Shown here piece after piece: positions 1 through 64,000 of a DNA stretch of 64,000 bases. The position numbers were made by a program, and so were the translations under genes. The stretch covers positions 10,456 through 74,455 of the forward strand of contig DATFRR010000010.1 of NCBI GenBank assembly GCA_035263025.1, in the 5' to 3' direction. This stretch comes from Micromonosporaceae bacterium. Lineage in GTDB: Bacteria > Actinomycetota > Actinomycetes > Mycobacteriales > Micromonosporaceae. The stretch's first letter is position 1. Each line of letters opens with the position of its first letter. The notes beneath the pieces were generated by a model. The model was not told the origin of the DNA and made no database searches. It worked only from the letters and a program-made list of their open reading frames with translations.

Positions 1-389
1 CGAACGCCAGAGCTCGTATCCTCGACGGTCACCGTCCAGCGGCCGTCCTCGCTCGTCCAGTCGGCTCCAGCCACGCGGGTGTGGTAGCGGATCTTCGCGT
101 CCACGCCGTACGCCGTCGCGGTCTCGCGGACGTACCGCAGGATCTCATCGCCACCCACGATCGAGGCGGCACCGGTCCACGGCCGGAATGGATATCCGAG
201 CGTGAACATGTCGGAGTCCGACCGGACGCCGGGATAGCGGAACAGGTCCCACGTCCCGCCACTCGATCCGCGTGCCTCGAGAATCTCGAACGAGGTGCCG
301 GGCGCATCGGTCAGCAGCCGACAAGCGGCGCCGATCCCGGACAGACCGGCGCCGACGATGAGCACGTCGACATGTTCTGGTGCGGCCAC
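1..389 (-). CDS. Flavin-containing (Baeyer-Villiger/FMO-type) monooxygenase, N-terminal part only; the gene runs off the left edge
   Basis: This ORF is not in the supplied track because it is truncated by the window edge. My minus-strand translation from GTG at 389 reads VAAPEHVDVLIVGAGLSGIGAACRLL...GGTWDLFRYPGVRSDSDMFTLGYPFRPW. It carries a GxGxxG dinucleotide fold followed by the FRYPGxRxD block typical of class B flavoprotein monooxygenases. Confidence 0.7.
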   Translation of the reverse strand, partial: MAAPEHVDVLIVGAGLSGIGAACRLLTDAPGTSFEILEARGSSGGTWDLFRYPGVRSDSDMFTLGYPFRPWTGAASIVGGDEILRYVRETATAYGVDAKIRYHTRVAGADWTSEDGRWTVTVEDTSSGV

Positions 390-604
390 GGGACTCCCTG
401 TCGGTCGGTGAGCGAGATCTCCGCTCAGAATGACACCCGGGATGTGAGCGATTCAACACGTCTTCAGGTCGGCGAGGGTGGCGAGCAGATCGGGCGTACG
501 CCGGTCTACGAAACCCCAGGTCATCCGCAGCGCAGCAGGATCCGACACCCTTGGATTTCGCACTCGCGAGATCCGTTTGACGGTCTGCGCCCGTACATAT
601 CGGT

Positions 605-1165
605 GTGGAGGTCTCTGACGACGGGTTGCTCGCCGGTATGGCCGCGGGCGACGCGGAAGCGGCCACCGCGTTCGTCCGCCGGTACCAGTCGCGCGTTTTT
701 GGTTTGGCACTGACCATCGTCGGCGTGCCAGCGATCGCCGAGGAGGTTGCGCAGGAGGCGTTCGTGCGTGCCTGGCGGTTTGCCGGCGGGTATGACGCAC
801 GGCGCGGCGGGGTCGCGACATGGCTGCTGTCGATCGCACGCAACGCCGCGATCGACGCGGTCCGGGTCACCCGGGATCGGCCGTACGACCCGGCCGTGTT
901 GGCGGCGTTGCTCGCCAACTCGGACGGCGGGGATTCGGGACGGTACGCCGACGACTGCGTCGAGGCGCAGCGGCTTCGTGACGCGCTCGCGTCCCTGCCC
1001 CACGAACAGGCCGTCGCGTTGGTATTGGCGGCGATGTACGGCATGACGGCACGAGAAATCGCCCAGCGGGAATCGATTCCGCTAGGCACCGCGAAGACCC
1101 GCATCAGGCTGGGCCTTGCCCGGCTGCGCGACCAGCTCGAGGTGAGCGATGGACGAGACACCTGA
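605..1165 (+). CDS. ECF-type RNA polymerase sigma-70 family factor
   Basis: 186 aa. The region 2-like block is FVRRYQSRVFGLALTIVG...AEEVAQEAFVRAW. The region 4 HTH is MTAREIAQRESIPLGTAKTRIRLGLARLRDQL. It overlaps the downstream anti-sigma gene by 17 nt. Confidence 0.85.
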   Translation: MEVSDDGLLAGMAAGDAEAATAFVRRYQSRVFGLALTIVGVPAIAEEVAQEAFVRAWRFAGGYDARRGGVATWLLSIARNAAIDAVRVTRDRPYDPAVLAALLANSDGGDSGRYADDCVEAQRLRDALASLPHEQAVALVLAAMYGMTAREIAQRESIPLGTAKTRIRLGLARLRDQLEVSDGRDT

Positions 1166-1916
1166 CTGCGAGGCGGTGCGACCGCTGCTGGAAGAGTTGG
1201 CGACCGGCGCCGTGACCGGACACGATCGGGCGTTCGCGTTGATGCACGTCGCGCACTGCGACCGGTGCCGGCGTGAGCTGACCGAGCTCACCCGCGTCGC
1301 AGATGATCTGCTCCTGCTCGCACCACGACGCGAGCCGCCGGCCGGCTTTGACGCGGCGGTAGCGCGGCGTCTCGCCACGTTGACGGACCGATCGTCGAGG
1401 TGGGCGAGTTGGCGGCGATGGGCGCCCGCCGGCCGTGGCGCGGTGGCGCGTACGAGCGGCCTCGGCGCCTTGTCCGAACGCGGTGCGGTTCGGCGAACCA
1501 GGCCCGCGCTGCGTCTCGCCGCGGCCGCGGTCATGTTGCTGATCGCCGCGGCCGCCGGCGCAGGGATCACGTACTGGCAGGGCGCGGCGGACCGCCGGCT
1601 CGCCGCACAAGTTGGTACGGCTGCCTCGCTGTTCCCACGCGCTGTGCCGATCACCGGCCCGTCCAACGCCGTCGTCGGCCACGTCTTCCTCTACAACGGT
1701 TCGCCCTCGTGGGCGACGGTCGAGTTAACCAGCGCGCCGGAGTCCGGCGACTACGCGATGACGGTTGTCGCCACCGACGGACAGCGCTACCCGGAAGGCG
1801 TCTGTACGGTCACCGGCCAGCGTGGCATCTCCTCATACCCGCTTCCGGTCCCGCTCGCCCAGATCGCGGCGATCGATCTGACCCGTCCCGGCATAGCGCT
1901 GACCGGACATCCGTGA
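1149..1916 (+). CDS. Anti-sigma factor (zf-HC2 / ZAS type) with one central TM segment
   Basis: The N-terminus carries HVAHCDRCRRELTEL (HxxxCxxC). A hydrophobic stretch LRLAAAAVMLLIAAAAGAGITY lies mid-protein. It sits immediately downstream of, and overlaps, the ECF sigma gene. Confidence 0.7.
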   Translation: MDETPDCEAVRPLLEELATGAVTGHDRAFALMHVAHCDRCRRELTELTRVADDLLLLAPRREPPAGFDAAVARRLATLTDRSSRWASWRRWAPAGRGAVARTSGLGALSERGAVRRTRPALRLAAAAVMLLIAAAAGAGITYWQGAADRRLAAQVGTAASLFPRAVPITGPSNAVVGHVFLYNGSPSWATVELTSAPESGDYAMTVVATDGQRYPEGVCTVTGQRGISSYPLPVPLAQIAAIDLTRPGIALTGHP

Positions 1917-1992
1917 CGCCCAATGAATCCCGTCGACGGTCCGCGGCCGTAATACCGGTCAGGTACCAAACAACGCAGACGGAGGACATCAC

Positions 1993-2511
1993 ATGTCATG
2001 GCAGAAACTCATGGCGCTGGCTGGGATCGGCGTCGTGTTGACGGTGTCGGGTTGCGCGGCCGGCTCCGGTGGTCAGGCCGGCGCAGCCGCGCCGGGCGGC
2101 TCGGCGACCACAGTGTCCATGCGGAACGTCACCGGAGTGGGTTCCGCATTGGTCGATAGCGCAGGTGAAACGCTCTACTTCTCTGATGTCGAGAGCACGG
2201 GTACGGTCCGGTGCCTTGACGCGTGTCTGCACTTCTGGAAGCCGCTCACGGTCGACCAGGGTGTGACACCGACCGCCGCGACGGGAGTGGCCGGCACCCT
2301 TGCCACGATCACGCGGCCGGACGGTCCGACGCAGGTGACACTCGACGGCAAGCCGCTCTACACGTTCTCCCTCGACGGCGGCGCCGGTCAGGCGAAGGGC
2401 AACGGCTTCACCGACAGCTTCGACGGCACGCAGTTCCGTTGGCAGGCGGCGACCGCCTCGGGTGCGGCGCCGACGGCTTCCGCTACCGACGGCAATGGGT
2501 ACGGCTACTGA
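1993..2511 (+). CDS. Secreted lipoprotein with two Yx(F/Y)xxD-type repeats (COG4315-like)
   Basis: The signal peptide and lipobox read LAGIGVVLTVSGC. Two repeats are present, GETLYFSDVE and GKPLYTFSLDGGAGQAKGNG. An RBS GGAGGA lies 7 nt upstream of the ATG at 1993. Confidence 0.75.
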   Translation: MSWQKLMALAGIGVVLTVSGCAAGSGGQAGAAAPGGSATTVSMRNVTGVGSALVDSAGETLYFSDVESTGTVRCLDACLHFWKPLTVDQGVTPTAATGVAGTLATITRPDGPTQVTLDGKPLYTFSLDGGAGQAKGNGFTDSFDGTQFRWQAATASGAAPTASATDGNGYGY

Positions 2512-2521
2512 CGGTTCGTCG

Positions 2522-2734
2522 GTGTCGCGGCCGGCGTGGTGTCCCGCACGCCAGCCGTGCCGCCGGTGGCGCTTCGATGCGGCCGTCTACGTACTAGGCG
2601 CGCTGGCGCCCGCCGAACGGCACGCGTACGAGGAGCACTTGCAGCAGTGCCCGGACTGCCTCGACGACGTGACGCAGATCGCGGCGATGCCCGGGCTCCT
2701 GCGTCGGTTGTCGGCCGGTGACGTGCCGACGTGA
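2522..2734 (+). CDS. Small zf-HC2 (anti-sigma-like) protein with no TM segment
   Basis: The ORF 2462..2734 contains AVYVLGALAPAERHAYEEHLQQCPDCLDDV, an HxxxCxxC motif. I place the start at the in-frame GTG at 2522 to avoid overlap with the upstream lipoprotein gene, but the start is uncertain. Confidence 0.45.
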   Translation: MSRPAWCPARQPCRRWRFDAAVYVLGALAPAERHAYEEHLQQCPDCLDDVTQIAAMPGLLRRLSAGDVPT

Positions 2735-2844
2735 GCGGGTTTGGATCGGCTCCGCACGGCATCGTCGGCATGTCACACCATCCAGCCGGCCCGGGAACGG
2801 ACAATGGCCGGAAGGTTGATCGAAGCCATTCTCCGAGGGGGACG

Positions 2845-3195
2845 ATGCAGATGGGTGACGAAACGCGCGCGGTTATCCAGCGCTTCCACGACGCGTTCAA
2901 TGCTCATGACCTAGACGCGTTGGCGGACCTGTGGAGCGACGACTGTGTGTTCGAAGACACCACACCGCCGGACGGCAGCCGGCATGTTGGTCGGGAGCGC
3001 GTACTTCAGGCGTGCCGGGACTTCTTCGCGCAGTCACCGAACGCGCATTTCGATATCGAGGATGTGGTCACCGTCGGCGACCGGGGGTTCGTCAGGTGGC
3101 GGTACGAGTGGGCTGACGGGCACGTACGCGGCGTCGATGTGATGCGGGTTCGGGATGGCAAGGTGTCCGAGAGTTTCGCGTACGTAAAGGGCTGA
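2845..3195 (+). CDS. SnoaL-like / NTF2-fold protein
   Basis: AVIQRFHDAFNAHDLDALADLWSDDCVFEDT...RWRYEW...GVDVMRVRDGKV is the typical SnoaL_2 pattern. I chose the internal ATG at 2845, preceded by GAGGGGGA, over the 2731 start in the track. Confidence 0.75.
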   Translation: MQMGDETRAVIQRFHDAFNAHDLDALADLWSDDCVFEDTTPPDGSRHVGRERVLQACRDFFAQSPNAHFDIEDVVTVGDRGFVRWRYEWADGHVRGVDVMRVRDGKVSESFAYVKG

Positions 3196-3233
3196 GCCGC
3201 CACGCCGAGCGTCTGCGGGTGGGCGTCACCGGC

Positions 3234-3989
3234 TCAGGCCTCGGTTGCCTCGATCGCGTCGAGGTCGCGAACCGCGTAGCGGTGGTGCTCCCACTCCTCT
3301 TCGAGGATCGTGTGGAGGCACGACAGGGTGGTCTCCGGGTAATCGGGTGCCCACGGGTTCGTACGCGCCACCGCCAGCTCGTCCGACGTGACGGTCGCCA
3401 GGAAGTCGTGCATCATCGCGACGCGACCCGCCCGGGCCTCCAGTACGTCGGCGTATGCGGGCGTACCCGTCACGAAGATTGACATGTCCAAGCCGTCCCG
3501 GTCGGCACCGGCGTTTGGTTGCCCGATCGGGTGGTACGGCTGCTCGAGTCCGAGGATCGCGCGGCCCAGCCACGTGTCGGTGGCCATGACCAGGTGCCGC
3601 AGCGTCTGCGCGAATGACCACTCGCCACCCACTGAAACGTCGACCGTGCCGGCCGGCATCGCCGCGACGCGCTCGAGCGTTTCCGCCCATGTGCGCTGGA
3701 GCGCCGCCCAGGCCGCGCGCAGACCGTCCGGGTCTGCGGCGCGTCGTTCGGCACGGCCGGGAAAGCGGCGGTTGAGTTCGGCGTCGACGAACGGGGCCAC
3801 GTCGACGCCGTTGACGCGCAAGACGTTCTCGCCTTCCAACAGCCACGGCGCGTCGATGTCCGCCCCTGATACGTCAACCGCGCGCATCACGATGTCGGAC
3901 AGGTCGGATCCGACGAAGCGGGCGCCACGAAGGTCCACGCCAACGAAGTGCGCTCCCTGCAGGTCATCGGCTCGGGTGAAGTTCGCCAT
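3234..3989 (-). CDS. Pentapeptide-repeat + DinB-like fusion protein
   Basis: The N-terminus has A(D/N)LxG repeats: ADDLQGAHFVGVDLRGARFVGSDLSDIVMRAVDVSGADI. The C-terminus is a helical bundle with HLVMATDTW...EEEWEHHRY, DinB-style His residues. The RBS is AAAGGAGA. Confidence 0.75.
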   Translation of the reverse strand: MANFTRADDLQGAHFVGVDLRGARFVGSDLSDIVMRAVDVSGADIDAPWLLEGENVLRVNGVDVAPFVDAELNRRFPGRAERRAADPDGLRAAWAALQRTWAETLERVAAMPAGTVDVSVGGEWSFAQTLRHLVMATDTWLGRAILGLEQPYHPIGQPNAGADRDGLDMSIFVTGTPAYADVLEARAGRVAMMHDFLATVTSDELAVARTNPWAPDYPETTLSCLHTILEEEWEHHRYAVRDLDAIEATEA

Positions 3990-4371
3990 GACGTCTCCTT
4001 TGTCGAGCGCGGCGGCCGGCGCACGCTAGCCGCTGAAGCGGGCACGAGTTGGCATTGTCCTAAACGATGCGCACCGCTGTCGACCTCGGCGATGCGTCAT
4101 GTTCGGCGCGGTCCGGGCGGTGACCTGGCGAAGATCACGTGGGCGAACCGTCATTGATCACGAGCCTGGCGCGACCGGCACCGTTGTGACTGATGTGCCG
4201 GACGGGGGTCACGCTCACCGTTGTCAAATGTGGCCGGCTTAGCGCCGGATGCCGCGGCGCACGCACACGCGACAGGCACATTCAGCGTTCGACTGAGGTG
4301 GCTGGCTACGCCGTCTAGCGTTGATCGAATTGAACGAACTTCCGACACGGAGCCGTGAGGCGGGGTGAAGC

Positions 4372-5742
4372 ATGGCCAGATCGACGATCGGACAGCTGCA
4401 GGAACGAGTCGCCGGCCACGTAATCGCTGCGGGGGACTCCGGATATGACGCCGCACGCGTGGTCCACAACGGCATGATCGACCGTCATCCTCGGGCGGTA
4501 GTGCGTTGCACGAACGTAGACGATGTCAGAGCGACCGTCATCTACGCGCGGGAGCACGGTCTCGAGGTCGCGATCCGCGGTGGCGGACACAGCGTGCCTG
4601 GTTTTGGAACCGTCGACGACGGCCTGGTCATTGACTTGTCAGGCATGCGCAAGGTCACAGTGGACGCTCGGGCTCAAACCGCTCGTGCCGAGGGCGGTGC
4701 CACGTGGGGCGACTTCAACGACGCGACCGGTGCACACGGCCTTGCCACCACCGGTGGAATCATCTCGACGACGGGCGTGGGCGGACTGACCCTGGGTGGC
4801 GGAATCGGCTATCTGGCCCGGGGTTTGGGACTGTCGTGCGACAACCTCATATCGGCGGAAGTCGTGACCGCGGACGGGCAGCGGGTGATCGCAAGCGACA
4901 CAGAACACGAAGACCTGTTCTGGGCACTTCGCGGCGGCGGCGGCAACTTCGGCGTGGTCACCACGCTTGAGTTTCGGCTCAGTCCGATCGCCAACATTTA
5001 CGGTGGTCCGATCTTCTTCGAGCTTGACCACATCCAGGATGTCTTGCACTTCTACCGGGACTTCATCGCCGACGCGCCCGAGCAGTACGGCGGATTCCCG
5101 GCATTCCAGATCGCTCCGCCGCTGCCGTTCATCCCGGAGAATCGCCACGGCGAACCGTTCATCGCGATGGTCAACTGCTGGTCGGGACCACCCGAGCAAG
5201 GCGAGCAATTGATCCAGCAAGTTCGGTCGATCGCACCGCCGGTCGCGGAGATGATCGGCCTGATGCCCTACCCGGAGCTCAACAGCGCATTCGACGCGCT
5301 CGTCCCGCCGGGGCTGCAGCACTACTGGAAGGCCAACTTCGTCACCGACCTCACCGACGCGATGATCGACGCGCACATGCAGCACGGGCCGAACGTGCCG
5401 GCGGTGAACTCGACCGTACACATCTACCCGATCAATGGCGCGTGCCACCGGGTCCCGGCCGACGCGACCGCGTTCGCCTACCGCGATGCCAACTTCGCGA
5501 CGGTGATCGCCGGCATGTGGCCGGAGCCCGCCGACAACGAGGCCAACATCGGATGGGTACGCGACTACTACGACGCCACGGCGCCGCTGTCAGAAGATGG
5601 TGGCTACGTGAACTTCATGGCCGGCGACGACCAGGGCCGCATCCGAGACAACTACCGCGGCAACTACGCGCGCCTGGTTGACGTGAAGCGCACGTACGAC
5701 CCGGACAACTTCTTCCACCTCAACCAGAACATTCAGCCGTAG
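4372..5742 (+). CDS. FAD-binding oxidoreductase of the berberine-bridge-enzyme (BBE) / VAO family
   Basis: 456 aa. The FAD_binding_4 block is VAIRGGGHSVPG...GATWGDFN...GGLTLGGGIGYL. The C-terminal BBE signature is YARLVDVKRTYDPDNFFHLNQNI. Confidence 0.9.
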   Translation: MARSTIGQLQERVAGHVIAAGDSGYDAARVVHNGMIDRHPRAVVRCTNVDDVRATVIYAREHGLEVAIRGGGHSVPGFGTVDDGLVIDLSGMRKVTVDARAQTARAEGGATWGDFNDATGAHGLATTGGIISTTGVGGLTLGGGIGYLARGLGLSCDNLISAEVVTADGQRVIASDTEHEDLFWALRGGGGNFGVVTTLEFRLSPIANIYGGPIFFELDHIQDVLHFYRDFIADAPEQYGGFPAFQIAPPLPFIPENRHGEPFIAMVNCWSGPPEQGEQLIQQVRSIAPPVAEMIGLMPYPELNSAFDALVPPGLQHYWKANFVTDLTDAMIDAHMQHGPNVPAVNSTVHIYPINGACHRVPADATAFAYRDANFATVIAGMWPEPADNEANIGWVRDYYDATAPLSEDGGYVNFMAGDDQGRIRDNYRGNYARLVDVKRTYDPDNFFHLNQNIQP

Positions 5743-5758
5743 CGCGACGCCGAGCGAC

Positions 5759-5799
5759 AAAGGTGGCCGGCCGCCGAACCAGCGGCCGGCCGCCACCTT
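5759..5799. terminator. Imperfect GC-rich inverted repeat between convergent genes
   Basis: The sequence is AAGGTGGCCGGCCGCCG-AACCA-GCGGCCGGCCGCCACCTT. The outer 8 bp pair perfectly and the inner GC pairs need a bulge. It lies between stop codons at 5742 (+) and 5802 (-). There is no U-tract. Confidence 0.45.
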
Positions 5800-5801
5800 G
5801 C

Positions 5802-6083
5802 TCAGTCCCGACGGGCCTGGCGGCGTTCCTTGCGGCGGCGATGCCGGCGCATCACGCCGAGCCCGAACCAGACGATCGCGCCCAACACCGCGGAGATCAG
5901 CGTCAGCAGCCACAACGGCAAGGTGAACGCCCAGACCAGGAAGTGAAGACGCACGCGGGTCGAGTTCTGGATCATGAAGATGACCAGCAATGCCGCCCCG
6001 CTGAGCGAGGCGATCGCGCCGCCGCTGAGCCGGCGTCGTTCGGCCGTGGCAACCGCACCATCGCTGGGGCGCTCCTGGCTCAT
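5802..6083 (-). CDS. LapA/DUF1049-type small membrane protein
   Basis: Two TM segments, GAIASLSGAALLVIFMIQN and LPLWLLTLISAVLGAIVWFGLGV, are followed by a basic tail RRHRRRKERRQARRD. The start is placed at internal ATG 6083; the track ORF extends to 6146. Confidence 0.6.
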   Translation of the reverse strand: MSQERPSDGAVATAERRRLSGGAIASLSGAALLVIFMIQNSTRVRLHFLVWAFTLPLWLLTLISAVLGAIVWFGLGVMRRHRRRKERRQARRD

Positions 6084-6459
6084 CACCGCCCCCTCGGACG
6101 ATCGGGACCACGCAGGCACGTGGACCTCATGTCGAGATCGTTTCATGTATTCATGAGCGGTGTGCCGAAAGCCACCTGCCGGTCACGGTTAGCGCCGAAG
6201 ACATGATGTAGCCGAGCGGTTCTCCGAGCCGTCTGGCCTGGCGCTATGCACGGCGATTGGACATTCGACCCGCCCGAGACCTAGTCAACGTCGGTCGGCG
6301 TTGACAAGGTTGTACTCATGTGCGGTGCCGACGGGCGCTCACACGTGCAGCAGCGCCGGCACGAAATCGTCGGAGTGACGTGGTAGCAATCGCGGTGACC
6401 GCAATTGAGGTCGCTGGCAAACAGCGTCACTAGATCACGACTGGGGAAGAGGACTAACC

Positions 6460-7575
6460 ATGAGCGGGGTACGGGTACTGGTTGGCACACGCAAGGGCGC
6501 GTTCACGTTGACCTCGGACGGCAGCCGCACGGACTGGACGGTCGACGGTCCGCACTTCGGGGGCTGGGAGATCTTCCACGTGAACGGGTCGCCAGCCAAC
6601 CCGGACCGGTTGTACGCGTCGGCGTCGGGTGGCTGGTTCGGGCAGGTGATCCACCGGTCCGACGACGGCGGCAAGAGCTGGACAACGGCCGGGAACGACT
6701 TCACGTACGACGGCGATGTCGGCCAGCATTTGTGGTACGACGGCACGCCCCGGCCGTGGGAGTTCAAGCGGATCTGGCACATTGAGCCGTCGCGCGACGA
6801 TCCCGACACGGTCTACGCGGGCGCCGAAGACGCCGCGCTCTACATCTCGAAAGACGGCGGGAACAAGTGGACCGAACTCACCGGCCTGCGTCAGCACCCC
6901 ACCGGTCCGCAATGGCAGCCGGGTGCGGGTGGCTTGTGCCTGCACACGATCATCCTGGATCCCGTGCACGCCGACCGCATTTACGTGGCCATCTCGGCGG
7001 CCGGTGCGTTCCGCAGTGACGACGCCGGCACGACGTGGCTGCCGATCAACAAGGGCTTGCGTTCCGGCGAGATTCCCGATGCCGACTCCGAGGTCGGCCA
7101 CTGCGTGCACCACGTGACGCAGCATCCGTCGCGGCCGGACACGCTGTTCATGCAGAAGCACTGGGACGTGCTTCGCAGCGACGACGCCGGTGCGAATTGG
7201 CACGAGGTCAGCGGTAACCTGCCATCGGACTTCGGTTTCCCGATCGCCGTACACGCACATGAGCCAGAGACCATCTACGTCGTACCTATCAAGAGCGACT
7301 CGGAGCACTTCCCGCCGGAAGGCAAGTTGCGCGTCTACCGCAGTCGCGTCGGTGGCAACGAGTGGGAGCCGTTGACCAACGGCTTGCCGCAGTCGGACTG
7401 CTACGTCAACGTCTACCGCGACGCGATGGCGGTCGACGCTCTTGATCCGTGCGGGATCTACTTCGGCACCACTGGTGGGCAGGTCTACCACTCGGCCGAT
7501 AACGGTGACTCGTGGGCGCCGATCGTGCGCGACCTGCCGGCGGTGCTGTCCGTCGAAGCTCAGGTGCTGCCGTGA
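6460..7575 (+). CDS. BNR/Asp-box repeat beta-propeller protein (sialidase-like fold)
   Basis: Five SxDxGxxW Asp-boxes are present: [32 protein letters not shown] and SADNGDSW. Confidence 0.8.
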
Positions 7576-7889
7576 TCCGCGTGGTCCTACCGGCCCATCT
7601 CAAGACGCTGGCGAAAGTCACCGGCGAAGTTCGCCTCGAGATACCCGCGGGATCGGTGGACGAGGCCACGCCGGTCACCCAACGCATCGTGCTCGATGCG
7701 CTCGAAGCGCAGTTTCCGATGCTGGCTGGCACCATCCGTGACCGCGGCAGTGGCCAGCGCCGACCGTTCGTGCGCTTCTACGCCTGCGAAGAGGACCTGT
7801 CCAACGAGCCACCCGACACGGCACTGCCGCGTCGGGTGCTCGCGGGGGAGGAGCCGTTCATCATCCTCGGGGCGATGGCCGGCGGGTAG
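7572..7889 (+). CDS. MoaD/ThiS-like ubiquitin-fold small protein ending in Gly-Gly
   Basis: 105 aa from GTG 7572, which overlaps the upstream TGA as GTGA. It begins [14 protein letters not shown]... and ends ...[11 protein letters not shown]-stop. The size and C-terminal GG are typical of sulfur-carrier or ubiquitin-like proteins. Confidence 0.7.
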
Positions 7890-7921
7890 GCGTCGGGACA
7901 CGGCGCGGCGACGCGGCGGCG

Positions 7922-9007
7922 TCAGTCGCTCATCCGGACGATGTCTTTGACGCCGTGTGGCTCGCGGAGCGTGCCTGGCGCGGCGTCGAGCGACACGCGA
8001 TTGGTGATGATCGCCCGGACGCTGTCCGGCACCAGGTACATCGCCTGCTCGAGCTTGCGAACCGCGAGTTCGAATCCTGACCGGCCGGCGTTGACAGTGC
8101 CGATGATGGCTTGGTTGTTGAGGACGATGTCCTTCATGATCCGGTCGAGCGGCAGCGCGGTCGGTGCCGCGGGTGCCGGGATGCCGGTCAGGATGAGCAG
8201 GCCGTTCGGGCTGAGCGCCTGGGCAGAGCCGAACGCGACACTGGCCACGCCGACGGCTTCGTAGATGACGTCGATGGGTCCGACCGTGCCGGAGATCTTG
8301 TCGAGAGGCGTGTCCTCCGCGGAGAGGTAGGTCGCGCCGATCCGGCGAATGTTGTCGGCACGAACACTGTCGGCGGGTTCGCGGGAGTAGACGATCGTCT
8401 CGAAGCCGGTGACGACCATGGCAATGGCGCCGAGCACGCCCACCGGTCCGGCGCCGAGCACGAGGACGCGGCCGCGCTCCGGTTGCCACGGCAGGCGCTG
8501 CTGCACGGCGTACGCCTGTTCGGCGGCCTTCGCCGCGATCGACAAGGGCTCGATCAGCGCGGCGACGTCGGCTAGTTGTGCCGGGACCGAAATGATGTGC
8601 TGTTCGTCCTCGAGGACGACTTCGGTGAGGTAGCCGTGCGCGTGTTTGATGCCGCGCTCGGTGAAGTCGCCGGTGGTACAGAAGTCTTGCCGACCCGTGG
8701 TGCACGCGCGGCAGCCGGGATCGGGACACGGTCGGCGTACGGTCAGCACCACAAGATCGCCGGCTTGTAGGGTCGTCACCTGCGTACCGGTGTCGATGAC
8801 GCGGCCGACGACTTCGTGTCCGAGTATCAGGTGGTCGGAACCGGGTGGCGGCTCGCCGTACTCGAAGGCGGCGATGTCCCGATCGGTGCCGCAGATGCCG
8901 ACCTCGTGGACGGCGATGCGGACCTGATGGCCGGTCGGCTTCGCGGGCTCGGCGACGTCGATGATTCGAATTTCGGCGCGATCGGGGTAGGCGGCCAGTG
9001 CACGCAT
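7922..9007 (-). CDS. Zn-dependent medium-chain dehydrogenase (glucose/threonine dehydrogenase-like)
   Basis: The catalytic Zn ligands appear as GICGTDRD and GHEVVGRV. The structural Zn cluster is CPDPGCRACTTGRQDFC. The Rossmann motif is LVLGAGPVG. Confidence 0.85.
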   Translation of the reverse strand: MRALAAYPDRAEIRIIDVAEPAKPTGHQVRIAVHEVGICGTDRDIAAFEYGEPPPGSDHLILGHEVVGRVIDTGTQVTTLQAGDLVVLTVRRPCPDPGCRACTTGRQDFCTTGDFTERGIKHAHGYLTEVVLEDEQHIISVPAQLADVAALIEPLSIAAKAAEQAYAVQQRLPWQPERGRVLVLGAGPVGVLGAIAMVVTGFETIVYSREPADSVRADNIRRIGATYLSAEDTPLDKISGTVGPIDVIYEAVGVASVAFGSAQALSPNGLLILTGIPAPAAPTALPLDRIMKDIVLNNQAIIGTVNAGRSGFELAVRKLEQAMYLVPDSVRAIITNRVSLDAAPGTLREPHGVKDIVRMSD

Positions 9008-9298
9008 GAGGGCGGCCTTTCATGCCATGTGATTGTCGGGCTGCATTCGCACACGTCGGTTCGTGCGATTTGCCGCAGCCGTGGAAAACGTACCGCCTCG
9101 GCGCGCCGTACAAGCTTTGTTCTCGCAGGTCCGGCTGCTGCGGGACGTCGATCCGGCGGTACCAATCAAAATCCGGAAGCTGTCGGCGGCGCGCTCCACC
9201 GGCACCCGCGGGATTGGCCGATGGCCCGCGACTACAAGGCGTCGCGCCGTAGCCTGAGCTGGGGAGACGTGCCCGTGTCGTCGGGAGGACGGTGTCTC

Positions 9299-10363
9299 AT
9301 GTCTGGAACTGCGATCGCGCCCAACGAATCTGCCGCAACGACGACCGCGGCCTATCGTGCCGCGGTGGTGCACGACTTCGGTGCACAGCTTCGGCTCGAA
9401 CGGCTGCCGATGCGCCCGCTCGAGCCCGGACAGGTTCGGGTCAAGGTCGAGGCGTGCGGGCTGTGTCACACGGATATCCACGCGGCACACGGCGACTGGC
9501 CGGTAAAGCCGGCGCCGCCGTTCGTCCCGGGACACGAGGGTGTCGGGATTGTCACCGAGCTAGGTCCGGGAGTCAGTGAGATCTCGGTCGGTGAACGGGT
9601 TGCCCTACCCTGGCTCGGTTACGCCTGTGGCACGTGTGATTACTGCAGTTCCGGTTGGGAGACGCTGTGCCTGAACCAGAAGAACACCGGCTATAGCGTT
9701 GATGGTGGATTCGGCGAATACGTCATGGGATACGCGAAATACGTGGTCAGGGTGCCGGACGGGATCGATCCGCTCGACGCGGCGCCGTTGACGTGTGCGG
9801 GAGTCACGACGTACAAGGCGGTCAAGCTCGGTGGCACGCACGCCGGTGATCTCGTCGCGGTGTTCGGTGTCGGCGGTCTCGGACATCTCGCCATCCAGTA
9901 CGCGAACATCGAGGGCGGCCGCGTCATCGCAGTCGATATCACCGACGAGAAACTGCAGCTGGCTCGCGATCTTGGAGCGGAGTTCGCGGTCAACGCCGCC
10001 CGTGACGATCCGGTCAAGGCGATCCAGGAACTCGGTGGCGCACACCAGGCGATCGCGACCGCGGTGTCACCGCGGGGATTCGAGCAGGCCTACCAGTCGC
10101 TGCGTCGCGGCGGCACGCTCGTCCTTGTCGGGCTCCCGGCCGAAAACGAGATCGACCTGCCGATCTTCGAAACGGTCATCAACGGCACGAACATCGTTGG
10201 CTCGATCGTCGGCACCCGTGCCGACCTGCGTCGGGTCTTCGACCTGCATGCCGCGGGCCGGACGCGCGTCATCCGCGAGACGCGGCCGCTCGATGAAGTC
10301 AACACCGCCATCGCGGACATCGAGGCCGGCAGGGTCGCCGCACGAATCGTGTTCGAGCTGTAA
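9299..10363 (+). CDS. adhP: Zn-dependent alcohol dehydrogenase, AdhP type
   Basis: Motifs are CGLCHTDIH, GHEGVGIV, CGTCDYCSSGWETLC, CAGVTTYKA and VFGVGGLGHLAIQYA. It is collinear with E. coli AdhP as I remember it. The start is ATG 9299 after GGGAGGA; the N-terminal extension of the track ORF (from 8816) is rejected. Confidence 0.9.
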   Translation: MSGTAIAPNESAATTTAAYRAAVVHDFGAQLRLERLPMRPLEPGQVRVKVEACGLCHTDIHAAHGDWPVKPAPPFVPGHEGVGIVTELGPGVSEISVGERVALPWLGYACGTCDYCSSGWETLCLNQKNTGYSVDGGFGEYVMGYAKYVVRVPDGIDPLDAAPLTCAGVTTYKAVKLGGTHAGDLVAVFGVGGLGHLAIQYANIEGGRVIAVDITDEKLQLARDLGAEFAVNAARDDPVKAIQELGGAHQAIATAVSPRGFEQAYQSLRRGGTLVLVGLPAENEIDLPIFETVINGTNIVGSIVGTRADLRRVFDLHAAGRTRVIRETRPLDEVNTAIADIEAGRVAARIVFEL

Positions 10364-10367
10364 CGCG

Positions 10368-12185
10368 ATGTTCGACCCAGACCCGCCCTTCCGACCGATC
10401 CGCACCCGAGACGGATATCTGCCGCTGGAAGATCTCGGCCTGATCGGGGACGGCGAGACCGCCGCGCTGGTCGGCTTGGACGGCAGCATCCCATGGATGT
10501 GCCTGCCGCGGTTCGACTCTGAGCCGGTGTTCTGCGGCTTGCTCGACCACGCCATCGGCGGGCACTTCACGATCGCCCCGACCGATCCGGTGACCGCGCG
10601 ACAGCGGTACGAGCCCGACACCGCAGTGCTGATAACCGAAATACAGAGCGCAACCGGACTCGTACGACTGACCGACGCGTTTGCCCTGCGTCCCGGGGCG
10701 GATCTCACCGATGACTCGTCGGCCGACCGTGCGGAACTCATTCGGTCGGCGACCGTCCTCGATGGACACGTCGAGCTCGTCGTCGATGTGCAACCGCGCG
10801 GTGGCGCCTCCATTCGCGCCGCCGCGGGGGGAATGCAGATTCTCGTGTCGCGGCGCCCTGAGCTCACCGTCCACCTGCGGTCGAGCCGGCCTCTTGACGG
10901 TCTGCGCACCGTGCACACGCTCGGTGCCGGGGACCGGCTTGACGTGGTCCTGTCATGGTCGAGCCCACACCGCCATCACCGGTTCAACACCGACGAGATG
11001 CTGGGCGCGACGGCAGACGCATGGCGGCGGTGGATGACCGGATTCGAGTACGACGGCCTCGAGCAGCCGCTCGTACGCCGTGCCGCCATCACGCTCAAGC
11101 TCTGTGACCACTGGCAGCACGGTTCGCTCGTCGCCGCACCGTCCTCGTCCCTGCCGGCACCCATCGGCGGCGTACGCAACTGGGACTACCGCTACAGCTG
11201 GGTACGTGACGCCGCCTACTCGGTCTACGCGCTGCGACGCATCGGATTCCGCGGTGAGGCCAACGCATATCTCGGTTGGGTTCTCGACGCCTTCGAGCAT
11301 GGGCCGCCGCCACGCATCATGTATGCCGTCGATGGTGCGCAGGTGCCCGACGAATGGCAGGACAGCGAACTCGAGGGGTACCGCCGGTCGGCGCCGGCTC
11401 GCTGGGGCAACGGTGCGGCCGACCAGCGCCAGCACGACCTATATGGCGAGGTCGTCGACTGCGCGTACCAGTGGGTCGGCGGCGGCGGAACCATCGAAGG
11501 GCACCTCTGGCGGGGACTTGCCGCGCTGGCGGACAGCGCCGCGCATGCTTGGCACGACCCGGACCAGGGCATCTGGGAAGTGCGCAGCGACGGTCGTGCG
11601 TTCACGTATTCGGCTGGCATGTGCCACGTCGCGCTCGACCGCGCGGTCCGCATCGCCGAGCGCCTCGCCCTGCCTGGCGATACGGCCGCATGGCGTGCCG
11701 CAGCCGAACGCATTCGTCACGCGGTTGTGGAGGAGGCGTGGAACGAGGACGCCCACACCATCAGCGAACACCTCGACGGTGACGGCCTCCTCGATGCGAG
11801 TCTGCTCGCCCTGCCGCTGCGGCGCGTCATCCCGGCCGACCACCCGCGGATGGTGGCCACCGCGAACGCAGTTGCCGACCGGTTGTCTGCCGGTGATGGA
11901 CTGCTCTATCGGTACCTCCACAAGGAGTCCCCGGACGGCATCGTCGGCGACGAGGGCGCGTTCTTGCTGTGCAGCTTCTGGCTCGTCGAGAATCTGGCCC
12001 GGCAACAGCGCCTCGATGCGGCGGCCGAACTTTACGAATCACTGTGCGCTCGCTCGAGCTCTCTCGGCCTCTTCCCGGAACAGATCGATCCGGCGACCGG
12101 CGAGTTCATCGGCAACTTCCCGCAGGCGTTCAGCCATATAGGTGTGATCTCCAGCGGAGTGAACCTGACATCCCTCACGCGCTAG
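10368..12185 (+). CDS. Glycoside hydrolase family 15 (glucoamylase/trehalase-like), cytoplasmic
   Basis: The sequence reads YLPLEDLGLIGDGETAALVGLDGSIPWMCLPRFDSEPVF...NWDYRYSWVRDAAYS...FLLCSFWLV...FPQAFSHIG, the classic GH15 blocks. The start is ATG 10368, 5 nt after the adhP stop. Confidence 0.9.
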   Translation: MFDPDPPFRPIRTRDGYLPLEDLGLIGDGETAALVGLDGSIPWMCLPRFDSEPVFCGLLDHAIGGHFTIAPTDPVTARQRYEPDTAVLITEIQSATGLVRLTDAFALRPGADLTDDSSADRAELIRSATVLDGHVELVVDVQPRGGASIRAAAGGMQILVSRRPELTVHLRSSRPLDGLRTVHTLGAGDRLDVVLSWSSPHRHHRFNTDEMLGATADAWRRWMTGFEYDGLEQPLVRRAAITLKLCDHWQHGSLVAAPSSSLPAPIGGVRNWDYRYSWVRDAAYSVYALRRIGFRGEANAYLGWVLDAFEHGPPPRIMYAVDGAQVPDEWQDSELEGYRRSAPARWGNGAADQRQHDLYGEVVDCAYQWVGGGGTIEGHLWRGLAALADSAAHAWHDPDQGIWEVRSDGRAFTYSAGMCHVALDRAVRIAERLALPGDTAAWRAAAERIRHAVVEEAWNEDAHTISEHLDGDGLLDASLLALPLRRVIPADHPRMVATANAVADRLSAGDGLLYRYLHKESPDGIVGDEGAFLLCSFWLVENLARQQRLDAAAELYESLCARSSSLGLFPEQIDPATGEFIGNFPQAFSHIGVISSGVNLTSLTR

Positions 12186-12268
12186 CGACCCTTGGTGGCC
12201 CGGGCAGAAATCGGTGGTCGCGGTCCGGGTCAGCGCGCGAACATGGTCGCCATGGCGGGGGACTGGGA

Positions 12269-13372
12269 ATGAGGTTGCCGCTGCAGGGCGGCCTGCCGCC
12301 GGCGGCCGCCATGGCGGGCACGGTGGTGGAGATCGCCTGCGACGAGTCCGGGTTCTCCGGCAGCAACCTGCTCGATCCGGCGACGCCAGTCATTACGCAC
12401 GCGAGCGTCGATCTGTCCATCGACGAGGCACGTGCGTTGATCACGACACTGCGGTCTGGGTTCCGCTGCTCGCCGAACGAGTTCAAGTCCGGGCAGTTCC
12501 TCCGCAGTGCAACGGCAGCTGAAGCATTGGAGTGGTTCCTCAGTGCGCTCGGCGGCCGGGCGCACGTGCACCTCGTCGACAAGGAGTATTTCCTGGTCAC
12601 CAGGATTGTCGACCTGTTGCTGGCTGAGCCGTCCTACGCAGCGGGTACGCGGCTGACCCTCGATCGCCGTCCGGCCGCTCTCGCCCTCTACCGGGCCGGG
12701 CGGACGGCCGGTTGCGACTGGGCCATGTTCCTCGCGACCTTCGTCGAGATGGTACGGCTCAAACGGCGGCATCAACCGGATCAGCAGGTCTTCGAGCGGT
12801 TCTTCGAGGAACGGGAAGCACTGGTGCGAGGCGGGCTCGGCACGCCTGCCGAGGAAGTCCTTGGCGCGCTTAGCCGTGCCCGGGTGTGGGCCGTCCTGAC
12901 CCGGCTGAGTGACAACGACCGGTCGATCCCGCCACCACTGGAGCCGATGCTGCCGGCGCTGGCCGAGACCGTCCTCTTCTGGAGCGGCGGACACCGGCAA
13001 GTCTTGGTGATCCACGACGAGCAGAGTGCCCTGACGGCGGGCCGGTTGCGCCGTCTCCAGCAGGTGTTGGCCGACGGACCCGGGTCGTTGCTGGCGGTCG
13101 CCGACGAGTCGCCAGCGGGTGCCGACGAGGATGCGACGTTGCCGACCGGTGCCGACCTGGCCCTGGTGTCGACGGCGGGCGCCAACCAGGCGGCGTTGGC
13201 CGCCAGTTTGTCGCCGCTTGCTGGGTTGGTAACCGTCGACTCCCGGGACGATCCGCGGGTCCAGGTCGCCGACCTCCTCGCCGGGATGGCGCGGCGATTG
13301 CCCGGAACGGTCGACGACGGCCCACTCCAACCGTTCGTGTCCCCGACCTCGCTGCGCGACCGCCAGCCATGA
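12269..13372 (+). CDS. DUF3800-like protein
   Basis: An N-terminal ACDESGFSG motif and a C-terminal VDSRDDPRVQVADLLAG motif match the two conserved blocks of DUF3800. The start is uncertain: 12269 or 12311. Confidence 0.55.
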   Translation: MRLPLQGGLPPAAAMAGTVVEIACDESGFSGSNLLDPATPVITHASVDLSIDEARALITTLRSGFRCSPNEFKSGQFLRSATAAEALEWFLSALGGRAHVHLVDKEYFLVTRIVDLLLAEPSYAAGTRLTLDRRPAALALYRAGRTAGCDWAMFLATFVEMVRLKRRHQPDQQVFERFFEEREALVRGGLGTPAEEVLGALSRARVWAVLTRLSDNDRSIPPPLEPMLPALAETVLFWSGGHRQVLVIHDEQSALTAGRLRRLQQVLADGPGSLLAVADESPAGADEDATLPTGADLALVSTAGANQAALAASLSPLAGLVTVDSRDDPRVQVADLLAGMARRLPGTVDDGPLQPFVSPTSLRDRQP

Positions 13373-13541
13373 AGTCGCCGCTGTGCCGCGGACCGCGCGC
13401 AGGCGGCTGCCGTCGCCGACCGCACGCCTAACGGTGCAGTACGGTACGCGGTGTCCGGCCGTTCGCTTGGCTTGTTTCGGCTCGGTCGCACGGGTATGGA
13501 CCGATGGCGCCACATGTAATGCGCAGCGCGGAGGAGGACAC

Positions 13542-14936
13542 ATGGTGGACGTAGGTCATCCGACGGTTGCTCTCGTGGCCAAGGACCAAGACGTCGTGCT
13601 CGACCGGCTGTTGGATTACCTCCGGCAACCGAGCGAGAGCGCGACGGGGCACGGGTTCCCGGACGCAACCGATCGGGCGGTGACCGAGATGCGTCTCGCC
13701 GGTCTGACGCCAGAGGTGTTGTCCACTGATGGTCGTCCCGCCGTCGTCGGACGGCGGCCGGGTCCGCCCGGCACGCCGACGGTGCTGATCTACGGCCACT
13801 ACGACGTGCAGCCACCAGGGCCACGCGAGCTTTGGCGCACCGACCCGTATTCGCCGACGATCGCCGGCGGGCGGATCTGGTGCCGCGGCGCCGCCGACAA
13901 CAAGGGCCAGCACTTCGCGCACCTGCAGGCGCTTCGTCTGTTGGTCGAGCGCGACGCGACGTACCCATGCTCGGTCATCATGTTGCTCGACGGCGAGGAG
14001 GAGGTCGGCAGTCCCCACCTGGCCGACCTCGTGCGAGGGCATCGCGACCGGCTCGCGTGCGATGTGGTGATCTGGAGCGACGGACCGGTCCACGACTCCG
14101 GCCAGTGGTGCATCCTGCACGGCGTACGCGGCGTTCTGGGCGTACGCATCGACGCCCACGGCGCGAATCGTGCGCTGCACTCGGGTCACTTCGGCAACGT
14201 CGCACCGAATCCCGCGGTCACCCTCGTCAACGCGTTGGCATCGCTGCGAAGCGACGACGGATCTGTGTCGATCGACGGATTCTATGACGGCGTGGAGCCG
14301 ATCCCCGACGAGGCGGCGGCCGCGTTCGAACGGCTGCCGACTGATCTTGATGCGGTGCTGGCCGACATCGGGTTGGAGGCGATGGATCCCAGCTATCGCA
14401 ACCTCAGCTACTTCGAGCGCCTGGCGAGCATCCCGACGCTGACCATCAACGGAATCACCACCGGCGATCTGAACCGCACGATCATTCCGCACACGGCCAG
14501 TGCGCGGCTGGACGTACGACTCGTGGCCGGTCAAAGCCCCGAGCGCGTGTTCGCGGCGATCGAGTCGCATCTCGGCCGCCACGCTCCGTCGGTGACGGTG
14601 ACACGTGAGATGGCCGTGCCTCCGTCACGTACGCCGCTGACCAACCCGTACACGCCCGTCATCTCCGCGGCGATTCAGGACGTCACTGGCGAGGCGCCGC
14701 TGCTGGTACCCAGCTACGGCGGCACGCTGCCGGACTACGTCTGGACCCAGCTGCTTGGCGTCGCGAGCCTCGGGATTCCGATCGGCAATCCCGACGAGGC
14801 CAACCACGCCCCGAACGAGAACCTCGAGATCCGGCGCTACCTGACTGGCATCGCCATGTCGATGACCATACTGCGCGCCATCGGCACCGGCGTGGCTGAC
14901 CCATCGGACCACTCAAGTGGGGTGCACGACCGGTAA
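13542..14936 (+). CDS. M20/M25/M40 family metallopeptidase (dipeptidase-like)
   Basis: Motifs are VLIYGHYDVQP, RGAADNKG, DGEEEVGS and ANHAPNENL. An RBS GGAGGAGGA precedes ATG 13542. Confidence 0.85.
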   Translation: MVDVGHPTVALVAKDQDVVLDRLLDYLRQPSESATGHGFPDATDRAVTEMRLAGLTPEVLSTDGRPAVVGRRPGPPGTPTVLIYGHYDVQPPGPRELWRTDPYSPTIAGGRIWCRGAADNKGQHFAHLQALRLLVERDATYPCSVIMLLDGEEEVGSPHLADLVRGHRDRLACDVVIWSDGPVHDSGQWCILHGVRGVLGVRIDAHGANRALHSGHFGNVAPNPAVTLVNALASLRSDDGSVSIDGFYDGVEPIPDEAAAAFERLPTDLDAVLADIGLEAMDPSYRNLSYFERLASIPTLTINGITTGDLNRTIIPHTASARLDVRLVAGQSPERVFAAIESHLGRHAPSVTVTREMAVPPSRTPLTNPYTPVISAAIQDVTGEAPLLVPSYGGTLPDYVWTQLLGVASLGIPIGNPDEANHAPNENLEIRRYLTGIAMSMTILRAIGTGVADPSDHSSGVHDR

Positions 14937-15252
14937 TCATCGCCGTGAGCAGCGCACATCTGCCGCCTCTACGCTCTACATTGGACAGTGCAACCAGATT
15001 GTACGGGTTGCGGAAACGGGCCATCAGACATCGAAGTACTTGACACTATGAGTATTGCGAACTAAAGCTGAATACGGCCGAGTTGACTGAGTTGTCCCCC
15101 GGAAGTTCAACCGGAGAGAGACGAGAGGCGCCCGAGTAGAGCTCTTGCGCGGCCGTGATGGCCCGGCGCGAGACGTGGACCGGCGCGTGTTGGCACGAGC
15201 GCGGTCCAGCCGCCCTGCCTTTCTCGTCTGCACTGACCGAGGAGGTCATGTC

Positions 15253-17733
15253 GTGTTCGGAGCAGTCCATGTCAGACGTTTCATCGGTCGCAGCGCGGTG
15301 ATCGCCGCCGTCGTTGCGACGGTTGGGATCGGCGTGCCCGGCAGCGTTGCGGCCGGCAGCAACGTTGCTGCCGGCAGTGCCGCTGCGGTGAGTCCACTCG
15401 TGGCACCGTGGCTACAGCCCGGTAAGCCGGTGTCCGCACGGGTCGCCGCCCTCATGAAGGCGATGACGCTGGAGGAGAAGGTCGGCCAGATGGACCAGCA
15501 GCTGGTGACGACGCTGACCGACACCGACGGAACGCGCTGCGGCGACAACGGATTCAACATGCCGAACGCCGTCTGCATGCAGAAGGTCCTGATCGACCAG
15601 CATGTCGGTTCGGTGCTCGCCGGCGGCACGAACAACCCGATCGATACCACCGGCCAAGGCGGACCCGGCAACACGGGGCTGGACTGGGCTAACGAGTACA
15701 ACTCGATCCAACAGTTCGCCATCGCGAATTCGCGGTTGCACATTCCGCTGGTCTTTGGCGTCGACGCCGTACACGGATTTGGCCACCCGTGGCAGGCGCC
15801 GCTGTTCCCGCAGTCGATCGGGATGGGCGCAACGTGGGATCCCACGCTTGCCCAGGCGGGCGGCACCATGACCGCGGATGCGCTGCGGGCGACCGGGTGG
15901 AACTGGGACTTCGCACCCGTACAGGATCTGGCGCGGGACAACCGATGGGGTCGTACGTATGAGACGTGGGCCGAGGAGCCGGCGCTTTCGGCCGCGATGG
16001 GAGCGGCTAACGTCACCGGGCTGCAGGCCAGCACGAGCGGTGGTGGCCTCCAGGTCGCGGCAACCGTCAAGCACTTCGCCGGATATTCGCAATCGGTCAA
16101 CGGCCACGATCGCAACGAAGCACTGCTGCCGCTGAACTACCTCCAGAGCATGATCCTGCCGTCCTACGACGGTGCGATCAACGCGGGCGCCCAAGCCGTG
16201 ATGGTGGACTCCGGGTCGATCAACGGAGTTCCGGCCACCGCGTCGCACTACTTGCTGACCGACATTCTGCGCAAGCAGATGGGGTTCCAGGGCGTCGTGG
16301 TCAGCGACTACCAGGACGTACCAGCGCTGCAGACCGCGTACCACATCACTGGCGACCTGGCCGGCGCGATCGCCGACGCGGTTAACGCCGGCGTCGACAT
16401 GAGCATGGAGGTGTTCGGCCCCGACCAATGGCAGAGCGCGATTCTGCAGGATGTCGGGACCGGCAAGATTTCCCGTGCACGCATCGACGAGGCGGTCCGT
16501 CGGATCCTGACGATGAAGTTCGAGCTCGGTCTCTTCGACCAGCCGTGCGTGAGCGATCCGAGCAAGCCGTGTGTGGATGCGAGCGCGGCCGACGCGGCGG
16601 TGACCGCTGGTCGCGATCAGACACTCAAGGCGGCACAGGAGTCGATCACCTTGCTGCGGAACGATGGCGGAGTGCTGCCGTTGCCGTCGACGAGCAAAGT
16701 CGTGGTCACCGGCCCGAGCGCGGACTCGATGACCAACCAACTCGGTGGCTGGAGTGTCAGTTGGCAAGGCGTCTTCGGCGCCGGACACGTGTGCTGCATG
16801 GGGCCGGCCGATCAGATCCCGCCGGGCACCACAGTGCTGCACGGCGTCCAAGCCGACGATCCAGCCGCCGTGTACGCGCCTGATCAGGCAACCGCGCTTG
16901 CCGACGCGGACTCCGCTGACGCGTACGTCGTTGCGGTGGGCGAGAAGGCGTACGCCGAAGGCCTGGGTGACAATCCCGCACCCGCACTGCCTGCCGACCA
17001 GCAGGCGCTGATATCGGCGCTCAAGGCCACCGGCAAGCCAGTAATTGTGGTTGTTATCGCGGGTCGGCCGATCGGCCTCGGTCCAGCAAAGACCGCGAAG
17101 GCCATCGTGATGGCATATCAAGGCAGCACGGAAGCCGGACAAGCGGTCGCCGATGTGTTGTTCGGCAAGACTGATCCGAGCGGCAAGCTGTCGGTGAGTT
17201 GGCCGTCCGACGCCGCGACGGTCGGTGGCGACTTCGACGGATCGGCGCCGTCGCCACTCGGCGATCAGCCCAAGGTCTTCGATCAATTGCCGGGTACGGG
17301 TTCGGGACAGGGACACGCCTACAACCCGCTCTACCCGTTCGGCTATGGGCTGTCCTACACCACGTTCCAGGCAGCCAATCTGTCGGTGACACCCCGGATT
17401 CCGCGCGGCGGCAACGCTTCTGTCACGTTCACGGTGACGAACACGGGCTCCCGGTCGGGCACCGACATCGTGCCGATTTACGTCGCACAGCCGGTCAGCG
17501 CCGTGGTCGTGCCGCCACAACGGCTGGTTGGTTTCACGCGAGTGACGCTCGACCCTGGTGAGTCAAAGGTGGTGCACGTGTCGTTCCCGGCATCTGCGCT
17601 GGCGGAAAGCAACGGCGACATCAACGCGGCCGGCCCGCCCACCGTGGAGCCCGGCAACTACATAGTCCAGCTCGATAAGAACGACACGACGCCGTACGAC
17701 GTCGATCTGTCCGCGTCGTTCACCATCTCATAA
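15253..17733 (+). CDS. Secreted glycoside hydrolase family 3 beta-glucosidase
   Basis: Motifs are LEEKVGQM, GVDAVHG, KHFAGYS, GVVVSDY and YPFGYGLSYT, with a C-terminal Fn3-like block PQRLVGFTRVTL. The signal peptide is RRFIGRSAVIAAVVATVGIGVPGSVAAG. The start is GTG 15253, 7 nt after GGAGG. Confidence 0.9.
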   Translation: MFGAVHVRRFIGRSAVIAAVVATVGIGVPGSVAAGSNVAAGSAAAVSPLVAPWLQPGKPVSARVAALMKAMTLEEKVGQMDQQLVTTLTDTDGTRCGDNGFNMPNAVCMQKVLIDQHVGSVLAGGTNNPIDTTGQGGPGNTGLDWANEYNSIQQFAIANSRLHIPLVFGVDAVHGFGHPWQAPLFPQSIGMGATWDPTLAQAGGTMTADALRATGWNWDFAPVQDLARDNRWGRTYETWAEEPALSAAMGAANVTGLQASTSGGGLQVAATVKHFAGYSQSVNGHDRNEALLPLNYLQSMILPSYDGAINAGAQAVMVDSGSINGVPATASHYLLTDILRKQMGFQGVVVSDYQDVPALQTAYHITGDLAGAIADAVNAGVDMSMEVFGPDQWQSAILQDVGTGKISRARIDEAVRRILTMKFELGLFDQPCVSDPSKPCVDASAADAAVTAGRDQTLKAAQESITLLRNDGGVLPLPSTSKVVVTGPSADSMTNQLGGWSVSWQGVFGAGHVCCMGPADQIPPGTTVLHGVQADDPAAVYAPDQATALADADSADAYVVAVGEKAYAEGLGDNPAPALPADQQALISALKATGKPVIVVVIAGRPIGLGPAKTAKAIVMAYQGSTEAGQAVADVLFGKTDPSGKLSVSWPSDAATVGGDFDGSAPSPLGDQPKVFDQLPGTGSGQGHAYNPLYPFGYGLSYTTFQAANLSVTPRIPRGGNASVTFTVTNTGSRSGTDIVPIYVAQPVSAVVVPPQRLVGFTRVTLDPGESKVVHVSFPASALAESNGDINAAGPPTVEPGNYIVQLDKNDTTPYDVDLSASFTIS

Positions 17734-17758
17734 CAGCCGAACCAGCACGAGATAATCA

Positions 17759-17798
17759 GGTCGTGTCAGCGCATCCGTGGGAGCGCGCTGACACGACC
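17759..17798. terminator. Perfect 14-bp hairpin between convergent genes (bidirectional terminator candidate)
   Basis: GGTCGTGTCAGCGC (17759-17772), a 12-nt loop, then GCGCTGACACGACC (17785-17798). It lies between the GH3 stop (17733) and the kinase stop (17808). Confidence 0.6.
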
Positions 17799-17807
17799 TG
17801 ACTCGGC

Positions 17808-19016
17808 TTAGCTCACGGGTGACGCTGGGGCGAGAGCGTTTGCGCGTCGCGGTAAGCGGACGCTGATGTCAAGCCCACCAGTTGGTACGGCAACCGCGTC
17901 CACCGTGCCGCCGTGCACCGACGCAATCGAGGAGACGAGGGCAAGACCGAGTCCGAAGCCGTCGTGGCGCACGCGATCGTCAAGCCGGGTGAACGGCAGG
18001 AACAAGTGGTCGACCTTGTCGGCGGGGATGACCGTTCCAGTGTTGACCACGCGGAGCACAGATGTGGTGCCATGAGTTGTCGTCGAGATTTCGATGGTGC
18101 CGCCTGTGGTGTTGTAGCGCTCAGCGTTGTCGAGCAGGTTGTTCACCAATCCTTCGAGAAGCACGGCGTCGCCCGTCACCGGAGCCGTGTCGAGGTTGGT
18201 GATCGTGGTGATGCCGTCGGCGGTACGTCCGTCGAGCGCGTCCTCGGCAACGGCCGCGAGGTCCAGCGGGTCGGTGAGGGCGCGTGCCTGTTCGTTGCGC
18301 GCGAGCATCAGAAGCGCGTCGATCAGCCGACCGGCGCGTTGGGTGGCTTGGCGGATTTCGGCGGTCATCGACAACAACTCGTCGCGGGTGGGCTGCGGCT
18401 TGGCGAGAACGACATCCGTCGCGGTCCGCATCACGGTCAGCGGCGTGCGCAGCTCGTGGCTCGCGTTGGCAATGAATTGCCGCTGGCTGGTGAACGCTCG
18501 GTCGAGGCGTTCCAGCATGAGGTCGAAGGTGTCGGCCAGCTCACGAAGCTCGTCGTGCGGTCCCTGCAGCGCGAGGCGCTGGGAGAGGTTTTGTTCGCTT
18601 GCCGTCCGAGCCGCCGCGGTCAGCCGGCGCACCGGCCGCAGGATGCGCCCGGCCACCATCCATCCCACCACCGCGGCCAGCAGGATCACGCAGCCGAGGC
18701 CGAGCAGCGAGTAGGCCAGCAAGTGGTTGAGTGTGGTAGCGCGCTGTGCCGAAGCACCGGCTAGGACTCCGCTGGCATATATGTCTGTGCATTTCGTTTC
18801 GGCAAGCGCGACCGAGTCACTACCCGCGTTCTGCGCCGCTGCGACGCATCGCGCGATCGCGTCCTGGAGTGGCGCCGGTGGCGTGGTAGTGATGGTGCCA
18901 CGCAACGCGTGCGCGACCAGAAGATAGGTGATCAACACCAGCGCGCCGCCGCCCGCTGCGAACAATGACGTGTAGAGCAGCGTCAGTCGCGATCGGGCGC
19001 TGAGGTGGCGCCTCAT
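17808..19016 (-). CDS. Sensor histidine kinase (two TM, HAMP, HisKA, HATPase)
   Basis: The H-box is ASHELRTPLT, the N-box is LLDNAERYN and the G-boxes are DGFGLGLALV. The start is ATG 19016, overlapping the regulator stop as ATGA; the Arg-rich extension to 19190 is rejected. Confidence 0.85.
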   Translation of the reverse strand: MRRHLSARSRLTLLYTSLFAAGGGALVLITYLLVAHALRGTITTTPPAPLQDAIARCVAAAQNAGSDSVALAETKCTDIYASGVLAGASAQRATTLNHLLAYSLLGLGCVILLAAVVGWMVAGRILRPVRRLTAAARTASEQNLSQRLALQGPHDELRELADTFDLMLERLDRAFTSQRQFIANASHELRTPLTVMRTATDVVLAKPQPTRDELLSMTAEIRQATQRAGRLIDALLMLARNEQARALTDPLDLAAVAEDALDGRTADGITTITNLDTAPVTGDAVLLEGLVNNLLDNAERYNTTGGTIEISTTTHGTTSVLRVVNTGTVIPADKVDHLFLPFTRLDDRVRHDGFGLGLALVSSIASVHGGTVDAVAVPTGGLDISVRLPRRANALAPASPVS

Positions 19017-19708
19017 AGCCGGTAGCCAACGCCGATGACGGTCTCGATCAGCGGCGGGTCGCCGAGCTTGCGCCGCAGGCGACCGACGGTCACCACAACC
19101 GTATTGCTGAACGGGTCGGCATGCGCGTCCCACACGTGTTCCAGCAGTTCCTCGGCGCTGACCGCGGCGCCGTCGGCGTCGGCCAGGCACTCGAGCACGC
19201 CGAACTCCTTGCGGGTCAGCGTCAGCGGGACGCCCGCACGGCTCGCGCGATGTCGTGCCCGATCGATGACCAGATCACCGCGCTGCACGACCGCGGGTGA
19301 GCCTGGGCCGCGCCGGCCGAGAGCGCGGATCCGGGCGATCAGCTCGGTGAAGGCGAACGGCTTGCCGAGGTAGTCGTCGGCACCCATCTCCAAACCGTCG
19401 ACGCGGTCCTCGACATCGGTGGCGGCGGTGAGCATCAGGATGCGGCTTGGCGACCCGTCACGGACGAGGCGACGACAGACCCGATCGCCGTGCACGTTCG
19501 GCAGATCGCGATCGAGCACGACTACGTCGTAGTCGGTCCCGATGGTGGTGTCCAGGGCCGCCTGGCCGTCGTGGACCACGTCGACGGCGAAGCCGGCGTC
19601 GCGCAAGCCCTCGCCGATTCGATTGGCCAGTGCAACGTGATCTTCGACAACAAGAACCCGCACGCCCACATTCTGCGCCAGCGCGGATGACATTCGCCTA
19701 ACAGTCAT
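19013..19708 (-). CDS. OmpR/PhoB-family response regulator
   Basis: The receiver reads VLVVEDH...VVLDRDLP...LMLTA...GADDYLGKPF. The winged helix reads LTRKEFGVLECL...IETVIGVGYRL. Confidence 0.9.
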   Translation of the reverse strand: MTVRRMSSALAQNVGVRVLVVEDHVALANRIGEGLRDAGFAVDVVHDGQAALDTTIGTDYDVVVLDRDLPNVHGDRVCRRLVRDGSPSRILMLTAATDVEDRVDGLEMGADDYLGKPFAFTELIARIRALGRRGPGSPAVVQRGDLVIDRARHRASRAGVPLTLTRKEFGVLECLADADGAAVSAEELLEHVWDAHADPFSNTVVVTVGRLRRKLGDPPLIETVIGVGYRL

Positions 19709-19785
19709 CGTTCGGCTCGTGTCACGGACACCTTGCTAGACCGGCAGTAGCTACGTCGGACGCACCACGTCAAAACGGAGAAGTC

Positions 19786-20472
19786 ATGAAGCCGATATCA
19801 ACCCGTCCCGTTGCGCATCGCCGACCGAGCACGGCACCGACCCCGGCACGCGCGAAGAACGCTACGAACGAAGATCCGCGTGTCACGCACTCGTCACGGC
19901 GAGCCAGGCCGGGAGCCGCCCGAACGGTAGCCGTTCTCGTTGCCGCGACCGTCGTTTCCATCCTGGCGGTGGCATGCGGAGGTCCGTCTTCGACAGCGGC
20001 CGGCACGAATACATCAACCAACTCCGCATCCGGTGTCGGCTACTCCCGTTGCATGCGCGCCCATGGCGTGCCGAACTTCCCCGATCCTCCGCCTGGCAAC
20101 CCGGGTGCGATTGCCAAGGCAGACGCGGCGCAACTCGGGGTCAGCAGCACCCAGTTGCAGGCGGCGCAGCAGGCTTGCAGTGACCTGATCCCGGTCACCG
20201 GAGATACGGCGGAGCAGCAACAAGAAACCCAGTGCGCGATGGCCCGTGACTGTTCGCAAGCCGTGATTGCGCAGTGGATGAGTGGTCTGCGCACTCTTGC
20301 CCAGTGCTTGCGTACGCACGGCCTGCCCAACTGGCCCGATCCGGTGATTTCCCAAGGCATACCACACTTCCCGTACGACCAAGCCGGCATCGACCACCAT
20401 TCGCAGGCGGTCCTGGCCAAGGTCGACCAATGCATGACCATCACCGGGTTTGCCGGGCTCCCACTCCCATAA
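19786..20472 (+). CDS. Secreted lipoprotein with a duplicated C-x-R-x-HG-x-PN-(F/W)-PDP motif
   Basis: The lipobox is ILAVACG. The internal repeat is YSRCMRAHGVPNFPDPPP and LAQCLRTHGLPNWPDPVI. Confidence 0.7.
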   Translation: MKPISTRPVAHRRPSTAPTPARAKNATNEDPRVTHSSRRARPGAARTVAVLVAATVVSILAVACGGPSSTAAGTNTSTNSASGVGYSRCMRAHGVPNFPDPPPGNPGAIAKADAAQLGVSSTQLQAAQQACSDLIPVTGDTAEQQQETQCAMARDCSQAVIAQWMSGLRTLAQCLRTHGLPNWPDPVISQGIPHFPYDQAGIDHHSQAVLAKVDQCMTITGFAGLPLP

Positions 20473-20540
20473 CGAGTGCTCGCCAAGCAACGGCGACTGC
20501 CAGCACGACTGTCTCGCGGATTCTGCCGGGAGGAACTGCC

Positions 20541-21722
20541 ATGAGCGCCCAGATCACGTCGGCAACGAAAGGCGGCACGTCCGGAATCGTCGAGCCCGCT
20601 GCCGATGAACCTTCCGGTTGGCACCGGCGCCGTTGGCTGATCGCGGCGGCCGCGCTCGCGTTGCTCATGGCGGGTGTCGTCGCCGCATCCGCTGGCGTGT
20701 TCGACAATGCCAAGGCGGCAAGCGTGTCGAGCGACAGCGGAACGGCAACGACGCTCGTGACGGTCACACGCCGCTCGCTGTCGGCGCAGATGCAGCTCAA
20801 CGGCACACTCGGGTACGCAGGCAACTATCCGGTCCTGGGACAGATGCCCGGTACGGTGACCTGGCTGCCCGAACCCGGCCAGGTCATCGGCAACGGTCAG
20901 GTGTTGTACCGCGTGGACGACGTACCCGTGGTGCTGCTGTACGGGTCGACGCCGGCGTACCGCGTGCTCGCCGAAACCGCGACCGGCCTGCAGCTCGCCG
21001 GCAACGACGTGGCGCAACTGAACCGAGACCTTGTCGCGTTGGGGTACGTCGACCGAGCCGACGTGGAGTCGGACTGGAACACGTTTACCTGGGCTACGAG
21101 GGCCGGGGTCGGGCGGCTGCAACGGCATCTCGGCGTGACACAGTCCGGCAAGCTGTCGTTGGGGCAGGTGGTGTTCCTGCCGACGGCGGCCCGGATCACA
21201 GTGCTGCAGGCGAACCTGGGGGGTCCGGCCAGTGGGCCGGTGATGCGGGCAAGTTCGACGACGCGAGCCGTCAATGTGGCGCTGGACGCCGACCTGCAAT
21301 CCGAAATGAAGGTCGGCGACGAGGTCACCATCACACTGCCAAGTGGCAGAACCAGTCCGGGCCGGGTGACATCGGTGGGCAAGGTCGCCACCGTTCCGTC
21401 AAGCAATGCCGGCGGCAGCGAGAGTTCCCCGACGGTACCGGTGACGATCCAGCCGTCCGATCCGGCGGCCGCCGGGGGGTTGGACCGGGCGCCGGTGCTC
21501 GTGACGATCACGACAAGTACGGTGCACGACGCACTGACGGTGCCGGTGAACACCTTGCTCGCACGGGCCGACGGCGGCTACGCCATCGAGGTGGCCGACC
21601 CGGACGGGACGCGGCGTCTGGTGTCCGTGTCGCCGGGCCTGTTCGACGATGCGACCGGGCTGGTTGCGGTGACCGGGTCGGGTCTCGCCGCCGGGCAACA
21701 CGTCGTGGCGCCCGCATCATGA
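20541..21722 (+). CDS. Periplasmic-adaptor (HlyD/MFP-like) protein with an inserted peptidoglycan-binding domain
   Basis: It has an N-terminal TM. The PG_binding_1-like block is [18 protein letters not shown]...[26 protein letters not shown]. The C-terminal beta-barrel block is [21 protein letters not shown]. An RBS GGAGGA precedes ATG 20541. Confidence 0.8.
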
Positions 21723-22426
21723 ACACGGTGTTGCAGGTCGAGCGGCTGACCAAGACGTACCCCAGCCGGCCGCCGATCACCGCCCTGCGCGACGTGAACC
21801 TAACGGTCGCGCGGGGGGAGATGGTGGCGATCGTCGGCCCGTCGGGATCCGGCAAGACGACGCTGCTGCACATGCTTGGCGCGCTGGACCGTCCGTCGTC
21901 CGGCCGAGTATCCGTCACGGGGCTGGACATCGCACGATTGACCGACCGGCAACTCGCCGCGCTCCGCGCTACCCGCATCGGGTTCGTGTTCCAGCAGTTC
22001 TTCCTCGCCGAGCACGCCACCGTGCTCGACAACGTCGCCGACGGTCTGCTTTACGCCGGTGTGGGCATCAAACAACGCCGCACCCGGGCTGCTGAGGCGC
22101 TTGCCGCGGTTGGCCTGGATGGTCGACCGTACGCCAAACCGACGCAGCTCTCCGGCGGCCAGCGGCAGCGGGTAGCCATCGCCCGAGCGTTGGTCGGCCA
22201 ACGGACCATCGTGCTGGCCGATGAGCCGACCGGCAACTTGGACAGCGCCGCCGGCCAGACGCTGATCACGTTGCTCGAAGAGTTGAATGCGGCGGGTACG
22301 ACGATCGTGCTCGTCACCCACGACAGCGGCATCGCCGGCCGTCTCCCGCGCCGGATCGAGATGCTCGATGGCCGGATCGTGGCCGACACCGCCGATCAAG
22401 GCGCCTATCGCGGGAGTCTGGCATGA
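21719..22426 (+). CDS. ABC transporter ATP-binding protein (MacB/LolD type)
   Basis: Walker A is GPSGSGKTT, the signature is [15 protein letters not shown] and Walker B is [16 protein letters not shown] overlaps link it to both neighbours. Confidence 0.9.
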
Positions 22427-23637
22427 GCACGCTCGCGCCTTGCCGGCTGCGGCTCGCCGATCTGAGCCGACTGGCAATGATCGGGATACGTACCCGAAAA
22501 TTGCGTGCCGCCTTGTCCGCGCTCGGCATCGCCATCGGCGTCGCCGCCATCGTCGCCGTGCTCGGGTTGTCCGCCTCGTCCGAGGCCGGACTGCTGGCCG
22601 AAATCGACAAGCTCGGCACCAACATGCTCACCGTCACGAATGGGCAGAGCCTCGGCGGACAGACCGCCGAACTCCCGGTCGCCGCGCCCGGCATGATCTC
22701 CCGGATCGGGCCGGTCACCGCCGTGCAGTTCACGGGTACGGTCGGCGGCGCGAACGTCTACCGCAGCCCGCTGATTCCGAGCGTCAACTCCAACGCGCTG
22801 TTCGTCCAGGCAACGAGCCTCGGCCTCCCGGCGGTCGTCGGCACCTCGCTGGCGTACGGACGGTTCCTCAACTCGGCAACCGCACGCGAACCGGTCGCCG
22901 TGCTCGGCGCCGCTGCGGCCGCGCGACTCGGCATCGACCGGCTCTACCCCGGCGAGCGGATCCGAATCGGACAGACACCGATGATCGCCCAGTGGTTCTA
23001 CCTCGCCGGGATTCTGCGGCCCGCCCCGCTCGCGCCAGAAATCGACTCTGCCGTGCTGGTCGGCTTCCCCGCTGCGCACACCTATTTGCGGTTCGACGGC
23101 AACCCGTCCGAGATCTATCTGCGTACGGCAACCGACCACGTTGACGCCGTGCATGCCGTGCTCGCCGCAACGGCCAACCCCGAACACCCCAACCAGGTCA
23201 ACGTGTCGCAGCCATCCGACGCATTGGTGGCCCGTGCCGCGGCCGAATCCGCGCTCAACGGGCTGTTCCTTGGCTTGGGCGCCGTGTCCCTGCTGGTCGG
23301 CACCGTCGGCGTCGCCAACACGATGATCATCTCCGTGCTGGAACGACGGTCCGAAATCGGGCTGCGCCGCGCCCTTGGCGCAACCAGAGGTCATATCCGC
23401 CGCCAATTCCTGTTCGAAGCCATGCTGTTGGCCGCCCTCGGCGGTGCATTCGGCCTCGCCGCCGGAGCCGTCGCCACCGCTGTCTACGCCCACGCCAAGC
23501 ATTGGACCACCGTCATCCCTACCACCGCCTGGGCCGGCGGGCTCGCAGCCGCCGTGCTCATCGGCGCACTCGCGGGCCTGTTACCGGCGTTGCGGGCGGC
23601 ACGCATGTCACCCACCCAAGCGCTCTGGACTGTTTAG
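22423..23637 (+). CDS. ABC transporter permease, FtsX/MacB type
   Basis: An N-terminal TM is followed by a large extracytoplasmic domain and a C-terminal FtsX block [37 protein letters not shown]. Confidence 0.85.
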
Positions 23638-23774
23638 CAATCGGCGGTGCCGGAACTGGGCCATAACGCTGTGAACGCGCTGAGTCTGTGGGGCAGGTTC
23701 GGGGTTTTCTCCGGATGGGCTGACCGACTCGGATCGAGCACACTGACGCTGCCCGCTCACACAAGGGATGCAGG

Positions 23775-24242
23775 ATGGTTGCACCGCTGGAAACCCGTTC
23801 GGGCGACTCGCTCGGCGCCCGACGGTGGCAGGTGCACCTCGGCCTGATCGTCTCGTTCGGCGTCGCGCTGTTGTTCGTGATCGTTCACATGAGCGTAGAT
23901 GTGCATGTTCTCGCCGGAGCGTGCTTCGCCGTGCTTGTTGGCGCGCACCTCGCGCAGCGCCGACGCACGGTGCGTACGCTCGCCGGCAGCCTCGTCGAGA
24001 CGCCGTTCTGGCGGACGCCACGAGGGCGGATGGCGCTGTCCGACGGGGTGCTGGCGTTCCTGGCTGTCAACGTCGTTCTGTCCGGCATCGTGGACTGGGC
24101 GTCACCACAGCCGGTGATGGTGCCGCTGCCCGGCCTGCGGTCGTTGAATTGGCACACCACCACGAGCGTGCTGCTGCTGGCGTACCTCGTCGTGCACATC
24201 ACACGACGCCGAGCCCGGCTGCGCCACTCCCGCATTCGCTAG
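23775..24242 (+). CDS. Hypothetical 4-TM membrane protein
   Basis: Four hydrophobic segments are separated by His- or Arg-rich loops. I recognise no family motif. It lies directly upstream of the ferric-reductase gene. Confidence 0.45.
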   Translation: MVAPLETRSGDSLGARRWQVHLGLIVSFGVALLFVIVHMSVDVHVLAGACFAVLVGAHLAQRRRTVRTLAGSLVETPFWRTPRGRMALSDGVLAFLAVNVVLSGIVDWASPQPVMVPLPGLRSLNWHTTTSVLLLAYLVVHITRRRARLRHSRIR

Positions 24243-24415
24243 CCCGCCCACCGCCCGGCCGAGTTGTGCTGATCTTGTGTGGAGTCCGTGGTGCCGTGGC
24301 TTGGCCACCGGCTTCCTCGCAGCGCGGTCTTAGAGCTGTTTGAGAATCGTCCGTCATAGTCGACGAGGCAGCGACCAGCCAATTCACTAGGCAGACTCGG
24401 GGTGGTGACCACCGG

Positions 24416-25819
24416 ATGAGCACAGCGACGCAGCGAACCGTGCGTCTGCCGCCGCCGGTGCCGGCACCGAATCCGGCCGACTGGCAGCGCCGTTTGCGTC
24501 TGGTGTTGGCCGCTGCCGCGTGCGGCAGCGTCTTCATGGTGTTCCTGCTGTGGGTGCATGGCGGCGGCGTCCGGGCACTGACAACCGGTGGGGCGGGCGC
24601 TGTGACGTCGGCGGGTCGGTTGGCCGGTCTCGTCGGCGCCGATCTGTTGATCATTCAGGTTCTGTTGATGGCGCGTATCCCGTGGGTGGAACGGGTCTGC
24701 GGGCAGGATCAACTGGCTCGGTGGCATCGCATCACCGGGTTCACGTCGTTCAACCTTGTGCTGTTGCACATCGTCCTTGTGACGTTCGGATATGCGGGCT
24801 CCGACCGGTCCGGTGTGGTGGTGGAGGCGTGGCGGCTGATCACCACGTACCCGGGAATGTTGCTGGCCGCCGCCGGGACCGTTGCGCTGATCATCGTGAC
24901 GGTGACGTCGGTACGCGTGGCCAGGCGTCGGCTGCGGTACGAGTCGTGGCACCTGCTGCACCTCTACGCGTATCTCGGCATTGGTCTTGCTCTGCCGCAC
25001 CAGATCTGGACGGGTCAGGACTTCGTGCTCACCGCCCCGGCGCGGTTGTACTGGTGGACGCTCTACATCGCGACCGCCGGCAGCATCCTGGTATTTCGGG
25101 TCGGCATGCCGCTCTACCGCAGCTTGCGCCACGACCTGCGAATCGCCGCGGTCGTCCCGGAAACCGATGGCGTCACGTCGGTCTACCTGTCCGGTCGCGA
25201 TCTGGACCGGCTGCCGGTGCAGTCCGGCCAGTTCTTCAACTGGCGATTCCTCAGCGGCACGGGCTGGATGCGCGCCCACCCGTATTCACTGTCGGCGGCT
25301 CCGCGGCCGGACGGATTTCGGATCACCATCAAGCACCTCGGCGATGGCAGTTCGCAGGTGCCCGCACTACGCGTCGGCGCTCGAGTGCTGCTCGAGGGGC
25401 CGTACGGCCGACTGACCGGCCTCCGCCGCCAGCGCCACCGTCTCACGTTCATCGCGTGCGGCATCGGCATCACCCCGATGCGTGCGCTGATCGAAACCGA
25501 GTACTACCGGCCGGGTGACGCCGTGCTCATATATCGGGCCCGTACGCCATCCGATTTCACCTTCTACCAGGAGATCGAGGCGATAGCTCAAGCACGTGGC
25601 GTCGCCACGATCTACCTCCCGGGGCCGCGTGGACCGGCGCAGTGGCTGCCGGTCGGATGCCGCGACGGTGCGTCGACACTGCGGCAGATGGTTCCGCACA
25701 TCGGCGACAGCGACGTCTACGTCTGCGGGCCGGAGCCGTGGATGGACGCCGTCATCGATTCACTCGACCGGGTCGGCGTGCCGATCGCGCAGATCCACCT
25801 CGAACGATTCGCCTGGTAG
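24416..25819 (+). CDS. Ferric-reductase-like (NOX/FRE-type) transmembrane flavocytochrome: TM heme domain + FAD + NAD(P)H domains
   Basis: Six TM segments carry paired His residues (HRITGF...LLHIVL; WHLLHLYAYLGIGLALPH). The FAD block is HPYSLS and the NAD block is FIACGIGITPM...VYVCGP. Confidence 0.85.
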   Translation: MSTATQRTVRLPPPVPAPNPADWQRRLRLVLAAAACGSVFMVFLLWVHGGGVRALTTGGAGAVTSAGRLAGLVGADLLIIQVLLMARIPWVERVCGQDQLARWHRITGFTSFNLVLLHIVLVTFGYAGSDRSGVVVEAWRLITTYPGMLLAAAGTVALIIVTVTSVRVARRRLRYESWHLLHLYAYLGIGLALPHQIWTGQDFVLTAPARLYWWTLYIATAGSILVFRVGMPLYRSLRHDLRIAAVVPETDGVTSVYLSGRDLDRLPVQSGQFFNWRFLSGTGWMRAHPYSLSAAPRPDGFRITIKHLGDGSSQVPALRVGARVLLEGPYGRLTGLRRQRHRLTFIACGIGITPMRALIETEYYRPGDAVLIYRARTPSDFTFYQEIEAIAQARGVATIYLPGPRGPAQWLPVGCRDGASTLRQMVPHIGDSDVYVCGPEPWMDAVIDSLDRVGVPIAQIHLERFAW

Positions 25820-25837
25820 CCAAGGAGCCGAACCGAC

Positions 25838-26335
25838 ATGCGGCGCATCGCGTACTGGATGGTCTCGACGGCCGTGCTGCTCGTCCTCCTGTTCACCTAC
25901 CGGACGAGCCTGTCCGGTCCGACGTCGGCGCAGATCGCCGCCGGCGGCACCCAAGCACCCGGTGTGGTCACGCCCACCAACCCACCGTCCGCGGATCCGA
26001 GGACTGGGGCGTCAAGCGCGTCCCCGCACGCGAGCGCCACGCATCCGTCGTCTGGTGTGACGGCAAACGGCGCCGTGATCGACACCGTATGGGGACCGGT
26101 CCAGGTGCAGGTCAGCATCTCCGGTGGCAAGATCACCGACGTCCAGACGCTGATCTACCCGACCGGTACGAGTCGGGACGAGGAGATCAACTCGTACGCG
26201 CTGCCGATTCTGCGTCGCGAGACCTTGACGGCCCAAAGCGCCAACATTTCGACGGTCAGCGGCGCAACGTACACCAGCGACGGCTACCGTCAGTCCCTGC
26301 AAGCAGCGCTCGACGCCGCCCACTTCGGCGGGTGA
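25838..26335 (+). CDS. FMN-binding domain protein (extracytoplasmic, membrane-anchored)
   Basis: It has an N-terminal anchor and a Pro/Ser linker. The FMN_bind block is WGPVQVQVSISGGKITDV...INSYALPIL...ISTVSGATYTSDGY, which contains the (S/T)GAT flavinylation motif. Confidence 0.8.
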   Translation: MRRIAYWMVSTAVLLVLLFTYRTSLSGPTSAQIAAGGTQAPGVVTPTNPPSADPRTGASSASPHASATHPSSGVTANGAVIDTVWGPVQVQVSISGGKITDVQTLIYPTGTSRDEEINSYALPILRRETLTAQSANISTVSGATYTSDGYRQSLQAALDAAHFGG

Positions 26336-26354
26336 CCGCAGCCAGTGAGCCCAC

Positions 26355-27038
26355 GTGACCGAACTGATTGACGAGGCACTCCGTCCCGACTTGCTCATCG
26401 TCGAGGACGATGGCGAGTTGCGCGACATGCTGGCTCGGCTGCTCGACGAAGCCGGGTACCGCAGCGACGGTGTCGGCGACGGCCATCGCGGTCTACACCA
26501 GGCGCTCACCCGTCCGTACGCTGGCATGATCATCGACCGTGGCCTGCCAGCGGTCGACGGCCTTGACCTCATCCGGCGGCTTCGCGGCCGCGGCATCGAC
26601 GCTCCGATCCTGATTCTCACCGCTTACGGTGCCGTCTCGGACACCGTCGCCGGCCTGGACGCCGGCGCGGACGACTACCTCGTGAAGCCGTTCGAGATCG
26701 ACGAGCTGCTTGCGCGGGTGCGGGCGATGATGCGTCGCCACCACGCGAGCGATCTCGTGATCTCGATCGGCGCCGGAAAGCTGAACGTCGCGACGCGCAC
26801 CGCGTGGCGAGCCGACGGTCGGGAGGTTGAACTGTCCGGTCGCGAAGCGACGCTGTTGCAAGTCCTGATAAAGCAACCGGGCCGCGTGCACAGCCGCGAC
26901 GAGCTGCGTACACGCGTGTTCCGTGGTACGGAATCCGCTTCCATTGTGGACACTTACGTGCACTACCTGCGACGCAAACTTGGCTCCAAGGTGATCGAGA
27001 CCGTGCGCGGCATCGGTTACCGGATCGGTGAGATGTGA
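26355..27038 (+). CDS. OmpR/PhoB-family response regulator
   Basis: The sequence reads LLIVEDDGEL...MIIDRGLP...LILTA...GADDYLVKPF, then IETVRGIGYRIG. A GTGA overlap links it to the kinase gene. Confidence 0.9.
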   Translation: MTELIDEALRPDLLIVEDDGELRDMLARLLDEAGYRSDGVGDGHRGLHQALTRPYAGMIIDRGLPAVDGLDLIRRLRGRGIDAPILILTAYGAVSDTVAGLDAGADDYLVKPFEIDELLARVRAMMRRHHASDLVISIGAGKLNVATRTAWRADGREVELSGREATLLQVLIKQPGRVHSRDELRTRVFRGTESASIVDTYVHYLRRKLGSKVIETVRGIGYRIGEM

Positions 27039-28294
27039 GCCGTGGCGCCGCGCGCCGCGGCAATGCCACCCCAGAACAAGCGCTGTTGCGACGCGTCGCG
27101 TGGCGGATCACCATTCAGACGGCTGCGATGTTCATCGCCGGACTGGTTGCGTTGGGCGCGCTTGCGGTCGTCTTGATCGATCGCGCGCAAAGCGCCGACA
27201 ATCAGCGCGCACTGCGCGAAGCAATCGCCGACGTGGACGCGGTCAGCGATCCACCGACCAACATCGTGGTGTACGAGGTCGACGGGTTGGGCCGCCACAC
27301 GTCGCCACAGCTGCACGGTCGTGCCCTCGACCCAGGAGCGGTCGATCGCGTCCAGAGCGGGGCCGCCGCGCTGACGACTAACGTTCGCTTCAACGGCCGT
27401 ACGTACCTGGTGCGCACCGCGCGGCGTGGCGCCGCCACCGTCCAAGCAGGGCTCGATCTGACCAACCAAATGGGGCAGCGCCGCCGGGTCCTCGGCAGCC
27501 TGGCCGCCGTGGCCGTTGTCGGGATCGGGCTCGCTCTGCTGATCGGCCGGATCATTGCGTTGCGTGCCATTCGGCCGCTCGGCGACGCTATCGCCCGGCA
27601 ACAGCGATTCGTCGCGGACGCTAGTCACGAGCTACGAACGCCACTGACGCAACTGCATACCCGCGCCCAGATGATCGAGCGTGACCTCGACCCGGAGCAA
27701 CAGCCGAACGTGGCCGCGGACGCCGCTCGCTTGGTTCGCAGCACCCGCCAGATGAGCGACATCCTCGACGACCTACTGGCCTCGGCCCAGCTTCAAGCGC
27801 ACCGGCCCGACCTCGAACACATTGATCTCGCGCAGATCGCGGCCGAGGTCGTCGACGCCGACCGCGACCGGGCTGCCGCGCAACAGATCGAACTGACAAC
27901 CGCCAAGGACGGCGGCCCGCACACCGTTATCGGTTCACCAACCGCATTGCACCGTGTGCTGGGCGCCCTTCTCGACAACGCCGTGGGGCACACCGCCTCC
28001 GGTGGTCACGTCGCCGTCAACGTCGAAACCCCGGATCCCAAACAGGTCGTCTGCACCGTCCGCGACGACGGCACTGGCTTCGACGCAGCCACCGCACGGA
28101 CCATGTTCGACCGATTCGGGCGTGGTGCGCACGGCGGTGGCCGAAGATACGGGCTCGGACTCGCCCTTGCCCGCGAAATCGTCGCGGCCCACCGCGGAAC
28201 CATCACCGCCAGCAGTACGCCCGGCAAAGGCGCTACCTTCACCGTCACGCTTCCCGCGGCTAGCAACCAGGATCGAACCGAGGCCGCCTCCTGA
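27035..28294 (+). CDS. Sensor histidine kinase
   Basis: It has two TM segments. The H-box is ASHELRTPLTQL, the N-box is LLDNAVGHT and the G-boxes are DDGTGF and GLGLALAREIV. Confidence 0.85.
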   Translation: MSRGAARRGNATPEQALLRRVAWRITIQTAAMFIAGLVALGALAVVLIDRAQSADNQRALREAIADVDAVSDPPTNIVVYEVDGLGRHTSPQLHGRALDPGAVDRVQSGAAALTTNVRFNGRTYLVRTARRGAATVQAGLDLTNQMGQRRRVLGSLAAVAVVGIGLALLIGRIIALRAIRPLGDAIARQQRFVADASHELRTPLTQLHTRAQMIERDLDPEQQPNVAADAARLVRSTRQMSDILDDLLASAQLQAHRPDLEHIDLAQIAAEVVDADRDRAAAQQIELTTAKDGGPHTVIGSPTALHRVLGALLDNAVGHTASGGHVAVNVETPDPKQVVCTVRDDGTGFDAATARTMFDRFGRGAHGGGRRYGLGLALAREIVAAHRGTITASSTPGKGATFTVTLPAASNQDRTEAAS

Positions 28295-28338
28295 TCGCTG
28301 CGCGTGCCGGAGACCGTTCACCGAGCCGTATCTGGGCG

Positions 28339-31300
28339 CTACGGCATGGCAACGCCCTTGAGTACGACCGGGGAGTGTTGCGTGTAGTCGAGTTCGTCGG
28401 ATTGCAGCACTCCGGACGGCACTACCGTGTCCATCACCTTCGGCACCAGGTTGGGATCGAAGGTGCAGTGCGGGTCCGCGCTCGACGCGGCACACTCGCC
28501 AAAGTTGAACGGCTGCGGAGTCGCGGCGAACGTACGGGCCTGATCCGCGCTGAAGCCGTCCTGGCCGGTGAGCGTGACCGTGAACGCCCAGCCGGACGTT
28601 GGCGTGCCGCCAAGCGCCGCCTTGTCCACGGCGAAGGTGATGTAGCGCGAGATCGCGTTCGCGCTGATCGCTACCGTACCCACGGTGTTGGTGTTCGCGT
28701 CGATGAAACGTTGTCCAAAGCCTTGCACTTCGATGAGCCGGCTCCACGCGTCGGCGGGATCGATCTGGTAGTTACGTTGCGCCGGCTCCGGGTTGAGCGC
28801 GTCGAATGACGGATCGGTCGACGTCGGCGACGCGCCGGGCTCGTGGACGTACACGTCGACGAGTTGGGCGCCCTCCGGGCTGCCGAAGGTCGGCGAGAGG
28901 TCACGGGTCTGCACCCGGAACGTCACGGTAGAGCCGGTGTCGTAGACCTGGAAGTCGGTCAGATCGAACGCACCCGCGTGGAAGTCGGACGCGGTCGGGT
29001 ACGCATAGTTGCCCGGACCGTTGTCGTCGCCCGTCGGGTCGGTCTGGTCGAACAGCAGCGTGCCATTGACGACGTCACTGACGACGCTGCGTACGACCTG
29101 TGCCGTACCGCCGTCGGCTGCGGTACTGGTAATCACCAGCACGTTGTTGCCGGCCGCCGGCGGGATGGTCACCGCGAACGAACCGTCCTCTGCGGCGGTG
29201 GTAGTGACGTGCGTGGTCGCGCTGTTCTGGTCGGTAGCCACGTCGGCCACGTCGATCGTCGCACCGGCCGCGGCAGTGCCGGCGACGTCGATCGGGCTCG
29301 TCGCTGCTGTCTGGTCAGCGGGTGAGGTCACCGTCAACGGCGTCGCGCCCTGCGTGTGGGTCACGTAACGCTGCACGGTCTGCGTCGGCTTCTCCAGCAC
29401 GCGTCCGGCGGTGAGGTCGGCGGTGAGCCGGACCTGTGATCCGGCACCCCAGGTAAGTGGGGCAGCCGAGCCGTCCGGGTGGCCGTTGCGCAACCCGATA
29501 GAGGCAACGGCCGGATCGGTGCCGTACGGCGATGCCAGCACATCCGTGGTGTCCCATACCTGTTCGGGTACGAGGCCGACGCCCGAGGACATCGTATCGA
29601 TCGCCGCGAGAAGCTGGCCGGCCGAGGCCGCCTGCCCCGTGGCTAGGTCCTGCTCGCCACGTTCGGCTGATAGCACCGGCCAGATGTGCCCGGTGCCCTT
29701 TCCGGTTGGCGGCCACGGCGCGCCCTGCACGGAGCAGTCGTTTCCGGAGGCGACGTCGCAGTCGCCGTACCCGTCGCCGTTGTAGCGCAACCAGCCCGTG
29801 CCGCTTGGCGTCTGCTTCTCGATCGTCGCGTCGACCACTTTGAGGGAGTTCGCGACGTCCGGGTCGGCCGCCGACAGCTCACCGAGGCGTACGAGTTCCT
29901 GGAACCCGGCGTCGATCACCTGGCGTTGGTCGAGCGTCGGTCCACCGTTGCCGACGTTGTAGGAGATCGCGGCGTTGGGATCGCCGGTCTTTGAGAGCCG
30001 GATGAAGTACGGGTCGCTGGACAGCGGGCCGTTCGTGGTGACCGTCCAGCCTTTGATGCTGCGCTGGTATTGGTCGGCGGTGGCCAGCCACACCCGGGCA
30101 TCGACCGTATCGCCGTGCTGCTGGGCGATCGTCCCAGCGGCCACCAACCCGGCGATTTCGGCCGCGATCGTCGAAGGCGAGTAGCCGCTCTGCTCCTCCC
30201 ACCGTTCTGGGCCGAAGCTGGGGCCGTGGCTGATGAGGTAGTCGGCGGCGGCCTGGATATGCGGCCACAGGACGGTGTCGTGGCCCAGCCCTGATTGCAG
30301 CGCCATCAGGATCGGGTACGCAACCTCGTCGAGCTGGGTGTTGAAACTGTCCGGGGCGGTCTTGCCGTTGACCAGTGAGTTGCGCGGCATGGAACCGTCC
30401 GCGAGTTGCTGTCGCAGGAACAGGAACCGGGTGGCATCTCGCGCCGTGGCGAGGTCGCCGTCGGTAAGAAGGCCGGTCCACGCCTCGTAGAGGTCGCGGG
30501 AGAACACCTCGCGGTAGGAGCCGAAATACGTATTGTTCGGGTCGCCGGCGCTCACCGACTGCCCCCACGGTGAAGCGAGAGATGCCACGATCGCGCCAGC
30601 GAACGTCTTGTCCTCACTGGCCTTCAGCACGTTGGCCGAGACGTAGTAGTCGCGGACCGCGGCGGCTTGCTGCGCCGCGGTCAGACCCGCCAGCGCACTC
30701 GACGGCGGCCGGAGCGCGCCGTCGTAGCTCAGCCACCCCGAGCGGTACTTGCCCACCAGCGAAGCGAACGGCTTGCTGACGGTGGCGCCAGCGGTCGCCA
30801 CCGCGGCGGCCTGCGTCGTACCGAAGCCGAGAGCGAGCGTCGTCGCACCGTGCTTGTCGAGCGTGAGCCGGGCGGTTTGCTCGACGTTGCCTCCGACAGC
30901 CTCGGTGTAGGACGGGTCAACGCCGTGCTTCGCGTCGAGTTCGGTGAGCCCGTCGCTCGCCGTACCAACGAAACCGGAGCTTGCGGCCGTGAACGGCGGG
31001 CTGGCCCGCAGTGCGAGGAACGACGGCACCGCGTAATCACGGTTGGCCGCGTTCGTCTGGGTGTTCGTGTCGTACGAGACAGGGACGGGCGAGCCGGTCG
31101 TGGTATCGATCGTCGCGGAGTCCGCACCACCGTTGCCGGCACCGCCGCCGCCGTTGCCGCCGACCGTGGCGTCAAGGCGTACGTAGAGCCGGAAGCGCGA
31201 GGCCGCGGCGGTAAGCGGCTTGTACTCGGTGTGAACCACGACGCTGTCGCGGCCCGGATCAGTCAGGTAGGTGCTCGTGAGTTGGTAGGCGCCGGACCTC

Positions 31301-31662
31301 GCGGTAGCGGTCACGGTGCAGACCATGCCGGTTGTGTCGGCAGCGACGGTGTAGGCCATGTCCCGCGTCTGCAGATCGGTGAATGTCGAACCGTCGGTGA
31401 CGAGATACTGCATCGTCTCGACGTTGGTGGTGTCGATAGTCGGTGCGTACACATCGGAGAGAACGCCGTCCGCGACGGTGTACCAGATCTTGGACGTCGT
31501 GTTCCGGGCCGTACCGAGGCAGTCCTTGCGGGCAAGGTCGAAGTGCGAGAGCGCGCCCGGGCCGCCCGGGGCTCCTACCGTGTCTGCCATCGCGCTACCG
31601 GGCGCGGTCGTGAGCAGCCCGATCACAAGGGCGCCGACAACTAACACAGATCTGGCTCGCAT
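28339..31662 (-). CDS. Secreted multidomain GH15 enzyme, glucodextranase-like
   Basis: About 1107 aa. It has a signal peptide MRARSVLVVGALVIGLLTTAPGSAMA and a glucoamylase N-domain (LSHFDLARKDCLGTA...IWYTVADGVLSDVYAPT). The GH15 catalytic blocks are YREVFSRDLYEA, GLVPEQVW and LTWGAGSQV. A long beta-rich C-terminal region follows. The start is set at ATG 31662. Confidence 0.85.
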   Translation of the reverse strand: MRARSVLVVGALVIGLLTTAPGSAMADTVGAPGGPGALSHFDLARKDCLGTARNTTSKIWYTVADGVLSDVYAPTIDTTNVETMQYLVTDGSTFTDLQTRDMAYTVAADTTGMVCTVTATARSGAYQLTSTYLTDPGRDSVVVHTEYKPLTAAASRFRLYVRLDATVGGNGGGGAGNGGADSATIDTTTGSPVPVSYDTNTQTNAANRDYAVPSFLALRASPPFTAASSGFVGTASDGLTELDAKHGVDPSYTEAVGGNVEQTARLTLDKHGATTLALGFGTTQAAAVATAGATVSKPFASLVGKYRSGWLSYDGALRPPSSALAGLTAAQQAAAVRDYYVSANVLKASEDKTFAGAIVASLASPWGQSVSAGDPNNTYFGSYREVFSRDLYEAWTGLLTDGDLATARDATRFLFLRQQLADGSMPRNSLVNGKTAPDSFNTQLDEVAYPILMALQSGLGHDTVLWPHIQAAADYLISHGPSFGPERWEEQSGYSPSTIAAEIAGLVAAGTIAQQHGDTVDARVWLATADQYQRSIKGWTVTTNGPLSSDPYFIRLSKTGDPNAAISYNVGNGGPTLDQRQVIDAGFQELVRLGELSAADPDVANSLKVVDATIEKQTPSGTGWLRYNGDGYGDCDVASGNDCSVQGAPWPPTGKGTGHIWPVLSAERGEQDLATGQAASAGQLLAAIDTMSSGVGLVPEQVWDTTDVLASPYGTDPAVASIGLRNGHPDGSAAPLTWGAGSQVRLTADLTAGRVLEKPTQTVQRYVTHTQGATPLTVTSPADQTAATSPIDVAGTAAAGATIDVADVATDQNSATTHVTTTAAEDGSFAVTIPPAAGNNVLVITSTAADGGTAQVVRSVVSDVVNGTLLFDQTDPTGDDNGPGNYAYPTASDFHAGAFDLTDFQVYDTGSTVTFRVQTRDLSPTFGSPEGAQLVDVYVHEPGASPTSTDPSFDALNPEPAQRNYQIDPADAWSRLIEVQGFGQRFIDANTNTVGTVAISANAISRYITFAVDKAALGGTPTSGWAFTVTLTGQDGFSADQARTFAATPQPFNFGECAASSADPHCTFDPNLVPKVMDTVVPSGVLQSDELDYTQHSPVVLKGVAMP

Positions 31663-32075
31663 GGCGGACCTCCGGCTCGAGGCTGATTGACGCGGCTCTA
31701 ATCGCATCGACGCCGGTGCCATCTGTCAAGGCCGTGTTGTGCGACATGCGATCCGAGCCGGGCTGCACCTCGAGGCGGGCGTTGCCCGGAGGTTCCGGCC
31801 GTGGCATTCTCGATGCAGGTGATGAGGCTCGCCGTAACCGCGGAACGCTCCGCTGATGGCTTCTACCCACGCTCGCGTTGATGGCAAGACCAGACGGCGC
31901 GGCACAACGGTAGGCAGTGCGGCGGTGGGGCTCGCCGAGAATTGCCGGCATCGAACACCGGCCAACGGTCCCTACTCGACACGACGACGAGTAGGCACGG
32001 TGAGCCGGCATGCCGACCCCCGAACGCGCGGCGCAGGTTAGGCGTTGCGGTTGCGCCGCGAGCCGCGGCGACATC

Positions 32076-32966
32076 ATGGATCTGGCGCAGATGATCCATC
32101 TGTACCGGTGCCAGCTGTGGTCCACCTATCGCATCGCAGCTGCCGCAGGCATTTCGCGACAACGGCTCACCCGGCTGCTTCGCGGCGCCGGCGTGTCGCT
32201 ACGCGTTCGCGGTGCCGGCGGTACCAAAGCCGACCGTCGCGCCACCGAACCCGATAACCTCACCGAGCTGTTGCAGACCTGGTATGTCGATTCGCGGATG
32301 AGCTCCGTCCAGATCGCCGCGAAGCTAGGCATGTCCGAACGTACTGTCCGGCTCCGGTTGGCCGAATACGGTATTGCACGGCGAAGCCGCGGGCAGTTCA
32401 ACCGCGAAGACCGTACGCCGCTGGACCGCGACCTCCTCGACCGGCTGTACACCGAGGCAGGTCTGCCGGCGCGCGAGGTCGCGGCCCGCACGGCAACATC
32501 GACCGGCATCGTCCTGCGCAACGCCCACGACCTCGGCATACCGGTCCGTGTCGGCGGTCCACGACCACGCGGCGGGCCCTCCAAAATCGCGCTCATCGAT
32601 GCGCTGTACGCCGATCCGCTGGTTGCCGCGGTCGTCGCCCGCCACCATGTTCCGATCCGGGCGGAAGGTGGCCAGCTGTGGCAACGATTCCCCGACCGCG
32701 TTCCGTTGACCCACGAACTGCTGTCGGATCTGTACGGCGAGGCCGGCGTGGCGGTCCAGCACATCGAGATGCTCACTGGTCATCCGGCGGTGACCATCCT
32801 GCGGGTGTTGCGCGCCAACGCGACAGCCATGCGCCCACCCGGTGGCCGCAGCCCGTTCCTGCGGCGCTGGCGGGAACGGCAACGCGTGGGCGCGCGTGGA
32901 TCGTCGGCCCGCGGTGCATCGGGGTCGTCGCGTCGTCGTAAGCCGCAACGATTGCGTACCGCCTGA
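32076..32966 (+). CDS. Hypothetical protein built of four tandem HTH-like modules with a basic tail
   Basis: Four repeats follow the pattern L(L)xxxYxxxxxSxxxIAxxxGxSxxTVxxxLxxxGIxxR. The repeats are MIHLYRCQLWSTYRIAAAAGISRQRLTRLLRGAGVSLR, LLQTWYVDSRMSSVQIAAKLGMSERTVRLRLAEYGIARR, LLDRLYTEAGLPAREVAARTATSTGIVLRNAHDLGIPVR and LLSDLYGEAGVAVQHIEMLTGHPAVTILRVLRANATAMR. The start is uncertain: 32010 or 32076. Confidence 0.5.
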   Translation: MDLAQMIHLYRCQLWSTYRIAAAAGISRQRLTRLLRGAGVSLRVRGAGGTKADRRATEPDNLTELLQTWYVDSRMSSVQIAAKLGMSERTVRLRLAEYGIARRSRGQFNREDRTPLDRDLLDRLYTEAGLPAREVAARTATSTGIVLRNAHDLGIPVRVGGPRPRGGPSKIALIDALYADPLVAAVVARHHVPIRAEGGQLWQRFPDRVPLTHELLSDLYGEAGVAVQHIEMLTGHPAVTILRVLRANATAMRPPGGRSPFLRRWRERQRVGARGSSARGASGSSRRRKPQRLRTA

Positions 32967-32988
32967 CCGTCATCGTCGCCAGCCGCGC

Positions 32989-34131
32989 CTACCGGCCGAC
33001 GGGTGGCCCGACCTCCGCGACGATATCGAGTTCCATGCTCATGGCGGCGCTCAGCTCGAGCAGATGGCCTTGCAACTGCGCGAGATCCCAGCCGTACCCG
33101 GAGATGCGATCCACCACATCGAAGGTCGCATTGATGACCCGGTCGCGCGTGTCGGCGAACTCGTCAAGATCCTCGAGCAATCCGGTTCGGGCGATGCATC
33201 GGGCGAGGGTTTCCGCATCTCGCAGAGCGTCGGTGATTCCGTGCGTACTCAGTGGGTCAAGGAACGATCCGGCGTCACCGACCAACGCCCAACCCGGTCC
33301 GTGTGCTTGCCGTACAAAGCCGGTTCGGCCGATCCACGTGTGCAATCGGCGGGGTGGACGGGTCTGGGTGAGCCGACCGTCGGCGCCGTCCGTGGCAAGG
33401 ACGAGCAGGCGCTGGTACGTGGCTCGGAGGTCGCCGCGAGTAAGGCGGTCGGCGGGTACGCCAGCGAACACGCACACCTGCCCGCCGTTGGTTGGAATCA
33501 TGCCGGCGCTGTGACCGGGCCGGTAGAACCACTCGTACCCGTCGGCGCGGAGTTCCGACCAGTACCCATAAATGACGGCGCTCGAACCGGTGCCGACTCG
33601 CAACATCGCGGCACCGCCTTCCCGGGCGACGACGGATTTGATGCCATCCGCACCGACGGTCAGTCGGCCGCGAGCGATGAACGGTTCGCCGCCACGATCC
33701 CGGCCGTGAACCCCGACGACCCGACCCGACCTGTCGCATAACAGACCGGTCACCGTTATGCCGTAGCGGATCTCGGCGCCGGCGGCTTCGGCCGCGTCCA
33801 CCAGAACCCGGTCGAGCACGGTGCGCCGGGGTGCGTAGAGCGCGTCGACGCCGTGGGTCGGTTTGATGCGCACGGTTACGGAGTCGGTGCCGTAGTCGAA
33901 GCGGGTCTGCCGTACCGGTGGGGTACCCGCCTCGATGACATGGTCAAGGACACCCCATCGGGACAGTAGAAACACGGCGCCTCGCATGAGCGCGTGGGTG
34001 GACAGTGTGTCGGTGCCATAACGATCGCGGTCGAGCAGGAGCACCCGCTGTCCCTGTCGAGCAAGCAACATCGCGGTCGCGGCACCGGCGATCCGGGCGC
34101 CGACGACAACGACGTCGTACGTTGGCTCCAT
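32989..34131 (-). CDS. FAD-dependent oxidoreductase/monooxygenase (geranylgeranyl-reductase / PHBH-like fold)
   Basis: The sequence reads YDVVVVGARIAGAATAMLLARQGQRVLLLDR (GxGxxG), then GADGIKS, then WALVGDAGSFLDPLSTHGI (the GD motif). Confidence 0.85.
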   Translation of the reverse strand: MEPTYDVVVVGARIAGAATAMLLARQGQRVLLLDRDRYGTDTLSTHALMRGAVFLLSRWGVLDHVIEAGTPPVRQTRFDYGTDSVTVRIKPTHGVDALYAPRRTVLDRVLVDAAEAAGAEIRYGITVTGLLCDRSGRVVGVHGRDRGGEPFIARGRLTVGADGIKSVVAREGGAAMLRVGTGSSAVIYGYWSELRADGYEWFYRPGHSAGMIPTNGGQVCVFAGVPADRLTRGDLRATYQRLLVLATDGADGRLTQTRPPRRLHTWIGRTGFVRQAHGPGWALVGDAGSFLDPLSTHGITDALRDAETLARCIARTGLLEDLDEFADTRDRVINATFDVVDRISGYGWDLAQLQGHLLELSAAMSMELDIVAEVGPPVGR

Positions 34132-34134
34132 AAC

Positions 34135-35373
34135 TCACCCCGCAGTGCATAGCGCCTGGCCGGCGTTCATCCGGTCGGCGAGAAACGTGGCATCGTGGCG
34201 GGCGCCGTCGATGAACGTCGAGTTTCGCCGGCCCTGGAAACGCAGACCGATCGCGTAGAGGCCGGGTATCGCGGTGACGCCGCGCCGATGGCGGATGCGG
34301 CCGTCCGTGTCGAGCGCGGGGACGGCCAACCATGGGTACGACGGCCGGAAACCGGTCGCCCAGACCACTGTCGAAATGCCCGTTCGCCGAAGGTCCAGTG
34401 TGGACGGTGTGACCGGTGCGGAAATGGCGAGTGGCGGATCGGGTGGTCCGGCTGCCGCTCCTGGTGTTGCGGCGGCGTACCGGTCGATATCGCCAAGCAC
34501 CCGCGTCAGGCGGTCCTGTGCGGCGAATATCGTGTCGGCCAGGTCGTCGGCGAACCCGGCCACGTTGCCGTCCAGCGCGCGCAGCCGCCCAGTCAGTTGG
34601 ACGCCGTTCGCCTGTAATACCCGCAGGTCGACGCCTCGCGCGTCCGATGTTCCGACAAGTTGTAGCGACGGTTCCGATCTGGCCGCCGTCGCGTCGGGCA
34701 TGTCATCGATATCGCGATCCAACGCGCCGGTGCGATCGAGCCACCACAGGATGTCCCGGCCCCGGTAGCGGCGGGGGAGCCGGGTATGCCCGCCAACGGC
34801 CAGCACGACGCGCCGGCCAGCCAGGGCCAGTTCGTACGCGATCTGAACCCCCGACGCCGACGCCCCGACGACGAGTATCCCGCCGTCGGGCAGCCCCGAC
34901 GGGCACCGGTAGTCCGACGCGGTGACCTGTGCGATTCCGCGCGCGAGCCGGCCGCCGCAGTCGGGCACCTTCGGACCGTTGTGGTACCCGGTCGCGATGA
35001 CTACGGATCGCGCCGCCCAGTCGCCGCGATCCGTACGCACCCGGAACCCGTCGGCCGTGCACTCGACTTTGGACACGGGGGTGTGCGTCCAGACCGGAGC
35101 ATCGAACGAGCGGGCGTATCCGGACAGGTGGTCGGCGAACTCGTTGGCCGCCATGAAGCCGTCCGGATCCCGCCCGCAATACACCCAGCCCGGAAGCCGG
35201 GACAGCCAGTTCGGGGTCAGCAACCGAAAACTGTCCCACCGGCCGGTGCGCCAGCGCTCGCCGACCGAACCGCGTTCGAGGACAACGTGGTCCAGGCCGC
35301 GGTCGGTCAGGCAGCGGCTCATCGCGAGGCCCGCGTGGCCCGCGCCGATGATCACCGTATCCGTGCGGGGCAC
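34135..35373 (-). CDS. NAD(P)/FAD-dependent oxidoreductase (flavin-containing monooxygenase-like, two dinucleotide folds)
   Basis: The first dinucleotide fold is DTVIIGAGHAGLAMS and the second is ILVVGASASGVQIAYEL. A C-terminal ATGF motif is present. It lies 3 nt upstream of the next gene. Confidence 0.8.
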   Translation of the reverse strand: MPRTDTVIIGAGHAGLAMSRCLTDRGLDHVVLERGSVGERWRTGRWDSFRLLTPNWLSRLPGWVYCGRDPDGFMAANEFADHLSGYARSFDAPVWTHTPVSKVECTADGFRVRTDRGDWAARSVVIATGYHNGPKVPDCGGRLARGIAQVTASDYRCPSGLPDGGILVVGASASGVQIAYELALAGRRVVLAVGGHTRLPRRYRGRDILWWLDRTGALDRDIDDMPDATAARSEPSLQLVGTSDARGVDLRVLQANGVQLTGRLRALDGNVAGFADDLADTIFAAQDRLTRVLGDIDRYAAATPGAAAGPPDPPLAISAPVTPSTLDLRRTGISTVVWATGFRPSYPWLAVPALDTDGRIRHRRGVTAIPGLYAIGLRFQGRRNSTFIDGARHDATFLADRMNAGQALCTAG

Positions 35374-35405
35374 GACAGGTCTCCCGTCTGTCTCTGGCTG
35401 CTCGA

Positions 35406-35969
35406 TCAGTCGGTGCTGACCTGGATCGACACCGGCACGCCCTTCGTGAGCACGTCGAACACGGCCGAACGGCGACGCGATTGCTCGACAACCTTGCGCA
35501 GCTGCTCCGGGTCGTCACCCTTCACCACAAAACTGACCTTGATCTGCTGGTAGCCGTTGCGGACCTCGTCGGACAACCCGAGGATGCCCAACAGGTCGAT
35601 GTCGCCCTCGACGGTCGAGGAGACCTCGGTGAGGGTGACGCCGCGCGCGGCCGCGACGTTGGCGATGCCCGCGGTGAGGCAGGCGGCAAGGGCGTGTAGC
35701 AGGAACTCGACCGGTGTCGGGCCGTTGTCGGAGCCGACCAGCACTGGCGGGTGGTCCGCGTCGAACGTGAACGGCCGCTGGTGGGTCATCTCCTGCTTGG
35801 CGCCGTAAAAGCCGTGGATCGTCGACTGGTTGTGCGTGCCGCTCAGCCACCGGTTGGTGGCGCGGAACTGAAACTTGGCGAGGTCCTTGTCGTCCCGCAC
35901 GGCGTCGAGCGTGGCGAACAGCGTCGCGGTGTCGACCCCGTTGCGGACGGCGTTGTCGATGGTGGTCAT
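35406..35969 (-). CDS. OsmC/Ohr-family peroxiredoxin-like protein
   Basis: The sequence GPTPVEFLLHALAACLTAGIANVAAARGV...RRSAVFDVL is the OsmC pattern. The start is set at ATG 35969. Confidence 0.85.
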   Translation of the reverse strand: MTTIDNAVRNGVDTATLFATLDAVRDDKDLAKFQFRATNRWLSGTHNQSTIHGFYGAKQEMTHQRPFTFDADHPPVLVGSDNGPTPVEFLLHALAACLTAGIANVAAARGVTLTEVSSTVEGDIDLLGILGLSDEVRNGYQQIKVSFVVKGDDPEQLRKVVEQSRRRSAVFDVLTKGVPVSIQVSTD

Positions 35970-36228
35970 GCAATTGCTCCTTCGCTGTGGTTGATCCGCC
36001 GGTGGCGGCACCGACTCCTGACGAGGGTCGTCCCGCCGGACGGGTCGCACATCCGTGCCCAACACGGATTCGGTGCATCCGTGTCCAGCACGGATCTCTT
36101 GCCCTCCTGACAAGCAGGATGCCGACGCAATTCACTTGATCCTTGGAGACGGCGTGGAGAATGCCTTCTCCACAAAACCGCCGCGGTGGACGGTTACCTG
36201 CACCGCCGCTGGGGATTAGCGTCGAGGC

Positions 36229-37812
36229 GTGATCGTCGCCTTCGAGGATCTGGAGCTCGACCTTTCGCGGGTCGAGCTGCGGCGCTCCGGTGTTCGGGTG
36301 CCGATCGAGCCTCAGGTCTTCGATGTGCTGGCCTACCTGGTGAATCACCGCGATCGCGTGGTCACCAAGGAAGAGCTGATGGACAACATCTGGGGCGGGC
36401 GGTTCGTCAGCGAGGCGGCGGTCACCAGCCGGATCAAACAGGCTCGCCAGGCGATCGGCGACAACGGGCAGACCCAGCGACTCATCCGTACGGTGCACGG
36501 CCGGGGGTACCGGTTCGTCGGACCGGCCCGCGAGGCGGGACTCGCACCGGTGCCCCAGCATCATCCGGTTCAGTACGCCGTCAGCGACGGCCTACAGATC
36601 GCGTACCAGGTCACCGGTGGCGGCCCGCGCGACATCGTCCTGGTGCCGGGTTTCGTTTCGCACCTCGAGCTCGACTGGGCGGAGCCGCGGCACGCAGGGT
36701 TCCTCGACCGGTTGGGCTCCTTCGGCCGTCTGATCCGCTTCGACAAGCGTGGCACCGGCATGTCGGACCGGCCGAACGATCTGCCGGACCTCGAGACCCG
36801 GATGCACGACGTGCTCGCGGTGATGGATGCGGCCGGATCCGCCCGGGCGATCCTCTTCGGCTACTCAGAGGGCGGGCCAATGTCCGTCCTGATGGCAGCC
36901 ACCCACCCGGAACGGGTCGAGGCGCTGGTGCTGTATGGCACCTATCGCCGACGGCTGCGCGCCTACGACTACCCGTGGGCCAGCACCGCGGAGGAGCGGC
37001 GGCAATACGTGGAACGGCTGGCGGTGGAATGGAGTTGGGAGGCCGACATGCGGGCCATGTGCCCGTCGGCCGACGACGCGATGGCCCACTGGTGGGGTCA
37101 GCGCGCGCGGGCGGCGGCGACACCGTCCACCGTACGGTCGCTGATCGCGATGAACTCGTTGATCGATGTCGGTGCCGCGCTCGGCTCGGTACGCGTGCCG
37201 ACGCTCGTCCTGCACCGCCGTGGTGACCATGACAGCCGCGTCGAGGAGGGTCGCTACGTGGCCGAACACATACCGAGCGCGCGCTTCGTTGAGCTGTCCG
37301 GCGCGGACCACTTTGTCGCGGTGGACGCGAACCAGATTCTCGACCCCGTGGAGGAGTTCCTCGCGACGCTCGGCTCGGTGCCGGCCGCCCCGCGCGTTCT
37401 CGGCGCCGTGCTCGCGGTGGCCGGTTCCACGGCCGCGGTGGGGTTGTTAACCGGCCGCAAAGCGCAGACTCCCAACGGGCAGACGGTCATCGTGTATGAC
37501 GGTCCGGCCGCCGCGATTCGCGACGCGCTGTCGGTCCTCAGCAACCCAGCAAACGTCGGTACCCGGCTGGGCTTGCAGATTGCCGAGGTGCCACGGACCG
37601 GCCCGGCGATCGACGGTCCGGGCGTCGACGCGGCGTTGCGACTTGCCGAACTGGCGTCGCCGGGCCAGCTGCTTGTGTCACCCGCGGTGCACGACCTCGT
37701 GGCCGACTCCGGCCTGTCGTTCGCGCCCGTCGGCCAGGACGGCTACCGGCTTGTCTCGGCGGCGTCGACGTCGCGGACGCAGCCACGATCCGGGCGTGTC
37801 ACGCGGGTATGA
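36229..37812 (+). CDS. Three-domain protein: OmpR/PhoB-type winged-helix DNA-binding domain + alpha/beta hydrolase + degenerate class III cyclase-homology domain
   Basis: The wHTH is LSRVELRRSGVRVPIEPQVFDVLAYLV...LIRTVHGRGYRF. The hydrolase has a GYSEGG nucleophile elbow with RGDHD and ADHF downstream. The C-terminus RVLGAVLAVAGST...YDGPAAAIRDAL...LQIAEV...PGQLLVSPAVHDLVADSGLSF resembles cyclase domains but lacks the metal-binding Asp residues. Confidence 0.8.
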   Translation: MIVAFEDLELDLSRVELRRSGVRVPIEPQVFDVLAYLVNHRDRVVTKEELMDNIWGGRFVSEAAVTSRIKQARQAIGDNGQTQRLIRTVHGRGYRFVGPAREAGLAPVPQHHPVQYAVSDGLQIAYQVTGGGPRDIVLVPGFVSHLELDWAEPRHAGFLDRLGSFGRLIRFDKRGTGMSDRPNDLPDLETRMHDVLAVMDAAGSARAILFGYSEGGPMSVLMAATHPERVEALVLYGTYRRRLRAYDYPWASTAEERRQYVERLAVEWSWEADMRAMCPSADDAMAHWWGQRARAAATPSTVRSLIAMNSLIDVGAALGSVRVPTLVLHRRGDHDSRVEEGRYVAEHIPSARFVELSGADHFVAVDANQILDPVEEFLATLGSVPAAPRVLGAVLAVAGSTAAVGLLTGRKAQTPNGQTVIVYDGPAAAIRDALSVLSNPANVGTRLGLQIAEVPRTGPAIDGPGVDAALRLAELASPGQLLVSPAVHDLVADSGLSFAPVGQDGYRLVSAASTSRTQPRSGRVTRV

Positions 37813-40580
37813 CGAGCTCGGACAGGATAGGACCACACGTCAGTGGCGTGCCGACAGTGAACTCGGTCAAGGGCGCGGAGGTGACGGCACGCGAGGCCGA
37901 GATCCTTGCGTTGATTGCCGTGCATCTCACGAACGCACAGATCGCGGATGCGCTGTTCATCTCGGTACGTACCGTCGAAAGCCACGTGTCGGCGATGCTT
38001 CGGAAGCTGCAGTTGCCCGATCGTCGCAGTCTGGCCAGGTTTGCAGACACGATGCCGGGACCGCACGTCAAGTCGGGAAGTCGCAGCCTGCCATTGCCGG
38101 TGACGCCGTTCATCGGCCGCACCAGCGAGCGGGCGTCGCTGACCGCCGCGCTCGCCGAGCATCGCCTGGTGACGGCGACTGGTCCGGGTGGCGTCGGCAA
38201 AACGCGGCTCGCCTTGAACGTCGCAGCCGATGTTGCGCCGACCCGGGGCGACGGTGTGTGGTTCGTAGATCTGATTCATGTGACGGATTCGGTGTCGGTC
38301 ACGTCAGCCGTCGCCCAGACGGTCGGCATCCCTGAGCAGCGAACCACGTCGGTGGACCACGCACTCGTCGCCTCGCTGGCCGACAGTGACGCGCTGCTGG
38401 TCATCGACAATTGCGAGCACGTTCTCGACGGCGTTCGAGCCTGTGTCGAACGGATCATCGCCGGCTGCCCGGCCATCACCGTGCTGGCGACCAGTCGGTC
38501 CCGGCTCCTCTTCCCGTACGAGCGGGTCTACGTCGTACCAGGAATGTCGGTCGTGGAGCATGGCGGCGACGCCGTCGACCTGTTCACCGCGCGAGTGGCC
38601 GCGGCGACCGGCGGTCCTCAGCCGCCGGATCCCGTGCGGGTGGCCGCGCTGTGCCGGGCGCTGGACGGCATGGCGCTGGCCATCGAGTTGGCCGCGGCTC
38701 GCTTTGCGACGCTCGGCCTGGACGGCTTGGAGACCGGCCTCGACCAGAGGCTCCGGCTCCTCGCCGCCGGCACCCATGTTCCCGATCGCCATCGTTCGCT
38801 GCGGGCGGCCATCGGGTGGAGCTATGACCTGCTCTCGTCGGATGATCGCAGCCTGTTGCGCGGCGTGGCGGTATTCGCGTCGTGGTTCGACGTCGACGCG
38901 GCGTGCGCGGTCGCGGGAGCTGGCCGCGAGCGCACCGACATTGCCGACGGGCTCGCGCGGCTGGCGGAGCACAGCCTGCTCGTCGCCGAGCCCGGCAGCC
39001 CGACCAGATACCGAGCGTTGGAGACGATCCGCCAGTACGGCATGGAGCGGCTTGACGAGGCGGGCGAACTGGGCGAGATCCGCGTCGACCACGAGCAATG
39101 GTGCCGCGAGACCCTCGCCACGCTGTCTGCGATCGATGCCATGAACATCGACGACGAGTGGTGCGCCCAGTTCGACCGGATCGTCGACGACGCCGGTGCC
39201 GCGTTCACCTGGTCCGCCAGCGAACAGGGTCGACGTGCGCCGGCGGTGGCGTTGGCCGCCGAGCTTGCCGGCCTGCTGTTCCTCCGGGGCCGGCAGGCGC
39301 AAGCACAGCGTCGGTATGAGCAGTGCGCAGATCTCGCCGAGACGGCGGCCGAGCGGGCCGCCCATCTGAGGCTTGCCGCCGGGGCGGCCGCGAGCCGATT
39401 CGTGGGCGACGATGCGCTGCGGCTGCTTCGGATGGCGGCCGATGCGGCTCTCGCGGCGGGCGACCGTGCCAGCGCGGCACAGGACCTGGCAACCATGGCG
39501 ACGTACATCAACCGCGCGCCGGGGATCATGGCCACGCCACACACTCGGGCGGAAGCCGGCACGTTGGTCGACGAAGCGCGCGCTCTATCGGACGGCTCGC
39601 CGGTGGCGGAGGCGGCGATCGCGGTGGCGACGGCGTGGGTACCCCAGCCGACGATCGACGACGCGCGACGAACTGTCGAGATCGCCGAACTGGCCGGCGA
39701 CGGAATCATGCACAGCGTTGCCTTGGACTTGTCGATCCTCGCCAACCAGATCGGCAACGACTTCGCCGAGGCCACGCGGATCGCCCACCGGAGACTTGCG
39801 GTGCTCGACACGCTCACGATTGGTCCGCTCAGCGGATTCGAGTTCGGGGACGGCCATCTCGTGGCCGCCGAAACGGCGCTTGGCGCCGGTGACCTGGCCG
39901 GCGCCGCTGCCCACGCAGAGACGCTGGCGCAGCTGCCGTTCTACCGCGACGAGGAACACCTGTCCACCTGTCGACGACTGTTCATCGACGCGCTGGCCGG
40001 CCATTTCGACGATGTCGTCAGCAACGCGGAACGCTTCCGCACCGGGTGGGAGCGTGCCGGGCGACCGGCCGCGCGGAACTTGGCGCGGGGCACGTACGCC
40101 GTGGCGATGGTGCACGGCATGCGCGGCGATGACGATCGTCGGGCCGCATGGATCCGGCTCACGATCGACCTCGGTGTCGATCCCGAGCAGCTCGCCGGAT
40201 GCGCGCTCGGATGGCCTCCGGTGTTCGACGGTCTGCTCGCGCTGCACCGCGACGACGCGGCCGCCGCAATGCGGGTACTAGCCGCCGACATTGACACTCC
40301 CGAGCTGTTCCAGCATGTCGGCGCGGGCCCGTGGCGGCTGTGGTACGCCGCGCTCTGGGCGGAGGCCGGCGTGCTTGGCGGTCGTGACGACGCGGCAATT
40401 CGTATCGAGCGTGCTCGGCACACGGTCCACGACAATCCGATCGCGACCGCGATGGTCGAACGGGCGACCGCGATCCTGACCGGCGACCGTGACGCTCTCG
40501 TCCGACTCGTGAGCACGTTCGCCCAGCTCGGTTGCCCGTACCAGGAGGCGAGAACAGGTCGGCTGACAGCACAGCGGTAG
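37809..40580 (+). CDS. LuxR-HTH (N-terminal) + P-loop STAND/NB-ARC-like ATPase + TPR-like helical repeat protein
   Basis: The LuxR/GerE HTH is AREAEILALIAVHLTNAQIADALFISVRTVESHVSAMLRKL. The P-loop is GPGGVGKTRLA and Walker B is LLVIDNCEH. A long Ala/Leu-rich helical C-terminus follows. An ATGA overlap links it to the upstream gene. Confidence 0.8.
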   Translation: MTSSDRIGPHVSGVPTVNSVKGAEVTAREAEILALIAVHLTNAQIADALFISVRTVESHVSAMLRKLQLPDRRSLARFADTMPGPHVKSGSRSLPLPVTPFIGRTSERASLTAALAEHRLVTATGPGGVGKTRLALNVAADVAPTRGDGVWFVDLIHVTDSVSVTSAVAQTVGIPEQRTTSVDHALVASLADSDALLVIDNCEHVLDGVRACVERIIAGCPAITVLATSRSRLLFPYERVYVVPGMSVVEHGGDAVDLFTARVAAATGGPQPPDPVRVAALCRALDGMALAIELAAARFATLGLDGLETGLDQRLRLLAAGTHVPDRHRSLRAAIGWSYDLLSSDDRSLLRGVAVFASWFDVDAACAVAGAGRERTDIADGLARLAEHSLLVAEPGSPTRYRALETIRQYGMERLDEAGELGEIRVDHEQWCRETLATLSAIDAMNIDDEWCAQFDRIVDDAGAAFTWSASEQGRRAPAVALAAELAGLLFLRGRQAQAQRRYEQCADLAETAAERAAHLRLAAGAAASRFVGDDALRLLRMAADAALAAGDRASAAQDLATMATYINRAPGIMATPHTRAEAGTLVDEARALSDGSPVAEAAIAVATAWVPQPTIDDARRTVEIAELAGDGIMHSVALDLSILANQIGNDFAEATRIAHRRLAVLDTLTIGPLSGFEFGDGHLVAAETALGAGDLAGAAAHAETLAQLPFYRDEEHLSTCRRLFIDALAGHFDDVVSNAERFRTGWERAGRPAARNLARGTYAVAMVHGMRGDDDRRAAWIRLTIDLGVDPEQLAGCALGWPPVFDGLLALHRDDAAAAMRVLAADIDTPELFQHVGAGPWRLWYAALWAEAGVLGGRDDAAIRIERARHTVHDNPIATAMVERATAILTGDRDALVRLVSTFAQLGCPYQEARTGRLTAQR

Positions 40581-40656
40581 CCACGCCCGCGCGTTGGCAC
40601 AGCACGTTTGGACGCCGGTCTGACATGATTTGTGAGAGGCAGGAGGGAGAACGATC

Positions 40657-41499
40657 ATGGCGAACACGGTTCGGGCGGCACTTGTGCAGGCCACTTGGAC
40701 GGGCGACAAGGAATCAATGATCAAGGCCCACGAGGAGTACGCGCGGCAGGCCGCGGCGAGCGGCGCCAAGGTCATGTGCTTCCAGGAGTTGTTCTACGGG
40801 CCGTACTTCTGCCAGGTGCAGGATCCCAAGTACTACGCGTACGCCGAGTCGGTCCCCGGGCCGACCGTGGAGCGCTTCCAGGCACTCGCGGCCGAGTTGG
40901 GCATGGTGCTGATCCTTCCGGTCTACGAGCAGGAGCAGCCCGGCGTGCTCTACAACACCGCGGCGGTGGTCGACGCCGACGGAAGCTACCTCGGCAAGTA
41001 CCGCAAGACGCACATTCCACAGGTCCGCGGGTTCTGGGAGAAGTTCTACTTCCGTCCGGGCAACCTCGGCTATCCGATCTTCGACACGGCCGTCGGCCGC
41101 ATCGGTGTCTACATCTGCTACGACCGGCATTTCCCCGAGGGCTGGCGGGCACTTGGACTCGCCGGCGCGACGATCGTGTTCAACCCGAGCGCGACGAGCC
41201 GCGGACTGTCGTCGTACCTCTGGAAGCTCGAACAACCGGCCTCGGCCGTGGCGAACGAATATTTCGTTGGCGCCATCAACCGGGTCGGCATCGAGGCGGA
41301 GCTTGGCGACGACGACTTCTACGGCACGTCCTACTTCGTTGACCCGGAAGGAAAGTTCGTTGGCGATGTCGCCGACACGCACGAGCCGGAAGTGGTCGTC
41401 CGCGACCTCGACATGGACCTGCTGGCGGAGGTGCGCGACCGGTGGGCGTTCTACCGGGACCGTCGCCCGGACGCCTACGAGGGGTTGGTCGCGCCATGA
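40657..41499 (+). CDS. Nitrilase-superfamily amidohydrolase, beta-ureidopropionase / N-carbamoyl-amino-acid amidohydrolase type
   Basis: The Glu-Lys-Cys triad context is CFQELF, YRKTHIP and VYICYDRHFPE. The RBS is GGAGGGAGA. Confidence 0.85.
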   Translation: MANTVRAALVQATWTGDKESMIKAHEEYARQAAASGAKVMCFQELFYGPYFCQVQDPKYYAYAESVPGPTVERFQALAAELGMVLILPVYEQEQPGVLYNTAAVVDADGSYLGKYRKTHIPQVRGFWEKFYFRPGNLGYPIFDTAVGRIGVYICYDRHFPEGWRALGLAGATIVFNPSATSRGLSSYLWKLEQPASAVANEYFVGAINRVGIEAELGDDDFYGTSYFVDPEGKFVGDVADTHEPEVVVRDLDMDLLAEVRDRWAFYRDRRPDAYEGLVAP

Positions 41500-42902
41500 C
41501 GCTTCTGGTCCAGGGCGGCACCGTGGTCGGCCCAACGGGAACGTTCCTGGGCGATGTGCTTATCGACGGCGAGACGGTCGCCGCGGTCGGCGCACCCGGC
41601 CAGCTCTCCGCCGGCGGCGCCGAGAAGGTCGTTGACGCGAACGGCCGCTACGTGATCCCGGGCGCGATCGACGCGCATACGCACATGCAGATGCCGTTCG
41701 GTGGTACGTCGGCGAGCGACACGTTCGAGACGGGTACGCGCGCCGCGGCGTTCGGCGGGACAACGACAATCATCGACTTCGCCATCCAACGTACCGGCGA
41801 GGTGGTGCAGGACGGCCTGGCCGCGTGGCACGCCAAGGCGGCCGGTGAGTGCTATGTGGACTATGGGTTCCACATGATTCTCGGCGGTGTCGACGACGAC
41901 GCGCTGAAGGCCATGGACCAACTCGTGGCCGACGAGGGGATCACGAGCTTCAAGCTGTTCATGGCGTACCCAGGTGTGTTCTTCAGTGACGACGGCCAGA
42001 TCCTGCGTGCCATGCAGGCGGCGCGCGACAACGGCGCACTCATCATGATGCACGCGGAGAACGGCCCGGCGATCGACGTGCTCGTTCGTCAGGCGCTCGC
42101 GCGGGGCGAAACCGACCCGATCTACCACGGGCTGACCCGGCCAGCAGCGCTCGAGGCGGAGGCGACGAGCCGTGCCATTTGGCTCGCGTCGGTGGCAAGC
42201 GATTGCCCGCTCTACATCGTCCATCTGTCCGCGTCTCAGGCGTTGGCCGCCGTTGCGGAAGCGCGCAATGCCGGCCGCAACGTGTTCGCCGAGACCTGCC
42301 CGCAATACCTCTACCTGACACTCGAAGACCAACTCGGCGCGCCGGGATTCGAGGGCGCCAAGTGGGTGTGCTCGACGCCGCTGCGCAGCAAGCACGAGTC
42401 TCACCAACGAGATCTGTGGCAGGGCCTGAGGACGAACGACCTGTCGGTCGTCTCCACCGACCACTGCCCGTTCTGCATGAAGGAGCAGAAGGAGCTGGGC
42501 CTCGGTGACTTCTCGAAGATTCCGAACGGCATCGGCGGCGTCGAGCATCGAGTAGACCTGTTGTATCAGGGCGTGGTGGACCGGAAGATCTCGCTGGCGC
42601 GCTGGGTCGAGATCATCGCGACGACGCCCGCACGGATGTTCGGTCTCTACCCACGCAAGGGCATCATCGCGCCGGGCTCGGACGCCGACATTGTGGTCTA
42701 CGACCCGGCCGGGCGAACCCGCATCGGCGTCGCCACGCACCACATGAACATGGACTACTCGGCGTACGAGGGCGTGGAGATCGCCGGCCGGGTGCAGACG
42801 GTCATCTCACGTGGCGAGGTGATCGTGGACGACGGCACAATGCACGGCGTCAAGGGCCGCGGCCAATACCTGCGCCGCGGACTGTCGCAGTATCTGGTCT
42901 GA
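41496..42902 (+). CDS. Dihydropyrimidinase / D-hydantoinase
   Basis: Motifs are GAIDAHTHMQMPFGG, the carboxylated-Lys context SFKLFMAY, MMHAENG, TDHCPF and GSDADIVV. An ATGA overlap links it to the upstream gene. Confidence 0.9.
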   Translation: MTLLVQGGTVVGPTGTFLGDVLIDGETVAAVGAPGQLSAGGAEKVVDANGRYVIPGAIDAHTHMQMPFGGTSASDTFETGTRAAAFGGTTTIIDFAIQRTGEVVQDGLAAWHAKAAGECYVDYGFHMILGGVDDDALKAMDQLVADEGITSFKLFMAYPGVFFSDDGQILRAMQAARDNGALIMMHAENGPAIDVLVRQALARGETDPIYHGLTRPAALEAEATSRAIWLASVASDCPLYIVHLSASQALAAVAEARNAGRNVFAETCPQYLYLTLEDQLGAPGFEGAKWVCSTPLRSKHESHQRDLWQGLRTNDLSVVSTDHCPFCMKEQKELGLGDFSKIPNGIGGVEHRVDLLYQGVVDRKISLARWVEIIATTPARMFGLYPRKGIIAPGSDADIVVYDPAGRTRIGVATHHMNMDYSAYEGVEIAGRVQTVISRGEVIVDDGTMHGVKGRGQYLRRGLSQYLV

Positions 42903-42964
42903 CATGGACATCCTCTGACTTGGACATCCTCTGACATGGGCATCGTCTGACATGGACATCGGCA
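42901..42964 (+). repeat. Four tandem copies of a 16-bp unit spanning the stop-start junction
   Basis: The units are GACATGGACATCCTCT, GACTTGGACATCCTCT, GACATGGGCATCGTCT and GACATGGACATCGGCA. Each junction reads TGA-C-(A/T)TG. Confidence 0.9.
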
Positions 42965-43947
42965 TCGTCTTTCAACTCGATCCGCCGGCGAGCGAGGTCG
43001 TGCGGCTCGCGCAACAGGCCGAGACCGCAGGCTTTTCGCACGTGTGGACGTTCGATTCGCACCTGCTGTGGCAGGAGCCGTACGTCATCTACAGCCAGAT
43101 CCTCGGCGCAACGTCCAAGGTGATAGTCGGCCCGATGGTGACGAATCCCGGCACCCGAGACGCGACTGTCACTGCCTCTACACTCGCGACGCTCAACAGC
43201 ATGTTCGGCAACCGTACGATCTGCGGCATCGGGCGAGGCGACTCGGCTCTGCGTACGCTCGGCGCGCGCCCGCAAACATTGGCGGAGCTTCGCGAGTGCA
43301 TCCGGGTCATTCGCGGTCTCGCCAACGGCGAGTCGGTCACGTATCGCGGGCACGATCTGCGGTTCCCGTGGGCCGGTGACAGCCGCTTGGAGGTGTGGGT
43401 CGCGGCGTACGGGCCGAAGGCGCTTGCGCTCACCGGTGAGGTAGGCGACGGATACATCCTGCAACTCGCCGATCCCGATATCGCGGCATGGATGATCGCG
43501 GCCGTGCGCGCGGCGGCCGAGCGAGCCGGGCGAGACCCGGACGCGATCACGTTCTGCGTCGCCGCGCCTGCCTACGTCGGCGACGACATCGCCCACCTAC
43601 GTGACCAGACCCGATGGTTCGGTGGCATGGTCGGCAACCACGTCGCGGACATCGTGGCCCGCTACGCGGACACTGGCGCGGTGCCACGCGGGCTGACCGA
43701 CTACATCGCCGGGCGGCGCGGCTACGACTACACCCACCACGGGCGCGCGGACAATGCGGATGTCGACTTCGTCCCCGACGAGATCATCGACCGATTCTGC
43801 GTGCTCGGTCCGGCCGAGGAGCATGTGCGCCGGCTGCAAGAACTGCGTGACCTCGGTGTCGACCAGTTCGCCGTCTACTTACAGCACGACGGCAAGGAGC
43901 AAACGCTCACCGCGTACGGCCAGCACGTCATCCCGGCCCTTCGCTAG
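42952..43947 (+). CDS. Luciferase-like monooxygenase (LLM) class flavin/F420-dependent oxidoreductase
   Basis: It is a 331 aa TIM-barrel LLM pattern: GFSHVWTFDSHLLW, GPMVTNPGTRD, GIGRGDS, AAYGPKALALTGEVGDGYILQ and LGVDQFAVYL. Confidence 0.85.
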   Translation: MDIGIVFQLDPPASEVVRLAQQAETAGFSHVWTFDSHLLWQEPYVIYSQILGATSKVIVGPMVTNPGTRDATVTASTLATLNSMFGNRTICGIGRGDSALRTLGARPQTLAELRECIRVIRGLANGESVTYRGHDLRFPWAGDSRLEVWVAAYGPKALALTGEVGDGYILQLADPDIAAWMIAAVRAAAERAGRDPDAITFCVAAPAYVGDDIAHLRDQTRWFGGMVGNHVADIVARYADTGAVPRGLTDYIAGRRGYDYTHHGRADNADVDFVPDEIIDRFCVLGPAEEHVRRLQELRDLGVDQFAVYLQHDGKEQTLTAYGQHVIPALR

Positions 43948-44471
43948 CTCGAGTTCGTCGAGTCGAACACCGACCAGCAGAGTTCGTTGCGCAATCGCTG
44001 ATCGTCGAGCACGAGGTCACGGATCGCAGCCGGAAGCTGATCCCGTTGCCATTGGCACTCACGACGCCTGGCGGCTTCCCGCTGGGTGGGCGGCGCGGCA
44101 TCACGGGCGGCTTTGATCGCATAGGCGGCCGCACCGAGCTCATGTGCGGCGACGTGCGCGACAGCTCCGGCCTGCCCGGCGGCGTACGCGGCGTACCGGG
44201 CAGCACCGCGCAGTTGCCTGGCTGCGCCCATGGCGTGACCGCCCGCCGCGCGAGCCTGCATCATGTTGAGGTCGCCACGTACCCACGCGCGCGCATGTTC
44301 GATCGCTTGGCGTGGCCGTGGGTCCTCCGATTGAGCCGACTCGAACAGGTCGAGGACGTGCTCCGCGCACGTTGCCGCCCAGAGGGCGAGGAGATGGTGG
44401 TCGGAATCGGTGAGAGTCCCACCGCGGCGAATCGTCACGAAGCGAAGGTCTCGCACCTTCGGGAGGATCAT
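43944..44471 (-). CDS. Conserved hypothetical all-helical protein (Imm5-like / HEAT-like, uncertain)
   Basis: The sequence reads RFVTIRRGGTLTDSDHHLLALWAATCAEHVL...AIEHARAWVRG...AAHELGAAAYAIKA. I recognise the pattern as a widespread actinobacterial hypothetical but cannot name a function. Confidence 0.55.
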   Translation of the reverse strand: MILPKVRDLRFVTIRRGGTLTDSDHHLLALWAATCAEHVLDLFESAQSEDPRPRQAIEHARAWVRGDLNMMQARAAGGHAMGAARQLRGAARYAAYAAGQAGAVAHVAAHELGAAAYAIKAARDAAPPTQREAARRRECQWQRDQLPAAIRDLVLDDQRLRNELCWSVFDSTNSS

Positions 44472-44487
44472 GGCGGCTGCTCTCGCG

Positions 44488-45231
44488 CTAGTCGGCGGTG
44501 CCTGCCAAGGTCGCTTCGACGAGGCTTCGCCGGTTCCGGATCGCTATGCCCAGTTCGGTCCAGCCGGTCAACGCGACAAATTCATTCCGATCCGTGCGTA
44601 CCCGCACTGCACCGCTCTGTCGTGTCTCGACCGTCGTCCGGATCCGCCTAGGATCCAGTGCTAGAGCCACGTCCGGGGTAGGCGAGTCGAACGCCGCGAC
44701 GATCCGGTCAACGATCTCGTCGGGCGTCGCGCTCGTGCTGTCGCAGACCAGGTTGTAGTTGTGTAGGTCGGTCTTGTCGGCGCCGTATCGTGCGATGAAC
44801 CGCAGTCGTTCGCTGTCGCTGCGACTGGCCAGCCGTTGTTGCGCATCTGCCAGCGATTCGTAGTGTTCCACCGGGCTACCCGGCCGCCCGAGCGCGCGAC
44901 TAGCGGCGACGGACGGGTCGGCGATCATGTGGACCTTCAGCGCATCAGTGAAGAAGAACCAGGCGAGCCGGCTGTCGACCACCACCTGCTCGCCGGACGC
45001 GGCGATGTCGTTCTGGAGGCCGTCGACGTAGAAGTCGATCTTGTCGTCAAGCTCGGCGTGCAGGTTGAGTTGAAGGGCGGTCATGCCACGCTGCAGTGCC
45101 ATCTCGCGGTAAACGTCGCCGACGCTAATGCGCCGGATCCCGAGCCGCGCCGCCAACAGGATCGAGACTGTGCTCTTGCCGCTGCCGAGGTCTCCGTTGA
45201 TGACCACCGAACGACCGGTCCCCATGACCAC
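44488..45231 (-). CDS. P-loop NMP-kinase-like protein (cytidylate-kinase family) with an extra C-terminal domain
   Basis: The P-loop is INGDLGSGKST and the kinase core is VVDSRLAWFF...RLASRSDSERLRFIARYG. The last ~65 aa form a separate small domain, LDPRRIRTTVE...VRVRTDRNEFVALTGWTELGIAIRNRRSLVEATL. Confidence 0.7.
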   Translation of the reverse strand: MVMGTGRSVVINGDLGSGKSTVSILLAARLGIRRISVGDVYREMALQRGMTALQLNLHAELDDKIDFYVDGLQNDIAASGEQVVVDSRLAWFFFTDALKVHMIADPSVAASRALGRPGSPVEHYESLADAQQRLASRSDSERLRFIARYGADKTDLHNYNLVCDSTSATPDEIVDRIVAAFDSPTPDVALALDPRRIRTTVETRQSGAVRVRTDRNEFVALTGWTELGIAIRNRRSLVEATLAGTAD

Positions 45232-45328
45232 ACGCTACGCGTACTGGCGTTGACGGGCTTCGAGCCCATCGCCGCTTCGACATCACGTCGCGGCGACCGC
45301 GGCGCACGGCGCCTGACCGGCGATGCCG

Positions 45329-45883
45329 TCAGACGCGGTCGAGGGGTAGGCGCGGCGGCTCCGGAAACTCGACGAGAATCGTGTCGCCGGTCTTGACTGC
45401 GCCGCCGCGCAAGACGATGCCCATGATCCCAGCCTTGCGGACCAGGTCGCCGTGCTCGTCCTTGTGCAGGACGGCTTTCAGCATGCCCGGCCGGAAGACG
45501 TTGATCTGGCTGCACGGATTGCGCAGGCCGGTGATTTCGACGATCGCCTGCGGCCCAAGTCGAAGCCTGGTGCGGGCGGGAAGCGCCAGCAGGTCGATGC
45601 CCCGGGTGGTGATGTTCTCGCCCATCTGGCCGGACTCGACGGTGAAACCTTGCGCGCGCAGTTCGTCGTGCAGTTCGGCATGGATGAGGTGAACCTGCCG
45701 CAGGTTGGGCTGCGTCGGGTCGACGGCGACCCGGGAGCGATGCTGCACAGTGACGCCAGCGTGAGTGTCGCCCTCGACACCGAGCCCGGCTAGCAGGACG
45801 ATCTCGTCGGCAACGGTCTTGCTGAACCGATGGTGACTGTCGCGGCAGACCGCGATGACGACTGGTCGGGTGCTTTCGGTCAC
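45329..45883 (-). CDS. MOSC domain-containing protein
   Basis: Motifs are GLGVEGDTHAG, NLRQVHLI, GENITTRGIDL and EITGLRNPCSQI (conserved Cys). Confidence 0.85.
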   Translation of the reverse strand: MTESTRPVVIAVCRDSHHRFSKTVADEIVLLAGLGVEGDTHAGVTVQHRSRVAVDPTQPNLRQVHLIHAELHDELRAQGFTVESGQMGENITTRGIDLLALPARTRLRLGPQAIVEITGLRNPCSQINVFRPGMLKAVLHKDEHGDLVRKAGIMGIVLRGGAVKTGDTILVEFPEPPRLPLDRV

Positions 45884-45978
45884 GGCGACAGTCTGTCAAA
45901 CAGATGTCGCCGGGGTGACGGCGCACCGTGACACGGTGTCGTGCTTGATGTCTGGCGCGCAGCGCTGGTTTGCGAGGA

Positions 45979-46374
45979 TCAGTCGCGCGGACTCAGCACG
46001 CAGAACTCGTTGCCCTCCGGATCAGTCATCACCACCCAGGTGGCCTCGGCTGGTTGGCCCACCTCGACACGTCGTGCACCGAGTCGCTCGAGACGACTCA
46101 CTTCGGCTGCCTGGTCATCGCCGGCACGCGGTGCGAGGTCGATATGCAGTCGGTTCTTCACCTGCTTTGACTCCGGGACCGCCACGAAGACCAGGCCGGG
46201 GCCGCGCTCCTCGACCGGAATGGAGTCGCCCTTGGTGAATGCGTGGGGCGGCACCAATACGACCTCGTCGGGTGCCTGGTAGGCAACCTTCCAGTCCAGC
46301 ACGCTCGCCCACCACTCAGCTTGACTCGCAAGGTCTTTGCAATCGATGACGGTCGTATACCAACGGATGCCCAT
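45979..46374 (-). CDS. VOC (glyoxalase/bleomycin-resistance fold) family protein
   Basis: The sequence WWASVLDW...KNRLHIDL...VVMTDPEGNEFCVL is the typical pattern. Confidence 0.85.
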   Translation of the reverse strand: MGIRWYTTVIDCKDLASQAEWWASVLDWKVAYQAPDEVVLVPPHAFTKGDSIPVEERGPGLVFVAVPESKQVKNRLHIDLAPRAGDDQAAEVSRLERLGARRVEVGQPAEATWVVMTDPEGNEFCVLSPRD

Positions 46375-46509
46375 AGCGCAACCGTAGGACCGACCACCGA
46401 CAGTCGCCGTCCATCTCCGTACGGCCGTTGCGTCCGCCGTGTCGGCTCGCGCGCTTCAGTAGCGGTTAGTGTGTCCGTATGCAGCGGGCCGTGACCGTGA
46501 GCGACCTCG

Positions 46510-46884
46510 GTGGCTGACGCCGACGATGTCCGTCGCCTCGCACTCGCGTTGCCTCACGTGGAAGAGATTGACAGCGACGGCTTCGACTTCCGGGTCGGCA
46601 ATAAGGGCTTCGTCTGGTCATATCCCGAACGCATCCCCGGCAAGCCACGCGTCATCCGGACCGACATCGCGGTGCTGTACGTCGGAGACGAAGCCGAGAA
46701 ACAAGCGCTGCTGCTCGGCGACGCTGAGGTCTTCTTCACGACGCCGGCATACGACGGCTTGCCGTTAGTCATGCTGTGGCTCGCGCGGGTGAACGTCAAA
46801 CGGCTCAGGGATCTCGTCATTGACGCGTGGCGTATGCGTGCACCGGACGAGCTCGTCGACGATCTCGACGAGCGCTTGTTCTAG
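46510..46884 (+). CDS. MmcQ/YjbR-family protein
   Basis: The sequence is VRRLALALPHVEE...FRVGNKGFVW...LVDDLDERL. The start codon is GTG. Confidence 0.7.
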   Translation: MADADDVRRLALALPHVEEIDSDGFDFRVGNKGFVWSYPERIPGKPRVIRTDIAVLYVGDEAEKQALLLGDAEVFFTTPAYDGLPLVMLWLARVNVKRLRDLVIDAWRMRAPDELVDDLDERLF

Positions 46885-46911
46885 ACCGCGGCCGCTTGTT
46901 CCAGACCGCGG
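46873..46911 (+). repeat. Tandem 20-bp duplication that includes the MmcQ stop codon
   Basis: CGCTTGTTCTAGACCGCGG (46873-46891) and CGCTTGTTCCAGACCGCGG (46893-46911). The only difference is TAG versus CAG. Confidence 0.85.
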
Positions 46912-46954
46912 ACCGTGGGTGCGGGTTCCGGGCGCGCCGCGAGCACCTGTTGTG

Positions 46955-47013
46955 GACCTTGCGGGGAATGGTGGCAACCTAGGTGGAGGATCCAACAACT
47001 TCCCCGCAAGGTC
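46955..47013. repeat. Perfect 14-bp inverted repeat with a 31-nt loop
   Basis: GACCTTGCGGGGAA (46955-46968) pairs with TTCCCCGCAAGGTC (47000-47013). The loop contains the palindromes CCTAGG and GGATCC. Confidence 0.8.
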
Positions 47014-47038
47014 ACGACCGGCCCGGCCGGCTCGCCGT

Positions 47039-47157
47039 CTGGCTTGCCCGCCTGGCTGCCCGCCCGCGCCTGGCCGGCACGCTCGCCTGGCTGGCCCGTC
47101 TGGCTGCCCGCCCGCGCCTGGCGGGCCCGCCTGACTGCCGGCCCCGCCCGACTGGGC
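47039..47157 (+). repeat. GC-rich tandem repeat, about 2.5 copies of a 44-48-bp unit
   Basis: The 23-nt core CTGGCTGCCCGCCCGCGCCTGGC occurs at 47052-47074 and again at 47100-47122, with a degenerate third unit from 47131. It is intergenic. Confidence 0.8.
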
Positions 47158-47176
47158 GCGGCGGTGTCGCTGGCAG

Positions 47177-47215
47177 TTGACAGCTTGCGCCAACCGATGT
47201 GCAATATATTGCATG
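47177..47215 (+). promoter_or_regulatory. Candidate promoter (TTGACA-17 nt-TGCAAT) with a perfect 14-bp palindrome, predicting a leaderless gntR-acdS transcript
   Basis: TTGACA is at 47177-47182, followed by a 17-nt spacer and TGCAAT at 47200-47205. The palindrome TGCAATATATTGCA (47200-47213) ends on the A of ATG 47213. No RBS-like sequence lies upstream of that ATG. Confidence 0.5.
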
Positions 47216-47872
47216 CCGATCCCGCCTGGCGCGGCCGCCGTGCTGTCCCGATCCTTGCTGCGTGATGACGTCTACGTGCGTTTGCGCGATGCGATCGTGG
47301 ACGGCACCTTCGCGCCTGGCGAGCAGCTGCGCGACGGTGAACTCGCGCAGTGGCTCGGCGTCTCCCGTACGCCGGTTCGTGAGGCGCTGTTGCGGTTGGG
47401 CCAGGCCGGGCTGGTGGTCGTGGCGCCCGGCCGATCCACCGTGGTTAGCACGCTCGACGCTCGCGCGGCGCACGATGCGCAGGCGGTTGTCGCAGCGATG
47501 CATGAACTCGCCGTTGCCACCGCCGTGCCGCTTCTGACCCGCGCCGACCTGGCACAGATGCGGGAGGCGAACGCTCGGTTCGACGCGGCGATCGCGACGG
47601 GCGACGTCGACGCGGCGCTCGCGGCCGACGACGAATTCCACGGCATCCCGGTGCGGGCCGCCGGAAACGCGGCCGTCGTCGCGGTCCTGGAGCAGTTCAC
47701 CCCGCTGGTACGCCGACTCGAGCGGATCCGTTTCGCCAGCCTCGCGGGGCGCGGTTCGGTTGCCCGGCACACCCGGATGGTCGACCTGTGTGAACAGGGT
47801 GACGTGGCCGCCGCAGCCGCCGTGTCCCGCGAGACCTGGCAGACCCTTGACCCCAACGGAGACCTGCGATGA
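47213..47872 (+). CDS. GntR-family (FadR/FCD-type) transcriptional regulator
   Basis: The wHTH is [31 protein letters not shown]. The FCD-like helical C-terminus carries DDEFHGIP and SVARHTRMV. An ATGA overlap links it to acdS. Confidence 0.85.
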
Positions 47873-48888
47873 AGCTTCACGAGTTCCCCCGGCATCAGCT
47901 CACCTTTGGCGCGAGCCCAATCCACCCGCTCAACCGGCTCGCCGACCACCTCGGCGGCGCTCGCATCTGGGCGAAGCGCGAGGACGTCAATAGTGGCCTG
48001 GCGTTCGGCGGCAACAAGATCCGCAAGCTGGAGTACATCGTCCCCGACGTGCTCAACAGCGGCGCCGACACGCTGGTGTCGATCGGCGGCGTGCAGAGCA
48101 ACCACACCCGCCAGGTCGCGGCGGTGGCGGCGCACCTCGGGCTCAAGTGTCGGCTCGTTCAGGAGCGCTGGGTGGACTGGGATGACCCGGTCAACGACAA
48201 GGTCGGCAACGTCCTGCTCAGCCGCATTATGGGCGCCGACGTCCGGTTAGATCCGGCAGGCTTCGACATAGGCGTACGCCCTTCGTGGCAGGACGCGATC
48301 TCGGAGGTCGAGGCGGCCGGCGGCAAACCGTACGCGATCCCGGCCGGCGCGTCCGAGCATCCGCTGGGCGGGCTGGGCTTCGCCAACTGGGCCTTCGAGG
48401 TCGCCGAACAGGAGAAGCAGCTCGGAGTCTTCTTCGACACGATCATCGTCTGTACCGTGACGGGCTCGACGCACGCCGGCATGATCGCGGGGTTTGCGTG
48501 TCTGCAAGAGAACGATGGCCGTGCCCGCCGGGTACTCGGGATCGACGCCTCGGCCACCTTGGAAGCGACCCGCGCCCAGGTCGAGCGCATCGCCCGAAAC
48601 ACCGCGGCACTCATTGAGCTCGACCGCGACCTGCGCCCGGACGAGATCACTGTGCTCGAAGGCTGGGCGGGGGACTACTACGGGATCCCGGTCGAGTCGA
48701 CGGTCGAGGCCATCCGACTCTCCGGCCGACTAGAGGGCATGATTATCGACCCGGTCTACGAGGGCAAATCGATGGCCGGACTCATCGATCTCGTGACCTC
48801 CGGCGAGATCGGCGCGACCTCCACGGTTCTCTACGCACACCTCGGCGGGCAGCCTGCGCTCAACGCGTACTCGCGGATCTTCGCCTGA
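47869..48888 (+). CDS. acdS: 1-aminocyclopropane-1-carboxylate (ACC) deaminase
   Basis: The PLP Lys is in [11 protein letters not shown]. Other motifs are [22 protein letters not shown] and [15 protein letters not shown]. The Glu (YEGKS) and Leu (HLGG) residues that distinguish true ACC deaminases from D-cysteine desulfhydrases are both present. Confidence 0.9.
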
Positions 48889-48897
48889 CGCCGTACG

Positions 48898-49563
48898 TCA
48901 GCAGAACCGCGTGCCTTTCTCGAAGTTGGTTCTGAGGTAATCGGCGTCAGCCGCCATCATCGACGTGACCGCGCCGCCGGCGTTCAGCGCGAACAGGATG
49001 CCACGGCCCGACAACGTGGTAACCAGAAACGCCTTGCTGGTCCCGGCGGACACCTCCTCGGTCTGGACCTGCGCATATATCGTCTTCAGCTGCGCCAACT
49101 TGGTGCCGAGATATGCACCCGACGGCGTCGGGATCGTCGTCGACCGACTCACCGCAAGGTAGAGCGAACCGTCGGGGTGAAATGACAGTTGAACGTCCTT
49201 CCAGACGCCGGTGGCCTGTGCCGTCGTGTTGCCCGGACACGGACCACCCGTCGTCACGTTGGTGAGGCCGGGGTCTGCCTGCAGGTCGGTGAGCATGCTG
49301 CCAATCTGATACGGACCTGCCCCATCGACAGTGAACTCGATCGCTGTGGACGTCGGCGATCCGCTGGGAGCCTCCGACGCGCTCGTGGCATTGTCCGACG
49401 CGCCCGCGCCCGGCGCTGATGTGCCTGGTGTTGGCGACGCGTTCCTCGACGTTGGGTGGCTACACGCCGGCAGCAGTAACACGGCGGCGACGGCGATGAC
49501 CGCGGCGATGCGTTGCTTCACGCGATCAGTGGACCGCAGTGCTGCCGCGGCGACAAGTGCCAA
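48898..49563 (-). CDS. Hypothetical lipoprotein
   Basis: The lipobox is AVLLLPAC, followed by a Ser/Pro/Thr-rich linker. I recognise no family motif. Confidence 0.6.
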   Translation of the reverse strand: MALVAAAALRSTDRVKQRIAAVIAVAAVLLLPACSHPTSRNASPTPGTSAPGAGASDNATSASEAPSGSPTSTAIEFTVDGAGPYQIGSMLTDLQADPGLTNVTTGGPCPGNTTAQATGVWKDVQLSFHPDGSLYLAVSRSTTIPTPSGAYLGTKLAQLKTIYAQVQTEEVSAGTSKAFLVTTLSGRGILFALNAGGAVTSMMAADADYLRTNFEKGTRFC

Positions 49564-49578
49564 CCTGCAAAGGCGCTG

Positions 49579-50067
49579 TCAGTATTCGAAATCGTCGACC
49601 AGCGCGGCGACCGACGACTGCCACGGTGACGTATCGGCCAAGTCGTCCCGTTGTCGCAGCCACCACGTGGCGAGCACCGCGATCAGACCGCCAGCAATCG
49701 TCAGCCATGCGCCCAGGCGCAGATCCTTGTATGGCAGGTATGTCTGGTCGTAATGCCGGGCGTTGAGCCAGATCCATAACCCGCCGGCGGCTAGTGCGAT
49801 GACCGAGAATGCGCCAGCGAGCAAGCGTGACGCCATGAGACCGCCGACAAACAGAAGGATTCCGGCGGCCGCGACCACGACAGCGAACGACGTACCCGTG
49901 CCCGAGTGCGTGTACGTGAAATGCCGTATGCCACCGAACGACGTGTGCGTAATGCCGGAGGCTGGCCTGCTGCCTCGCGCCTTGATCCATGGCAGCGCTG
50001 CGCCGGCTGTTACCGCGAGGCCGCAGAGCGTGACGAGCGCCGCGACGAGGGGACGTCGGGATGTCAT
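49579..50067 (-). CDS. Hypothetical 4-TM membrane protein
   Basis: The start is set at ATG 50067, preceded by GGTGGAGGG. The upstream extension of the track ORF overlaps the well-supported protease gene on the other strand. Confidence 0.55.
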   Translation of the reverse strand: MTSRRPLVAALVTLCGLAVTAGAALPWIKARGSRPASGITHTSFGGIRHFTYTHSGTGTSFAVVVAAAGILLFVGGLMASRLLAGAFSVIALAAGGLWIWLNARHYDQTYLPYKDLRLGAWLTIAGGLIAVLATWWLRQRDDLADTSPWQSSVAALVDDFEY

Positions 50068-50245
50068 GACCCTCCACCATACAGATGTAGCGTCGCTCCA
50101 CCTATCGGCCGCCGTACCGGCCGACGCGGCGCGCACCCTCTCTGGTGCCCTTTGGTTGCGCAGTGGGGCTATCGGGTTGACGTCGCGTAGCGAACCATGT
50201 TGCTGTGTCGTACCTGTGCGCACGATCTGTTGAAAGGGGAAACAC

Positions 50246-51184
50246 ATGCGCAAGAGACTTGGGGTCGTGATCGCGGCGGCGGCTGCGGCGGTCCTGGTAG
50301 CGAGCGCGCCGGCAAACGCGATCACAAACGGCCAGCCCGACGCGGGTGCGCATCCGTCGGTCGGCGAGCTTTTGTTCTTCGTCCCCGATGAGCCCGACTC
50401 GAGGTTCAATGACTCCGGAGCGTGGTTCACGTGCACCGGGACTCTGCTAAGTGACACGGTTGTGCTGTCCGCGGGTCACTGCACGTACGCGATCGGCAAG
50501 GACGGCGCGTCCACAACCGCCGGCGGTGGCAATGGCTCCGGTGGCAACGACGTGTGGATCGACTTCAACGATGCACCAGACTTCTCGATCCTGCCGCCCA
50601 GCTCGTCGTACGGCCGCGACCAGAACCCGCAGCGCTACCACGACTGGGCGACCGCGCTCAACGCATCCAGCGAGTGGCACCGTGCCACCTCGCACCCGCA
50701 CCCGCAGTTCGACCCGAACCAGTTCTTCCTTCATGATGCGGGCGTCATCGTGCTGGACCAGCCGGTCTCGTCCGGCCAGCACGGCCGCATCTCTCCGGCC
50801 GGCTTCCTCGACCAATTCCAGACCGCTCCGAGCAACACGCAGCGGTTCACGGTCGTCGGGTACGGCCTGAACAAGGAACTACCGCACGCCGACTTCGGGG
50901 GCGATGTCCGGTTCGCCGGCACCACGAAGCTCGTCACGTTGAACGGCACGTTCGGTGTCGAACAAGGCACAATCGCGCGGTTCAGCAACGACAATGGCAA
51001 AACCCATCAGGGCGGTACGTGCTTCGGCGACTCCGGTGGGCCAACGTTCGTCGCGGGCACCACACAGATCGTCGCCGTGACGTCGTTCGGTCTCAGCCCG
51101 AACTGCACCGGTACCGATGACGAATACCGCATTGACCAGAGCGACGACCTGACGTTCCTCGCCGGGTTCGGCATCACGCCGTAG
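50246..51184 (+). CDS. Secreted trypsin-like (S1 family) serine protease
   Basis: The signal peptide is followed by ITNG. The catalytic His is in LSAGHC and the catalytic Ser in CFGDSGGP. Confidence 0.85.
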   Translation: MRKRLGVVIAAAAAAVLVASAPANAITNGQPDAGAHPSVGELLFFVPDEPDSRFNDSGAWFTCTGTLLSDTVVLSAGHCTYAIGKDGASTTAGGGNGSGGNDVWIDFNDAPDFSILPPSSSYGRDQNPQRYHDWATALNASSEWHRATSHPHPQFDPNQFFLHDAGVIVLDQPVSSGQHGRISPAGFLDQFQTAPSNTQRFTVVGYGLNKELPHADFGGDVRFAGTTKLVTLNGTFGVEQGTIARFSNDNGKTHQGGTCFGDSGGPTFVAGTTQIVAVTSFGLSPNCTGTDDEYRIDQSDDLTFLAGFGITP

Positions 51185-51293
51185 CGCGTTCGTCGCTCGG
51201 GTTCGCTGTTATCGACCGGCGGCCACCCGGCATCACTCCGATGCCGCGGTGGCCGCCGCGCCATGGGGCTCTAATGACTCCGCGAGCGGCGCT

Positions 51294-52163
51294 TCAGCCG
51301 CCGTTGGCGGAAAAGTGCATGTAGTCCTTGAGCGATCGCCATGTCCCGCCCCACTGCCACCCGACCGCGGCGAAGGCCCGCACGACTGGTCCGTTGGGCA
51401 GGACCATCCCCGGTCGCACGTCGGCCCGGTCAAGGTAGGAGGTGGCCAGCTCCGGCAGCACGATCTTGCCCCGGTGCTCCGGGTTCTGGAACGGGTCTAT
51501 GTCCACGGCGAGCCCGTACGCGTGCTGGGACCACGCCGTCTCGCCTCGTACCGGCCGGCAGACGAACGCCTCGGTGGTGTTGCCGTCGCCGGTCGGCGCC
51601 GCGTGTATCTGCCTAGGGTCGGTAATCTGCATTTGCTCGATCGGAAAGTTGGCTGCGAAGAGTCGTCCGAACACGGTCACCATGTCTCTCGCCGCCCGTG
51701 CATTGACCAGCAACTCGCCGGTATGCGCGAGCCCGTCGAAGCCGCGGAAGCTGACCGTGAGGTAGCGCAGGTCGGCTGCCGCGACCGGGCACCGCTTGGT
51801 CCAGGTGGACCGGGCGAGCACGCTCGCCGACACCTTCTGGATCGTGGCGTGGAACCGGCCGTCGGGCGGCGGCGGCAGCACGTCGACCGTGATGATGGAC
51901 CGGTTGCGCAACTCCGGCGGGGTGTTCTGGGCCGCGGCGAACCCGTTCGGCCCCACCGGAAGGGGCCGCGTTCCCAGCCATTTTGGGGCGGCGCTGGCGT
52001 TCCCGATGCGGGTAACGGCCGGCGTCGGGTGCGTTCCTGCGGATCGGCTTGCTCCCGGGCCGGCAAGGACGCCGGAGCAGCCGCCTAACGCGTACGCGAG
52101 GCACACAACCACGACCAGCGGGCCCGCCACACGGGCCGCACCGCGCCGCACCGTCAACTCCAT
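51294..52163 (-). CDS. M15-family (VanY / D-Ala-D-Ala carboxypeptidase-like) metallopeptidase lipoprotein
   Basis: The lipobox is LGGCSG. The Zn ligands are in SQHAYGLAVDIDP and DYMHFS. Confidence 0.8.
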   Translation of the reverse strand: MELTVRRGAARVAGPLVVVVCLAYALGGCSGVLAGPGASRSAGTHPTPAVTRIGNASAAPKWLGTRPLPVGPNGFAAAQNTPPELRNRSIITVDVLPPPPDGRFHATIQKVSASVLARSTWTKRCPVAAADLRYLTVSFRGFDGLAHTGELLVNARAARDMVTVFGRLFAANFPIEQMQITDPRQIHAAPTGDGNTTEAFVCRPVRGETAWSQHAYGLAVDIDPFQNPEHRGKIVLPELATSYLDRADVRPGMVLPNGPVVRAFAAVGWQWGGTWRSLKDYMHFSANGG

Positions 52164-52323
52164 TCACCTCCGCCGCACGCGCCCGGACCGCGGTCTCCGG
52201 TGTGCCCGCATCGCATGTCGTCGACCGCGAGTCTCGCAGCCGTATCGACGAAGGTCCACCGCGGCGCGCTAAGTGCGGCGCGGCATTCGGCGCACGAAGC
52301 GCCCCGCGGCGTGCGAAGTCAAC

Positions 52324-53148
52324 TCACCGAGCGGACATCGCTGCGCCGACGATGCCCGCGTTGTTTCGCAGGATGGCCGGAACAACCTCGGTGTCGACGG
52401 TTATGTGCGGAAGGTACTTATCGGACTTCTTACTGATGCCACCGCCGATGATGATCAGGTCCGGCCAGAAGAGACGGTGTAGAAGGTCTAGATACTGCCC
52501 GAGGCGGTGAGCGTAGGCGTCCCAGCTGAGACCGTCTCGCTGGCGCGCCGAGTCGGCGGCGAAGTCCTCAGCGTCGCCATGGTGCAGATGGAGATGGCCG
52601 AGTTCAGTGTTCGGAACCAGTTGTCCGTCGATGAACATGCCGCTTCCGATGCCGGTGCCGAGCGTGACAACGATGATGAGGCCGGACCGGCCGGCGCCTG
52701 CGCCGAACCGAACCTCGGCGAGCCCGGCCGCGTCGGCGTCATTGACGACGCCGACGTGGCGCCCGGTTGCCTTCTCGAACACCTTGACCGCGTTCACGCC
52801 GATCCAGCCGGAATCGACGTTGGCAGCGGTGCGTACGACGTCTCCGCTGACCACACACGGCAGCGTCAGGCCGACCGGACCGTCGACGCCAATCCGGCTG
52901 AGCAGTTCAGCGACCACGTCGGCGACGGCATGCGGTGTCGACGGCGCAGGGGTTGGCAACCGAAGCCGCTCAATGATCAATTCGCCCGTGTCGAGATCGA
53001 CGGTCGCACCCTTGATTCCGGTGCCGCCAATGTCGATGCCGACCGCGGACTTCGTTGACGCACCTGCTTCTGTCACCAGGCCTCCCAGAATGCGCCCGCC
53101 CGGACACGCGATGCCACGCCCCGACGTCGGCACCGGGGCATCGCCCAC
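52324..53148 (-). CDS. ppgK: Polyphosphate glucokinase (ROK family)
   Basis: Motifs are [36 protein letters not shown] and IIGGGISKK. It is collinear with mycobacterial PpgK as I remember it. The exact start is uncertain. Confidence 0.85.
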
Positions 53149-53178
53149 CGTGCAGCCGCTCGGCAGTGTCAGTACTTA

Positions 53179-53907
53179 TTAGCGTGGCACATCGCCGGCC
53201 GTCGCGTGCTCGGCGGCGGCGAACACACCCAGTGGGTGATCCAACGAGGCCGCCGGCGCGACGGCGGTAATCAGTAGGCCATCCACCGCCATCCAGCGGC
53301 CGCTGCATGTGCCTCGGGGGGAGCCGACCGCAACCGGGTCATCATGCGGCGTCAGCGTTGCGACGAAAGAGTTCTCGTTCAAGTTCAACGCTATCTCCGC
53401 GTCCTCAAAGCCGAGCCACGCGCGCATGAGTGGATACCACGCCTTGTAAACGGACTCCTTGGCACTAAAGAGCAATCGATCCCAGCGCACCGCTGGCACC
53501 GCATCGGCGAGCCGAGACACCGCGACACGCTCGCGGGACGTCAACACCGTTGAGACCAACGCGTTTGGCAGCGGCTCGTTGGGCTCGGCGTCGATGCCGA
53601 TCGTCCGTACTATCGCAGCCCTGGCGACCGCCGCTGCGCGGTAGCCGTCGCAATGGGTCATGCTTCCGACGATTCCGGGTGGCCAGAGCGGATCCCGACC
53701 GGTTCCCGACGGGATCGGTACGGGTGGCAGGCCGAGCGCGGCGAGTGCGCGGCGCGCACAATGTCGCACTGTCGCGTACTCCCGACGACGCCGATCGACA
53801 GCGCCGCTGATGAAGGCCTCCTCTTCTGGGAACAGGACGGCGGCGGATTCATCCGTGGTCGCCTCCGCGCTGACCACCGCCGTCGGCAGGATCGCCTCGA
53901 TGGTCAT
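53179..53907 (-). CDS. 4'-phosphopantetheinyl transferase, Sfp/EntD (PptT-like) type
   Basis: Motifs are RRREYATVRHCARRAL, WPPGIVGSMTHC, GIDAEP and FSAKESVYKAW. The start is ATG 53907, preceded by GGAGGAAG. Confidence 0.85.
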   Translation of the reverse strand: MTIEAILPTAVVSAEATTDESAAVLFPEEEAFISGAVDRRRREYATVRHCARRALAALGLPPVPIPSGTGRDPLWPPGIVGSMTHCDGYRAAAVARAAIVRTIGIDAEPNEPLPNALVSTVLTSRERVAVSRLADAVPAVRWDRLLFSAKESVYKAWYPLMRAWLGFEDAEIALNLNENSFVATLTPHDDPVAVGSPRGTCSGRWMAVDGLLITAVAPAASLDHPLGVFAAAEHATAGDVPR

Positions 53908-54632
53908 CGTCTTCCTCCGGGTGGCGGACACGTGTTCGTGGGACTGCGCGGCCGGACTCCGGCCCGCGGCACTAAGACCTCATACGATCTTGTGCCCACT
54001 AGGCGTTCAATGTGTCAGCTTGGCGAAACGGATTGCGCGGCGACACGGTGACACGTTGACGGCACGGCCGGGGGATCCAGCGGACCGCGGGCACAGGGCC
54101 GGCGGCAGAGGCCGCTCGACGGACGCGGCCGAGATGACTCGCGCCACACGTTCGGCGCGATGGTCCACATTGGCCAGTCGCCGTGTTCTACGGCTTGTCG
54201 ATCATCGTCGCATTGATCCGTGATCGGATTGGCGCTCCTACAAGTTGTCGTGACAGCGTGACGCGTGCAAGGCGAGTTGGTTGATGTGATCCGTCTCGCG
54301 TACCCCCGCTCTGGATCCCGGTTTGATCTTTGTTTTTCCGCAATTTTCGTCCGGCGCTTCCTGGCTGCCGATACCGTTCCGGTTGATGAGGTTGCGTGCT
54401 GAACGAGTATGTGGAATGCGGTTGAGCGTTCGGCGCAGCGCATCTTCGGTTGCCGGTGTGTACAGGAGACGACGCACCAGGAGACGGTGACACAAGGACT
54501 TCCACGAATTCGACGGTCGTGTCCCGCGAATCGCCAGAATCGTCGACAACATCGATGCCGGTCGGTATCCGCGCGGTGGCATTGGCTGGCGTCCTGTCCA
54601 CCTTTCTTTCCCGCTGGGAGGCATGAGCGCTC

Positions 54633-57254
54633 GTGCTGGACAAGTCTGTCGATGTACTGACGGTTGATCTGGCTGAGTCGACGACCAGTGACGGCACCCT
54701 CGTGGGCCCGGCCGGCACCGAACAGATCCTGGCCGCGGTGCTGGCCGACGTGCTGGATGTCGATCGGGTGTCGGTTGACAGCCACTTCTTCGACGACCTG
54801 GGCGCCAACTCGCTGACGATGGCGCACTTCTGTGCGCGCGTTCGAAAGCGGGACGACCTGCCGTCGGTGTCGATGAAGGACATCTATCGCAGCCCAACCG
54901 TCAAGAGTCTCGCGGAAGATCTCGCCGAGGAAGTTCCCGAGCCGACCGAATCCGCTGTCGCCACGTCGACCGAGGCAACGGTTGAGGTGCCGACCCGCGC
55001 CAGCACGCGACAATACGTGCTCTGCGGTGTGCTTCAGCTCTTGACCTTCCTCGCGTACACCGTGCTGCTTGCTCTCATTGTCACGGCCGGGTACGAGTGG
55101 ATCGCCTCGGGCACCAGCATTCTCGACTACTACATCCGAGCCGTGATCGTCGGCGCGGCCACGTTCGTCGCACTGTGCGTCCTGCCGATCGCCGCGAAGT
55201 GGACGCTGGTCGGCCGATGGAAGTCGCGCGAGATCCGGATATGGAGCCTCGGGTACGTACGGTTCTGGATCGTCAAGACATTGGTGCAACGCAATCTTCT
55301 GGTGCTGCTGTTCGTCGGCTCGCCGCTCTACCCGCTCTACCTGCGGGCGCTGGGTGCCAAGGTCGGGCGCGGCGTCGCAATCTTCTCCAGATCGGTGCCG
55401 GTGTGCACCGACCTGTTGACCATTGGCGACGGCACCGTCGTTCGCAAGGACTCACACCTCACGTGCTACCGCGCTCACGCTGGCGTGCTCCAGACGGGGC
55501 CAGTGACGCTCGGAAGGGACGTATTCGTCGGAGAGATGACGGTCGTCGACATCAACACCTCGATGGGCGACGGCGCGCAACTCGGCCATACGTCCTCGCT
55601 TCACCCCGGACAGGCCGTGCCGGCCGGCGAACACTGGCACGGATCCCCCGCGCAGAAGACCGAGATGAACTATCGGACGGTCGAGCCCGCCAAGTGTGGT
55701 GTCATGCGGCGCGTCAGTTATTCGCTGATGCAGGTGTTGATCCTGTTGGTGATCGACGTGCCGATCGCGCTCGCCGCCGCGGACGTTCTGCTTCGTGAAA
55801 TCCCCCGCCTTGGACGGCTCGAGTTCGGACCGCACGTCCTGACGAGCTGGACGTTCTACGTCGTCGGGCTGGTGGTCTCGTTCGCACTGTTCTTCGGCAC
55901 GACCATCGTTGGCCTGGTGCTTGTGACGACGATTCCTCGGCTGTTCAACCTCGCGCTCAAGCCGGGCAAGACATATCGGCTGTACGGCATCCACTACGCG
56001 ATCCACCGAGCGGTCGAGCGCCGGACCAACAGTCAGTTTTTCAAGACGCTCTTTGGCGACAGCTCCAGCATCGTCGGCTACCTCCGCTTGATCGGGTATC
56101 GGCTCCGGAACGTCGAGCAAACCGGGTCGAACTTCGGCACGTACCTCAAACACAGCAATCCCTACCTGAGTGCGGTCGGCAGCGGAACGATGGTGGCGGA
56201 CGGGCTGTCCATCATCAACGCCGACTTCTCGAGCAGTTCATTCCGGCTGAACCCGGCGACCATTGGGCCACAGAACTTTCTCGGCAATGCCATCGCCTAT
56301 CCGTCGCAGGGCAAGACCGGCGACGACTGCCTGATCGCAACCAAGGCGATGGTGCCGATCGAAGGCGAAATCCGGGAGGGCGTTGGGCTTCTGGGCTCGC
56401 CGAGCTTCGAGATCCCTCGGTCGGTCCAGCGCGACACCCAATTCGATCATCTGCGGACCGGACCGTCGCTGCATCGCGCGCTCACCGCAAAAAACAGGCA
56501 CAACGCCGTCACCGCCGCCGGCTACTTGTTTGGCCGATGGATGCATGTCTACGGGCTCACCTTGCTGGCGTGGACAACGACCCGCTTGTACGGCCTTCAG
56601 GGCACCTGGGTGATCGCACTGGCGTCGATCCTGACCCTCGTGTGGACCACCCTCTTCTTCGCCGTCGTGGAGCGTGCCGTGCAGGTGTTCTTGCCGTTGC
56701 GACCGCTCTACTGCTCGATCTACGACCGCAGGTTCTGGCGACACGAACGGTTCTGGAAGAGCGCGGCGGTGACGATGCACCTCCACGCCTTCGACGGCAC
56801 GCCGTTCAAGTCGGGCGTGTGGAGATTGCTGGGCGTACGAATGGGCCGGCGGGTGTTCGACGACGGGTGCGGGATTCCGGAAAAGACGCTCGTGGCGATC
56901 GGCGATGACACGACCCTCAACGCGGGTTCGACCATCCAGTGTCACTCGCAGGAGGACGGCGCCTTCAAGTCCGACCGCATCACGATCGGCGCCGGCTGCA
57001 CGGTGGGCGTCGGCGCCTGGGTCCACTACGGCGTGACGATGGGCGACGGAGCGATGCTCGGCCCCGATGCGTTCCTGATGAAGGGCGAGGACGTCCCACC
57101 GCAGGCGCGGTGGGCCGGCAACCCGGCCCGGGACCTGCGCGATGACCGTGCACTCACCATGCAGCTCCGTGGCACCGGCAGCGACAGCAGGCAGCCGGCC
57201 GCGGTGACGGCCGACACGTCCGCGGCGACTGGAGGAACACGATGCAACGGGTAA
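54633..57254 (+). CDS. Carrier (T) domain fused to a six-TM, triple hexapeptide-repeat membrane domain of the Pls/PosA NRPS-terminal type; no adenylation domain
   Basis: 873 aa. The T domain carries HFFDDLGANSLTMAH, with the Ser codon at 54810-54812. Three pairs of hydrophobic segments lie at about aa 128-188, 358-433 and 630-685. Each pair is followed by a soluble left-handed-beta-helix-like block, for example LGAKVGRGVAIFS...IGDGTVV...VTLGRDVFVGE and LGVRMGRRVFDD...IGDDTTLNAGSTI...ITIGAGCTVGVGAWV. Confidence 0.8.
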   Translation: MLDKSVDVLTVDLAESTTSDGTLVGPAGTEQILAAVLADVLDVDRVSVDSHFFDDLGANSLTMAHFCARVRKRDDLPSVSMKDIYRSPTVKSLAEDLAEEVPEPTESAVATSTEATVEVPTRASTRQYVLCGVLQLLTFLAYTVLLALIVTAGYEWIASGTSILDYYIRAVIVGAATFVALCVLPIAAKWTLVGRWKSREIRIWSLGYVRFWIVKTLVQRNLLVLLFVGSPLYPLYLRALGAKVGRGVAIFSRSVPVCTDLLTIGDGTVVRKDSHLTCYRAHAGVLQTGPVTLGRDVFVGEMTVVDINTSMGDGAQLGHTSSLHPGQAVPAGEHWHGSPAQKTEMNYRTVEPAKCGVMRRVSYSLMQVLILLVIDVPIALAAADVLLREIPRLGRLEFGPHVLTSWTFYVVGLVVSFALFFGTTIVGLVLVTTIPRLFNLALKPGKTYRLYGIHYAIHRAVERRTNSQFFKTLFGDSSSIVGYLRLIGYRLRNVEQTGSNFGTYLKHSNPYLSAVGSGTMVADGLSIINADFSSSSFRLNPATIGPQNFLGNAIAYPSQGKTGDDCLIATKAMVPIEGEIREGVGLLGSPSFEIPRSVQRDTQFDHLRTGPSLHRALTAKNRHNAVTAAGYLFGRWMHVYGLTLLAWTTTRLYGLQGTWVIALASILTLVWTTLFFAVVERAVQVFLPLRPLYCSIYDRRFWRHERFWKSAAVTMHLHAFDGTPFKSGVWRLLGVRMGRRVFDDGCGIPEKTLVAIGDDTTLNAGSTIQCHSQEDGAFKSDRITIGAGCTVGVGAWVHYGVTMGDGAMLGPDAFLMKGEDVPPQARWAGNPARDLRDDRALTMQLRGTGSDSRQPAAVTADTSAATGGTRCNG

Positions 57255-59734
57255 CCGCCGCCGGTCGGGAATACTGGACGAGCGCGTTGGCGTCTGGCGG
57301 CTTGGCGTCAGTTCCACGGTGGACGGTGAACCCAACTCCCGGCGTGGCAACGTTCGAGGTTGTCATCCCACACGACACCGTGGCGGCCCTGCACGGGCTC
57401 GCTGGCGCGATGGGCATCCGACTCAGCGCGGTCTTGCTAGCGGCGCACGCCAAGGTGATTGCCGCGCTGTGCGGCGAAGCTCACGTCACGACCGGCTATG
57501 TTGCGACGGACGGCGACGATCCGCTGCCGTGCGTACTGACGACCGACGCTGACTCGTGGCGTGGTCTGCTGCTCGACTCTCATCGCGCGCAGGCACACCT
57601 GTTGCCGCACAAGGACTTTCCGATCCACGACCTGATGCGCGAACTGCACGTGTCCGGGCCGCTGTTCGACACGATGTTCGACGCGACCGGTGGCGATGGA
57701 AGTCTTGCCGACGAGGTGGCATTGCGGGTTGGTGCCGTACATCGGGGCGAGGAGCTAGTGCTGCGAACGCGGTACCGCACCGATGTGCTCGACGCCGACA
57801 GTGCCGCGCGAGTCACCGGCTACTACCTCTCCGCGCTCGCGCAGATCGCTACCGAGCCGGATGCCGAGCATCGTCGGCGCAGCCTAGTCTCCGCCGAGGA
57901 GCACGATTTCCAGCTCGACGCGCTTGCCGGGCCGCATCGGGAGCTGCCCGATGGGCGAGTGCATGAGCTTTTCGAAGCGCGGGTACGCCAGTGCCCGGAT
58001 TCCGTGGCAGCTGTGCACGGCAACGTCCGGTGGACCTATCGAGAACTCAACGCCCGCGCCAACCGCTTGGCGCGCGCCTTGCTGGCAGAGGGGCTGCGAC
58101 GCGAAGACGTCGTCGCGGTGGTGACCGAGCGCAACCTCGATTGGATGGCCGCTGTTCTCGCGATCTTCAAGGCTGGTGGGGCGTACCTCCCGATCGAGCC
58201 GCACTTTCCGAGCGATCGCATCGCGACTACGTTGTCGCGCGCCGATTGCCACCTCGTGCTGACCGAACCTGCCAGCACCAAAACGCTAAGCCAGGCCGTC
58301 GCGTCGCGAGCCGACGTTCACACCATGTTCATCCAGGACGCCTACGAAACGGACCGTGCCGAGGACGATCTCGACATTGCGGTTGCGCCGGATCAGCTCG
58401 CGTACATCTACTTCACCTCCGGGTCGACAGGCGAGCCGAAGGGTGCGATGTGCGAGCACGCCGGGATGCTGAACCACATGTACGCCAAGATCGACGATCT
58501 GGACATCGCCGAGGGGTCGATCGTCGCTCAGACTGCCCCACAGTGCTTCGACATCTCCTTGTGGCAGCTCATCTCCGCGGTCCTGGTCGGCGGACAGACG
58601 TTGATAGTCGAGCAGGACGTGATTCTGGACGTACCGCGGTTCACCGACAAGGTTGTCGACGCCCGGGTCGCGGTGCTGCAGGTGGTCCCGTCCTACCTCG
58701 AAGCCGTGGTCTCGCACCTGGAGCAGAGCCCGCAGAAGTTGGCCGACCTACGGTGCGTCTCGGTTACCGGTGAGGCGCTGAAGAAGGAGCTCACCGAGCG
58801 TTGGTTCGCCATCGAGCCAGACATCAAGCTCGTCAACGCGTACGGGCTGACCGAGACCTCGGACGACACGAACCACGAGGTGATGGAAGGCGTACCGAAT
58901 GGGTCAGGTGTGCCGCTCGGCCGGCCGGTCAACAACGTGCGCGTCTACATCGTCGACGAGCACCTGTCGCCCGTTCCGCTCGGCGCGCCCGGCGCGATCG
59001 TGTTCTCCGGTGTGTGTGTCGGACGCGGCTACGTGAACGATCCGGAGCGCACTCGGCTGGCCTTCATGGCCGACCCGCATCGCATCGGCGAACGCCTTTA
59101 CGTGGGCGGTGACTACGGCCGCTGGCGACCCGACGGCAAGGTCGAGTTCCTCGGTAGACATGATTCTCAGGTCAAAATCAACGGCTTCCGCATCGAGATC
59201 GGGGAGATCGAGAACACCCTCCTGCGTGTGCCCGACGTGCGCGACGGCGCCGTGGTGATCACCGAGCGCATCGATGCGAGCAAGCATCTCGTGGCGTTCT
59301 ACTCGGGCACGCGGCCACTGGAACTGGACATCCTGCGGAGCCGACTCTCCGAGTCGCTACCCGAATACATGGTCCCGAGCGCGTTTCATTGGCGAGACAC
59401 TCTGCCACTCACCGCCAACGGGAAGATCGACAAGAAGTCCTTGGCCGCGCTAGCCAGCGACCTAGACATTCTCGACGACCGGGATCCGCCCAGCACGCCC
59501 ACCGAGCAGCGCCTCGCGATCGCCTGGGCGCGAGTGCTCGGAATCTCCGAGGATCAGATCGGTCGCCAGGATCATTTCTTCGACCGCGGCGGCACGTCGC
59601 TGGCCGCGGTGAAGCTCGCGATCACGCTGGACCGCGTGGTGTCACTCAAGGACGTTACACAGCATCCCGTGCTCGCCGATCTGGCCGGCGTCATCGACGG
59701 TCTGCGTACCGGCGAACTCCTGGCCTCTTCTTGA
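57242..59734 (+). CDS. NRPS: C-terminal half of a condensation domain (no HHxxxDG) + adenylation domain + carrier domain; no TE/R domain
   Basis: 830 aa. The A-domain cores are LAYIYFTSGSTGEPKG, FDISLWQ, NAYGLTET, GDYGRWRPDGKVEFLGRHDSQVKINGFRIE and NGKIDKK. The T domain is FFDRGGTSLAAVKL. It overlaps the upstream gene by 13 nt. Confidence 0.9.
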   Translation: MQRVTAAGREYWTSALASGGLASVPRWTVNPTPGVATFEVVIPHDTVAALHGLAGAMGIRLSAVLLAAHAKVIAALCGEAHVTTGYVATDGDDPLPCVLTTDADSWRGLLLDSHRAQAHLLPHKDFPIHDLMRELHVSGPLFDTMFDATGGDGSLADEVALRVGAVHRGEELVLRTRYRTDVLDADSAARVTGYYLSALAQIATEPDAEHRRRSLVSAEEHDFQLDALAGPHRELPDGRVHELFEARVRQCPDSVAAVHGNVRWTYRELNARANRLARALLAEGLRREDVVAVVTERNLDWMAAVLAIFKAGGAYLPIEPHFPSDRIATTLSRADCHLVLTEPASTKTLSQAVASRADVHTMFIQDAYETDRAEDDLDIAVAPDQLAYIYFTSGSTGEPKGAMCEHAGMLNHMYAKIDDLDIAEGSIVAQTAPQCFDISLWQLISAVLVGGQTLIVEQDVILDVPRFTDKVVDARVAVLQVVPSYLEAVVSHLEQSPQKLADLRCVSVTGEALKKELTERWFAIEPDIKLVNAYGLTETSDDTNHEVMEGVPNGSGVPLGRPVNNVRVYIVDEHLSPVPLGAPGAIVFSGVCVGRGYVNDPERTRLAFMADPHRIGERLYVGGDYGRWRPDGKVEFLGRHDSQVKINGFRIEIGEIENTLLRVPDVRDGAVVITERIDASKHLVAFYSGTRPLELDILRSRLSESLPEYMVPSAFHWRDTLPLTANGKIDKKSLAALASDLDILDDRDPPSTPTEQRLAIAWARVLGISEDQIGRQDHFFDRGGTSLAAVKLAITLDRVVSLKDVTQHPVLADLAGVIDGLRTGELLASS

Positions 59735-59757
59735 CGAGAACCGAAAGGACCTTACAG

Positions 59758-60759
59758 ATGTCGTCCTCTTCCGCAATACAGCTGATCGACGTGGACCGCC
59801 AACCAGGCAGGCCGCCGATGATGCAGGTCGACCAGCCGGCAGATGCGCCGGCGTGGGCGACCGAGCACCGGGATGGATTGCGGGCTCTCGTCGCCGTGCA
59901 CGGCGCAATCCTGGTCCGCGGCCTCGGGCTGCATGACGGGGCCGAGATCGCGATGGTGTTCCGCAACCTGTCCAACAGCCTCATGACAGAACGAGAGGCC
60001 TTTGCGCCGCGCCGGATCTATGCCGACGGCGTGTACTCGTCCGCGACGTGGCCGGCGAACCAGCCGATGTGCATGCATCACGAACTGAGCTACGCGCTCG
60101 AAGTGCCGAGCCTGATGCTGTTCGCGTGCGTCACGCCGCCGTCGCAGGGCGGCGCGACCGGCGTGGCCGACTCACCTAGCGTGCTGCGCGCACTGCCGGC
60201 TGAGTTGACCGAGCGCCTGCGCCGTGATGGTTGGCTGCTCACTCGCAACTACAACGACGACATCGGGGCGTCGATCGGCGATGCGTTCGGCACCGACGAT
60301 CCCAGCGCGGTGGAGGCCTATTGCCGCGCGAACGCGATCGACTTCGAGTGGCAGCCCGATGGCGGACTGCGCACTCAGCAACGCCGCGCCGCCGTGGTGC
60401 CTCACCCCGTCACCGGCGAGCCCTGCTGGTTCAACCAGATCGCCTTCCTCAACGAGTGGACCATCGCTCCGGAGATCCGTGAATACCTCGTCGACATGTA
60501 CGGCGAGGACGGCCTGCCATTCAACACCCGCTTCGGCAACGGTGATCCGATTACGGAGGACACCGTCATGCTGCTCAACGGGGTGTACGAGGCGAACACC
60601 GCCCGGGAACCGTGGCGGGCGGGCGACCTGATGCTGGTCGACAACATCCGCACCGCGCACAGCCGGGAAGCCTACGAGGGACCGCGAGAAGTGCTCGTCG
60701 GCATGGCGGACGCCGTCCGCCTCGACAACTCACCGACTGGCGAGGTGACGGCCGCATGA
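59758..60759 (+). CDS. TauD/TfdA-family Fe(II)/2-oxoglutarate dioxygenase, SyrP-like
   Basis: The motifs are MHHELSY (HxE) and the distal His in DNIRTAHSR. The overall pattern resembles NRPS-associated amino-acid beta-hydroxylases. The RBS is GAAAGGA. Confidence 0.8.
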   Translation: MSSSSAIQLIDVDRQPGRPPMMQVDQPADAPAWATEHRDGLRALVAVHGAILVRGLGLHDGAEIAMVFRNLSNSLMTEREAFAPRRIYADGVYSSATWPANQPMCMHHELSYALEVPSLMLFACVTPPSQGGATGVADSPSVLRALPAELTERLRRDGWLLTRNYNDDIGASIGDAFGTDDPSAVEAYCRANAIDFEWQPDGGLRTQQRRAAVVPHPVTGEPCWFNQIAFLNEWTIAPEIREYLVDMYGEDGLPFNTRFGNGDPITEDTVMLLNGVYEANTAREPWRAGDLMLVDNIRTAHSREAYEGPREVLVGMADAVRLDNSPTGEVTAA

Positions 60760-61826
60760 CCGCGATCGAAACAGCTGCCGGGCAAGGCTCCACCAACCGG
60801 CGCAGCGCCGTACCGCCGTTCGCGATGGTCTCGGGCGCGCAGGTCCAGCAGGTCTTGGACGGGCGCGAGAAGGAGATTGTGTCGTTGGTCGAGGCGACGT
60901 ATCGGCTACACGGCGCTGGCGATTCCGTGAACCCGCCGTCGTACTTTCTCCGTTTCCCCGACCGTCCGTCCGCCCGCATCATCGCGCTTCCCGCGTCGAT
61001 CGGCGGTGACGTTCGGGTAGACGGACTGAAGTGGGTTTCCAGCTTTCCCGACAACGTCAGCATCGGTGTGCCGCGCGCATCAGCTGTACTCATCCTGAAC
61101 GATCACGACACGGGCTACCCGTTTGCATGTCTCGAAGGCTCGATCATCAGCGCGACGAGGACCGCCGCGTCGGCGGCGCTCGCCGCGGACTGGCTGAGCC
61201 GGCAACGGCGACGCCCGCGGAGCGTGGGGTTCATCGGAGTCGGTCTGATCGCGCGTTACATCCACGCGTTCATGGCCAGCACCGGCTGGACATTCGACGA
61301 GATCGGCGTCCACGATCTGTCCCCGGACAGCGCATCCGGTTTCCGCGGCTATTTGGAACGCACAGATGTCGCCGGCCGGATCTCCATTTACGACCGCCCG
61401 GAAGACCTGATCCGGTCCAGCGACATGGTGGTGTTTGCCACCGTCGCGAGCCGTCCGTACGTCACGGACGCGTCGTGGTTCGACCACAATCCAGTGGTGT
61501 TGCACGTGTCGCTTCGCGACCTGGCGCCTGAGATCCTGCTCGGCTCGACCAACATCCTCGACGACGTTGACCACTGCATGAAGGCCGACACGTCGCCGCA
61601 TTTGGCAGAACAGCTCACTGGCAATCGTGACTTCCTGACCGGCACGCTGGACGACGTGATGTCCGGCCGGGTAACGGTGCCCGCGCACCGGCCGGCGGTG
61701 TTCTCGCCGTTCGGTCTCGGCGTGCTGGATCTGGCCGTCGGCAAGTTCGTCTACGACGAGGTGGCCCGGTCCGGCGAGCTGCGTGTCGTTGACAACTTCT
61801 TCCACGAGTTACATCGCTACGGCTAA
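60756..61826 (+). CDS. sbnB: SbnB-type NAD-dependent dehydrogenase (ornithine cyclodeaminase/mu-crystallin fold) for L-2,3-diaminopropionate synthesis
   Basis: The OCD fold has the Rossmann motif VGFIGVGLIARY, and the gene is immediately paired with an SbnA-type gene. An ATGA overlap links it to the dioxygenase gene. Confidence 0.75.
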   Translation: MTAIETAAGQGSTNRRSAVPPFAMVSGAQVQQVLDGREKEIVSLVEATYRLHGAGDSVNPPSYFLRFPDRPSARIIALPASIGGDVRVDGLKWVSSFPDNVSIGVPRASAVLILNDHDTGYPFACLEGSIISATRTAASAALAADWLSRQRRRPRSVGFIGVGLIARYIHAFMASTGWTFDEIGVHDLSPDSASGFRGYLERTDVAGRISIYDRPEDLIRSSDMVVFATVASRPYVTDASWFDHNPVVLHVSLRDLAPEILLGSTNILDDVDHCMKADTSPHLAEQLTGNRDFLTGTLDDVMSGRVTVPAHRPAVFSPFGLGVLDLAVGKFVYDEVARSGELRVVDNFFHELHRYG

Positions 61827-61861
61827 CGGCCTAGTGCTCTGCGACAGATGAGGAGGCCACC

Positions 61862-62848
61862 ATGCCAGTCATTTCCGTTCCTGAGGGCTTCAACGAAGAG
61901 GAGCTCTACGTCGACCTTCAGTCGATGTTCGGGCACTCGCTCTACCTGAAGTGTGAGGGCTTTAACTTCGCCGGGTCGATCAAGCTCAAGGCCGCGGCCG
62001 AGATGGTCGAGGCAGCGGAGCAGGACGGAATTCTTCGGCCCGACTCGATCCTGATCGAGTCGTCATCGGGGAACCTGGGCGTGGCGCTCAGCATGATTGC
62101 CGCGAGCAAGGGCTACCAGTTCGTGTGCGTGACAGATTCGCGGTGCAACCTGACCACCAGGCGTGCTATGGAGGCGCTGGGCAGCCGGGTGCACATCATC
62201 AACGATCCGGACGCGAAGGGCGGTCTCCTTGGTGCGCGCCTCGACTACGTCCGCGAGCAGTGCGAGAACGATGACCGGTACGTGTGGTTCAACCAGTACG
62301 CCAACCCACACAACTGGCTGGCGCACTACCGCCGTACCGCACCGGCGATCGCCCGGAAGTTCCCTAACCTGGACGTACTGTTCGTCGGCGCGGGTACGAC
62401 CGGGACGTTGATGGGCTGCGCGCGCTTCTTCCGGGACTGGCACTGGCCGGTGCGGATCGTCGCGGTGGACAGCGTCGGGTCGGTGACGTTCGGTGGGACG
62501 TCGGGTCGCCGGATGATCCCCGGACTGGGTACGAGCGTACGGCCGCCGATCCTCGACGAGGCCTACGTTGACGACGTCGTGCGAATCGAGGAAGCGGATA
62601 CCATTCGTGCCTGCCATCGCCTGGCCAGAAGCGGATTCCTGTTCGGCGGATCCACCGGAACGATTGTCAGTGGCGCCGTCCAATGGCTAGGCCAGCACAA
62701 CGGCCATGGCCTCACGGCCGTCGCCATCGCACCAGATCTTGGCGAGCGCTACCTGGACACGGTGTACCAAACGAACTGGCTCCAGGATCTCTACGGCGAA
62801 GAGGTGCTCGACACCGCCGAGCTGACCGCGGGCGCCCGGACCGGTTGA
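61862..62848 (+). CDS. sbnA: SbnA-type PLP-dependent enzyme (cysteine-synthase fold) for L-2,3-diaminopropionate synthesis
   Basis: The motifs are LKCEGFNFAGSIKLK (PLP Lys), ESSSGNLG, WFNQYANPHNW, IVAVDSVGSVTFGG, PGLGTSVRPPIL, GGSTGTIV and PDLGERYLDTVY. They are collinear with S. aureus SbnA as I remember it. The RBS is GAGGAGG. Confidence 0.85.
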   Translation: MPVISVPEGFNEEELYVDLQSMFGHSLYLKCEGFNFAGSIKLKAAAEMVEAAEQDGILRPDSILIESSSGNLGVALSMIAASKGYQFVCVTDSRCNLTTRRAMEALGSRVHIINDPDAKGGLLGARLDYVREQCENDDRYVWFNQYANPHNWLAHYRRTAPAIARKFPNLDVLFVGAGTTGTLMGCARFFRDWHWPVRIVAVDSVGSVTFGGTSGRRMIPGLGTSVRPPILDEAYVDDVVRIEEADTIRACHRLARSGFLFGGSTGTIVSGAVQWLGQHNGHGLTAVAIAPDLGERYLDTVYQTNWLQDLYGEEVLDTAELTAGARTG

Positions 62849-62884
62849 TACGCGAGATAACCGTGCGCATTAGAGTGCCGACTC

Positions 62885-63427
62885 GTGACCGTGTTCGAGC
62901 CGGGCTGTGTGATCGACCGGCGTGAAGTGCTGCACGGGCTGCCGTGGCTCGTAGTGCCTGTTCAGGTCGTGCGCGACGATGGCGAAGAACTGGCCGTCTA
63001 CGTGGCCGAGGGAACGCCGTTCACGTTTCCCGATCATCCATTCGGTCGCCACCCGTGGAGTCAGCGCACGCGTTGGACGGACACCAGCGTGTTACAGGTG
63101 CACCGCGCGGGTGACGCGCACGCCGTGTGGGGCATGTACGAGCAGGGCGTCTTTGCCGGGTGGTATATCAACTTCCAAGCACCGCTACACCGATGGAGCG
63201 GCGGTTTCGACACGCTTGATCACGGCGTGGACATGTGGATGCCGAACGGCGCGAGCGAGTGGCAGTGGAAGGACCTCGAAGACGTAGCGCGGCTGGTGCA
63301 GGATGGCCGCATTACCGAGGACGAGGCTCGTGACGTGTGGTCCGAGACGGAACGCGTCGCTAGTTCACTGCGTCGCGGCGCTCGGTGGTGGCAGCACTGG
63401 GACGCGTGGAGTCCCGGCCATCGCTAG
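62885..63427 (+). CDS. DUF402-family protein (FomD-like nucleotide phosphatase fold)
   Basis: The sequence WYINFQAPL...FDTLDHGVDMWM...WQWKDLEDV...GRITEDEA is the DUF402 pattern. The start codon is GTG. Confidence 0.7.
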   Translation: MTVFEPGCVIDRREVLHGLPWLVVPVQVVRDDGEELAVYVAEGTPFTFPDHPFGRHPWSQRTRWTDTSVLQVHRAGDAHAVWGMYEQGVFAGWYINFQAPLHRWSGGFDTLDHGVDMWMPNGASEWQWKDLEDVARLVQDGRITEDEARDVWSETERVASSLRRGARWWQHWDAWSPGHR

Positions 63428-63945
63428 GTGTGAGTCGGCTTAGCCAGCAACGAAACCAAGTCAGACGTCGAGATGACGCCGCACGGCACTGCGGCGGCAT
63501 CCACCACCACGACCGCATCGGTGCCGGCTGCGTGCATCACGCGCGCCACATCGGCGAGCGTCGCGCGCATGCCGACCGTGCAACTCGACGCGCCCACAAC
63601 GTTCCTGACACGCACGCGCTCGAACGTCATCGGCACACGCGCCCACCATGAGGCGACCGCACGGTCGCTGAGCATCCCCAGGCAGCGCCCGTCGGCATCG
63701 ACCACGACCAGATGACGCACGCCGTACGCGGCGAACGTCTGCAACGCCATGGCGAGCGTCGCCTCGGCGTCCAGCGTGATCGGCGGACGACCCATCACCG
63801 CCGTCACCGGGCAGCCCGCCAGGTCCGCGCGCCGTAACGGAACGCGGTGATCATTGCGTACCAGCCGTCCCGAACCCGGACCGGCAGGCTCCGGCCGCAC
63901 CTGCGTCACAGCCATGACAACCTCCCACCGCATCGGCCGCGTCAT
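63424..63945 (-). CDS. CBS-domain pair protein
   Basis: There are two CBS-like units, VMGRPPITLDAEATLAMALQTFAAYGVRHLVVVDADGRCLGMLSDRAV and VVGASSCTVGMRATLADVARVMHAAGTDAVVVVDAAAVPCGVISTSDLV. The start is uncertain. Confidence 0.65.
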   Translation of the reverse strand: MTRPMRWEVVMAVTQVRPEPAGPGSGRLVRNDHRVPLRRADLAGCPVTAVMGRPPITLDAEATLAMALQTFAAYGVRHLVVVDADGRCLGMLSDRAVASWWARVPMTFERVRVRNVVGASSCTVGMRATLADVARVMHAAGTDAVVVVDAAAVPCGVISTSDLVSLLAKPTHT

Positions 63946-64000
63946 GCGGCCTCACCTCGACCATGCGCCGTCGACACGGCGTGGCCTCAGTGCCGCATGG

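What the first reader, a model, noticed from the sequence alone, without database searches (positions are those of the whole stretch)
53179..63427. Split, permuted Pls/PosA-like polymerising NRPS locus with its own L-Dap supply, hydroxylase and PPTase (candidate new cationic homopoly-amino-acid system)
The locus has eight elements, in order:
- (a) An Sfp/EntD-type PPTase on the minus strand.
- (b) A 725-nt, comparatively AT-richer non-coding gap.
- (c) A T-domain protein fused to a membrane domain with three pairs of TM segments, each followed by a hexapeptide-repeat soluble domain. This is the hallmark C-terminal architecture of epsilon-poly-L-lysine synthetase and its relatives (the Pls/PosA family).
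- (d) Overlapping it by 13 nt, a half-C / A / T protein.
- (e) A SyrP/TauD-type dioxygenase.
- (f, g) SbnB and SbnA, the two-enzyme route from O-phospho-L-serine and glutamate to L-2,3-diaminopropionate.
- (h) A DUF402 protein.

Nowhere in the window is there an intact condensation domain (no HHxxxDG), a thioesterase or a reductase domain. Chain formation and release must therefore fall to the membrane hexapeptide-repeat protein, as in Pls.

Known Pls-type synthetases are single A-T-(TM/C)3 polypeptides. Here the A domain is on a separate protein encoded after the polymerase part, both proteins carry a T domain, and a tailoring oxygenase is embedded. Poly(L-Dap) producers with SbnA/SbnB-like genes next to a single-chain Pls-like synthetase have been reported in Streptomyces. 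The fission, the second carrier, the half-C domain and the dioxygenase make this locus architecturally distinct. Its product is unpredictable in detail; it could be a hydroxylated poly-Dap, or a short Dap-derived oligomer.
Basis: partly seen in the sequence, partly recalled or inferred. Interest (0 to 1): 0.85.

Follow-up and report, generated by a model that had tools for sequence, protein, structure and literature searches.

The report
Split poly-diaminopropionate-type synthetase gene cassette
This is a real, intact five-gene cassette, shared by dozens of actinobacterial species but apparently unstudied, in which a membrane polymerase of the polylysine-synthetase type has lost its own amino-acid-activating domain and relies on a separate enzyme specific for diaminopropionate plus an oxygenase, so it probably makes a new modified cationic peptide polymer.

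Summary
The core is five genes (54633-62848):
- an adenylation-less T-(TM/C)3 protein that matches TIGR02353 (Pls/PosA) end to end;
- a C-lobe/A/T protein;
- a TauD-family oxygenase;
- SbnB and SbnA.

This five-gene set recurs, mostly in the same order, in at least 56 species-representative genomes (Streptomyces, Amycolatopsis, Pseudonocardia, Kibdelosporangium, Micromonosporaceae and others). It sits in unrelated genomic contexts, so it is not unique to this window. The PPTase and the DUF402 gene are lineage-specific neighbours, not core.

The "fission/permutation" reading is not supported.
- The separate A domain is a canonical NRPS type. Its almost invariant pocket, DIWQSTADDK, matches the L-Dap "mode 3" pocket of SulM-A3, not the Pls/PosA type.
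- Several relatives still carry a decayed Pls-type A-domain remnant in cis. The in-cis A domain was therefore lost and replaced in trans.

The half-C domain is the C-terminal lobe of a dehydrating-type condensation domain. A thioesterase follows the second carrier in about 60% of relatives but not here.

The product is unknown. A Dap-based, oxidatively tailored isopeptide oligomer or polymer is the best inference. I found no paper describing this system. Verdict: an uncharacterised new variant of a known kind.

The parts
54633..57254 (+). A-less Pls/PosA-type membrane synthetase: T1-(TM1-2)-C1-(TM3-4)-C2-(TM5-6)-C3, 873 aa
   Evidence: TIGR02353 scores 738.6 bits (cut-off 423.1) across the full profile, and PF00550 is present. 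Hydropathy, the AlphaFold model and hhalign support the TM pairs and soluble repeats. Identity to homologues in 80 genome loci is 57-95%.
54714..54929 (+). Carrier domain T1 of the membrane synthetase (Ser60 in LGANSL)
   Evidence: PF00550 at residues 32-95. Ser60 is invariant in 38 homologues. Position confirmed.
55020..57128 (+). Pls/PosA C-terminal membrane domain: six TM helices and three tandem soluble domains
   Evidence: TIGR02353 covers residues 130-832. TM helices at 125-158, 163-192, 357-394, 406-441, 606-656 and 659-686. C1 and C3 are homologous at 99% probability.
57242..59734 (+). C-lobe / A / T2 protein (830 aa), a truncated terminal-NRPS-module fragment. Its start overlaps the upstream gene by 13 nt.
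   Evidence: Pfam and NCBIfam domain hits. Orthologues lie directly downstream of the Pls-like gene in about 60 loci, with or without a C-terminal TE.
57266..57952 (+). C-terminal lobe of a condensation domain, lacking the N-lobe and the HHxxxDG motif. Closest to the dehydrating (CmodAA) type.
   Evidence: A profile of 28 orthologues searched against PDB hits McyA 8jbr residues 207-465 (81.5 bits) and AmbE 7r9x residues 199-427 (59 bits). All other hits score 32 bits or less.
57971..59425 (+). Adenylation domain, predicted L-2,3-diaminopropionate-specific (code DIWQSTADDK)
   Evidence: TIGR01733 scores 387 bits. Motifs A3, A8 and A10 are intact. The code is invariant in 57 of 61 orthologues. 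It matches the SulA3 'mode 3' Dap pocket (PMC12042044).
59510..59692 (+). Carrier domain T2 (Ser786 in GGTSL)
   Evidence: PF00550 at residues 757-817. Serine position.
59758..60759 (+). TauD/TfdA-family Fe(II)/2-oxoglutarate oxygenase (333 aa)
   Evidence: PF02668 scores 137 bits. Triad H107-x-E109...H301 with R303. Gene call from a near-identical contig. Identity across genera is 72-93%.
60756..61826 (+). SbnB-family dehydrogenase (L-Dap synthesis, step 2)
   Evidence: TIGR03944 scores 414 bits, cut-off 326.9. Conserved in the cassette.
61862..62848 (+). SbnA-family PLP enzyme (L-Dap synthesis, step 1)
   Evidence: TIGR03945 scores 387.4 bits, cut-off 349.95. Conserved in the cassette, sometimes relocated upstream of the Pls-like gene.
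53908..54632 (.). 725-nt divergent intergenic region; presumed promoter region of the cassette
   Evidence: GC is 62.3% against 66.8% for the window. No Rfam family matches. No upstream motif is shared beyond close relatives.
53179..53907 (-). Sfp-type PPTase: an accessory, lineage-specific neighbour that may or may not serve the two carriers
   Evidence: PF17837 and PF01648 are present, but PptT and Npt scores are below their cut-offs. It is adjacent only in L004 and L085 (the window's lineage). Unrelated PPTases are adjacent in 6 other loci.
62885..63427 (+). DUF402/FomD-like protein, 36 nt downstream on the same strand. Not part of the conserved cassette.
   Evidence: PF04167 scores 30.9 bits. 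FomD scores 74 bits, far below its cut-off of 320. It is absent from all loci except the near-identical contig L085.

Best explanation
The locus is a self-contained five-gene cassette for a cationic peptide built from L-2,3-diaminopropionate (Dap).

Proposed steps:
1. SbnA and SbnB make L-Dap from O-phosphoserine and glutamate, releasing 2-oxoglutarate. This follows from family membership.
2. The C-lobe/A/T2 protein is a truncated terminal-NRPS-module fragment. It adenylates L-Dap and loads its own carrier T2. Because it is the only intact A domain in the cassette, it presumably also loads carrier T1 of the membrane protein in trans. The substrate is predicted from the pocket; trans loading is inferred.
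3. The TauD oxygenase uses 2-oxoglutarate to oxidise carrier-bound Dap, most likely on T2. This is inferred from gene linkage, an intact iron triad and the precedent of carrier-dependent TauD hydroxylases.
4. The A-less Pls/PosA-type membrane enzyme uses its three tandem acyltransferase-like domains to join T-bound Dap-derived units through amide (isopeptide) bonds and extrudes an oligo- or polycation. This is inferred from homology to Pls, PosA and the poly-Dap synthetase.

Evolution: a classical A-T-(TM/C)3 synthetase lost its in-cis A domain after a SulM-A3-like Dap-activating A-T(-TE) unit took over.
For: Domain assignments are above curated cut-offs: TIGR02353, TIGR03944, TIGR03945, TIGR01733 and PF02668.

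The five genes are co-linear.
- They overlap or are separated by 36 nt or less.
- They co-occur in 60 of 85 loci examined, in unrelated flanks.

The A domain points to L-Dap.
- The pocket DIWQSTADDK is invariant in 57 of 61 orthologues.
- It matches the crystallographically defined L-Dap 'mode 3' pocket of SulA3, DVWEMNADD: Asp at positions 8 and 9, with homologues carrying Ile at position 2 and Gln at position 4 (PMC12042044).
- The A-domain catalytic motifs are intact.
- SulA3 is the best-scoring A-core-only structure, at 264 bits. Chains I take to be PosA-type score 188 bits or less, and PosA 8g95/8g96 is not among the 60 best.

Cis A-domain remnants survive in relatives.
- They have a Pls-type pocket with Glu at code position 3.
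- Their best single-domain PDB hit is PosA.
- They lack the A-sub domain, and in L027 the P-loop is also degenerate.
- L084 and L027 still carry the trans cassette alongside.

TauD has a complete HxE...H triad. It is more conserved (72-93%) than the polymerase (57-80%).

The membrane protein has six TM helices and three repeats.
Against: - No product or enzyme activity has been observed.
- TauD's substrate and chemistry are unknown. Sequence and fold searches give only generic family hits.
- Simple beta-hydroxylation of Dap would give an unstable carbinolamine, so 'hydroxy-poly-Dap' is chemically doubtful.
- Trans loading of T1 by the A domain is untested.
- The variable TE, present in 35 of 60 complete loci, shows that release or editing logic differs between lineages and is not understood.
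- Orphan A-less homologues exist with no A domain within 10 kb. The membrane enzyme may therefore have a role not tied to this A domain.
- The C2 domain is poorly modelled.
Confidence: 0.55

Rival explanations
1. One reading: a classical Pls-type synthetase underwent gene fission and permutation. Under this model the A-T protein encoded downstream is the original Pls A-T half.
For: The A domain is encoded immediately after the polymerase part and is translationally coupled to it by a 13-nt overlap.
Against: - The trans A domain has the canonical NRPS C-A linker and C-lobe.
- It has a 'mode 3' pocket rather than the CHPA 'mode 1' pocket with Glu at position 3.
- It scores better against SulA3 and canonical A domains than against PosA.
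- Relatives carry a separate, decayed Pls-type A domain still fused in cis.
Confidence: 0.05
2. The membrane protein is not a polymerase. It carries out one or a few acyl transfers. Either it makes a short Dap-derived small molecule (a dipeptide or a modified amino acid), or it transfers a Dap-derived unit to a cell-envelope acceptor, in the manner of Dlt- or MprF-type aminoacylation.
For: - Two carriers plus an optional TE resemble a two-module assembly line rather than an iterative one-carrier polymerase.
- Some homologues carry an extra TM helix and a C-terminal peptidoglycan-binding domain (PF01471).
- Orphan copies exist without any nearby A domain.
- The oxygenase and the dehydrating-type C-lobe are typical of small-molecule tailoring.
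Against: - The full-length, high-scoring TIGR02353 match and the three-repeat architecture are those of enzymes shown to polymerise: Pls, PosA and the PDAP synthetase.
- The decayed cis A domains show descent from a classical polymer synthetase.
Confidence: 0.25
3. The locus is a fragment of an ordinary multimodular NRPS whose C and TE partners lie beyond the window end at 64000.
For: The window ends 55 nt after the convergent CBS gene (63424-63945), so downstream sequence is unseen. The A-T protein looks like a truncated terminal module.
Against: - In loci with 10 kb of flank on each side, no further NRPS genes accompany the cassette apart from cis remnants. Only 4 distant, weak A-domain hits were found.
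- Flanks differ between lineages.
- The gene after DUF402 is convergent.
Confidence: 0.03
4. The window's copy is a decaying, non-functional version, because it has lost the TE that its closest relatives retain.
For: The window and L004 are sister to a TE-bearing clade (L001, L003, L005-L007).
Against: - All five ORFs are intact with their catalytic motifs.
- 25 complete TE-less loci form large clades in several genera, so the TE-less state is stable.
- A near-identical contig shows the same gene set.
Confidence: 0.07

Closest known systems
Poly(L-diaminopropionic acid) synthetase with its SbnA/SbnB-like Dap genes in Streptomyces albulus PD-1 (PMC4668381)
   Same: Both have a Pls-type membrane domain in place of C and TE domains. 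Both use L-Dap made by a cysteine-synthase-like and an ornithine-cyclodeaminase-like pair. Both presumably give a cationic isopeptide product.
   Different: PDAPs is a single A-T-(TM/C)3 polypeptide. Here the polymerase has no A domain. Dap is activated by a separate C-lobe/A/T protein with a different pocket type. There is a second carrier, and a strictly conserved TauD oxygenase.
Epsilon-poly-L-lysine synthetase Pls and delta-poly-L-ornithine synthetase PosA (TIGR02353 family; PMC10522769)
   Same: T domain, six TM helices and three tandem acyltransferase-like domains. The window protein matches the family profile end to end at 738 bits.
   Different: Pls and PosA carry an in-cis A domain whose side-chain anchor is Glu at code position 3. 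They need no tailoring enzyme and use a single carrier.
SulM module 3 (C-A-T-TE) of sulfazecin biosynthesis, with SulG/SulH Dap supply (PMC12042044)
   Same: The L-Dap pocket with Asp at code positions 8 and 9 ('mode 3'). The module context is C-A-T-TE, which relatives of the window protein keep as C-lobe-A-T-TE.
   Different: SulM-A3 sits in a full assembly line whose TE forms a beta-lactam. Here the C domain is reduced to its C-lobe, the TE is absent, and the partner is a Pls-type membrane enzyme.
AmbE/AmbC/AmbD (AMB biosynthesis) and SyrP-type systems: TauD-family hydroxylases acting on carrier-bound amino acids, followed by a dehydrating C domain (PMC10880069)
   Same: A TauD-family oxygenase is encoded next to an A-T unit. 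The C-lobe is most similar to the dehydrating C domains of McyA and AmbE.
   Different: Only the C-lobe is present, without the catalytic HHxxxDG lobe, so dehydration by this domain is unlikely. The substrate is Dap, not Glu or Asp. No sequence-level orthology of the TauD to AmbC, AmbD or SyrP was shown.

Membership tests
Pls/PosA (cationic homopoly-amino-acid synthetase) family | C-terminal ~700-aa membrane domain matching TIGR02353 above the curated cut-off | tested here: met
   738.6 bits against a cut-off of 423.1, covering profile positions 1-695 of 695.
Pls/PosA (cationic homopoly-amino-acid synthetase) family | Six TM helices in three pairs, interleaved with three tandem soluble acyltransferase-like domains | tested here: met
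   Shown by hydropathy and by AlphaFold helices. C1 and C3 align at 99% hhalign probability; C1 and C2 only weakly, at E 1.6e-4.
Pls/PosA (cationic homopoly-amino-acid synthetase) family | N-terminal adenylation domain in the same polypeptide, with the Glu side-chain anchor at code position 3 | tested here: not met
   The 873-aa protein has no AMP-binding domain. The trans A domain has Trp at position 3 and Asp at positions 8 and 9. Only relatives keep decayed cis remnants.
Pls/PosA (cationic homopoly-amino-acid synthetase) family | Carrier domain with a phosphopantetheinyl serine directly before the membrane domain | tested here: met
   PF00550 at residues 32-95. Ser60 is invariant in 38 homologues.
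Pls/PosA (cationic homopoly-amino-acid synthetase) family | Product is an isopeptide-linked homopolymer of a diamino acid | not testable with these tools
   Requires expression and mass spectrometry or NMR.
SbnA/SbnB L-2,3-diaminopropionate synthase pair | Both proteins match the equivalog models TIGR03945 and TIGR03944 above cut-off and are adjacent | tested here: met
   SbnA 387.4 bits against 349.95; SbnB 414 bits against 326.9. The genes are 35 nt apart.
SulM-A3-type ('mode 3') L-Dap-activating adenylation domain | Asp at specificity-code positions 8 and 9, Trp at 3, Ile or Val at 2, Gln or Glu at 4 | tested here: met
   The code DIWQSTADDK was extracted by motif register, using the GrsA PheA numbering recalled from memory. 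It holds in 57 of 61 orthologues. The criteria come from PMC12042044. Substrate activation itself is not testable here.
TauD/TfdA Fe(II)/2-oxoglutarate dioxygenases | PF02668 above cut-off and a His-x-Asp/Glu...His iron triad | tested here: met
   137.2 bits against a cut-off of 27. Triad H107, E109 and H301, with R303.
SyrP-type carrier-protein-dependent amino-acid beta-hydroxylases | Orthology to SyrP/TbetaH enzymes and action on a T-bound aminoacyl thioester | tested here: inconclusive
   No reference sequences were available. One database entry is named 'SyrP-like'. PDB and Foldseek hits are generic TauD-family members.
Dehydrating (CmodAA) condensation domains | Complete two-lobe C domain with the HHxxxDG motif in the N-lobe | tested here: not met
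   Only the C-lobe is present, aligning to McyA residues 207-465 and AmbE residues 199-427. No HHxxxDG occurs anywhere in the locus.
Sfp-type 4'-phosphopantetheinyl transferases | 4PPT_N plus ACPS domains | tested here: met
   PF17837 96.5 bits and PF01648 57.4 bits. The PptT and Npt 'exception' models score below their cut-offs. Dedication to this cassette is not shown.

The most novel reading that the evidence does not exclude
This would be the first Pls-type polymerase uncoupled from its own adenylation domain. In this reading it works with two carrier proteins: T1 is the donor shuttle, and T2 holds an oxygenase-modified Dap unit that acts as primer, anchor or terminator. The product would be a previously unseen, oxidatively tailored poly- or oligo-Dap. 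That would make it the first tailoring step known in cationic homopoly-amino-acid biosynthesis, and a natural example of re-programming a Pls-type polymerase with a foreign A domain.
Probability: 0.35. Interest if true: 0.8.

Novelty: new variant of a known kind. Interest (0 to 1): 0.62.

Why it matters
Cationic isopeptide polymers such as epsilon-polylysine are commercial antimicrobials and cell-penetrating carriers. All characterised synthetases are single A-T-membrane polypeptides, and their monomer choice has been hard to re-engineer.

A natural clade in which the membrane polymerase accepts monomers from a separate, unrelated A domain would show that the polymerase can be fed in trans. 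This clade also includes a conserved oxygenase and a second carrier. Together these would open a route to new polymers and add a tailoring dimension to this product class.

The cassette is present in many cultured Streptomyces, Amycolatopsis and Pseudonocardia strains, for example S. atratus, S. coerulescens and Kibdelosporangium banguiense. It is therefore directly testable.

Tried and rejected
- Rfam scan of the 725-nt gap: only a chance snoRNA hit at E 0.2.
- Search for a shared operator or leader motif upstream of 64 orthologous cassettes: only the ribosome-binding site and clade-specific words were found.
- Functional assignment of TauD:
  - PDB sequence search gave At3g21360, SqoD (9yut; PMC12951627) and PvcB.
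  - NCBIfam gave only sub-threshold fragments.
  - The AlphaFold model has pLDDT 64, and Foldseek gave generic TauD/AtsK/ScoE folds.
  - None of these is informative about substrate.
- Idea that the half-C domain is the 'interface domain' that partners siderophore beta-hydroxylases (Reitz 2019): the paper is not held and no reference sequences were available, so this stays a lead from memory. The profile search instead pointed to dehydrating C domains.
- Idea that the upstream PLP enzyme (47869-48888) is a Dap ammonia-lyase: rejected. It is an ACC deaminase.
- Literature searches for an A-less Pls system, a hydroxylated Dap polymer or NAPAA clusters with TauD: nothing relevant in the held library. 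One search was wasted on 'posaconazole' matches.
- The comb-like multi-Dap-poly-Dap polymer (Takehara 2021, cited in PMC9606270) was considered as the product. It does not explain the oxygenase, and, as far as I recall, no gene link has been reported.
- Sequence search for a solved structure of a Pls membrane domain: none in the PDB copy.
Full report
**1. What is in the sequence**

ORF listing and HMM scans confirm the eight elements.

- **PPTase.** 53179-53907/53931 (-) is an Sfp-type PPTase with 4PPT_N and ACPS domains. It resembles PptT and Npt, but its scores of about 215 bits are below their cut-offs of 365-370.
- **Gap.** A 725-nt gap follows (53908-54632). Its GC content is 62.3% against 66.8% for the window.
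- **Pls-like protein.** 54633-57254 encodes 873 aa.
  - It has a carrier domain (Ser60).
  - It matches TIGR02353, "Pls/PosA family NRPS", end to end: 738.6 bits against a cut-off of 423.1.
  - It has no adenylation domain.
- **A-T protein.** 57242-59734 overlaps the previous gene by 13 nt and encodes 830 aa.
  - Its N-terminal ~240 aa match only the tail of the Pfam condensation model.
  - An intact A domain follows, with A3 SGSTGEPKG, A8 GRHDSQVK and A10 NGKID.
  - A carrier with Ser786 follows that.
- **Tailoring and supply genes.**
  - TauD-family oxygenase at 59758-60759, with triad H107/E109/H301.
  - SbnB at 60756-61826 (TIGR03944, 414 bits).
  - SbnA at 61862-62848 (TIGR03945, 387 bits).
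  - A DUF402/FomD-like protein at 62885-63427.
- Gene starts come from gene calls on a near-identical metagenome contig.
- **No other NRPS parts.** No HHxxxDG motif lies in any real ORF. None of the other large ORFs I scanned is NRPS or PKS.

**2. Anatomy of the membrane protein**

- Hydropathy and an AlphaFold model built on 38 homologues (mean pLDDT 62.8) agree. They give a T domain at 29-99 and TM helices at 125-158, 163-192, 357-394, 406-441, 606-656 and 659-686.
- Soluble domains follow each helix pair. C1 and C3 are beta-helix-like.
  - They are clearly homologous to each other (hhalign 99%, 29% identity).
  - They resemble hexapeptide acyltransferases.
- C2 aligns only weakly, though in the same register (E 1.6e-4), and is poorly modelled.
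- No solved structure of such a membrane domain was found by sequence.

**3. The cassette is widespread**

- The protein search returned more than 5,000 relatives. About 115 of the 120 best cluster representatives (55-100% identical) carry T domains but no AMP-binding domain.
The best 80 loci were fetched.
- I ran tblastn with the window's proteins against these loci.
  - The five genes occur together in 60 of 85 loci, 56 of them among the 80 species genomes.
  - The order is Pls-like, C-lobe/A/T, TauD, SbnB, SbnA. SbnA is sometimes moved upstream.
- The carriers include Streptomyces (among them S. atratus and S. coerulescens), Amycolatopsis, Pseudonocardia, Kibdelosporangium, and MAGs of Micromonosporaceae, Streptosporangiaceae and Propionibacteriaceae.
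- Flanking genes differ between lineages, so the five genes form a self-contained, mobile unit.
- The closest genome is a Micromonosporaceae MAG (95% amino-acid identity).
- DUF402 appears only in the near-identical contig L085. The Sfp-type PPTase appears only in the window's lineage and, more distantly, in two other loci. An AcpS-type PPTase sits upstream in four related loci. These genes are accessory neighbours, not core.

**4. The A domain: specificity and origin**

- I read the Stachelhaus positions from the conserved motifs, using the GrsA PheA numbering from memory. This gives DIWQSTADDK. In an alignment of 61 orthologues the code is identical in 57, and the other four differ at one position.
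- The SulM-A3 study (PMC12042044) defines an L-Dap pocket from crystal structures.
  - The pocket is D-V-W-E-M-N-A-D-D, called "mode 3", in which the two Asp at positions 8 and 9 hold the beta-amine.
  - The study notes that database homologues have Ile at position 2 and often Gln at position 4. That is exactly the pattern here.
  - The same paper states that Pls, PosA and the other homopolymer synthetases use "mode 1", with Glu at position 3.
- Against PDB sequences, the window's A domain aligns with canonical NRPS modules including the C-A linker (LgrA, PvdL). Among A-core-only structures it scores best with SulA3: 264 bits, against 246 for TycA. Chains I take to be PosA-type score 188 bits or less.
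- The A domain is therefore not the detached front half of a Pls.

**5. Evidence for loss and replacement of the cis A domain**

- Several close relatives of the membrane protein (60-64% identical) still begin with an A domain: P0038, P0043, P0045, P0067, P0116 and loci L015, L017, L025, L027.
- In every one of the nine, AMP-binding_C is not detected. In most, the core is also truncated (profile ends at 238-335 of 384).
- In the most complete case, L027 from the isolate Pseudonocardia sp. H11422, the P-loop reads SDSDGRPTG and motifs A9 and A10 are missing.
- These remnants have the Pls-type FDFSVEE pocket, with Glu at position 3. Their best single-domain PDB hit is PosA, at 232 bits against 122 for SulA3.
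- L084 and L027 nevertheless carry the full trans cassette.
- The simplest history is this: a classical A-T-(TM/C)3 synthetase acquired a SulA3-like A-T(-TE)/TauD unit, and the cis A domain then decayed and was deleted. This is replacement in trans, not fission and permutation.

**6. The half-C domain and the thioesterase**

- A profile of 28 orthologous N-termini was searched against PDB.
  - Residues 9-237 align with the C-terminal lobe of C domains.
  - The strongest hits are McyA (81.5 bits) and the dehydrating C domain of AmbE (7r9x, 59 bits). All other C domains score 32 bits or less.
- According to the review PMC10880069, AmbE-C2 dehydrates a residue previously hydroxylated on the carrier by the Fe/2-oxoglutarate enzymes AmbC and AmbD.
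- Here the catalytic N-lobe is absent. I regard the C-lobe as a structural or docking remnant of a C-A-T-TE terminal module, with an ancestry in oxygenase-associated modules.
- The A-T protein comes in two length classes: about 1081-1122 aa with a TE (GHSSG nucleophile) and about 824-889 aa without one. Among complete loci, 35 have the TE and 25 lack it.
- In a neighbour-joining tree the window and L004 are sister to a TE-bearing clade, implying a fairly recent loss. Large TE-less clades also exist elsewhere.

**7. The oxygenase**

- It is a bona fide TauD-family enzyme, not a halogenase, and it is present in the great majority of cassette-bearing loci.
- Its identity across genera is 72-93% in the protein search, and 61-80% by tblastn across the 80 species loci. 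That is higher than for the polymerase.
- Names in the databases are generic; one entry is called "SyrP-like".
- Sequence and fold searches give only generic relatives: At3g21360, SqoD, TauD, AtsK and ScoE.
- Its placement next to an A-T protein fits the known pattern of carrier-dependent hydroxylases. SbnB releases one 2-oxoglutarate per Dap, which is established for staphyloferrin B and would supply the co-substrate.
- Chemically, hydroxylating C3 of Dap would give a carbinolamine that should lose ammonia or water. The outcome may therefore be an aldehyde, a dehydro residue or a chain-end modification rather than a stable hydroxy-Dap. This is inference only.

**8. Most likely mechanism and its rivals**

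- I commit, at about 0.55, to a Dap-based isopeptide oligomer or polymer made as follows.
  - The A-less Pls-type enzyme builds the chain from monomers activated in trans.
  - The oxygenase modifies carrier-bound Dap.
  - T2 (plus the TE where present) provides a primer, anchor or release function.
- The main rival, at about 0.25, is that the membrane enzyme makes only one or a few bonds. It would then give a small molecule or a cell-envelope modification.
  - This is suggested by the two-carrier layout.
  - It is also suggested by relatives with an extra TM helix and a peptidoglycan-binding domain.
  - Orphan copies with no A domain nearby point the same way; L052, for example, lies between ClpB-like and NhaA genes.
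- An ordinary multimodular NRPS continuing beyond the window is very unlikely, given the 60 complete cassettes.

**9. Novelty**

- I found no paper on an A-less Pls-type system or on this cassette in the held library. The PosA survey of the family does not mention one. That library is incomplete, so prior work cannot be excluded.
- Databases already label these proteins "Pls/PosA family NRPS".
- I rate it a new variant of a known kind. It is real, intact, widespread and experimentally accessible. The window's copy is one ordinary member of the clade.

Noticed in passing
L012, L031, L032, L045, L051, L052, L058, L070, L080, L081 (for example L052:10001-12532): Orphan A-less Pls/PosA-type genes have no A domain, TauD or SbnA/B within 10 kb. 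In Actinacidiphila glaucinigra the gene lies between a ClpB-like ATPase and an NhaA-DsbA fusion. Some genomes hold both a cassette copy and an orphan copy (L022+L032, L050+L069). The orphans might share the trans A-T protein or have another role.
   Followed up: partly
P0016, P0027, P0061 (relatives of window 54633-57254): Relatives vary in the number of tandem carrier domains, from 1 to at least 6 near-identical T repeats. They also vary in C-terminal additions: an extra TM helix plus a peptidoglycan-binding domain (PF01471), or a large NTPase/TPR-like extension.
   Followed up: no
L027:8279-13126; L025:1151-5248; L017:8945-12574; L015:285-3896; L084:10001-13915: A graded series of decaying in-cis A domains is fused to the polymerase. 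It runs from a nearly complete core with a mutated P-loop to truncation after motif A5. This looks like domain loss in progress.
   Followed up: yes
window 47177-48888: A GntR-family regulator is followed by a clear 1-aminocyclopropane-1-carboxylate deaminase (TIGR01274, 526 bits). This is unusual for an actinomycete and suggests a plant-associated lifestyle. It appears unrelated to the cassette.
   Followed up: partly
window 52324-53148 (-): A polyphosphate glucokinase (NF045942, 338 bits) lies directly beside the PPTase. Together with a trypsin-like protease and an M15 peptidase further upstream, it marks the left flank as ordinary housekeeping genes.
   Followed up: partly
window 54633-62848: The cassette's GC content (64.9%) is slightly below the window average (66.8%), and the cassette sits in different genomic contexts in each lineage. 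This is consistent with horizontal transfer.
   Followed up: partly
L012: A MAG labelled 'Candidatus Melainabacteria' carries a 62%-identical A-less Pls-type gene on a 1.36-Mb contig. This is probably a taxonomic mislabel or a binning problem.
   Followed up: no
window 62885-63427 and 63424-63945: The DUF402/FomD-like gene is probably co-transcribed with the cassette here (36-nt gap). It overlaps by 4 nt the end of a convergent tandem-CBS-domain gene. CBS-domain genes also lie near the cassette in L001, L005 and L006 (44-47% identity), in other positions.
   Followed up: no

What the first reader, a model, noticed from the sequence alone, without database searches (positions are those of the whole stretch)
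54633..57254. A-less carrier-polymerase: T domain + (2 TM + hexapeptide-repeat domain) x 3
Residues ~25-100 form a canonical carrier domain, with the Ppant Ser in DLGANSL (codon 54810-54812). The rest falls into three homologous units. Each unit starts with a pair of long hydrophobic segments, followed by a conserved amphipathic stretch. For units 1 and 3 these stretches are IWSLGYVRFWIVKTL...PLYPLYLRALGAKVGRGV and IYDRRFWRHERFW...PFKSGVWRLLGVRMGRRV. A run of [LIV]-G-x-x-x-x hexapeptide-like turns follows. With no A domain in cis, its T domain must be loaded in trans by the downstream A-T protein. Alternatively it may serve to hold the acceptor or growing chain, which would be mechanistically different from Pls, where the acceptor is free. 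The six-TM arrangement also suggests the polymer is made at, and possibly threaded through, the membrane. No exporter gene is present in the locus.
Basis: partly seen in the sequence, partly recalled or inferred. Interest (0 to 1): 0.8.

Follow-up and report, generated by a model that had tools for sequence, protein, structure and literature searches.

The report
Polylysine-synthetase-type membrane polymerase lacking its activating domain
This gene encodes a membrane-embedded enzyme of the polylysine-synthetase family that has lost its own amino-acid-activating domain. It sits in a widely conserved five-gene operon that makes and activates the unusual amino acid L-2,3-diaminopropionate, so it probably builds an uncharacterised cationic diaminopropionate oligomer or polymer.

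Summary
ORF 54633-57254 (873 aa) is a carrier (T) domain with Ser60 at 54810-54812, followed by a full-length Pls/PosA polymerisation domain (TIGR02353, 738.6 bits against a cutoff of 423.1). That domain has three pairs of long helices, each followed by a left-handed beta-helix block. There is no A domain in cis, and the whole 64-kb window holds only one A domain.

That A domain lies in the overlapping downstream gene (half-C/A/T). Its specificity code, DIWQSTADDK, matches the L-Dap pocket of SulM A3. TauD-family dioxygenase, SbnB and SbnA genes follow.

- The operon recurs in 53-58 of 69 related actinobacterial loci.
- Some organisms fuse it into one protein (T-PlsC-C*-A-T-TE-TauD).
- Some orthologues keep decayed remnants of a cis A domain.

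Trans-loading by the downstream A domain is therefore well supported by inference, though it has not been tested.

A-less Pls-family proteins are common: about 40% of the nearest 50%-identity clusters. NCBI already names them "Pls/PosA family NRPS", but I found no paper describing them. The product, the role of the second carrier domain, the TE present in half the orthologues, and the role of TauD all remain unknown.

Verdict: a real feature and a new variant of a known kind, of moderate to good interest.

The parts
54633..57254 (+). T-PlsC: an A-less Pls/PosA-family protein, 873 aa
   Evidence: TIGR02353 738.6 bits (cutoff 423.1). 100% identical to P0001.
54726..54917 (+). Carrier (T1) domain, residues 32-95. 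The phosphopantetheine Ser60 is encoded by codon 54810-54812.
   Evidence: PF00550 E 1.3e-8. Ser60 invariant in 40 homologues. 54% identical to the T of a canonical A-T-PlsC paralogue, with no hit to T2.
55005..55211 (+). Transmembrane helix pair 1 (residues 125-158 and 163-193)
   Evidence: Hydropathy; AF2 helices.
55353..55661 (+). Left-handed beta-helix block 1 (about residues 241-343), preceded by the amphipathic helices at 206-239
   Evidence: AF2 model with pLDDT 84-94. Homologous to block 3.
55701..55949 (+). Transmembrane helix pair 2 (residues 357-394 and 406-439)
56172..56312 (+). Divergent beta-helix block 2 (about residues 514-560), followed by a low-confidence loop at 566-604
   Evidence: AF2 strands with pLDDT 50-85. 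Weak colinear similarity to unit 1.
56463..56690 (+). Transmembrane helix pair 3 (residues 611-656 and 658-686)
56835..57134 (+). Left-handed beta-helix block 3 (residues 735-834). It carries the invariant motif Q769-x-H771-S-Q-E-D775.
   Evidence: PF00132/PF14602 hits at 783-814. Foldseek hits to maltose, galactoside and serine acetyltransferases. Invariant columns.
57242..59734 (+). C*-A-T partner protein, 830 aa. Its start overlaps the T-PlsC stop by 13 nt.
57242..57946 (+). C*: the C-terminal lobe of a condensation domain, without an HHxxxDG motif
   Evidence: PF00668 matches only residues 160-222, to profile positions 391-453 of 456. Sequence read. Conserved at 45-61% identity in orthologues.
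57971..59425 (+). Adenylation domain with specificity code DIWQSTADDK (residues 437, 438, 441, 480, 507, 509, 533, 541, 542 and 728)
   Evidence: PF00501 E 3.3e-79. Code extracted and identical in 60 of 67 orthologous A domains. It matches the 'mode 3' L-Dap pocket of SulM A3 (PMC12042044).
59510..59692 (+). Second carrier domain (T2)
   Evidence: PF00550 at residues 757-817.
59758..60759 (+). TauD/TfdA-family Fe(II)/2-oxoglutarate dioxygenase. It has an HxE motif (MHHELS) and a distal His.
   Evidence: PF02668 E 1.3e-39. Sequence. Only remote PDB relatives.
60756..61826 (+). SbnB-family L-Dap biosynthesis dehydrogenase
   Evidence: TIGR03944 414.6 bits (cutoff 326.9).
61862..62848 (+). SbnA-family PLP enzyme of L-Dap biosynthesis
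   Evidence: TIGR03945 387.4 bits (cutoff 349.95).
53179..53931 (-). Sfp-type 4'-phosphopantetheinyl transferase, divergently transcribed. Adjacent here and in the closest relative only.
   Evidence: PF17837 + PF01648. PptT/Npt-like. Also present in L006.

Best explanation
The gene encodes a split (trans-A) member of the Pls/PosA family of membrane-bound synthetases for cationic isopeptide polymers.

Shown by sequence:
- A functional-looking carrier domain (T1) is fused to a complete Pls-type polymerisation domain. That domain has six transmembrane helices in three hairpins, each followed by a cytoplasmic left-handed beta-helix block.
- The protein has no A domain.
- It is the first gene of a tight operon: T-PlsC, C*-A-T, TauD dioxygenase, SbnB, SbnA.

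Inferred mechanism:
1. SbnA and SbnB make L-2,3-diaminopropionate (L-Dap).
2. The single A domain, whose pocket is of the SulM-A3 type, adenylates L-Dap. It loads its own T2 and, in trans, T1 of the polymerase.
3. As in canonical Pls, the beta-helix assembly transfers the T1-bound Dap acyl group to an amine acceptor. Repetition gives a beta-linked Dap oligomer or polymer at the membrane.

Evolutionary inference: the ancestor was an ordinary A-T-PlsC poly-Dap-type synthetase that already had the accessory C*-A-T(-TE)/TauD module. Both A domains were Dap-specific, so the cis A became redundant and decayed.

The accessory module (T2, TauD and, in half the orthologues, a Ser-type TE) most likely supplies or tailors a special unit. 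That unit could be a starter or acceptor, a side branch, or an oxidised residue. The product is therefore probably not plain poly-Dap. What the accessory module does is not known.
For: Family assignment:
- TIGR02353 matches full length at 738.6 bits against a cutoff of 423.1.
- The AF2 model shows three helix hairpins and three beta-helices, and Foldseek finds LbH acyltransferases. This is the same picture as the published model of PosA (PMC10522769).

Carrier domain T1:
- The Ser is invariant.
- T1 occurs in 1-4 tandem copies in relatives.
- T1 is orthologous to the carrier of a canonical paralogue.

L-Dap as substrate:
- SbnA and SbnB equivalog models score above their cutoffs.
- The A-domain code is DIWQSTADDK. 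SulM A3 has DVWEMNADD, and its homologues carry Ile at position 2 and Gln at position 4.
- The code is identical in 60 of 67 orthologues.

Partnership with the downstream gene:
- It holds the only A domain in the 64-kb window, and the two genes overlap by 13 nt.
- C*-A lies downstream in 58 of 69 loci, with TauD in 57 and with TauD, SbnB and SbnA in 53. These loci span Streptomyces, Amycolatopsis, Pseudonocardia, Kibdelosporangium and metagenome-assembled genomes.
- Fusion proteins exist: T-PlsC-C*-A-T-TE (P0179) and T-PlsC-C*-A-T-TE-TauD (P0146).

Decay of the cis A domain:
- L029 has a degenerate A3 motif and no A10.
- L027 is cut after A7, and L017 and L019 after A5.
- All four still have the downstream C*-A-T.
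- The L029 remnant has the PDAP-type pocket, with Phe at position 2 and Glu at position 3.
Against: - No experiment supports any step, and no product is known.
- Trans-loading of T1 is inferred only from context.
- The partner's A pocket is 'mode 3', not the 'mode 1' (Glu at position 3) that is the hallmark of characterised CHPA synthetases.
- A TE domain in about half the orthologues and a conserved TauD have no role in the canonical free-acceptor Pls mechanism.
- Beta-hydroxylation of free or thioester-bound Dap would give an unstable carbinolamine, so the substrate of TauD is unclear.
- Eleven of 69 related loci are orphan A-less genes with no NRPS neighbour. Some A-less enzymes must therefore be served differently.
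- Unit 2 of the polymerisation domain is divergent and modelled with low confidence.
Confidence: 0.6

Rival explanations
1. Tethered-chain or branched-polymer mechanism. T2 of the C*-A-T protein holds the acceptor or growing chain (or a Dap-Dap dipeptide unit), while T1 delivers donors. The chain is therefore built on a carrier, tailored by TauD, and released by the TE where one is present. [quoted passage not shown]
For: - There are two unrelated carrier domains.
- A Ser-type TE (GHSSG) follows T2 in about half the orthologues.
- The natural fusion runs T2-TE-TauD (P0146).
- The accessory module is present even where a cis A remnant persists.
- A branched Dap polymer is known from Streptomyces, and I found no account of its biosynthesis (cited in PMC9606270 and PMC10522769).
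Against: - Characterised Pls enzymes use free acceptors (established knowledge; PMC4668381).
- The window's own partner protein has no TE.
- The comb-like polymer has no reported oxidation that would explain TauD.
- C* lacks the catalytic HHxxxDG lobe.
Confidence: 0.2
2. The enzyme is not a polymerase. It transfers one carrier-bound Dap (or a few) to a cell-envelope or membrane acceptor, in the manner of the Dlt D-alanylation system.
For: - The enzyme is an integral membrane protein.
- Some orthologues add a seventh TM helix and two extracytoplasmic peptidoglycan-binding domains (L022).
- The operon has no exporter gene.
Against: - The whole domain is a high-scoring member of the family whose characterised members are all polymerases (PMC10522769).
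- All three beta-helix blocks are on the cytoplasmic side given the even number of TM helices and a cytoplasmic T domain (inference).
- Cell-wall genes are not conserved in the neighbourhood.
Confidence: 0.12
3. T1 is loaded by an A domain encoded elsewhere in the genome (for example a canonical Pls paralogue or a stand-alone A). The downstream C*-A-T/TauD genes make a separate product.
For: - Orphan A-less paralogues without any neighbouring A domain exist.
- Some genomes carry both canonical and A-less copies (L058).
Against: - The two genes overlap.
- Synteny holds in 84% of loci, and Rosetta-stone fusions exist.
- There is a single A domain in 64 kb.
Confidence: 0.05
4. The A-less gene is a decaying, non-functional relic, or merely an ordinary hexapeptide acetyltransferase.
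For: Loss of a catalytic domain is often the first step of gene decay. The Pfam hexapeptide hits on their own are weak.
Against: - The reading frame is intact and GC3 is 0.84.
- Identity is 57-95% across genera, with 180 or more invariant columns including the Ser.
- T domains are duplicated, not lost.
- The match to the Pls/PosA model is full length.
Confidence: 0.03

Closest known systems
Poly(L-diaminopropionic acid) synthetase (PDAPs) of Streptomyces albulus PD-1, with its SbnA/SbnB-like genes NjxA/NjxB (PMC4668381)
   Same: - Pls-type C-terminal membrane polymerisation domain preceded by a carrier domain.
- L-Dap supplied by cysteine-synthase-like and ornithine-cyclodeaminase-like enzymes.
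- The cis-A remnant of orthologue L029 has the Phe-2/Glu-3 pocket described for PDAP/PDAB synthetases.
   Different: - PDAPs is a single A-T-PlsC protein. Here the A domain is absent.
- Activation is by a separate C*-A-T protein with an unrelated (SulM-A3-type) Dap pocket.
- A second carrier, a TauD dioxygenase and often a TE are added.
Epsilon-poly-L-lysine synthetase Pls (S. albulus) and delta-poly-L-ornithine synthetase PosA (A. baumannii) (PMC10522769)
   Same: - Same family model (TIGR02353).
- Six TM helices in three pairs.
- Three pseudo-symmetric left-handed beta-helices, as modelled for PosA and here.
- No canonical C or TE domain in the polymerase protein itself.
   Different: - No A domain.
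- Likely a different substrate (Dap).
- A multi-gene operon, where posA is a single-gene locus.
- The partner A domain lacks the Glu-3 hallmark.
SulM module 3 (A3) of sulfazecin biosynthesis, with SulG/SulH for L-Dap supply (PMC12042044)
   Same: - Specificity code of the same 'mode 3' type (D-[V/I]-W-[E/Q]-x-x-A-D-D-K). The two Asp residues bind the beta-amine in the crystal structure 9N1V.
- 9n1u/9n1v is a direct PDB hit of the A domain (264.6 bits).
- The cluster likewise contains Dap-supply genes. It also contains a 2-oxoglutarate dioxygenase (SulO), which I state from my own knowledge and did not test.
   Different: - SulM is a multimodular NRPS making a monobactam with a Cys-type TE.
- Here the A domain serves a Pls-type polymerase.
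- The TE, where present, has Ser (GHSSG).
Trans-loaded, A-less NRPS modules and A-T(-TE)/oxygenase cassettes (for example NikP1/NikQ, or siderophore TauD-type beta-hydroxylases recruited by C-like 'interface' domains). Recalled from the literature, not tested.
   Same: - One A domain serving a carrier on another protein.
- A truncated C-like domain in front of A-T, next to a TauD-family enzyme.
   Different: No such arrangement has been described with a Pls-type polymerase. C* here is only the C-terminal lobe.

Membership tests
Pls/PosA family (cationic homopoly-amino-acid synthetases, CHPA) | A C-terminal domain of about 700 aa matching TIGR02353 above the curated cutoff | tested here: met
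   738.6 bits against 423.1, covering model positions 1-695 of 695.
Pls/PosA family (CHPA synthetases) | Six transmembrane helices in three pairs, separating three tandem soluble (C1-C3) blocks of left-handed beta-helix fold | tested here: met
   Hydropathy; AF2 model; Foldseek hits to LbH acyltransferases. Homology of units 1 and 3 is strong; unit 2 is weak.
Pls/PosA family (CHPA synthetases) | A carrier (T/PCP) domain with a phosphopantetheine Ser directly N-terminal of the membrane domain | tested here: met
   PF00550 at residues 32-95; Ser60 invariant.
Pls/PosA family (CHPA synthetases) | An N-terminal adenylation domain in the same polypeptide (single-module A-T-Cterm architecture) | tested here: not met
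   No PF00501 or TIGR01733 hit in the ORF. No remnant upstream.
Pls/PosA family (CHPA synthetases) | An A-domain pocket of 'mode 1', with Glu at code position 3 anchoring the side-chain amine | tested here: not met
   The partner A domain has Trp at position 3 and Asp-Asp at positions 8 and 9 (definition).
Pls/PosA family (CHPA synthetases) | Iterative formation of isopeptide bonds on a freely diffusing acceptor, giving a homopolymer | not testable with these tools
   Needs biochemistry or metabolite analysis.
SulM-A3-type ('mode 3') L-Dap-activating adenylation domains | Specificity code D-[V/I]-W-[E/Q]-x-x-A-D-D-K | tested here: met
   The code is DIWQSTADDK, obtained by motif-anchored extraction. 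SulA3N is a PDB hit. The residue mapping rests on motif positions, not on a structure superposition.
SbnA/SbnB L-Dap pathway | Both equivalog models score above the curated cutoffs and the genes are adjacent | tested here: met
   TIGR03945 387.4 against 349.95; TIGR03944 414.6 against 326.9.
Ordinary hexapeptide-repeat acetyltransferases (MAT/GAT/SAT/WcaF) | A soluble homotrimeric protein of 180-300 aa scoring above a family cutoff | tested here: not met
   The best score is 40 bits against cutoffs of 150-350, and covers block 3 only. The blocks are embedded in a membrane protein.

The most novel reading that the evidence does not exclude
This operon family encodes a previously undescribed two-carrier mode of Pls-type polymerisation. 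The acceptor or growing Dap chain (or a dipeptide repeat unit) is tethered to the second carrier T2, oxidised on-line by the TauD enzyme, and released by a TE or by the polymerase itself. The result would be a branched or oxidised poly-Dap natural product, made by dozens of Streptomyces, Amycolatopsis and Pseudonocardia species.
Probability: 0.2. Interest if true: 0.8.

Novelty: new variant of a known kind. Interest (0 to 1): 0.55.

Why it matters
All characterised cationic isopeptide polymer synthetases (epsilon-polylysine, poly-Dab, poly-Dap, poly-ornithine, poly-beta-lysine) are single A-T-membrane-domain proteins, and published genome mining is built around the cis A-domain code.

The data here show a large neglected branch. 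About 40% of the nearest sequence clusters, and at least 562 relatives found in a collection with one genome per species, include many proteins whose polymerase has no A domain. Here the polymerase is served by a separate, differently built Dap-activating module with an extra carrier, a dioxygenase and often a TE.

- The operon is compact (five genes, about 8.2 kb), so it is directly testable by heterologous expression.
- It is likely to give a new cationic polymer or oligomer.
- It offers a natural system for asking how a Pls-type polymerisation domain recognises a carrier loaded in trans. That question bears on engineering new polycationic materials and on the still unsolved catalytic mechanism of this domain.

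Tried and rejected
1. Ordinary hexapeptide acetyltransferase. Rejected: only block 3 gives weak hits, far below the cutoffs, while the whole domain hits TIGR02353.
2. Solved structure of a Pls-type domain. None was found, either by sequence or by fold.
3. Literature on A-less or trans-loaded Pls enzymes, on this operon, or on biosynthesis of the comb-like Dap polymer. The relevant full-text searches and a term search inside the main survey paper found nothing. Takehara et al. 2021 is not held. Subscription-journal papers are not searched, so a description could exist.
4. Pseudogene or relic. Rejected on conservation.
5. A remnant of a cis A domain in the 700-bp upstream spacer. None found.
6. 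Assigning the TauD enzyme to a characterised subfamily. The only PDB hits are remote: At3g21360 (E 3e-20), 9yut (E 3e-16) and PvcB. No NCBIfam equivalog matched. Its substrate is left open.
7. A regulatory RNA in the upstream spacer. The Rfam gathering-threshold scan of the whole window found only a fluoride riboswitch elsewhere.
8. The first NJ-tree script timed out. It was redone with a simpler distance. The tree has no support values and is used only as a suggestion.
9. PPTase, protease, M15 peptidase, ROK and DUF402 neighbours as parts of the system. They are not conserved in other loci. Only the PPTase is kept, as a possible local helper.
Full report
**Observation**

The ORF at 54633-57254 (+) starts with GTG and encodes 873 aa. 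It has coding-type composition, with GC3 of 0.84. Its N-terminus is conserved in homologues from about residue 4, so the start is right.

Pfam finds a PP-binding domain at residues 32-95. That Ser is invariant in 40 aligned homologues.

Residues 130-832 match the NCBIfam equivalog-domain model TIGR02353, 'Pls/PosA family non-ribosomal peptide synthetase'. The match runs from model position 1 to 695 of 695 at 738.6 bits, against a curated cutoff of 423.1. All ordinary hexapeptide acetyltransferase models touch only the last block, at 40 bits or less, far below their cutoffs. No adenylation domain is present.

**Anatomy**

Hydropathy gives three pairs of long hydrophobic segments. An AlphaFold2 model built on a 40-sequence alignment (mean pLDDT 69.7, pTM 0.74) gives helix hairpins at 125-158/163-193, 357-394/406-439 and 611-656/658-686.

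Foldseek against the PDB returns only LbH acyltransferases (serine, maltose and galactoside acetyltransferases). It finds no solved Pls-like protein, and sequence search of the PDB agrees.

Homology of the three units:
- Units 1 and 3 are clearly homologous (BLASTP E 3e-17; hhalign 98.7%, E 2.7e-16).
- Unit 2 is divergent. Its similarity to unit 1 is weak but colinear (E 0.002 and 2e-4), and its beta-helix and following loop are modelled with low confidence.

Only unit 3 carries an invariant Q-x-H-S-Q-E-D motif (residues 769-775). I flag His771 as a candidate catalytic residue; this is inference only.

The T domain must be cytoplasmic and there are six TM helices, so all three soluble blocks should be cytoplasmic (inference). 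This is the architecture published for Pls and modelled for PosA (PMC10522769). The fold itself is therefore not new.

**Neighbourhood**

The next gene (57242-59734) overlaps the stop codon by 13 nt. It encodes 830 aa:
- A 235-aa C-terminal lobe of a condensation domain. Pfam matches only the last 60 profile positions, and no HHxxxDG motif is in the sequence.
- An A domain.
- A second carrier domain, T2.

Three further genes follow, with gaps of 23 nt, -4 nt and 35 nt:
- A TauD/TfdA-family dioxygenase with an intact HxE...H triad.
- An SbnB homologue (TIGR03944, 414.6 against 326.9).
- An SbnA homologue (TIGR03945, 387.4 against 349.95).

A divergent Sfp-type PPTase lies upstream. tblastn shows this A domain is the only one in the whole 64-kb window. 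No A-domain remnant lies in the 700-bp spacer upstream of the T-PlsC gene.

**Substrate**

Motif-anchored extraction gives the specificity code DIWQSTADDK. [quoted passage not shown] The same paper notes that BLAST homologues carry Ile at position 2 and often Gln at position 4 (PMC12042044). That is exactly the code found here. SulA3N is also a direct PDB hit of this A domain.

The code is identical in 60 of 67 orthologous A domains. Together with the SbnA and SbnB genes, L-Dap is the well-supported substrate, though this is not proven.

**Comparative evidence**

The window protein is 100% identical to a metagenome protein (P0001; L001). It is 95% identical to a gene in a Micromonosporaceae MAG (L006).

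A scan of one genome per species found at least 562 relatives, and I took the best 80 loci. Among the 69 distinct loci with at least 7 kb of downstream sequence (these include three found):
- 58 have C*-A immediately downstream.
- 57 also have TauD.
- 53 have TauD, SbnB and SbnA.

These loci come from Streptomyces, Amycolatopsis, Pseudonocardia, Kibdelosporangium, Actinacidiphila and several MAGs.

In about half of them the partner protein carries an extra Ser-type thioesterase (GHSSG). The window's partner does not.

Carrier domains in front of the polymerisation domain occur in one to four tandem copies.

Natural fusions exist:
- P0179 is T-PlsC-C*-A-T-TE (1983 aa).
- P0146 is T-PlsC-C*-A-T-TE-TauD (2309 aa).
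- P0126 is T-PlsC-C*-A.

These are Rosetta-stone evidence that the proteins work as one machine and that TauD acts in the assembly-line context.

Four orthologous loci still have an A domain in cis, in different states of decay:
- L029 has a degenerate A3 motif (TSDSDGRPTG) and no A10.
- L027 has a degenerate A3 and ends after A7.
- L019 and L017 end after A5.

All four are still followed by C*-A-T and TauD. The L029 remnant has Phe at position 2 and Glu at position 3, the pocket type reported for PDAP/PDAB synthetases.

In a rough NJ tree, these remnant-bearing loci and the orphan copies are nested among A-less operon-type sequences, with a canonical A-T-PlsC paralogue as outgroup (no support values).

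T1 is 54% identical to the carrier of that canonical paralogue and gives no BLAST hit to T2. T1 is therefore the orthologue of the Pls donor carrier.

**How common is the A-less form**

Among the best 120 hits at 90% clustering, most have a PP-binding domain and hexapeptide repeats but no AMP-binding domain. Where NCBI names them, it calls them 'Pls/PosA family non-ribosomal peptide synthetase'.

An exhaustive HMMER search of 1.84 billion cluster representatives found 4161 clusters at E <= 1e-3 and 847 at E <= 1e-30. Among the 78 full-length matches in the best 150:
- 40 have room for A-T in front of the domain.
- 31 have room only for carrier domain(s).
- 6 start within 60 residues of the domain.
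- 1 starts between residues 350 and 539.

The architecture is thus frequent and already auto-annotated. Eleven of the 69 loci are 'orphans' with no NRPS partner nearby; their neighbours include ClpB, NhaA, AraC and glutaminase.

**Literature**

Characterised members are described as single A-T-membrane-domain proteins: Pls, PDAPs, PosA, the poly-Dab synthetases and the poly-beta-lysine synthetase (PMC4668381; PMC10522769). The main survey paper does not mention A-less homologues.

The full-text searches aimed at it found no description of an A-less or trans-loaded Pls-type enzyme, or of this operon. Subscription-only papers are outside the searchable library, so prior description cannot be excluded.

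[quoted passage not shown] I could not read that paper and found nothing on its genes.

**Mechanism**

Shown by sequence: an intact carrier fused to a complete Pls-type polymerisation domain; one Dap-type A domain next door; Dap supply genes; and a conserved dioxygenase.

Inferred:
1. SbnA and SbnB make L-Dap.
2. The A domain loads T2 in cis and T1 in trans.
3. The beta-helix assembly transfers the T1-bound acyl group to an amine, repeatedly, as in Pls.

The accessory module was present before the cis A decayed, so it must do more than load T1. It may supply a starter or acceptor, a side branch or an oxidised unit, with the TE releasing something from T2 in half the lineages. I cannot say which.

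TauD's substrate is unclear, because hydroxylation at C3 of an unacylated Dap would give an unstable carbinolamine.

Rivals are a tethered or branched mechanism (0.2), single transfer to an envelope acceptor (0.12), loading by a distant A domain (0.05) and a dead relic (0.03).

**Verdict**

It overestimates how unusual the architecture is, and it misses the C* lobe, the TauD enzyme and the second carrier.

This is a new variant of a known kind: a widespread and, as far as I can find, uncharacterised split branch of the polylysine-synthetase family. Interest is 0.55.

Noticed in passing
window 31809-31872 (+): Fluoride riboswitch (RF01734, 43.3 bits against a gathering score of 34). It lies between a glucodextranase-like gene (28339-31722, -) and a + strand ORF with only weak HTH hits. 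No obvious crcB was identified downstream.
   Followed up: partly
L022 12971-13741 (Pseudonocardia nigra orthologue): The orthologous T-PlsC carries a C-terminal extension: a seventh TM helix, a Pro-rich linker and two PG_binding_1 domains. This places a peptidoglycan anchor outside the cell. L042 and L065 carry long Pro/Ala-rich repeat tails instead.
   Followed up: partly
proteins P0146, P0179, P0126: Single polypeptides fuse T-PlsC to C*-A-T-TE and even to TauD (2309 aa). Relative to Pls the domain order is permuted: the polymerase comes before the A domain.
   Followed up: partly
proteins P0125 and P0122: Other A-less T-PlsC proteins are fused at the C-terminus to a class-III aminotransferase (P0125) or to TPR repeats (P0122). 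This hints at further uncharacterised variants of the family.
   Followed up: no
L014, L033, L034, L047, L053, L054, L060, L071, L072, L082, L083: Orphan A-less T-PlsC genes with no A domain or NRPS gene within 10 kb. L083 has two convergent A-less copies. Some genomes hold both an operon copy and an orphan copy (L024/L034; L052/L071).
   Followed up: partly
L020, L022, L026, L027, L029, L030, L042, L050, L065, L079, L082, L083: Two to four tandem carrier domains precede the polymerisation domain. In L029 the repeats are nearly identical, linkers included.
   Followed up: partly
window 54001-56000: This stretch has the lowest G+C of the window (0.63, against 0.65-0.70 elsewhere). The whole operon region 54-62 kb is slightly AT-richer than the rest, which may reflect horizontal acquisition.
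   Followed up: no
window 47177-48888 (+): A GntR/FCD regulator followed by a 1-aminocyclopropane-1-carboxylate deaminase (TIGR01274, 526 bits against a cutoff of 392). It appears unrelated to the operon.
   Followed up: no
window 50246-52163: A trypsin-like serine protease (+) and an M15 (VanY-like) D-Ala-D-Ala carboxypeptidase (-) lie between the ACC deaminase and the PPTase. They are not conserved next to the operon in the more distant related loci.
   Followed up: partly
window 62885-63427 (+): A DUF402/FomD-like gene lies 36 nt after sbnA on the same strand. It is present only in the window and its identical contig L001, not in other loci.
   Followed up: partly

What the first reader, a model, noticed from the sequence alone, without database searches (positions are those of the whole stretch)
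57242..59734. Half-condensation / A / T protein whose specificity pocket carries two acidic residues (predicted diamino-acid substrate)
The first ~215 aa align with the C-terminal subdomain of condensation domains only (EYWTSAL...LPxx...LSAVLLAAHAKVIAAL...GYVATDG...HKDFPIHDL...PLFDTMF). The N-terminal subdomain with HHxxxDG is absent, so this piece cannot catalyse condensation and may be a docking or scaffold remnant. For the A domain I aligned the core motifs by eye to GrsA-PheA numbering and obtained D235-I236-W239-Q278-S299-T301-A322-D330-D331-K517, that is DIWQSTADDK. The anchor points were as follows. FDISLWQ gives positions 235, 236 and 239. The residue before VVPSY gives 278. LRCVSVTGE gives 299 and 301. 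NAYGLTETSDD gives 322, 330 and 331. NGKID gives 517. Asp at 330 and 331 at the pocket floor fits a short cationic side chain. To my recollection a published 2,4-diaminobutyrate code (pyoverdine PvdL) is DIWELTADDK, which would be an 8/10 match. That recollection and my manual alignment both need verification. With SbnA/SbnB three genes downstream, L-Dap is the obvious candidate, with Dab as the alternative. The protein ends right after its T domain, with no release domain.
Basis: partly seen in the sequence, partly recalled or inferred. Interest (0 to 1): 0.6.

Follow-up and report, generated by a model that had tools for sequence, protein, structure and literature searches.

The report
Diaminopropionate-loading NRPS with half C-domain
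This gene encodes a complete amino-acid-activating enzyme that most likely loads the unusual amino acid L-2,3-diaminopropionate. It is the only such enzyme available to a neighbouring polylysine-synthetase-like membrane polymerase that has lost its own. The pair belongs to a five-gene cassette found in hundreds of actinomycete genomes, and its product is unknown.

Summary
ORF 57242-59734 (830 aa) has three parts: an isolated C-terminal lobe of a condensation domain (residues ~1-225, no HHxxxDG), a complete A domain and a T domain.

The specificity code is DIWQSTADDK. I confirmed it by gap-free alignment to the crystal-defined pocket residues of SulM-A3. That domain has code DVWEMNADD and was solved with L-Dap bound; its two Asp residues hold the beta-amine.

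The code is identical in 80 of 84 orthologues that are only 63-72% identical overall. The half-C fold is confident (pLDDT 88). Its only structural matches are NRPS C domains, and in the model it packs on the A core as in C-A didomains. This is the known 'C*' situation of ACV synthetase.

The context gives the finding its meaning:
- The upstream gene is a T + Pls/PosA-type polymerase with no A domain.
- P0001 holds the only NRPS-type A domain in this 94%-complete genome.
- A few relatives keep a decayed cis A domain on the polymerase.
- The cassette polymerase / C*-A-T(-TE) / TauD / SbnB / SbnA recurs in at least 570 species genomes.

Most likely function: a trans-acting L-Dap loader of a split poly-Dap-type synthetase. 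The product and the role of the protein's own T domain are inferred, not shown.

The parts
57242..59734 (+). Gene for the C*-A-T protein (P0001, 830 aa). The ATG start overlaps the stop of the upstream polymerase gene by 13 nt, and a GGAGGA RBS lies 6 nt upstream.
   Evidence: Residues 1-28 are conserved in orthologues (R9 F11 W12 L16 G19 G20 P25 R26 W27), so the ATG is the real start rather than the later start used for the 802-aa database entry.
57242..57916 (+). C* domain: an isolated C-terminal lobe of a condensation domain (residues 1-225). It has no N-lobe and no HHxxxDG.
   Evidence: Pfam Condensation profile 391-453 matches residues 160-222; profile 191-284 matches residues 5-94 in orthologues. 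AF2 pLDDT 87.7, pTM 0.86. Foldseek finds only NRPS C/Cy domains, TMq 0.63-0.76. Mean identity to orthologues is 48-61%.
57971..59476 (+). Complete adenylation domain (core residues 244-640, small subdomain 641-745). Motifs A3 YFTSGSTGEPKGA, A7, A8 and A10 NGKID are intact.
   Evidence: (TIGR01733 387 bits, cut-off 317).
58547..58567 (+). FDISLWQ: code positions 1-3 (D437, I438, W441, equivalent to GrsA 235, 236, 239).
   Evidence: Aligned to FDVSVWQ of SulM-A3 (Asp2337, Val2338, Trp2341); residue numbers.
58862..58867 (+). D541-D542: code positions 8 and 9 (GrsA 330, 331), the predicted anchors of the substrate's side-chain amine.
   Evidence: Aligned to Asp2443/Asp2444 of SulM-A3, which lie 2.8 and 2.6 A from the beta-amine of bound L-Dap. 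Invariant in 80 aligned orthologues.
59423..59425 (+). K728: the A10 catalytic lysine (GrsA K517).
   Evidence: invariant.
59510..59692 (+). Carrier (T/PCP) domain, residues 757-817. The phosphopantetheine serine is S786 in FFDRGGTSL (codon 59597-59599).
   Evidence: PP-binding 32.5 bits; motif conserved; S786 invariant.
54633..57254 (+). Partner gene: T domain plus Pls/PosA-type membrane polymerase domain (873 aa), with no A domain.
   Evidence: TIGR02353 738.6 bits (cut-off 423) over residues 130-832 and PP-binding at 32-95. Paired hydrophobic segments. It is the only such domain in the genome.
59758..60759 (+). TauD-family Fe(II)/2-oxoglutarate dioxygenase, 23 nt after the C*-A-T gene.
   Evidence: PF02668, 137 bits. 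It is always the next gene. It is fused to the T domain in L061 and P0059.
60756..61826 (+). SbnB-type dehydrogenase (L-Dap synthesis).
   Evidence: TIGR03944 414 bits, cut-off 327.
61862..62848 (+). SbnA-type PLP enzyme (L-Dap synthesis).
   Evidence: TIGR03945 387 bits, cut-off 350.
53179..53931 (-). Sfp-type phosphopantetheinyl transferase, divergent from the cassette.
   Evidence: PF17837 plus PF01648. It is adjacent to the cassette in only a few other loci.

Best explanation
P0001 is the amino-acid-activating subunit of a split Pls/PosA-type (cationic homo-polyamino-acid) synthetase.

Shown:
- The protein is C*-A-T. It has an isolated, catalytically empty C-lobe, a fully intact A domain with pocket DIWQSTADDK, and an intact carrier domain.
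- It is translationally coupled to an A-less T-polymerase gene and is followed by TauD, SbnB and SbnA.

Inferred:
1. SbnA/SbnB make L-2,3-diaminopropionate.
2. The A domain adenylates L-Dap, with Asp541/Asp542 holding the beta-amine as in SulM-A3.
3. The A domain transfers L-Dap to its own T domain and, in trans, to the T domain of the polymerase. That protein's three membrane-embedded tandem domains then make beta-isopeptide bonds, as Pls does for lysine.
4. The C* lobe does no chemistry. It is kept as the platform that packs on the A core, and perhaps as a docking face for the partner carrier or the TauD enzyme.
5. The TauD enzyme acts on the aminoacyl group (or a growing chain) held on this protein's own T domain. 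That T domain may serve as a tethered primer or acceptor.

The TE found in two thirds of orthologues is accessory and has been lost in this lineage.
For: Architecture. The full-length model superposes on Txo1 C-A crystal structures at 3.0-3.5 A over 670-684 columns, so the C* lobe sits on the A core in the canonical way.

Substrate:
- The pocket region's best PDB match is the L-Dap-bound SulM-A3 core (133 bits).
- Every published SulM-A3 pocket residue aligns without a gap in or next to the motifs that carry the code positions. This gives D-I-W-Q-S-T-A-D-D against D-V-W-E-M-N-A-D-D.
- The paper reports 'mode 3' homologues with Ile at position 2 and Gln at position 4, and reports that N2411T (Thr as here) improves Dap activity.
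- The code is identical in 80 of 84 orthologues at 63-72% overall identity.
- SbnB and SbnA score above their equivalog cut-offs and are present in nearly all loci.

Loader role:
- The polymerase has a T domain with a conserved Ser but no A domain.
- In the 94%-complete genome, P0001 is the only A domain above the TIGR01733 cut-off. There is no other Pls domain and no condensation domain.
- The two genes are adjacent in every locus that has flank.
- Four Pseudonocardiaceae-type relatives keep a cis A domain on the polymerase. It has a degenerate A3 loop (no Lys), no A10 or small subdomain, and a CHPA-type Glu at code position 3. This looks like a decaying original A domain.

TauD on the T domain: two independent X-A-T-TauD fusions.

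TE accessory: at least 3-4 well-supported gains or losses on the tree.
Against: - No biochemical data exist for any member and no product is known.
- The pocket is 8/10 identical to the PvdL Dab module, so Dab is not excluded.
- If the protein only loaded the polymerase in trans, it would not need its own conserved T domain or a TE. Its T domain must therefore have a further role that I cannot define.
- Beta-hydroxylation of a free Dap thioester would give an unstable hemiaminal, so the TauD step does not fit a simple poly-Dap product.
- The genome is a 320-contig assembly, so a second A domain could lie in the missing 6%.
- AF2 is trained on C-A structures, so the modelled C*-A packing is weak evidence.
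Confidence: 0.62

Rival explanations
1. The architecture is the same, but the A domain activates L-2,4-diaminobutyrate (as the PvdL Dab module does) rather than L-Dap. Dap made by SbnA/SbnB would enter as the free acceptor or in another way.
For: The code is 8/10 identical to PvdL DIWELTADDK, against 7/10 to SulM-A3 when the Lys is counted. The best NCBIfam hit is the last (Dab) module region of the PvdL-type model PRK05691.
Against: The pocket region scores 133 bits to SulM-A3 against 95 bits to PvdL. Position 4 is Gln, not the Glu kept in PvdL; the SulM paper lists Gln-4/Ile-2 relatives as Dap-type and finds Glu-4 too far from Dap to matter. Dap-synthesis genes, not Dab-synthesis genes, are in nearly every cassette.
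Confidence: 0.13
2. P0001 is a self-contained one-module line. It loads, hydroxylates (TauD) and delivers a single modified residue that starts or caps the chain. The polymerase's T domain is loaded by a different adenylating enzyme elsewhere in the genome.
For: It has its own conserved T domain, a TE in two thirds of orthologues, and TauD fusions to that T domain. Eighteen further weaker matches to the A-domain model, probably ANL-family ligases, exist in the genome. A carrier-tethered primer has a precedent in streptothricin ORF18/ORF19.
Against: None of the other ANL hits reaches the NRPS A-domain cut-off; the best scores 204 bits against a cut-off of 317. No second A-domain gene recurs in the cassette across 80 loci. 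The decayed cis A domains show the polymerase once had its own A domain and lost it only in this cassette context.
Confidence: 0.17
3. The gene is a decaying remnant of a larger NRPS, with a truncated C domain and a lost TE, and has no function.
For: Half of the C domain and the TE are missing. A same-genus genome (G009) has a frameshifted or broken copy of the cassette.
Against: The reading frame is intact and all catalytic motifs are present. There are 186 invariant columns across 80 orthologues, an invariant pocket, and conserved C* residues. The same truncation is present in all 84 orthologues, so it is ancestral and maintained.
Confidence: 0.03

Closest known systems
SulM module 3 A domain (SulA3) of sulfazecin biosynthesis, PDB 9N1U/9N1V (PMC12042044)
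   Same: It is the best structural-database match for the pocket region. Both have Asp-Asp at code positions 8 and 9, Asp at position 1, Trp at position 3 and Ala at position 7. The Dap genes (SbnA/SbnB homologues) and a TauD-family enzyme are in the same cluster. This is the published 'mode 3' diamino-acid binding.
   Different: SulA3 sits in a full C-A-T-TE module of a three-module NRPS that makes a monobactam. Here the C domain is halved, the TE is absent, and the partner is a Pls-type polymerase. Code positions 2, 4, 5 and 6 differ (I/Q/S/T against V/E/M/N).
PvdL last module (L-Dab) of pyoverdine synthesis, PDB 9LCP/9UP2
   Same: The code DIWELTADDK matches at 8 of 10 positions. It is the top full-length fold match.
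   Different: It activates Dab, keeps Glu at position 4 and has a full C domain. It was crystallised with an MbtH-like protein, and none is encoded in this genome.
C* domain of ACV synthetase module 1, and the ADA domain of Lys2-type reductases (PMC7884236)
   Same: An isolated C-lobe of about 230 aa directly before the first A domain, lacking the N-lobe and HHxxxDG. It is conserved, and in ACVS it is required for the activity of that module.
   Different: I found no detectable sequence relationship beyond the shared C-domain fold. ACVS is a three-module enzyme. Here the protein is a single module that serves a separate polymerase.
Pls (epsilon-poly-L-lysine synthetase), PDAP synthetase of S. 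albulus PD-1, and PosA (delta-poly-L-ornithine synthetase)
   Same: The partner protein carries the family-defining TIGR02353 domain after a T domain. A diamino acid is the predicted monomer. Dap is the known monomer of PDAP.
   Different: Those enzymes are single A-T-polymerase polypeptides whose A domains bind the side-chain amine through Glu at code position 3 ('mode 1'). Here the A domain is on a separate protein of canonical-NRPS ancestry, uses the Asp-Asp mode, brings a second T domain, and comes with a TauD enzyme.
Streptothricin ORF18 (T-C) / ORF19 (stand-alone A) beta-lysine oligomerisation
   Same: A split system in which an aminoacyl group tethered on a separate carrier serves as the primer for isopeptide oligomer growth.
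   Different: The amide bonds there are made by the A domain itself. There is no Pls-type domain and the substrate differs.
SyrP-type and siderophore Asp beta-hydroxylases that work on carrier-tethered residues, some recruited by degenerate C-like 'interface' domains (from my own knowledge, not checked here)
   Same: A TauD-family enzyme encoded next to, or fused with, an A-T unit that carries a non-catalytic C-like domain.
   Different: The TauD protein here has no close characterised relative; its best PDB hits are At3g21360 and an unnamed protein. Its substrate is unknown.

Membership tests
NRPS adenylation domain (TIGR01733 / ANL superfamily) | Score above the curated cut-off and intact core motifs A3, A7, A8 and A10 with the catalytic Lys | tested here: met
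   387.1 bits against a cut-off of 317.4. Motifs are present and conserved. K728 is invariant.
'Mode 3' (SulM-A3 type) L-Dap-binding A domains | Asp at specificity-code positions 8 and 9, plus Asp at position 1 | tested here: met
   Alignment to the published SulA3 pocket residues, with no gap in or next to the code-bearing motifs. DD is invariant in orthologues.
'Mode 3' (SulM-A3 type) L-Dap-binding A domains | Measured preference for L-Dap | not testable with these tools
   Needs ATP-PPi exchange or a hydroxamate assay.
Catalytic condensation domain (PF00668) | N-lobe with the HHxxxDG active-site motif | tested here: not met
   Only profile positions ~191-453 are represented. An in-frame stop lies 96 nt upstream. 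No aligned HHxxxD in 84 orthologues.
C* / isolated C-lobe domain (ACVS type) | C-lobe fold alone, placed directly N-terminal to the A domain of a first module | tested here: met
   AF2 pLDDT 87.7. Foldseek hits are all C/Cy domains, TMq about 0.75 and TMt about 0.4. The position in the protein is shown.
C* / isolated C-lobe domain (ACVS type) | Required for activity of the adjoining A-T unit | not testable with these tools
   Needs a deletion variant. Conservation only suggests that selection acts on it.
Pls/PosA family CHPA synthetase | TIGR02353 membrane polymerase domain in the same polypeptide as A and T | tested here: not met
   P0001 has no such domain. It lies on the upstream protein, which has no A domain.
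Pls/PosA family CHPA synthetase | A-domain pocket with Glu at code position 3 ('mode 1') | tested here: not met
   Position 3 is Trp. The Glu is seen only in the decayed cis A domains of four relatives, as FDFSVEEIW.
Peptidyl carrier protein | GGxS motif with the phosphopantetheine Ser | tested here: met
   FFDRGGTSL, with S786 invariant. PF00550 at 32.5 bits.
Terminal NRPS module with type I thioesterase | C-terminal TE with GxSxG | tested here: not met
   The protein ends 13 residues after the T domain. A TE is present in 55 of 84 orthologues.

The most novel reading that the evidence does not exclude
The cassette may be a two-carrier polymerising machine of a kind not yet described. In this reading, Dap held on the C*-A-T protein's own T domain is the covalently tethered acceptor or primer for the Pls-type polymerase, and it is modified there by the TauD enzyme. 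The product would be a branched or hydroxylated Dap polymer. One candidate is the comb-like poly[beta-(L-Dap-L-Dap)] reported from a Streptomyces strain, for which I know of no assigned synthetase. The C* lobe would be the docking face that brings the two carriers together.
Probability: 0.15. Interest if true: 0.75.

Novelty: new variant of a known kind. Interest (0 to 1): 0.58.

Why it matters
Cationic isopeptide polymers such as polylysine, poly-Dab, poly-Dap and poly-ornithine are food preservatives, antimicrobials and cell-penetrating carriers. All known synthetases for them are single A-T-polymerase proteins.

This protein shows that a large and widespread branch of the family has discarded its own A domain. 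It relies instead on a separately encoded module of canonical NRPS ancestry, which brings a different way of recognising Dap (the Asp-Asp mode), a second carrier domain and a dioxygenase. At least 570 species genomes carry the arrangement, mostly Streptomyces and Pseudonocardia.

This points to a new product class that can be reached by expressing five genes. It also supplies hundreds of natural variants of the Dap pocket that monobactam engineers found in only one known pathway. Finally, it offers a simple system for asking what isolated C-lobes do.

Tried and rejected
1. Full-text search for the code strings DIWELTADDK and DIWQSTADDK found nothing. I checked the recollection against PDB sequences instead.

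2. I searched for a hidden N-lobe. An in-frame stop lies 96 nt upstream, no HHxxxD aligns in any orthologue, and the rest of the genome has no Condensation hit.

3. I searched the genome for another A domain that could serve the polymerase. None reaches the NRPS cut-off.

4. An MbtH-like partner, as in the PvdL structures, is not encoded in the genome.

5. A 1652-aa open frame in a same-order genome (G033) looked like a possible polymerase-loader fusion. It is not. Its N-terminal 800 aa have no domain hits and it sits in a PKS context.

6. Literature searches for an A-less or split Pls-type system found nothing in the held library. This is absence in that library only.

7. The PDAP synthetase of S. 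albulus PD-1 is a conventional 1445-aa A-T-polymerase and is not this arrangement.

8. I could not run NRPSpredictor2, SANDPUMA or AdenPredictor. Nearest-neighbour comparison to solved, substrate-bound A domains was the substitute.
Full report
**Observation.**
- Pfam finds AMP-binding at 244-597, AMP-binding_C at 655-728 and PP-binding at 757-817. Condensation matches only residues 160-222, which correspond to profile positions 391-453 of 456.
- NCBIfam gives the NRPS A-domain model TIGR01733 at 387 bits (cut-off 317). The best overall hit is the last-module region (3648-4316 of 4334) of the PvdL-type model PRK05691.
- The ATG is preceded by GGAGGA and overlaps the stop codon of the upstream gene by 13 nt. 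An in-frame TGA lies only 96 nt upstream, so no N-terminal half of a C domain can be recovered by moving the start.
- The database copy of this protein starts 28 residues later. However, residues 1-28 hold nearly invariant positions in 80 orthologues, so the ATG at 57242 is the real start.

**The half condensation domain.**
- In orthologues, Pfam also matches residues 5-94 to Condensation profile positions 191-284. The N-terminal ~225 residues therefore span profile positions ~191-453 with internal shortening, which is the C-terminal lobe only.
- No aligned HHxxxD exists in any of 84 orthologues.
- An AlphaFold2 model of residues 1-243, built on an 81-sequence alignment, is confident (pLDDT 87.7, pTM 0.86).
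- All 50 listed Foldseek matches in the PDB are NRPS condensation or cyclisation domains. TM-scores are 0.63-0.76 normalised on the query but only ~0.35-0.43 on isolated C domains, so the region is half a C domain.
- The full-length model (pLDDT 83) superposes on the Txo1 C-A crystal structures at 3.0-3.5 A over 670-684 columns. The lobe is thus predicted to sit on the A core exactly as the C-lobe does in canonical modules. The caveat is that AF2 learned from such structures.
- The region is under selection, though less strongly than the A domain: mean identity to orthologues is 48% for residues 1-160 and 61% for 161-225, against 74% for the A core.
- This is a known kind of feature. The 'C*' domain of ACV synthetases is an isolated C-lobe of ~230 aa before the first A domain, it lacks HHxxxDG, and deleting it abolishes the activity of that module.

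**The pocket.**
- Motif anchoring gives D437, I438, W441, Q480, S507, T509, A533, D541, D542 and K728, which reads DIWQSTADDK.
- I could not run the usual predictors, so I searched the 183-residue pocket region against all PDB sequences. The best hit is the core of the SulM module-3 A domain (9n1u/9n1v; 133 bits). PvdL follows at 95 bits.
- The SulM paper names its pocket residues: Asp2337, Val2338, Trp2341, Glu2380, Met2409, Asn2411, Ala2435, Asp2443 and Asp2444. In the L-Dap-bound crystal structure, the two last Asp residues sit 2.8 and 2.6 A from the beta-amine, while the Glu is too far away to matter.
- Counting along the HMMER alignment, each of those residues falls on the position I had assigned. 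The only indel is a two-residue one between positions 4 and 5, away from any code position.
- The same paper reports BLAST relatives of this 'mode 3' pocket that all carry Ile at position 2, with several carrying Gln at position 4. It also reports that Asn2411Thr improves activity on Dap. The window protein has Ile, Gln and Thr at those positions.
- The PvdL sequences in the PDB (constructs named E2-C3-A3, the Dab module) read DIWELTADDK in the same alignment.
- The code is identical in 80 of 84 orthologues and differs by Ala-to-Thr at position 7 in the other four, although the proteins are only 63-72% identical overall.
- SbnB and SbnA are above their equivalog cut-offs two and three genes downstream. 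I rank L-Dap first (about 0.8) and L-Dab second.

**Context.**
- The upstream gene (54633-57254) encodes a T domain followed by the Pls/PosA family polymerase domain TIGR02353 (739 bits), with paired hydrophobic segments and no A domain.
- The assembly is 94% complete (4.94 Mb, 320 contigs). In it, this is the only such domain, P0001 is the only A domain above the NRPS cut-off, and there is no other condensation domain and no MbtH-like gene.
- Downstream come a TauD-family dioxygenase, SbnB, SbnA and a DUF402/FomD-like gene. An Sfp-type PPTase is divergent upstream.

**Distribution.**
- P0001 has thousands of database relatives at ~70% identity over 98-100% of its length.
- In the 80 loci fetched, mostly Streptomyces and Pseudonocardiaceae with a few Acidobacteriota, Gemmatimonadota and Burkholderiales MAGs, the order polymerase / C*-A-T / TauD / SbnB is kept wherever there is flank. 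SbnA lies either after SbnB or before the polymerase.
- Within the window's own genus, 9 of 11 other genomes have a match at the threshold used, seven of them spanning nearly the whole protein.

**Variation that informs mechanism.**
1. Fifty-five of 84 orthologues carry a C-terminal TE (GHSxG), 28 end after the T domain like the window, and one (plus database protein P0059) has the TauD enzyme fused to the T domain. On a maximum-likelihood tree, TE presence changes at least 3-4 times on well-supported branches. The TE is therefore dispensable and was lost recently here: relatives at 81% identity have it, while the 94% relative does not.
2. In four of 73 loci in which the polymerase's T domain was found (L003, L006, L043, L083), the polymerase keeps an N-terminal A domain, but it is decayed. 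The A3 loop has lost its Lys (TSDSDGRPTG, ASGSTDRPEG and similar). There is no small subdomain or A10 lysine, and in L003 the core is cut after A5. Its pocket begins FDFSVEEIW, which has the Glu at code position 3 that marks true CHPA synthetases.
3. Eight loci have two or three tandem T domains on the polymerase. The carrier Ser is kept in 79 of 83 T copies.

Together these points indicate a conventional A-T-polymerase ancestor whose own A domain became redundant once a module of canonical NRPS ancestry, related to the SulM-A3 and PvdL Dab modules, took over activation.

**Mechanism proposed.**
- Shown: the domain content, the intact catalytic motifs, the pocket, the gene coupling, the absence of any other NRPS A domain in the assembled genome, and the conservation.
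- Inferred:
  - SbnA/SbnB supply L-Dap.
  - P0001 adenylates it and thioesterifies both its own T domain and, in trans, the polymerase's T domain.
  - The polymerase makes beta-isopeptide bonds as Pls does, using a nucleophile that is not bound to it (the Pls model, from my own knowledge; the finding that rPls itself makes the C-terminal polyol esters, fits it).
  - The fusions suggest that TauD works on what is held on P0001's own T domain. That T domain may act as a tethered primer, as carrier-bound beta-lysine does in streptothricin oligomerisation.
- Not explained: why a simple loader keeps its own carrier, and what the dioxygenase makes. Hydroxylating C3 of an unacylated Dap thioester would give an unstable hemiaminal.

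**Comparison with the known.**
- The protein is a bona fide NRPS A-T unit with a C* domain and a SulM-A3-type Dap pocket.
- It is not itself a member of the Pls/PosA family. It lacks the polymerase domain and the Glu-3 pocket.
- All characterised CHPA synthetases in the literature I could read (Pls, PDAP synthetase, PosA) are single polypeptides.
- I found no description of the split, two-carrier arrangement in the held library.
- The SulM authors state they found the Asp-Asp mode in no known cluster other than sulfazecin. This cassette family is a large natural reservoir of that mode. PvdL also carries the Asp-Asp pair.

**Leads.**
- A branched 'comb-like' poly[beta-(L-Dap-L-Dap)] has been reported from a polylysine-producing Streptomyces (cited). 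A two-carrier Dap system is a candidate source, but nothing here tests that.
- In the S. albulus PD-1 paper, the Dap-synthesis protein NjxB (EXU92121.1) is two accession numbers from an NRPS (EXU92123.1), and the Dap genes are said to lie far from the PDAP synthetase gene. This would fit their belonging to a cassette of this type. I could not check the sequences.

**Verdict.** The feature is real, conserved and functional-looking. Each element (C*, the Asp-Asp Dap pocket, the Pls-type partner) is known. The combination is an undescribed variant of the cationic poly-amino-acid synthetases: a trans-acting C*-A-T loader that serves an A-less polymerase and is coupled to a dioxygenase.

Noticed in passing
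L043:3098-7948, L083:3279-7949, L006:1151-5251, L003:6376-9996: In four Pseudonocardiaceae-type relatives the polymerase keeps a decayed cis A domain. The A3 Lys is lost, there is no A10 or small subdomain, and Glu sits at code position 3. Two or three near-identical tandem T domains follow it. This looks like a snapshot of A-domain loss.
   Followed up: partly
L061:8001-11684 and protein P0059: There are two X-A-T-TauD fusion proteins (1228 and 1197 aa). In them the dioxygenase is fused directly to the carrier domain of the loader.
   Followed up: partly
L001:12503-13252 (TE of a Streptomyces orthologue): The TE carried by most orthologues is far closer to the TE of ObiF1, which from my own knowledge forms a beta-lactone, than to any other solved TE (118 bits against 66 bits or less). 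The catalytic residue here is Ser (GHSSG).
   Followed up: no
L095 (G009:C4:772000-784000), same genus as the window: The cassette appears broken here. The C* lobe and the A-T-TE part lie in different frames, and only a 303-aa fragment of the polymerase is open. This is either a pseudogenised copy or indel errors in a long-read assembly.
   Followed up: no
literature, PMC4668381 Table 1 and section on L-DAP: In S. albulus PD-1 the Dap enzyme NjxB (EXU92121.1) is two accession numbers from an NRPS (EXU92123.1, predicted 'glutamine'). This suggests that the Dap genes of that PDAP producer lie in a cassette of this type, away from the PDAP synthetase gene.
   Followed up: no
PDB 9lcp/9up2 aligned: The PvdL Dab module has Asp-Asp at code positions 8 and 9 (DIWELTADDK). 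The SulM-A3 paper states that this 'mode 3' was found in no known cluster other than sulfazecin.
   Followed up: partly
window 53932-54632: A gap of about 700 nt with no convincing ORF lies between the divergent PPTase gene and the polymerase gene. It is the likely promoter or regulatory region of the cassette.
   Followed up: no
window 62885-63427: A DUF402/FomD-like gene (NF049998, 74 bits, below cut-off) follows sbnA on the same strand. tblastn found no match to it in any of the fetched loci.
   Followed up: no
one search hit list: Pls/PosA-family proteins without an AMP-binding domain (840-1100 aa, some with PG_binding or extra carrier-like N-termini) are very numerous in actinomycete genomes and metagenomes. 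I did not test whether all of them sit next to a C*-A-T gene.
   Followed up: no
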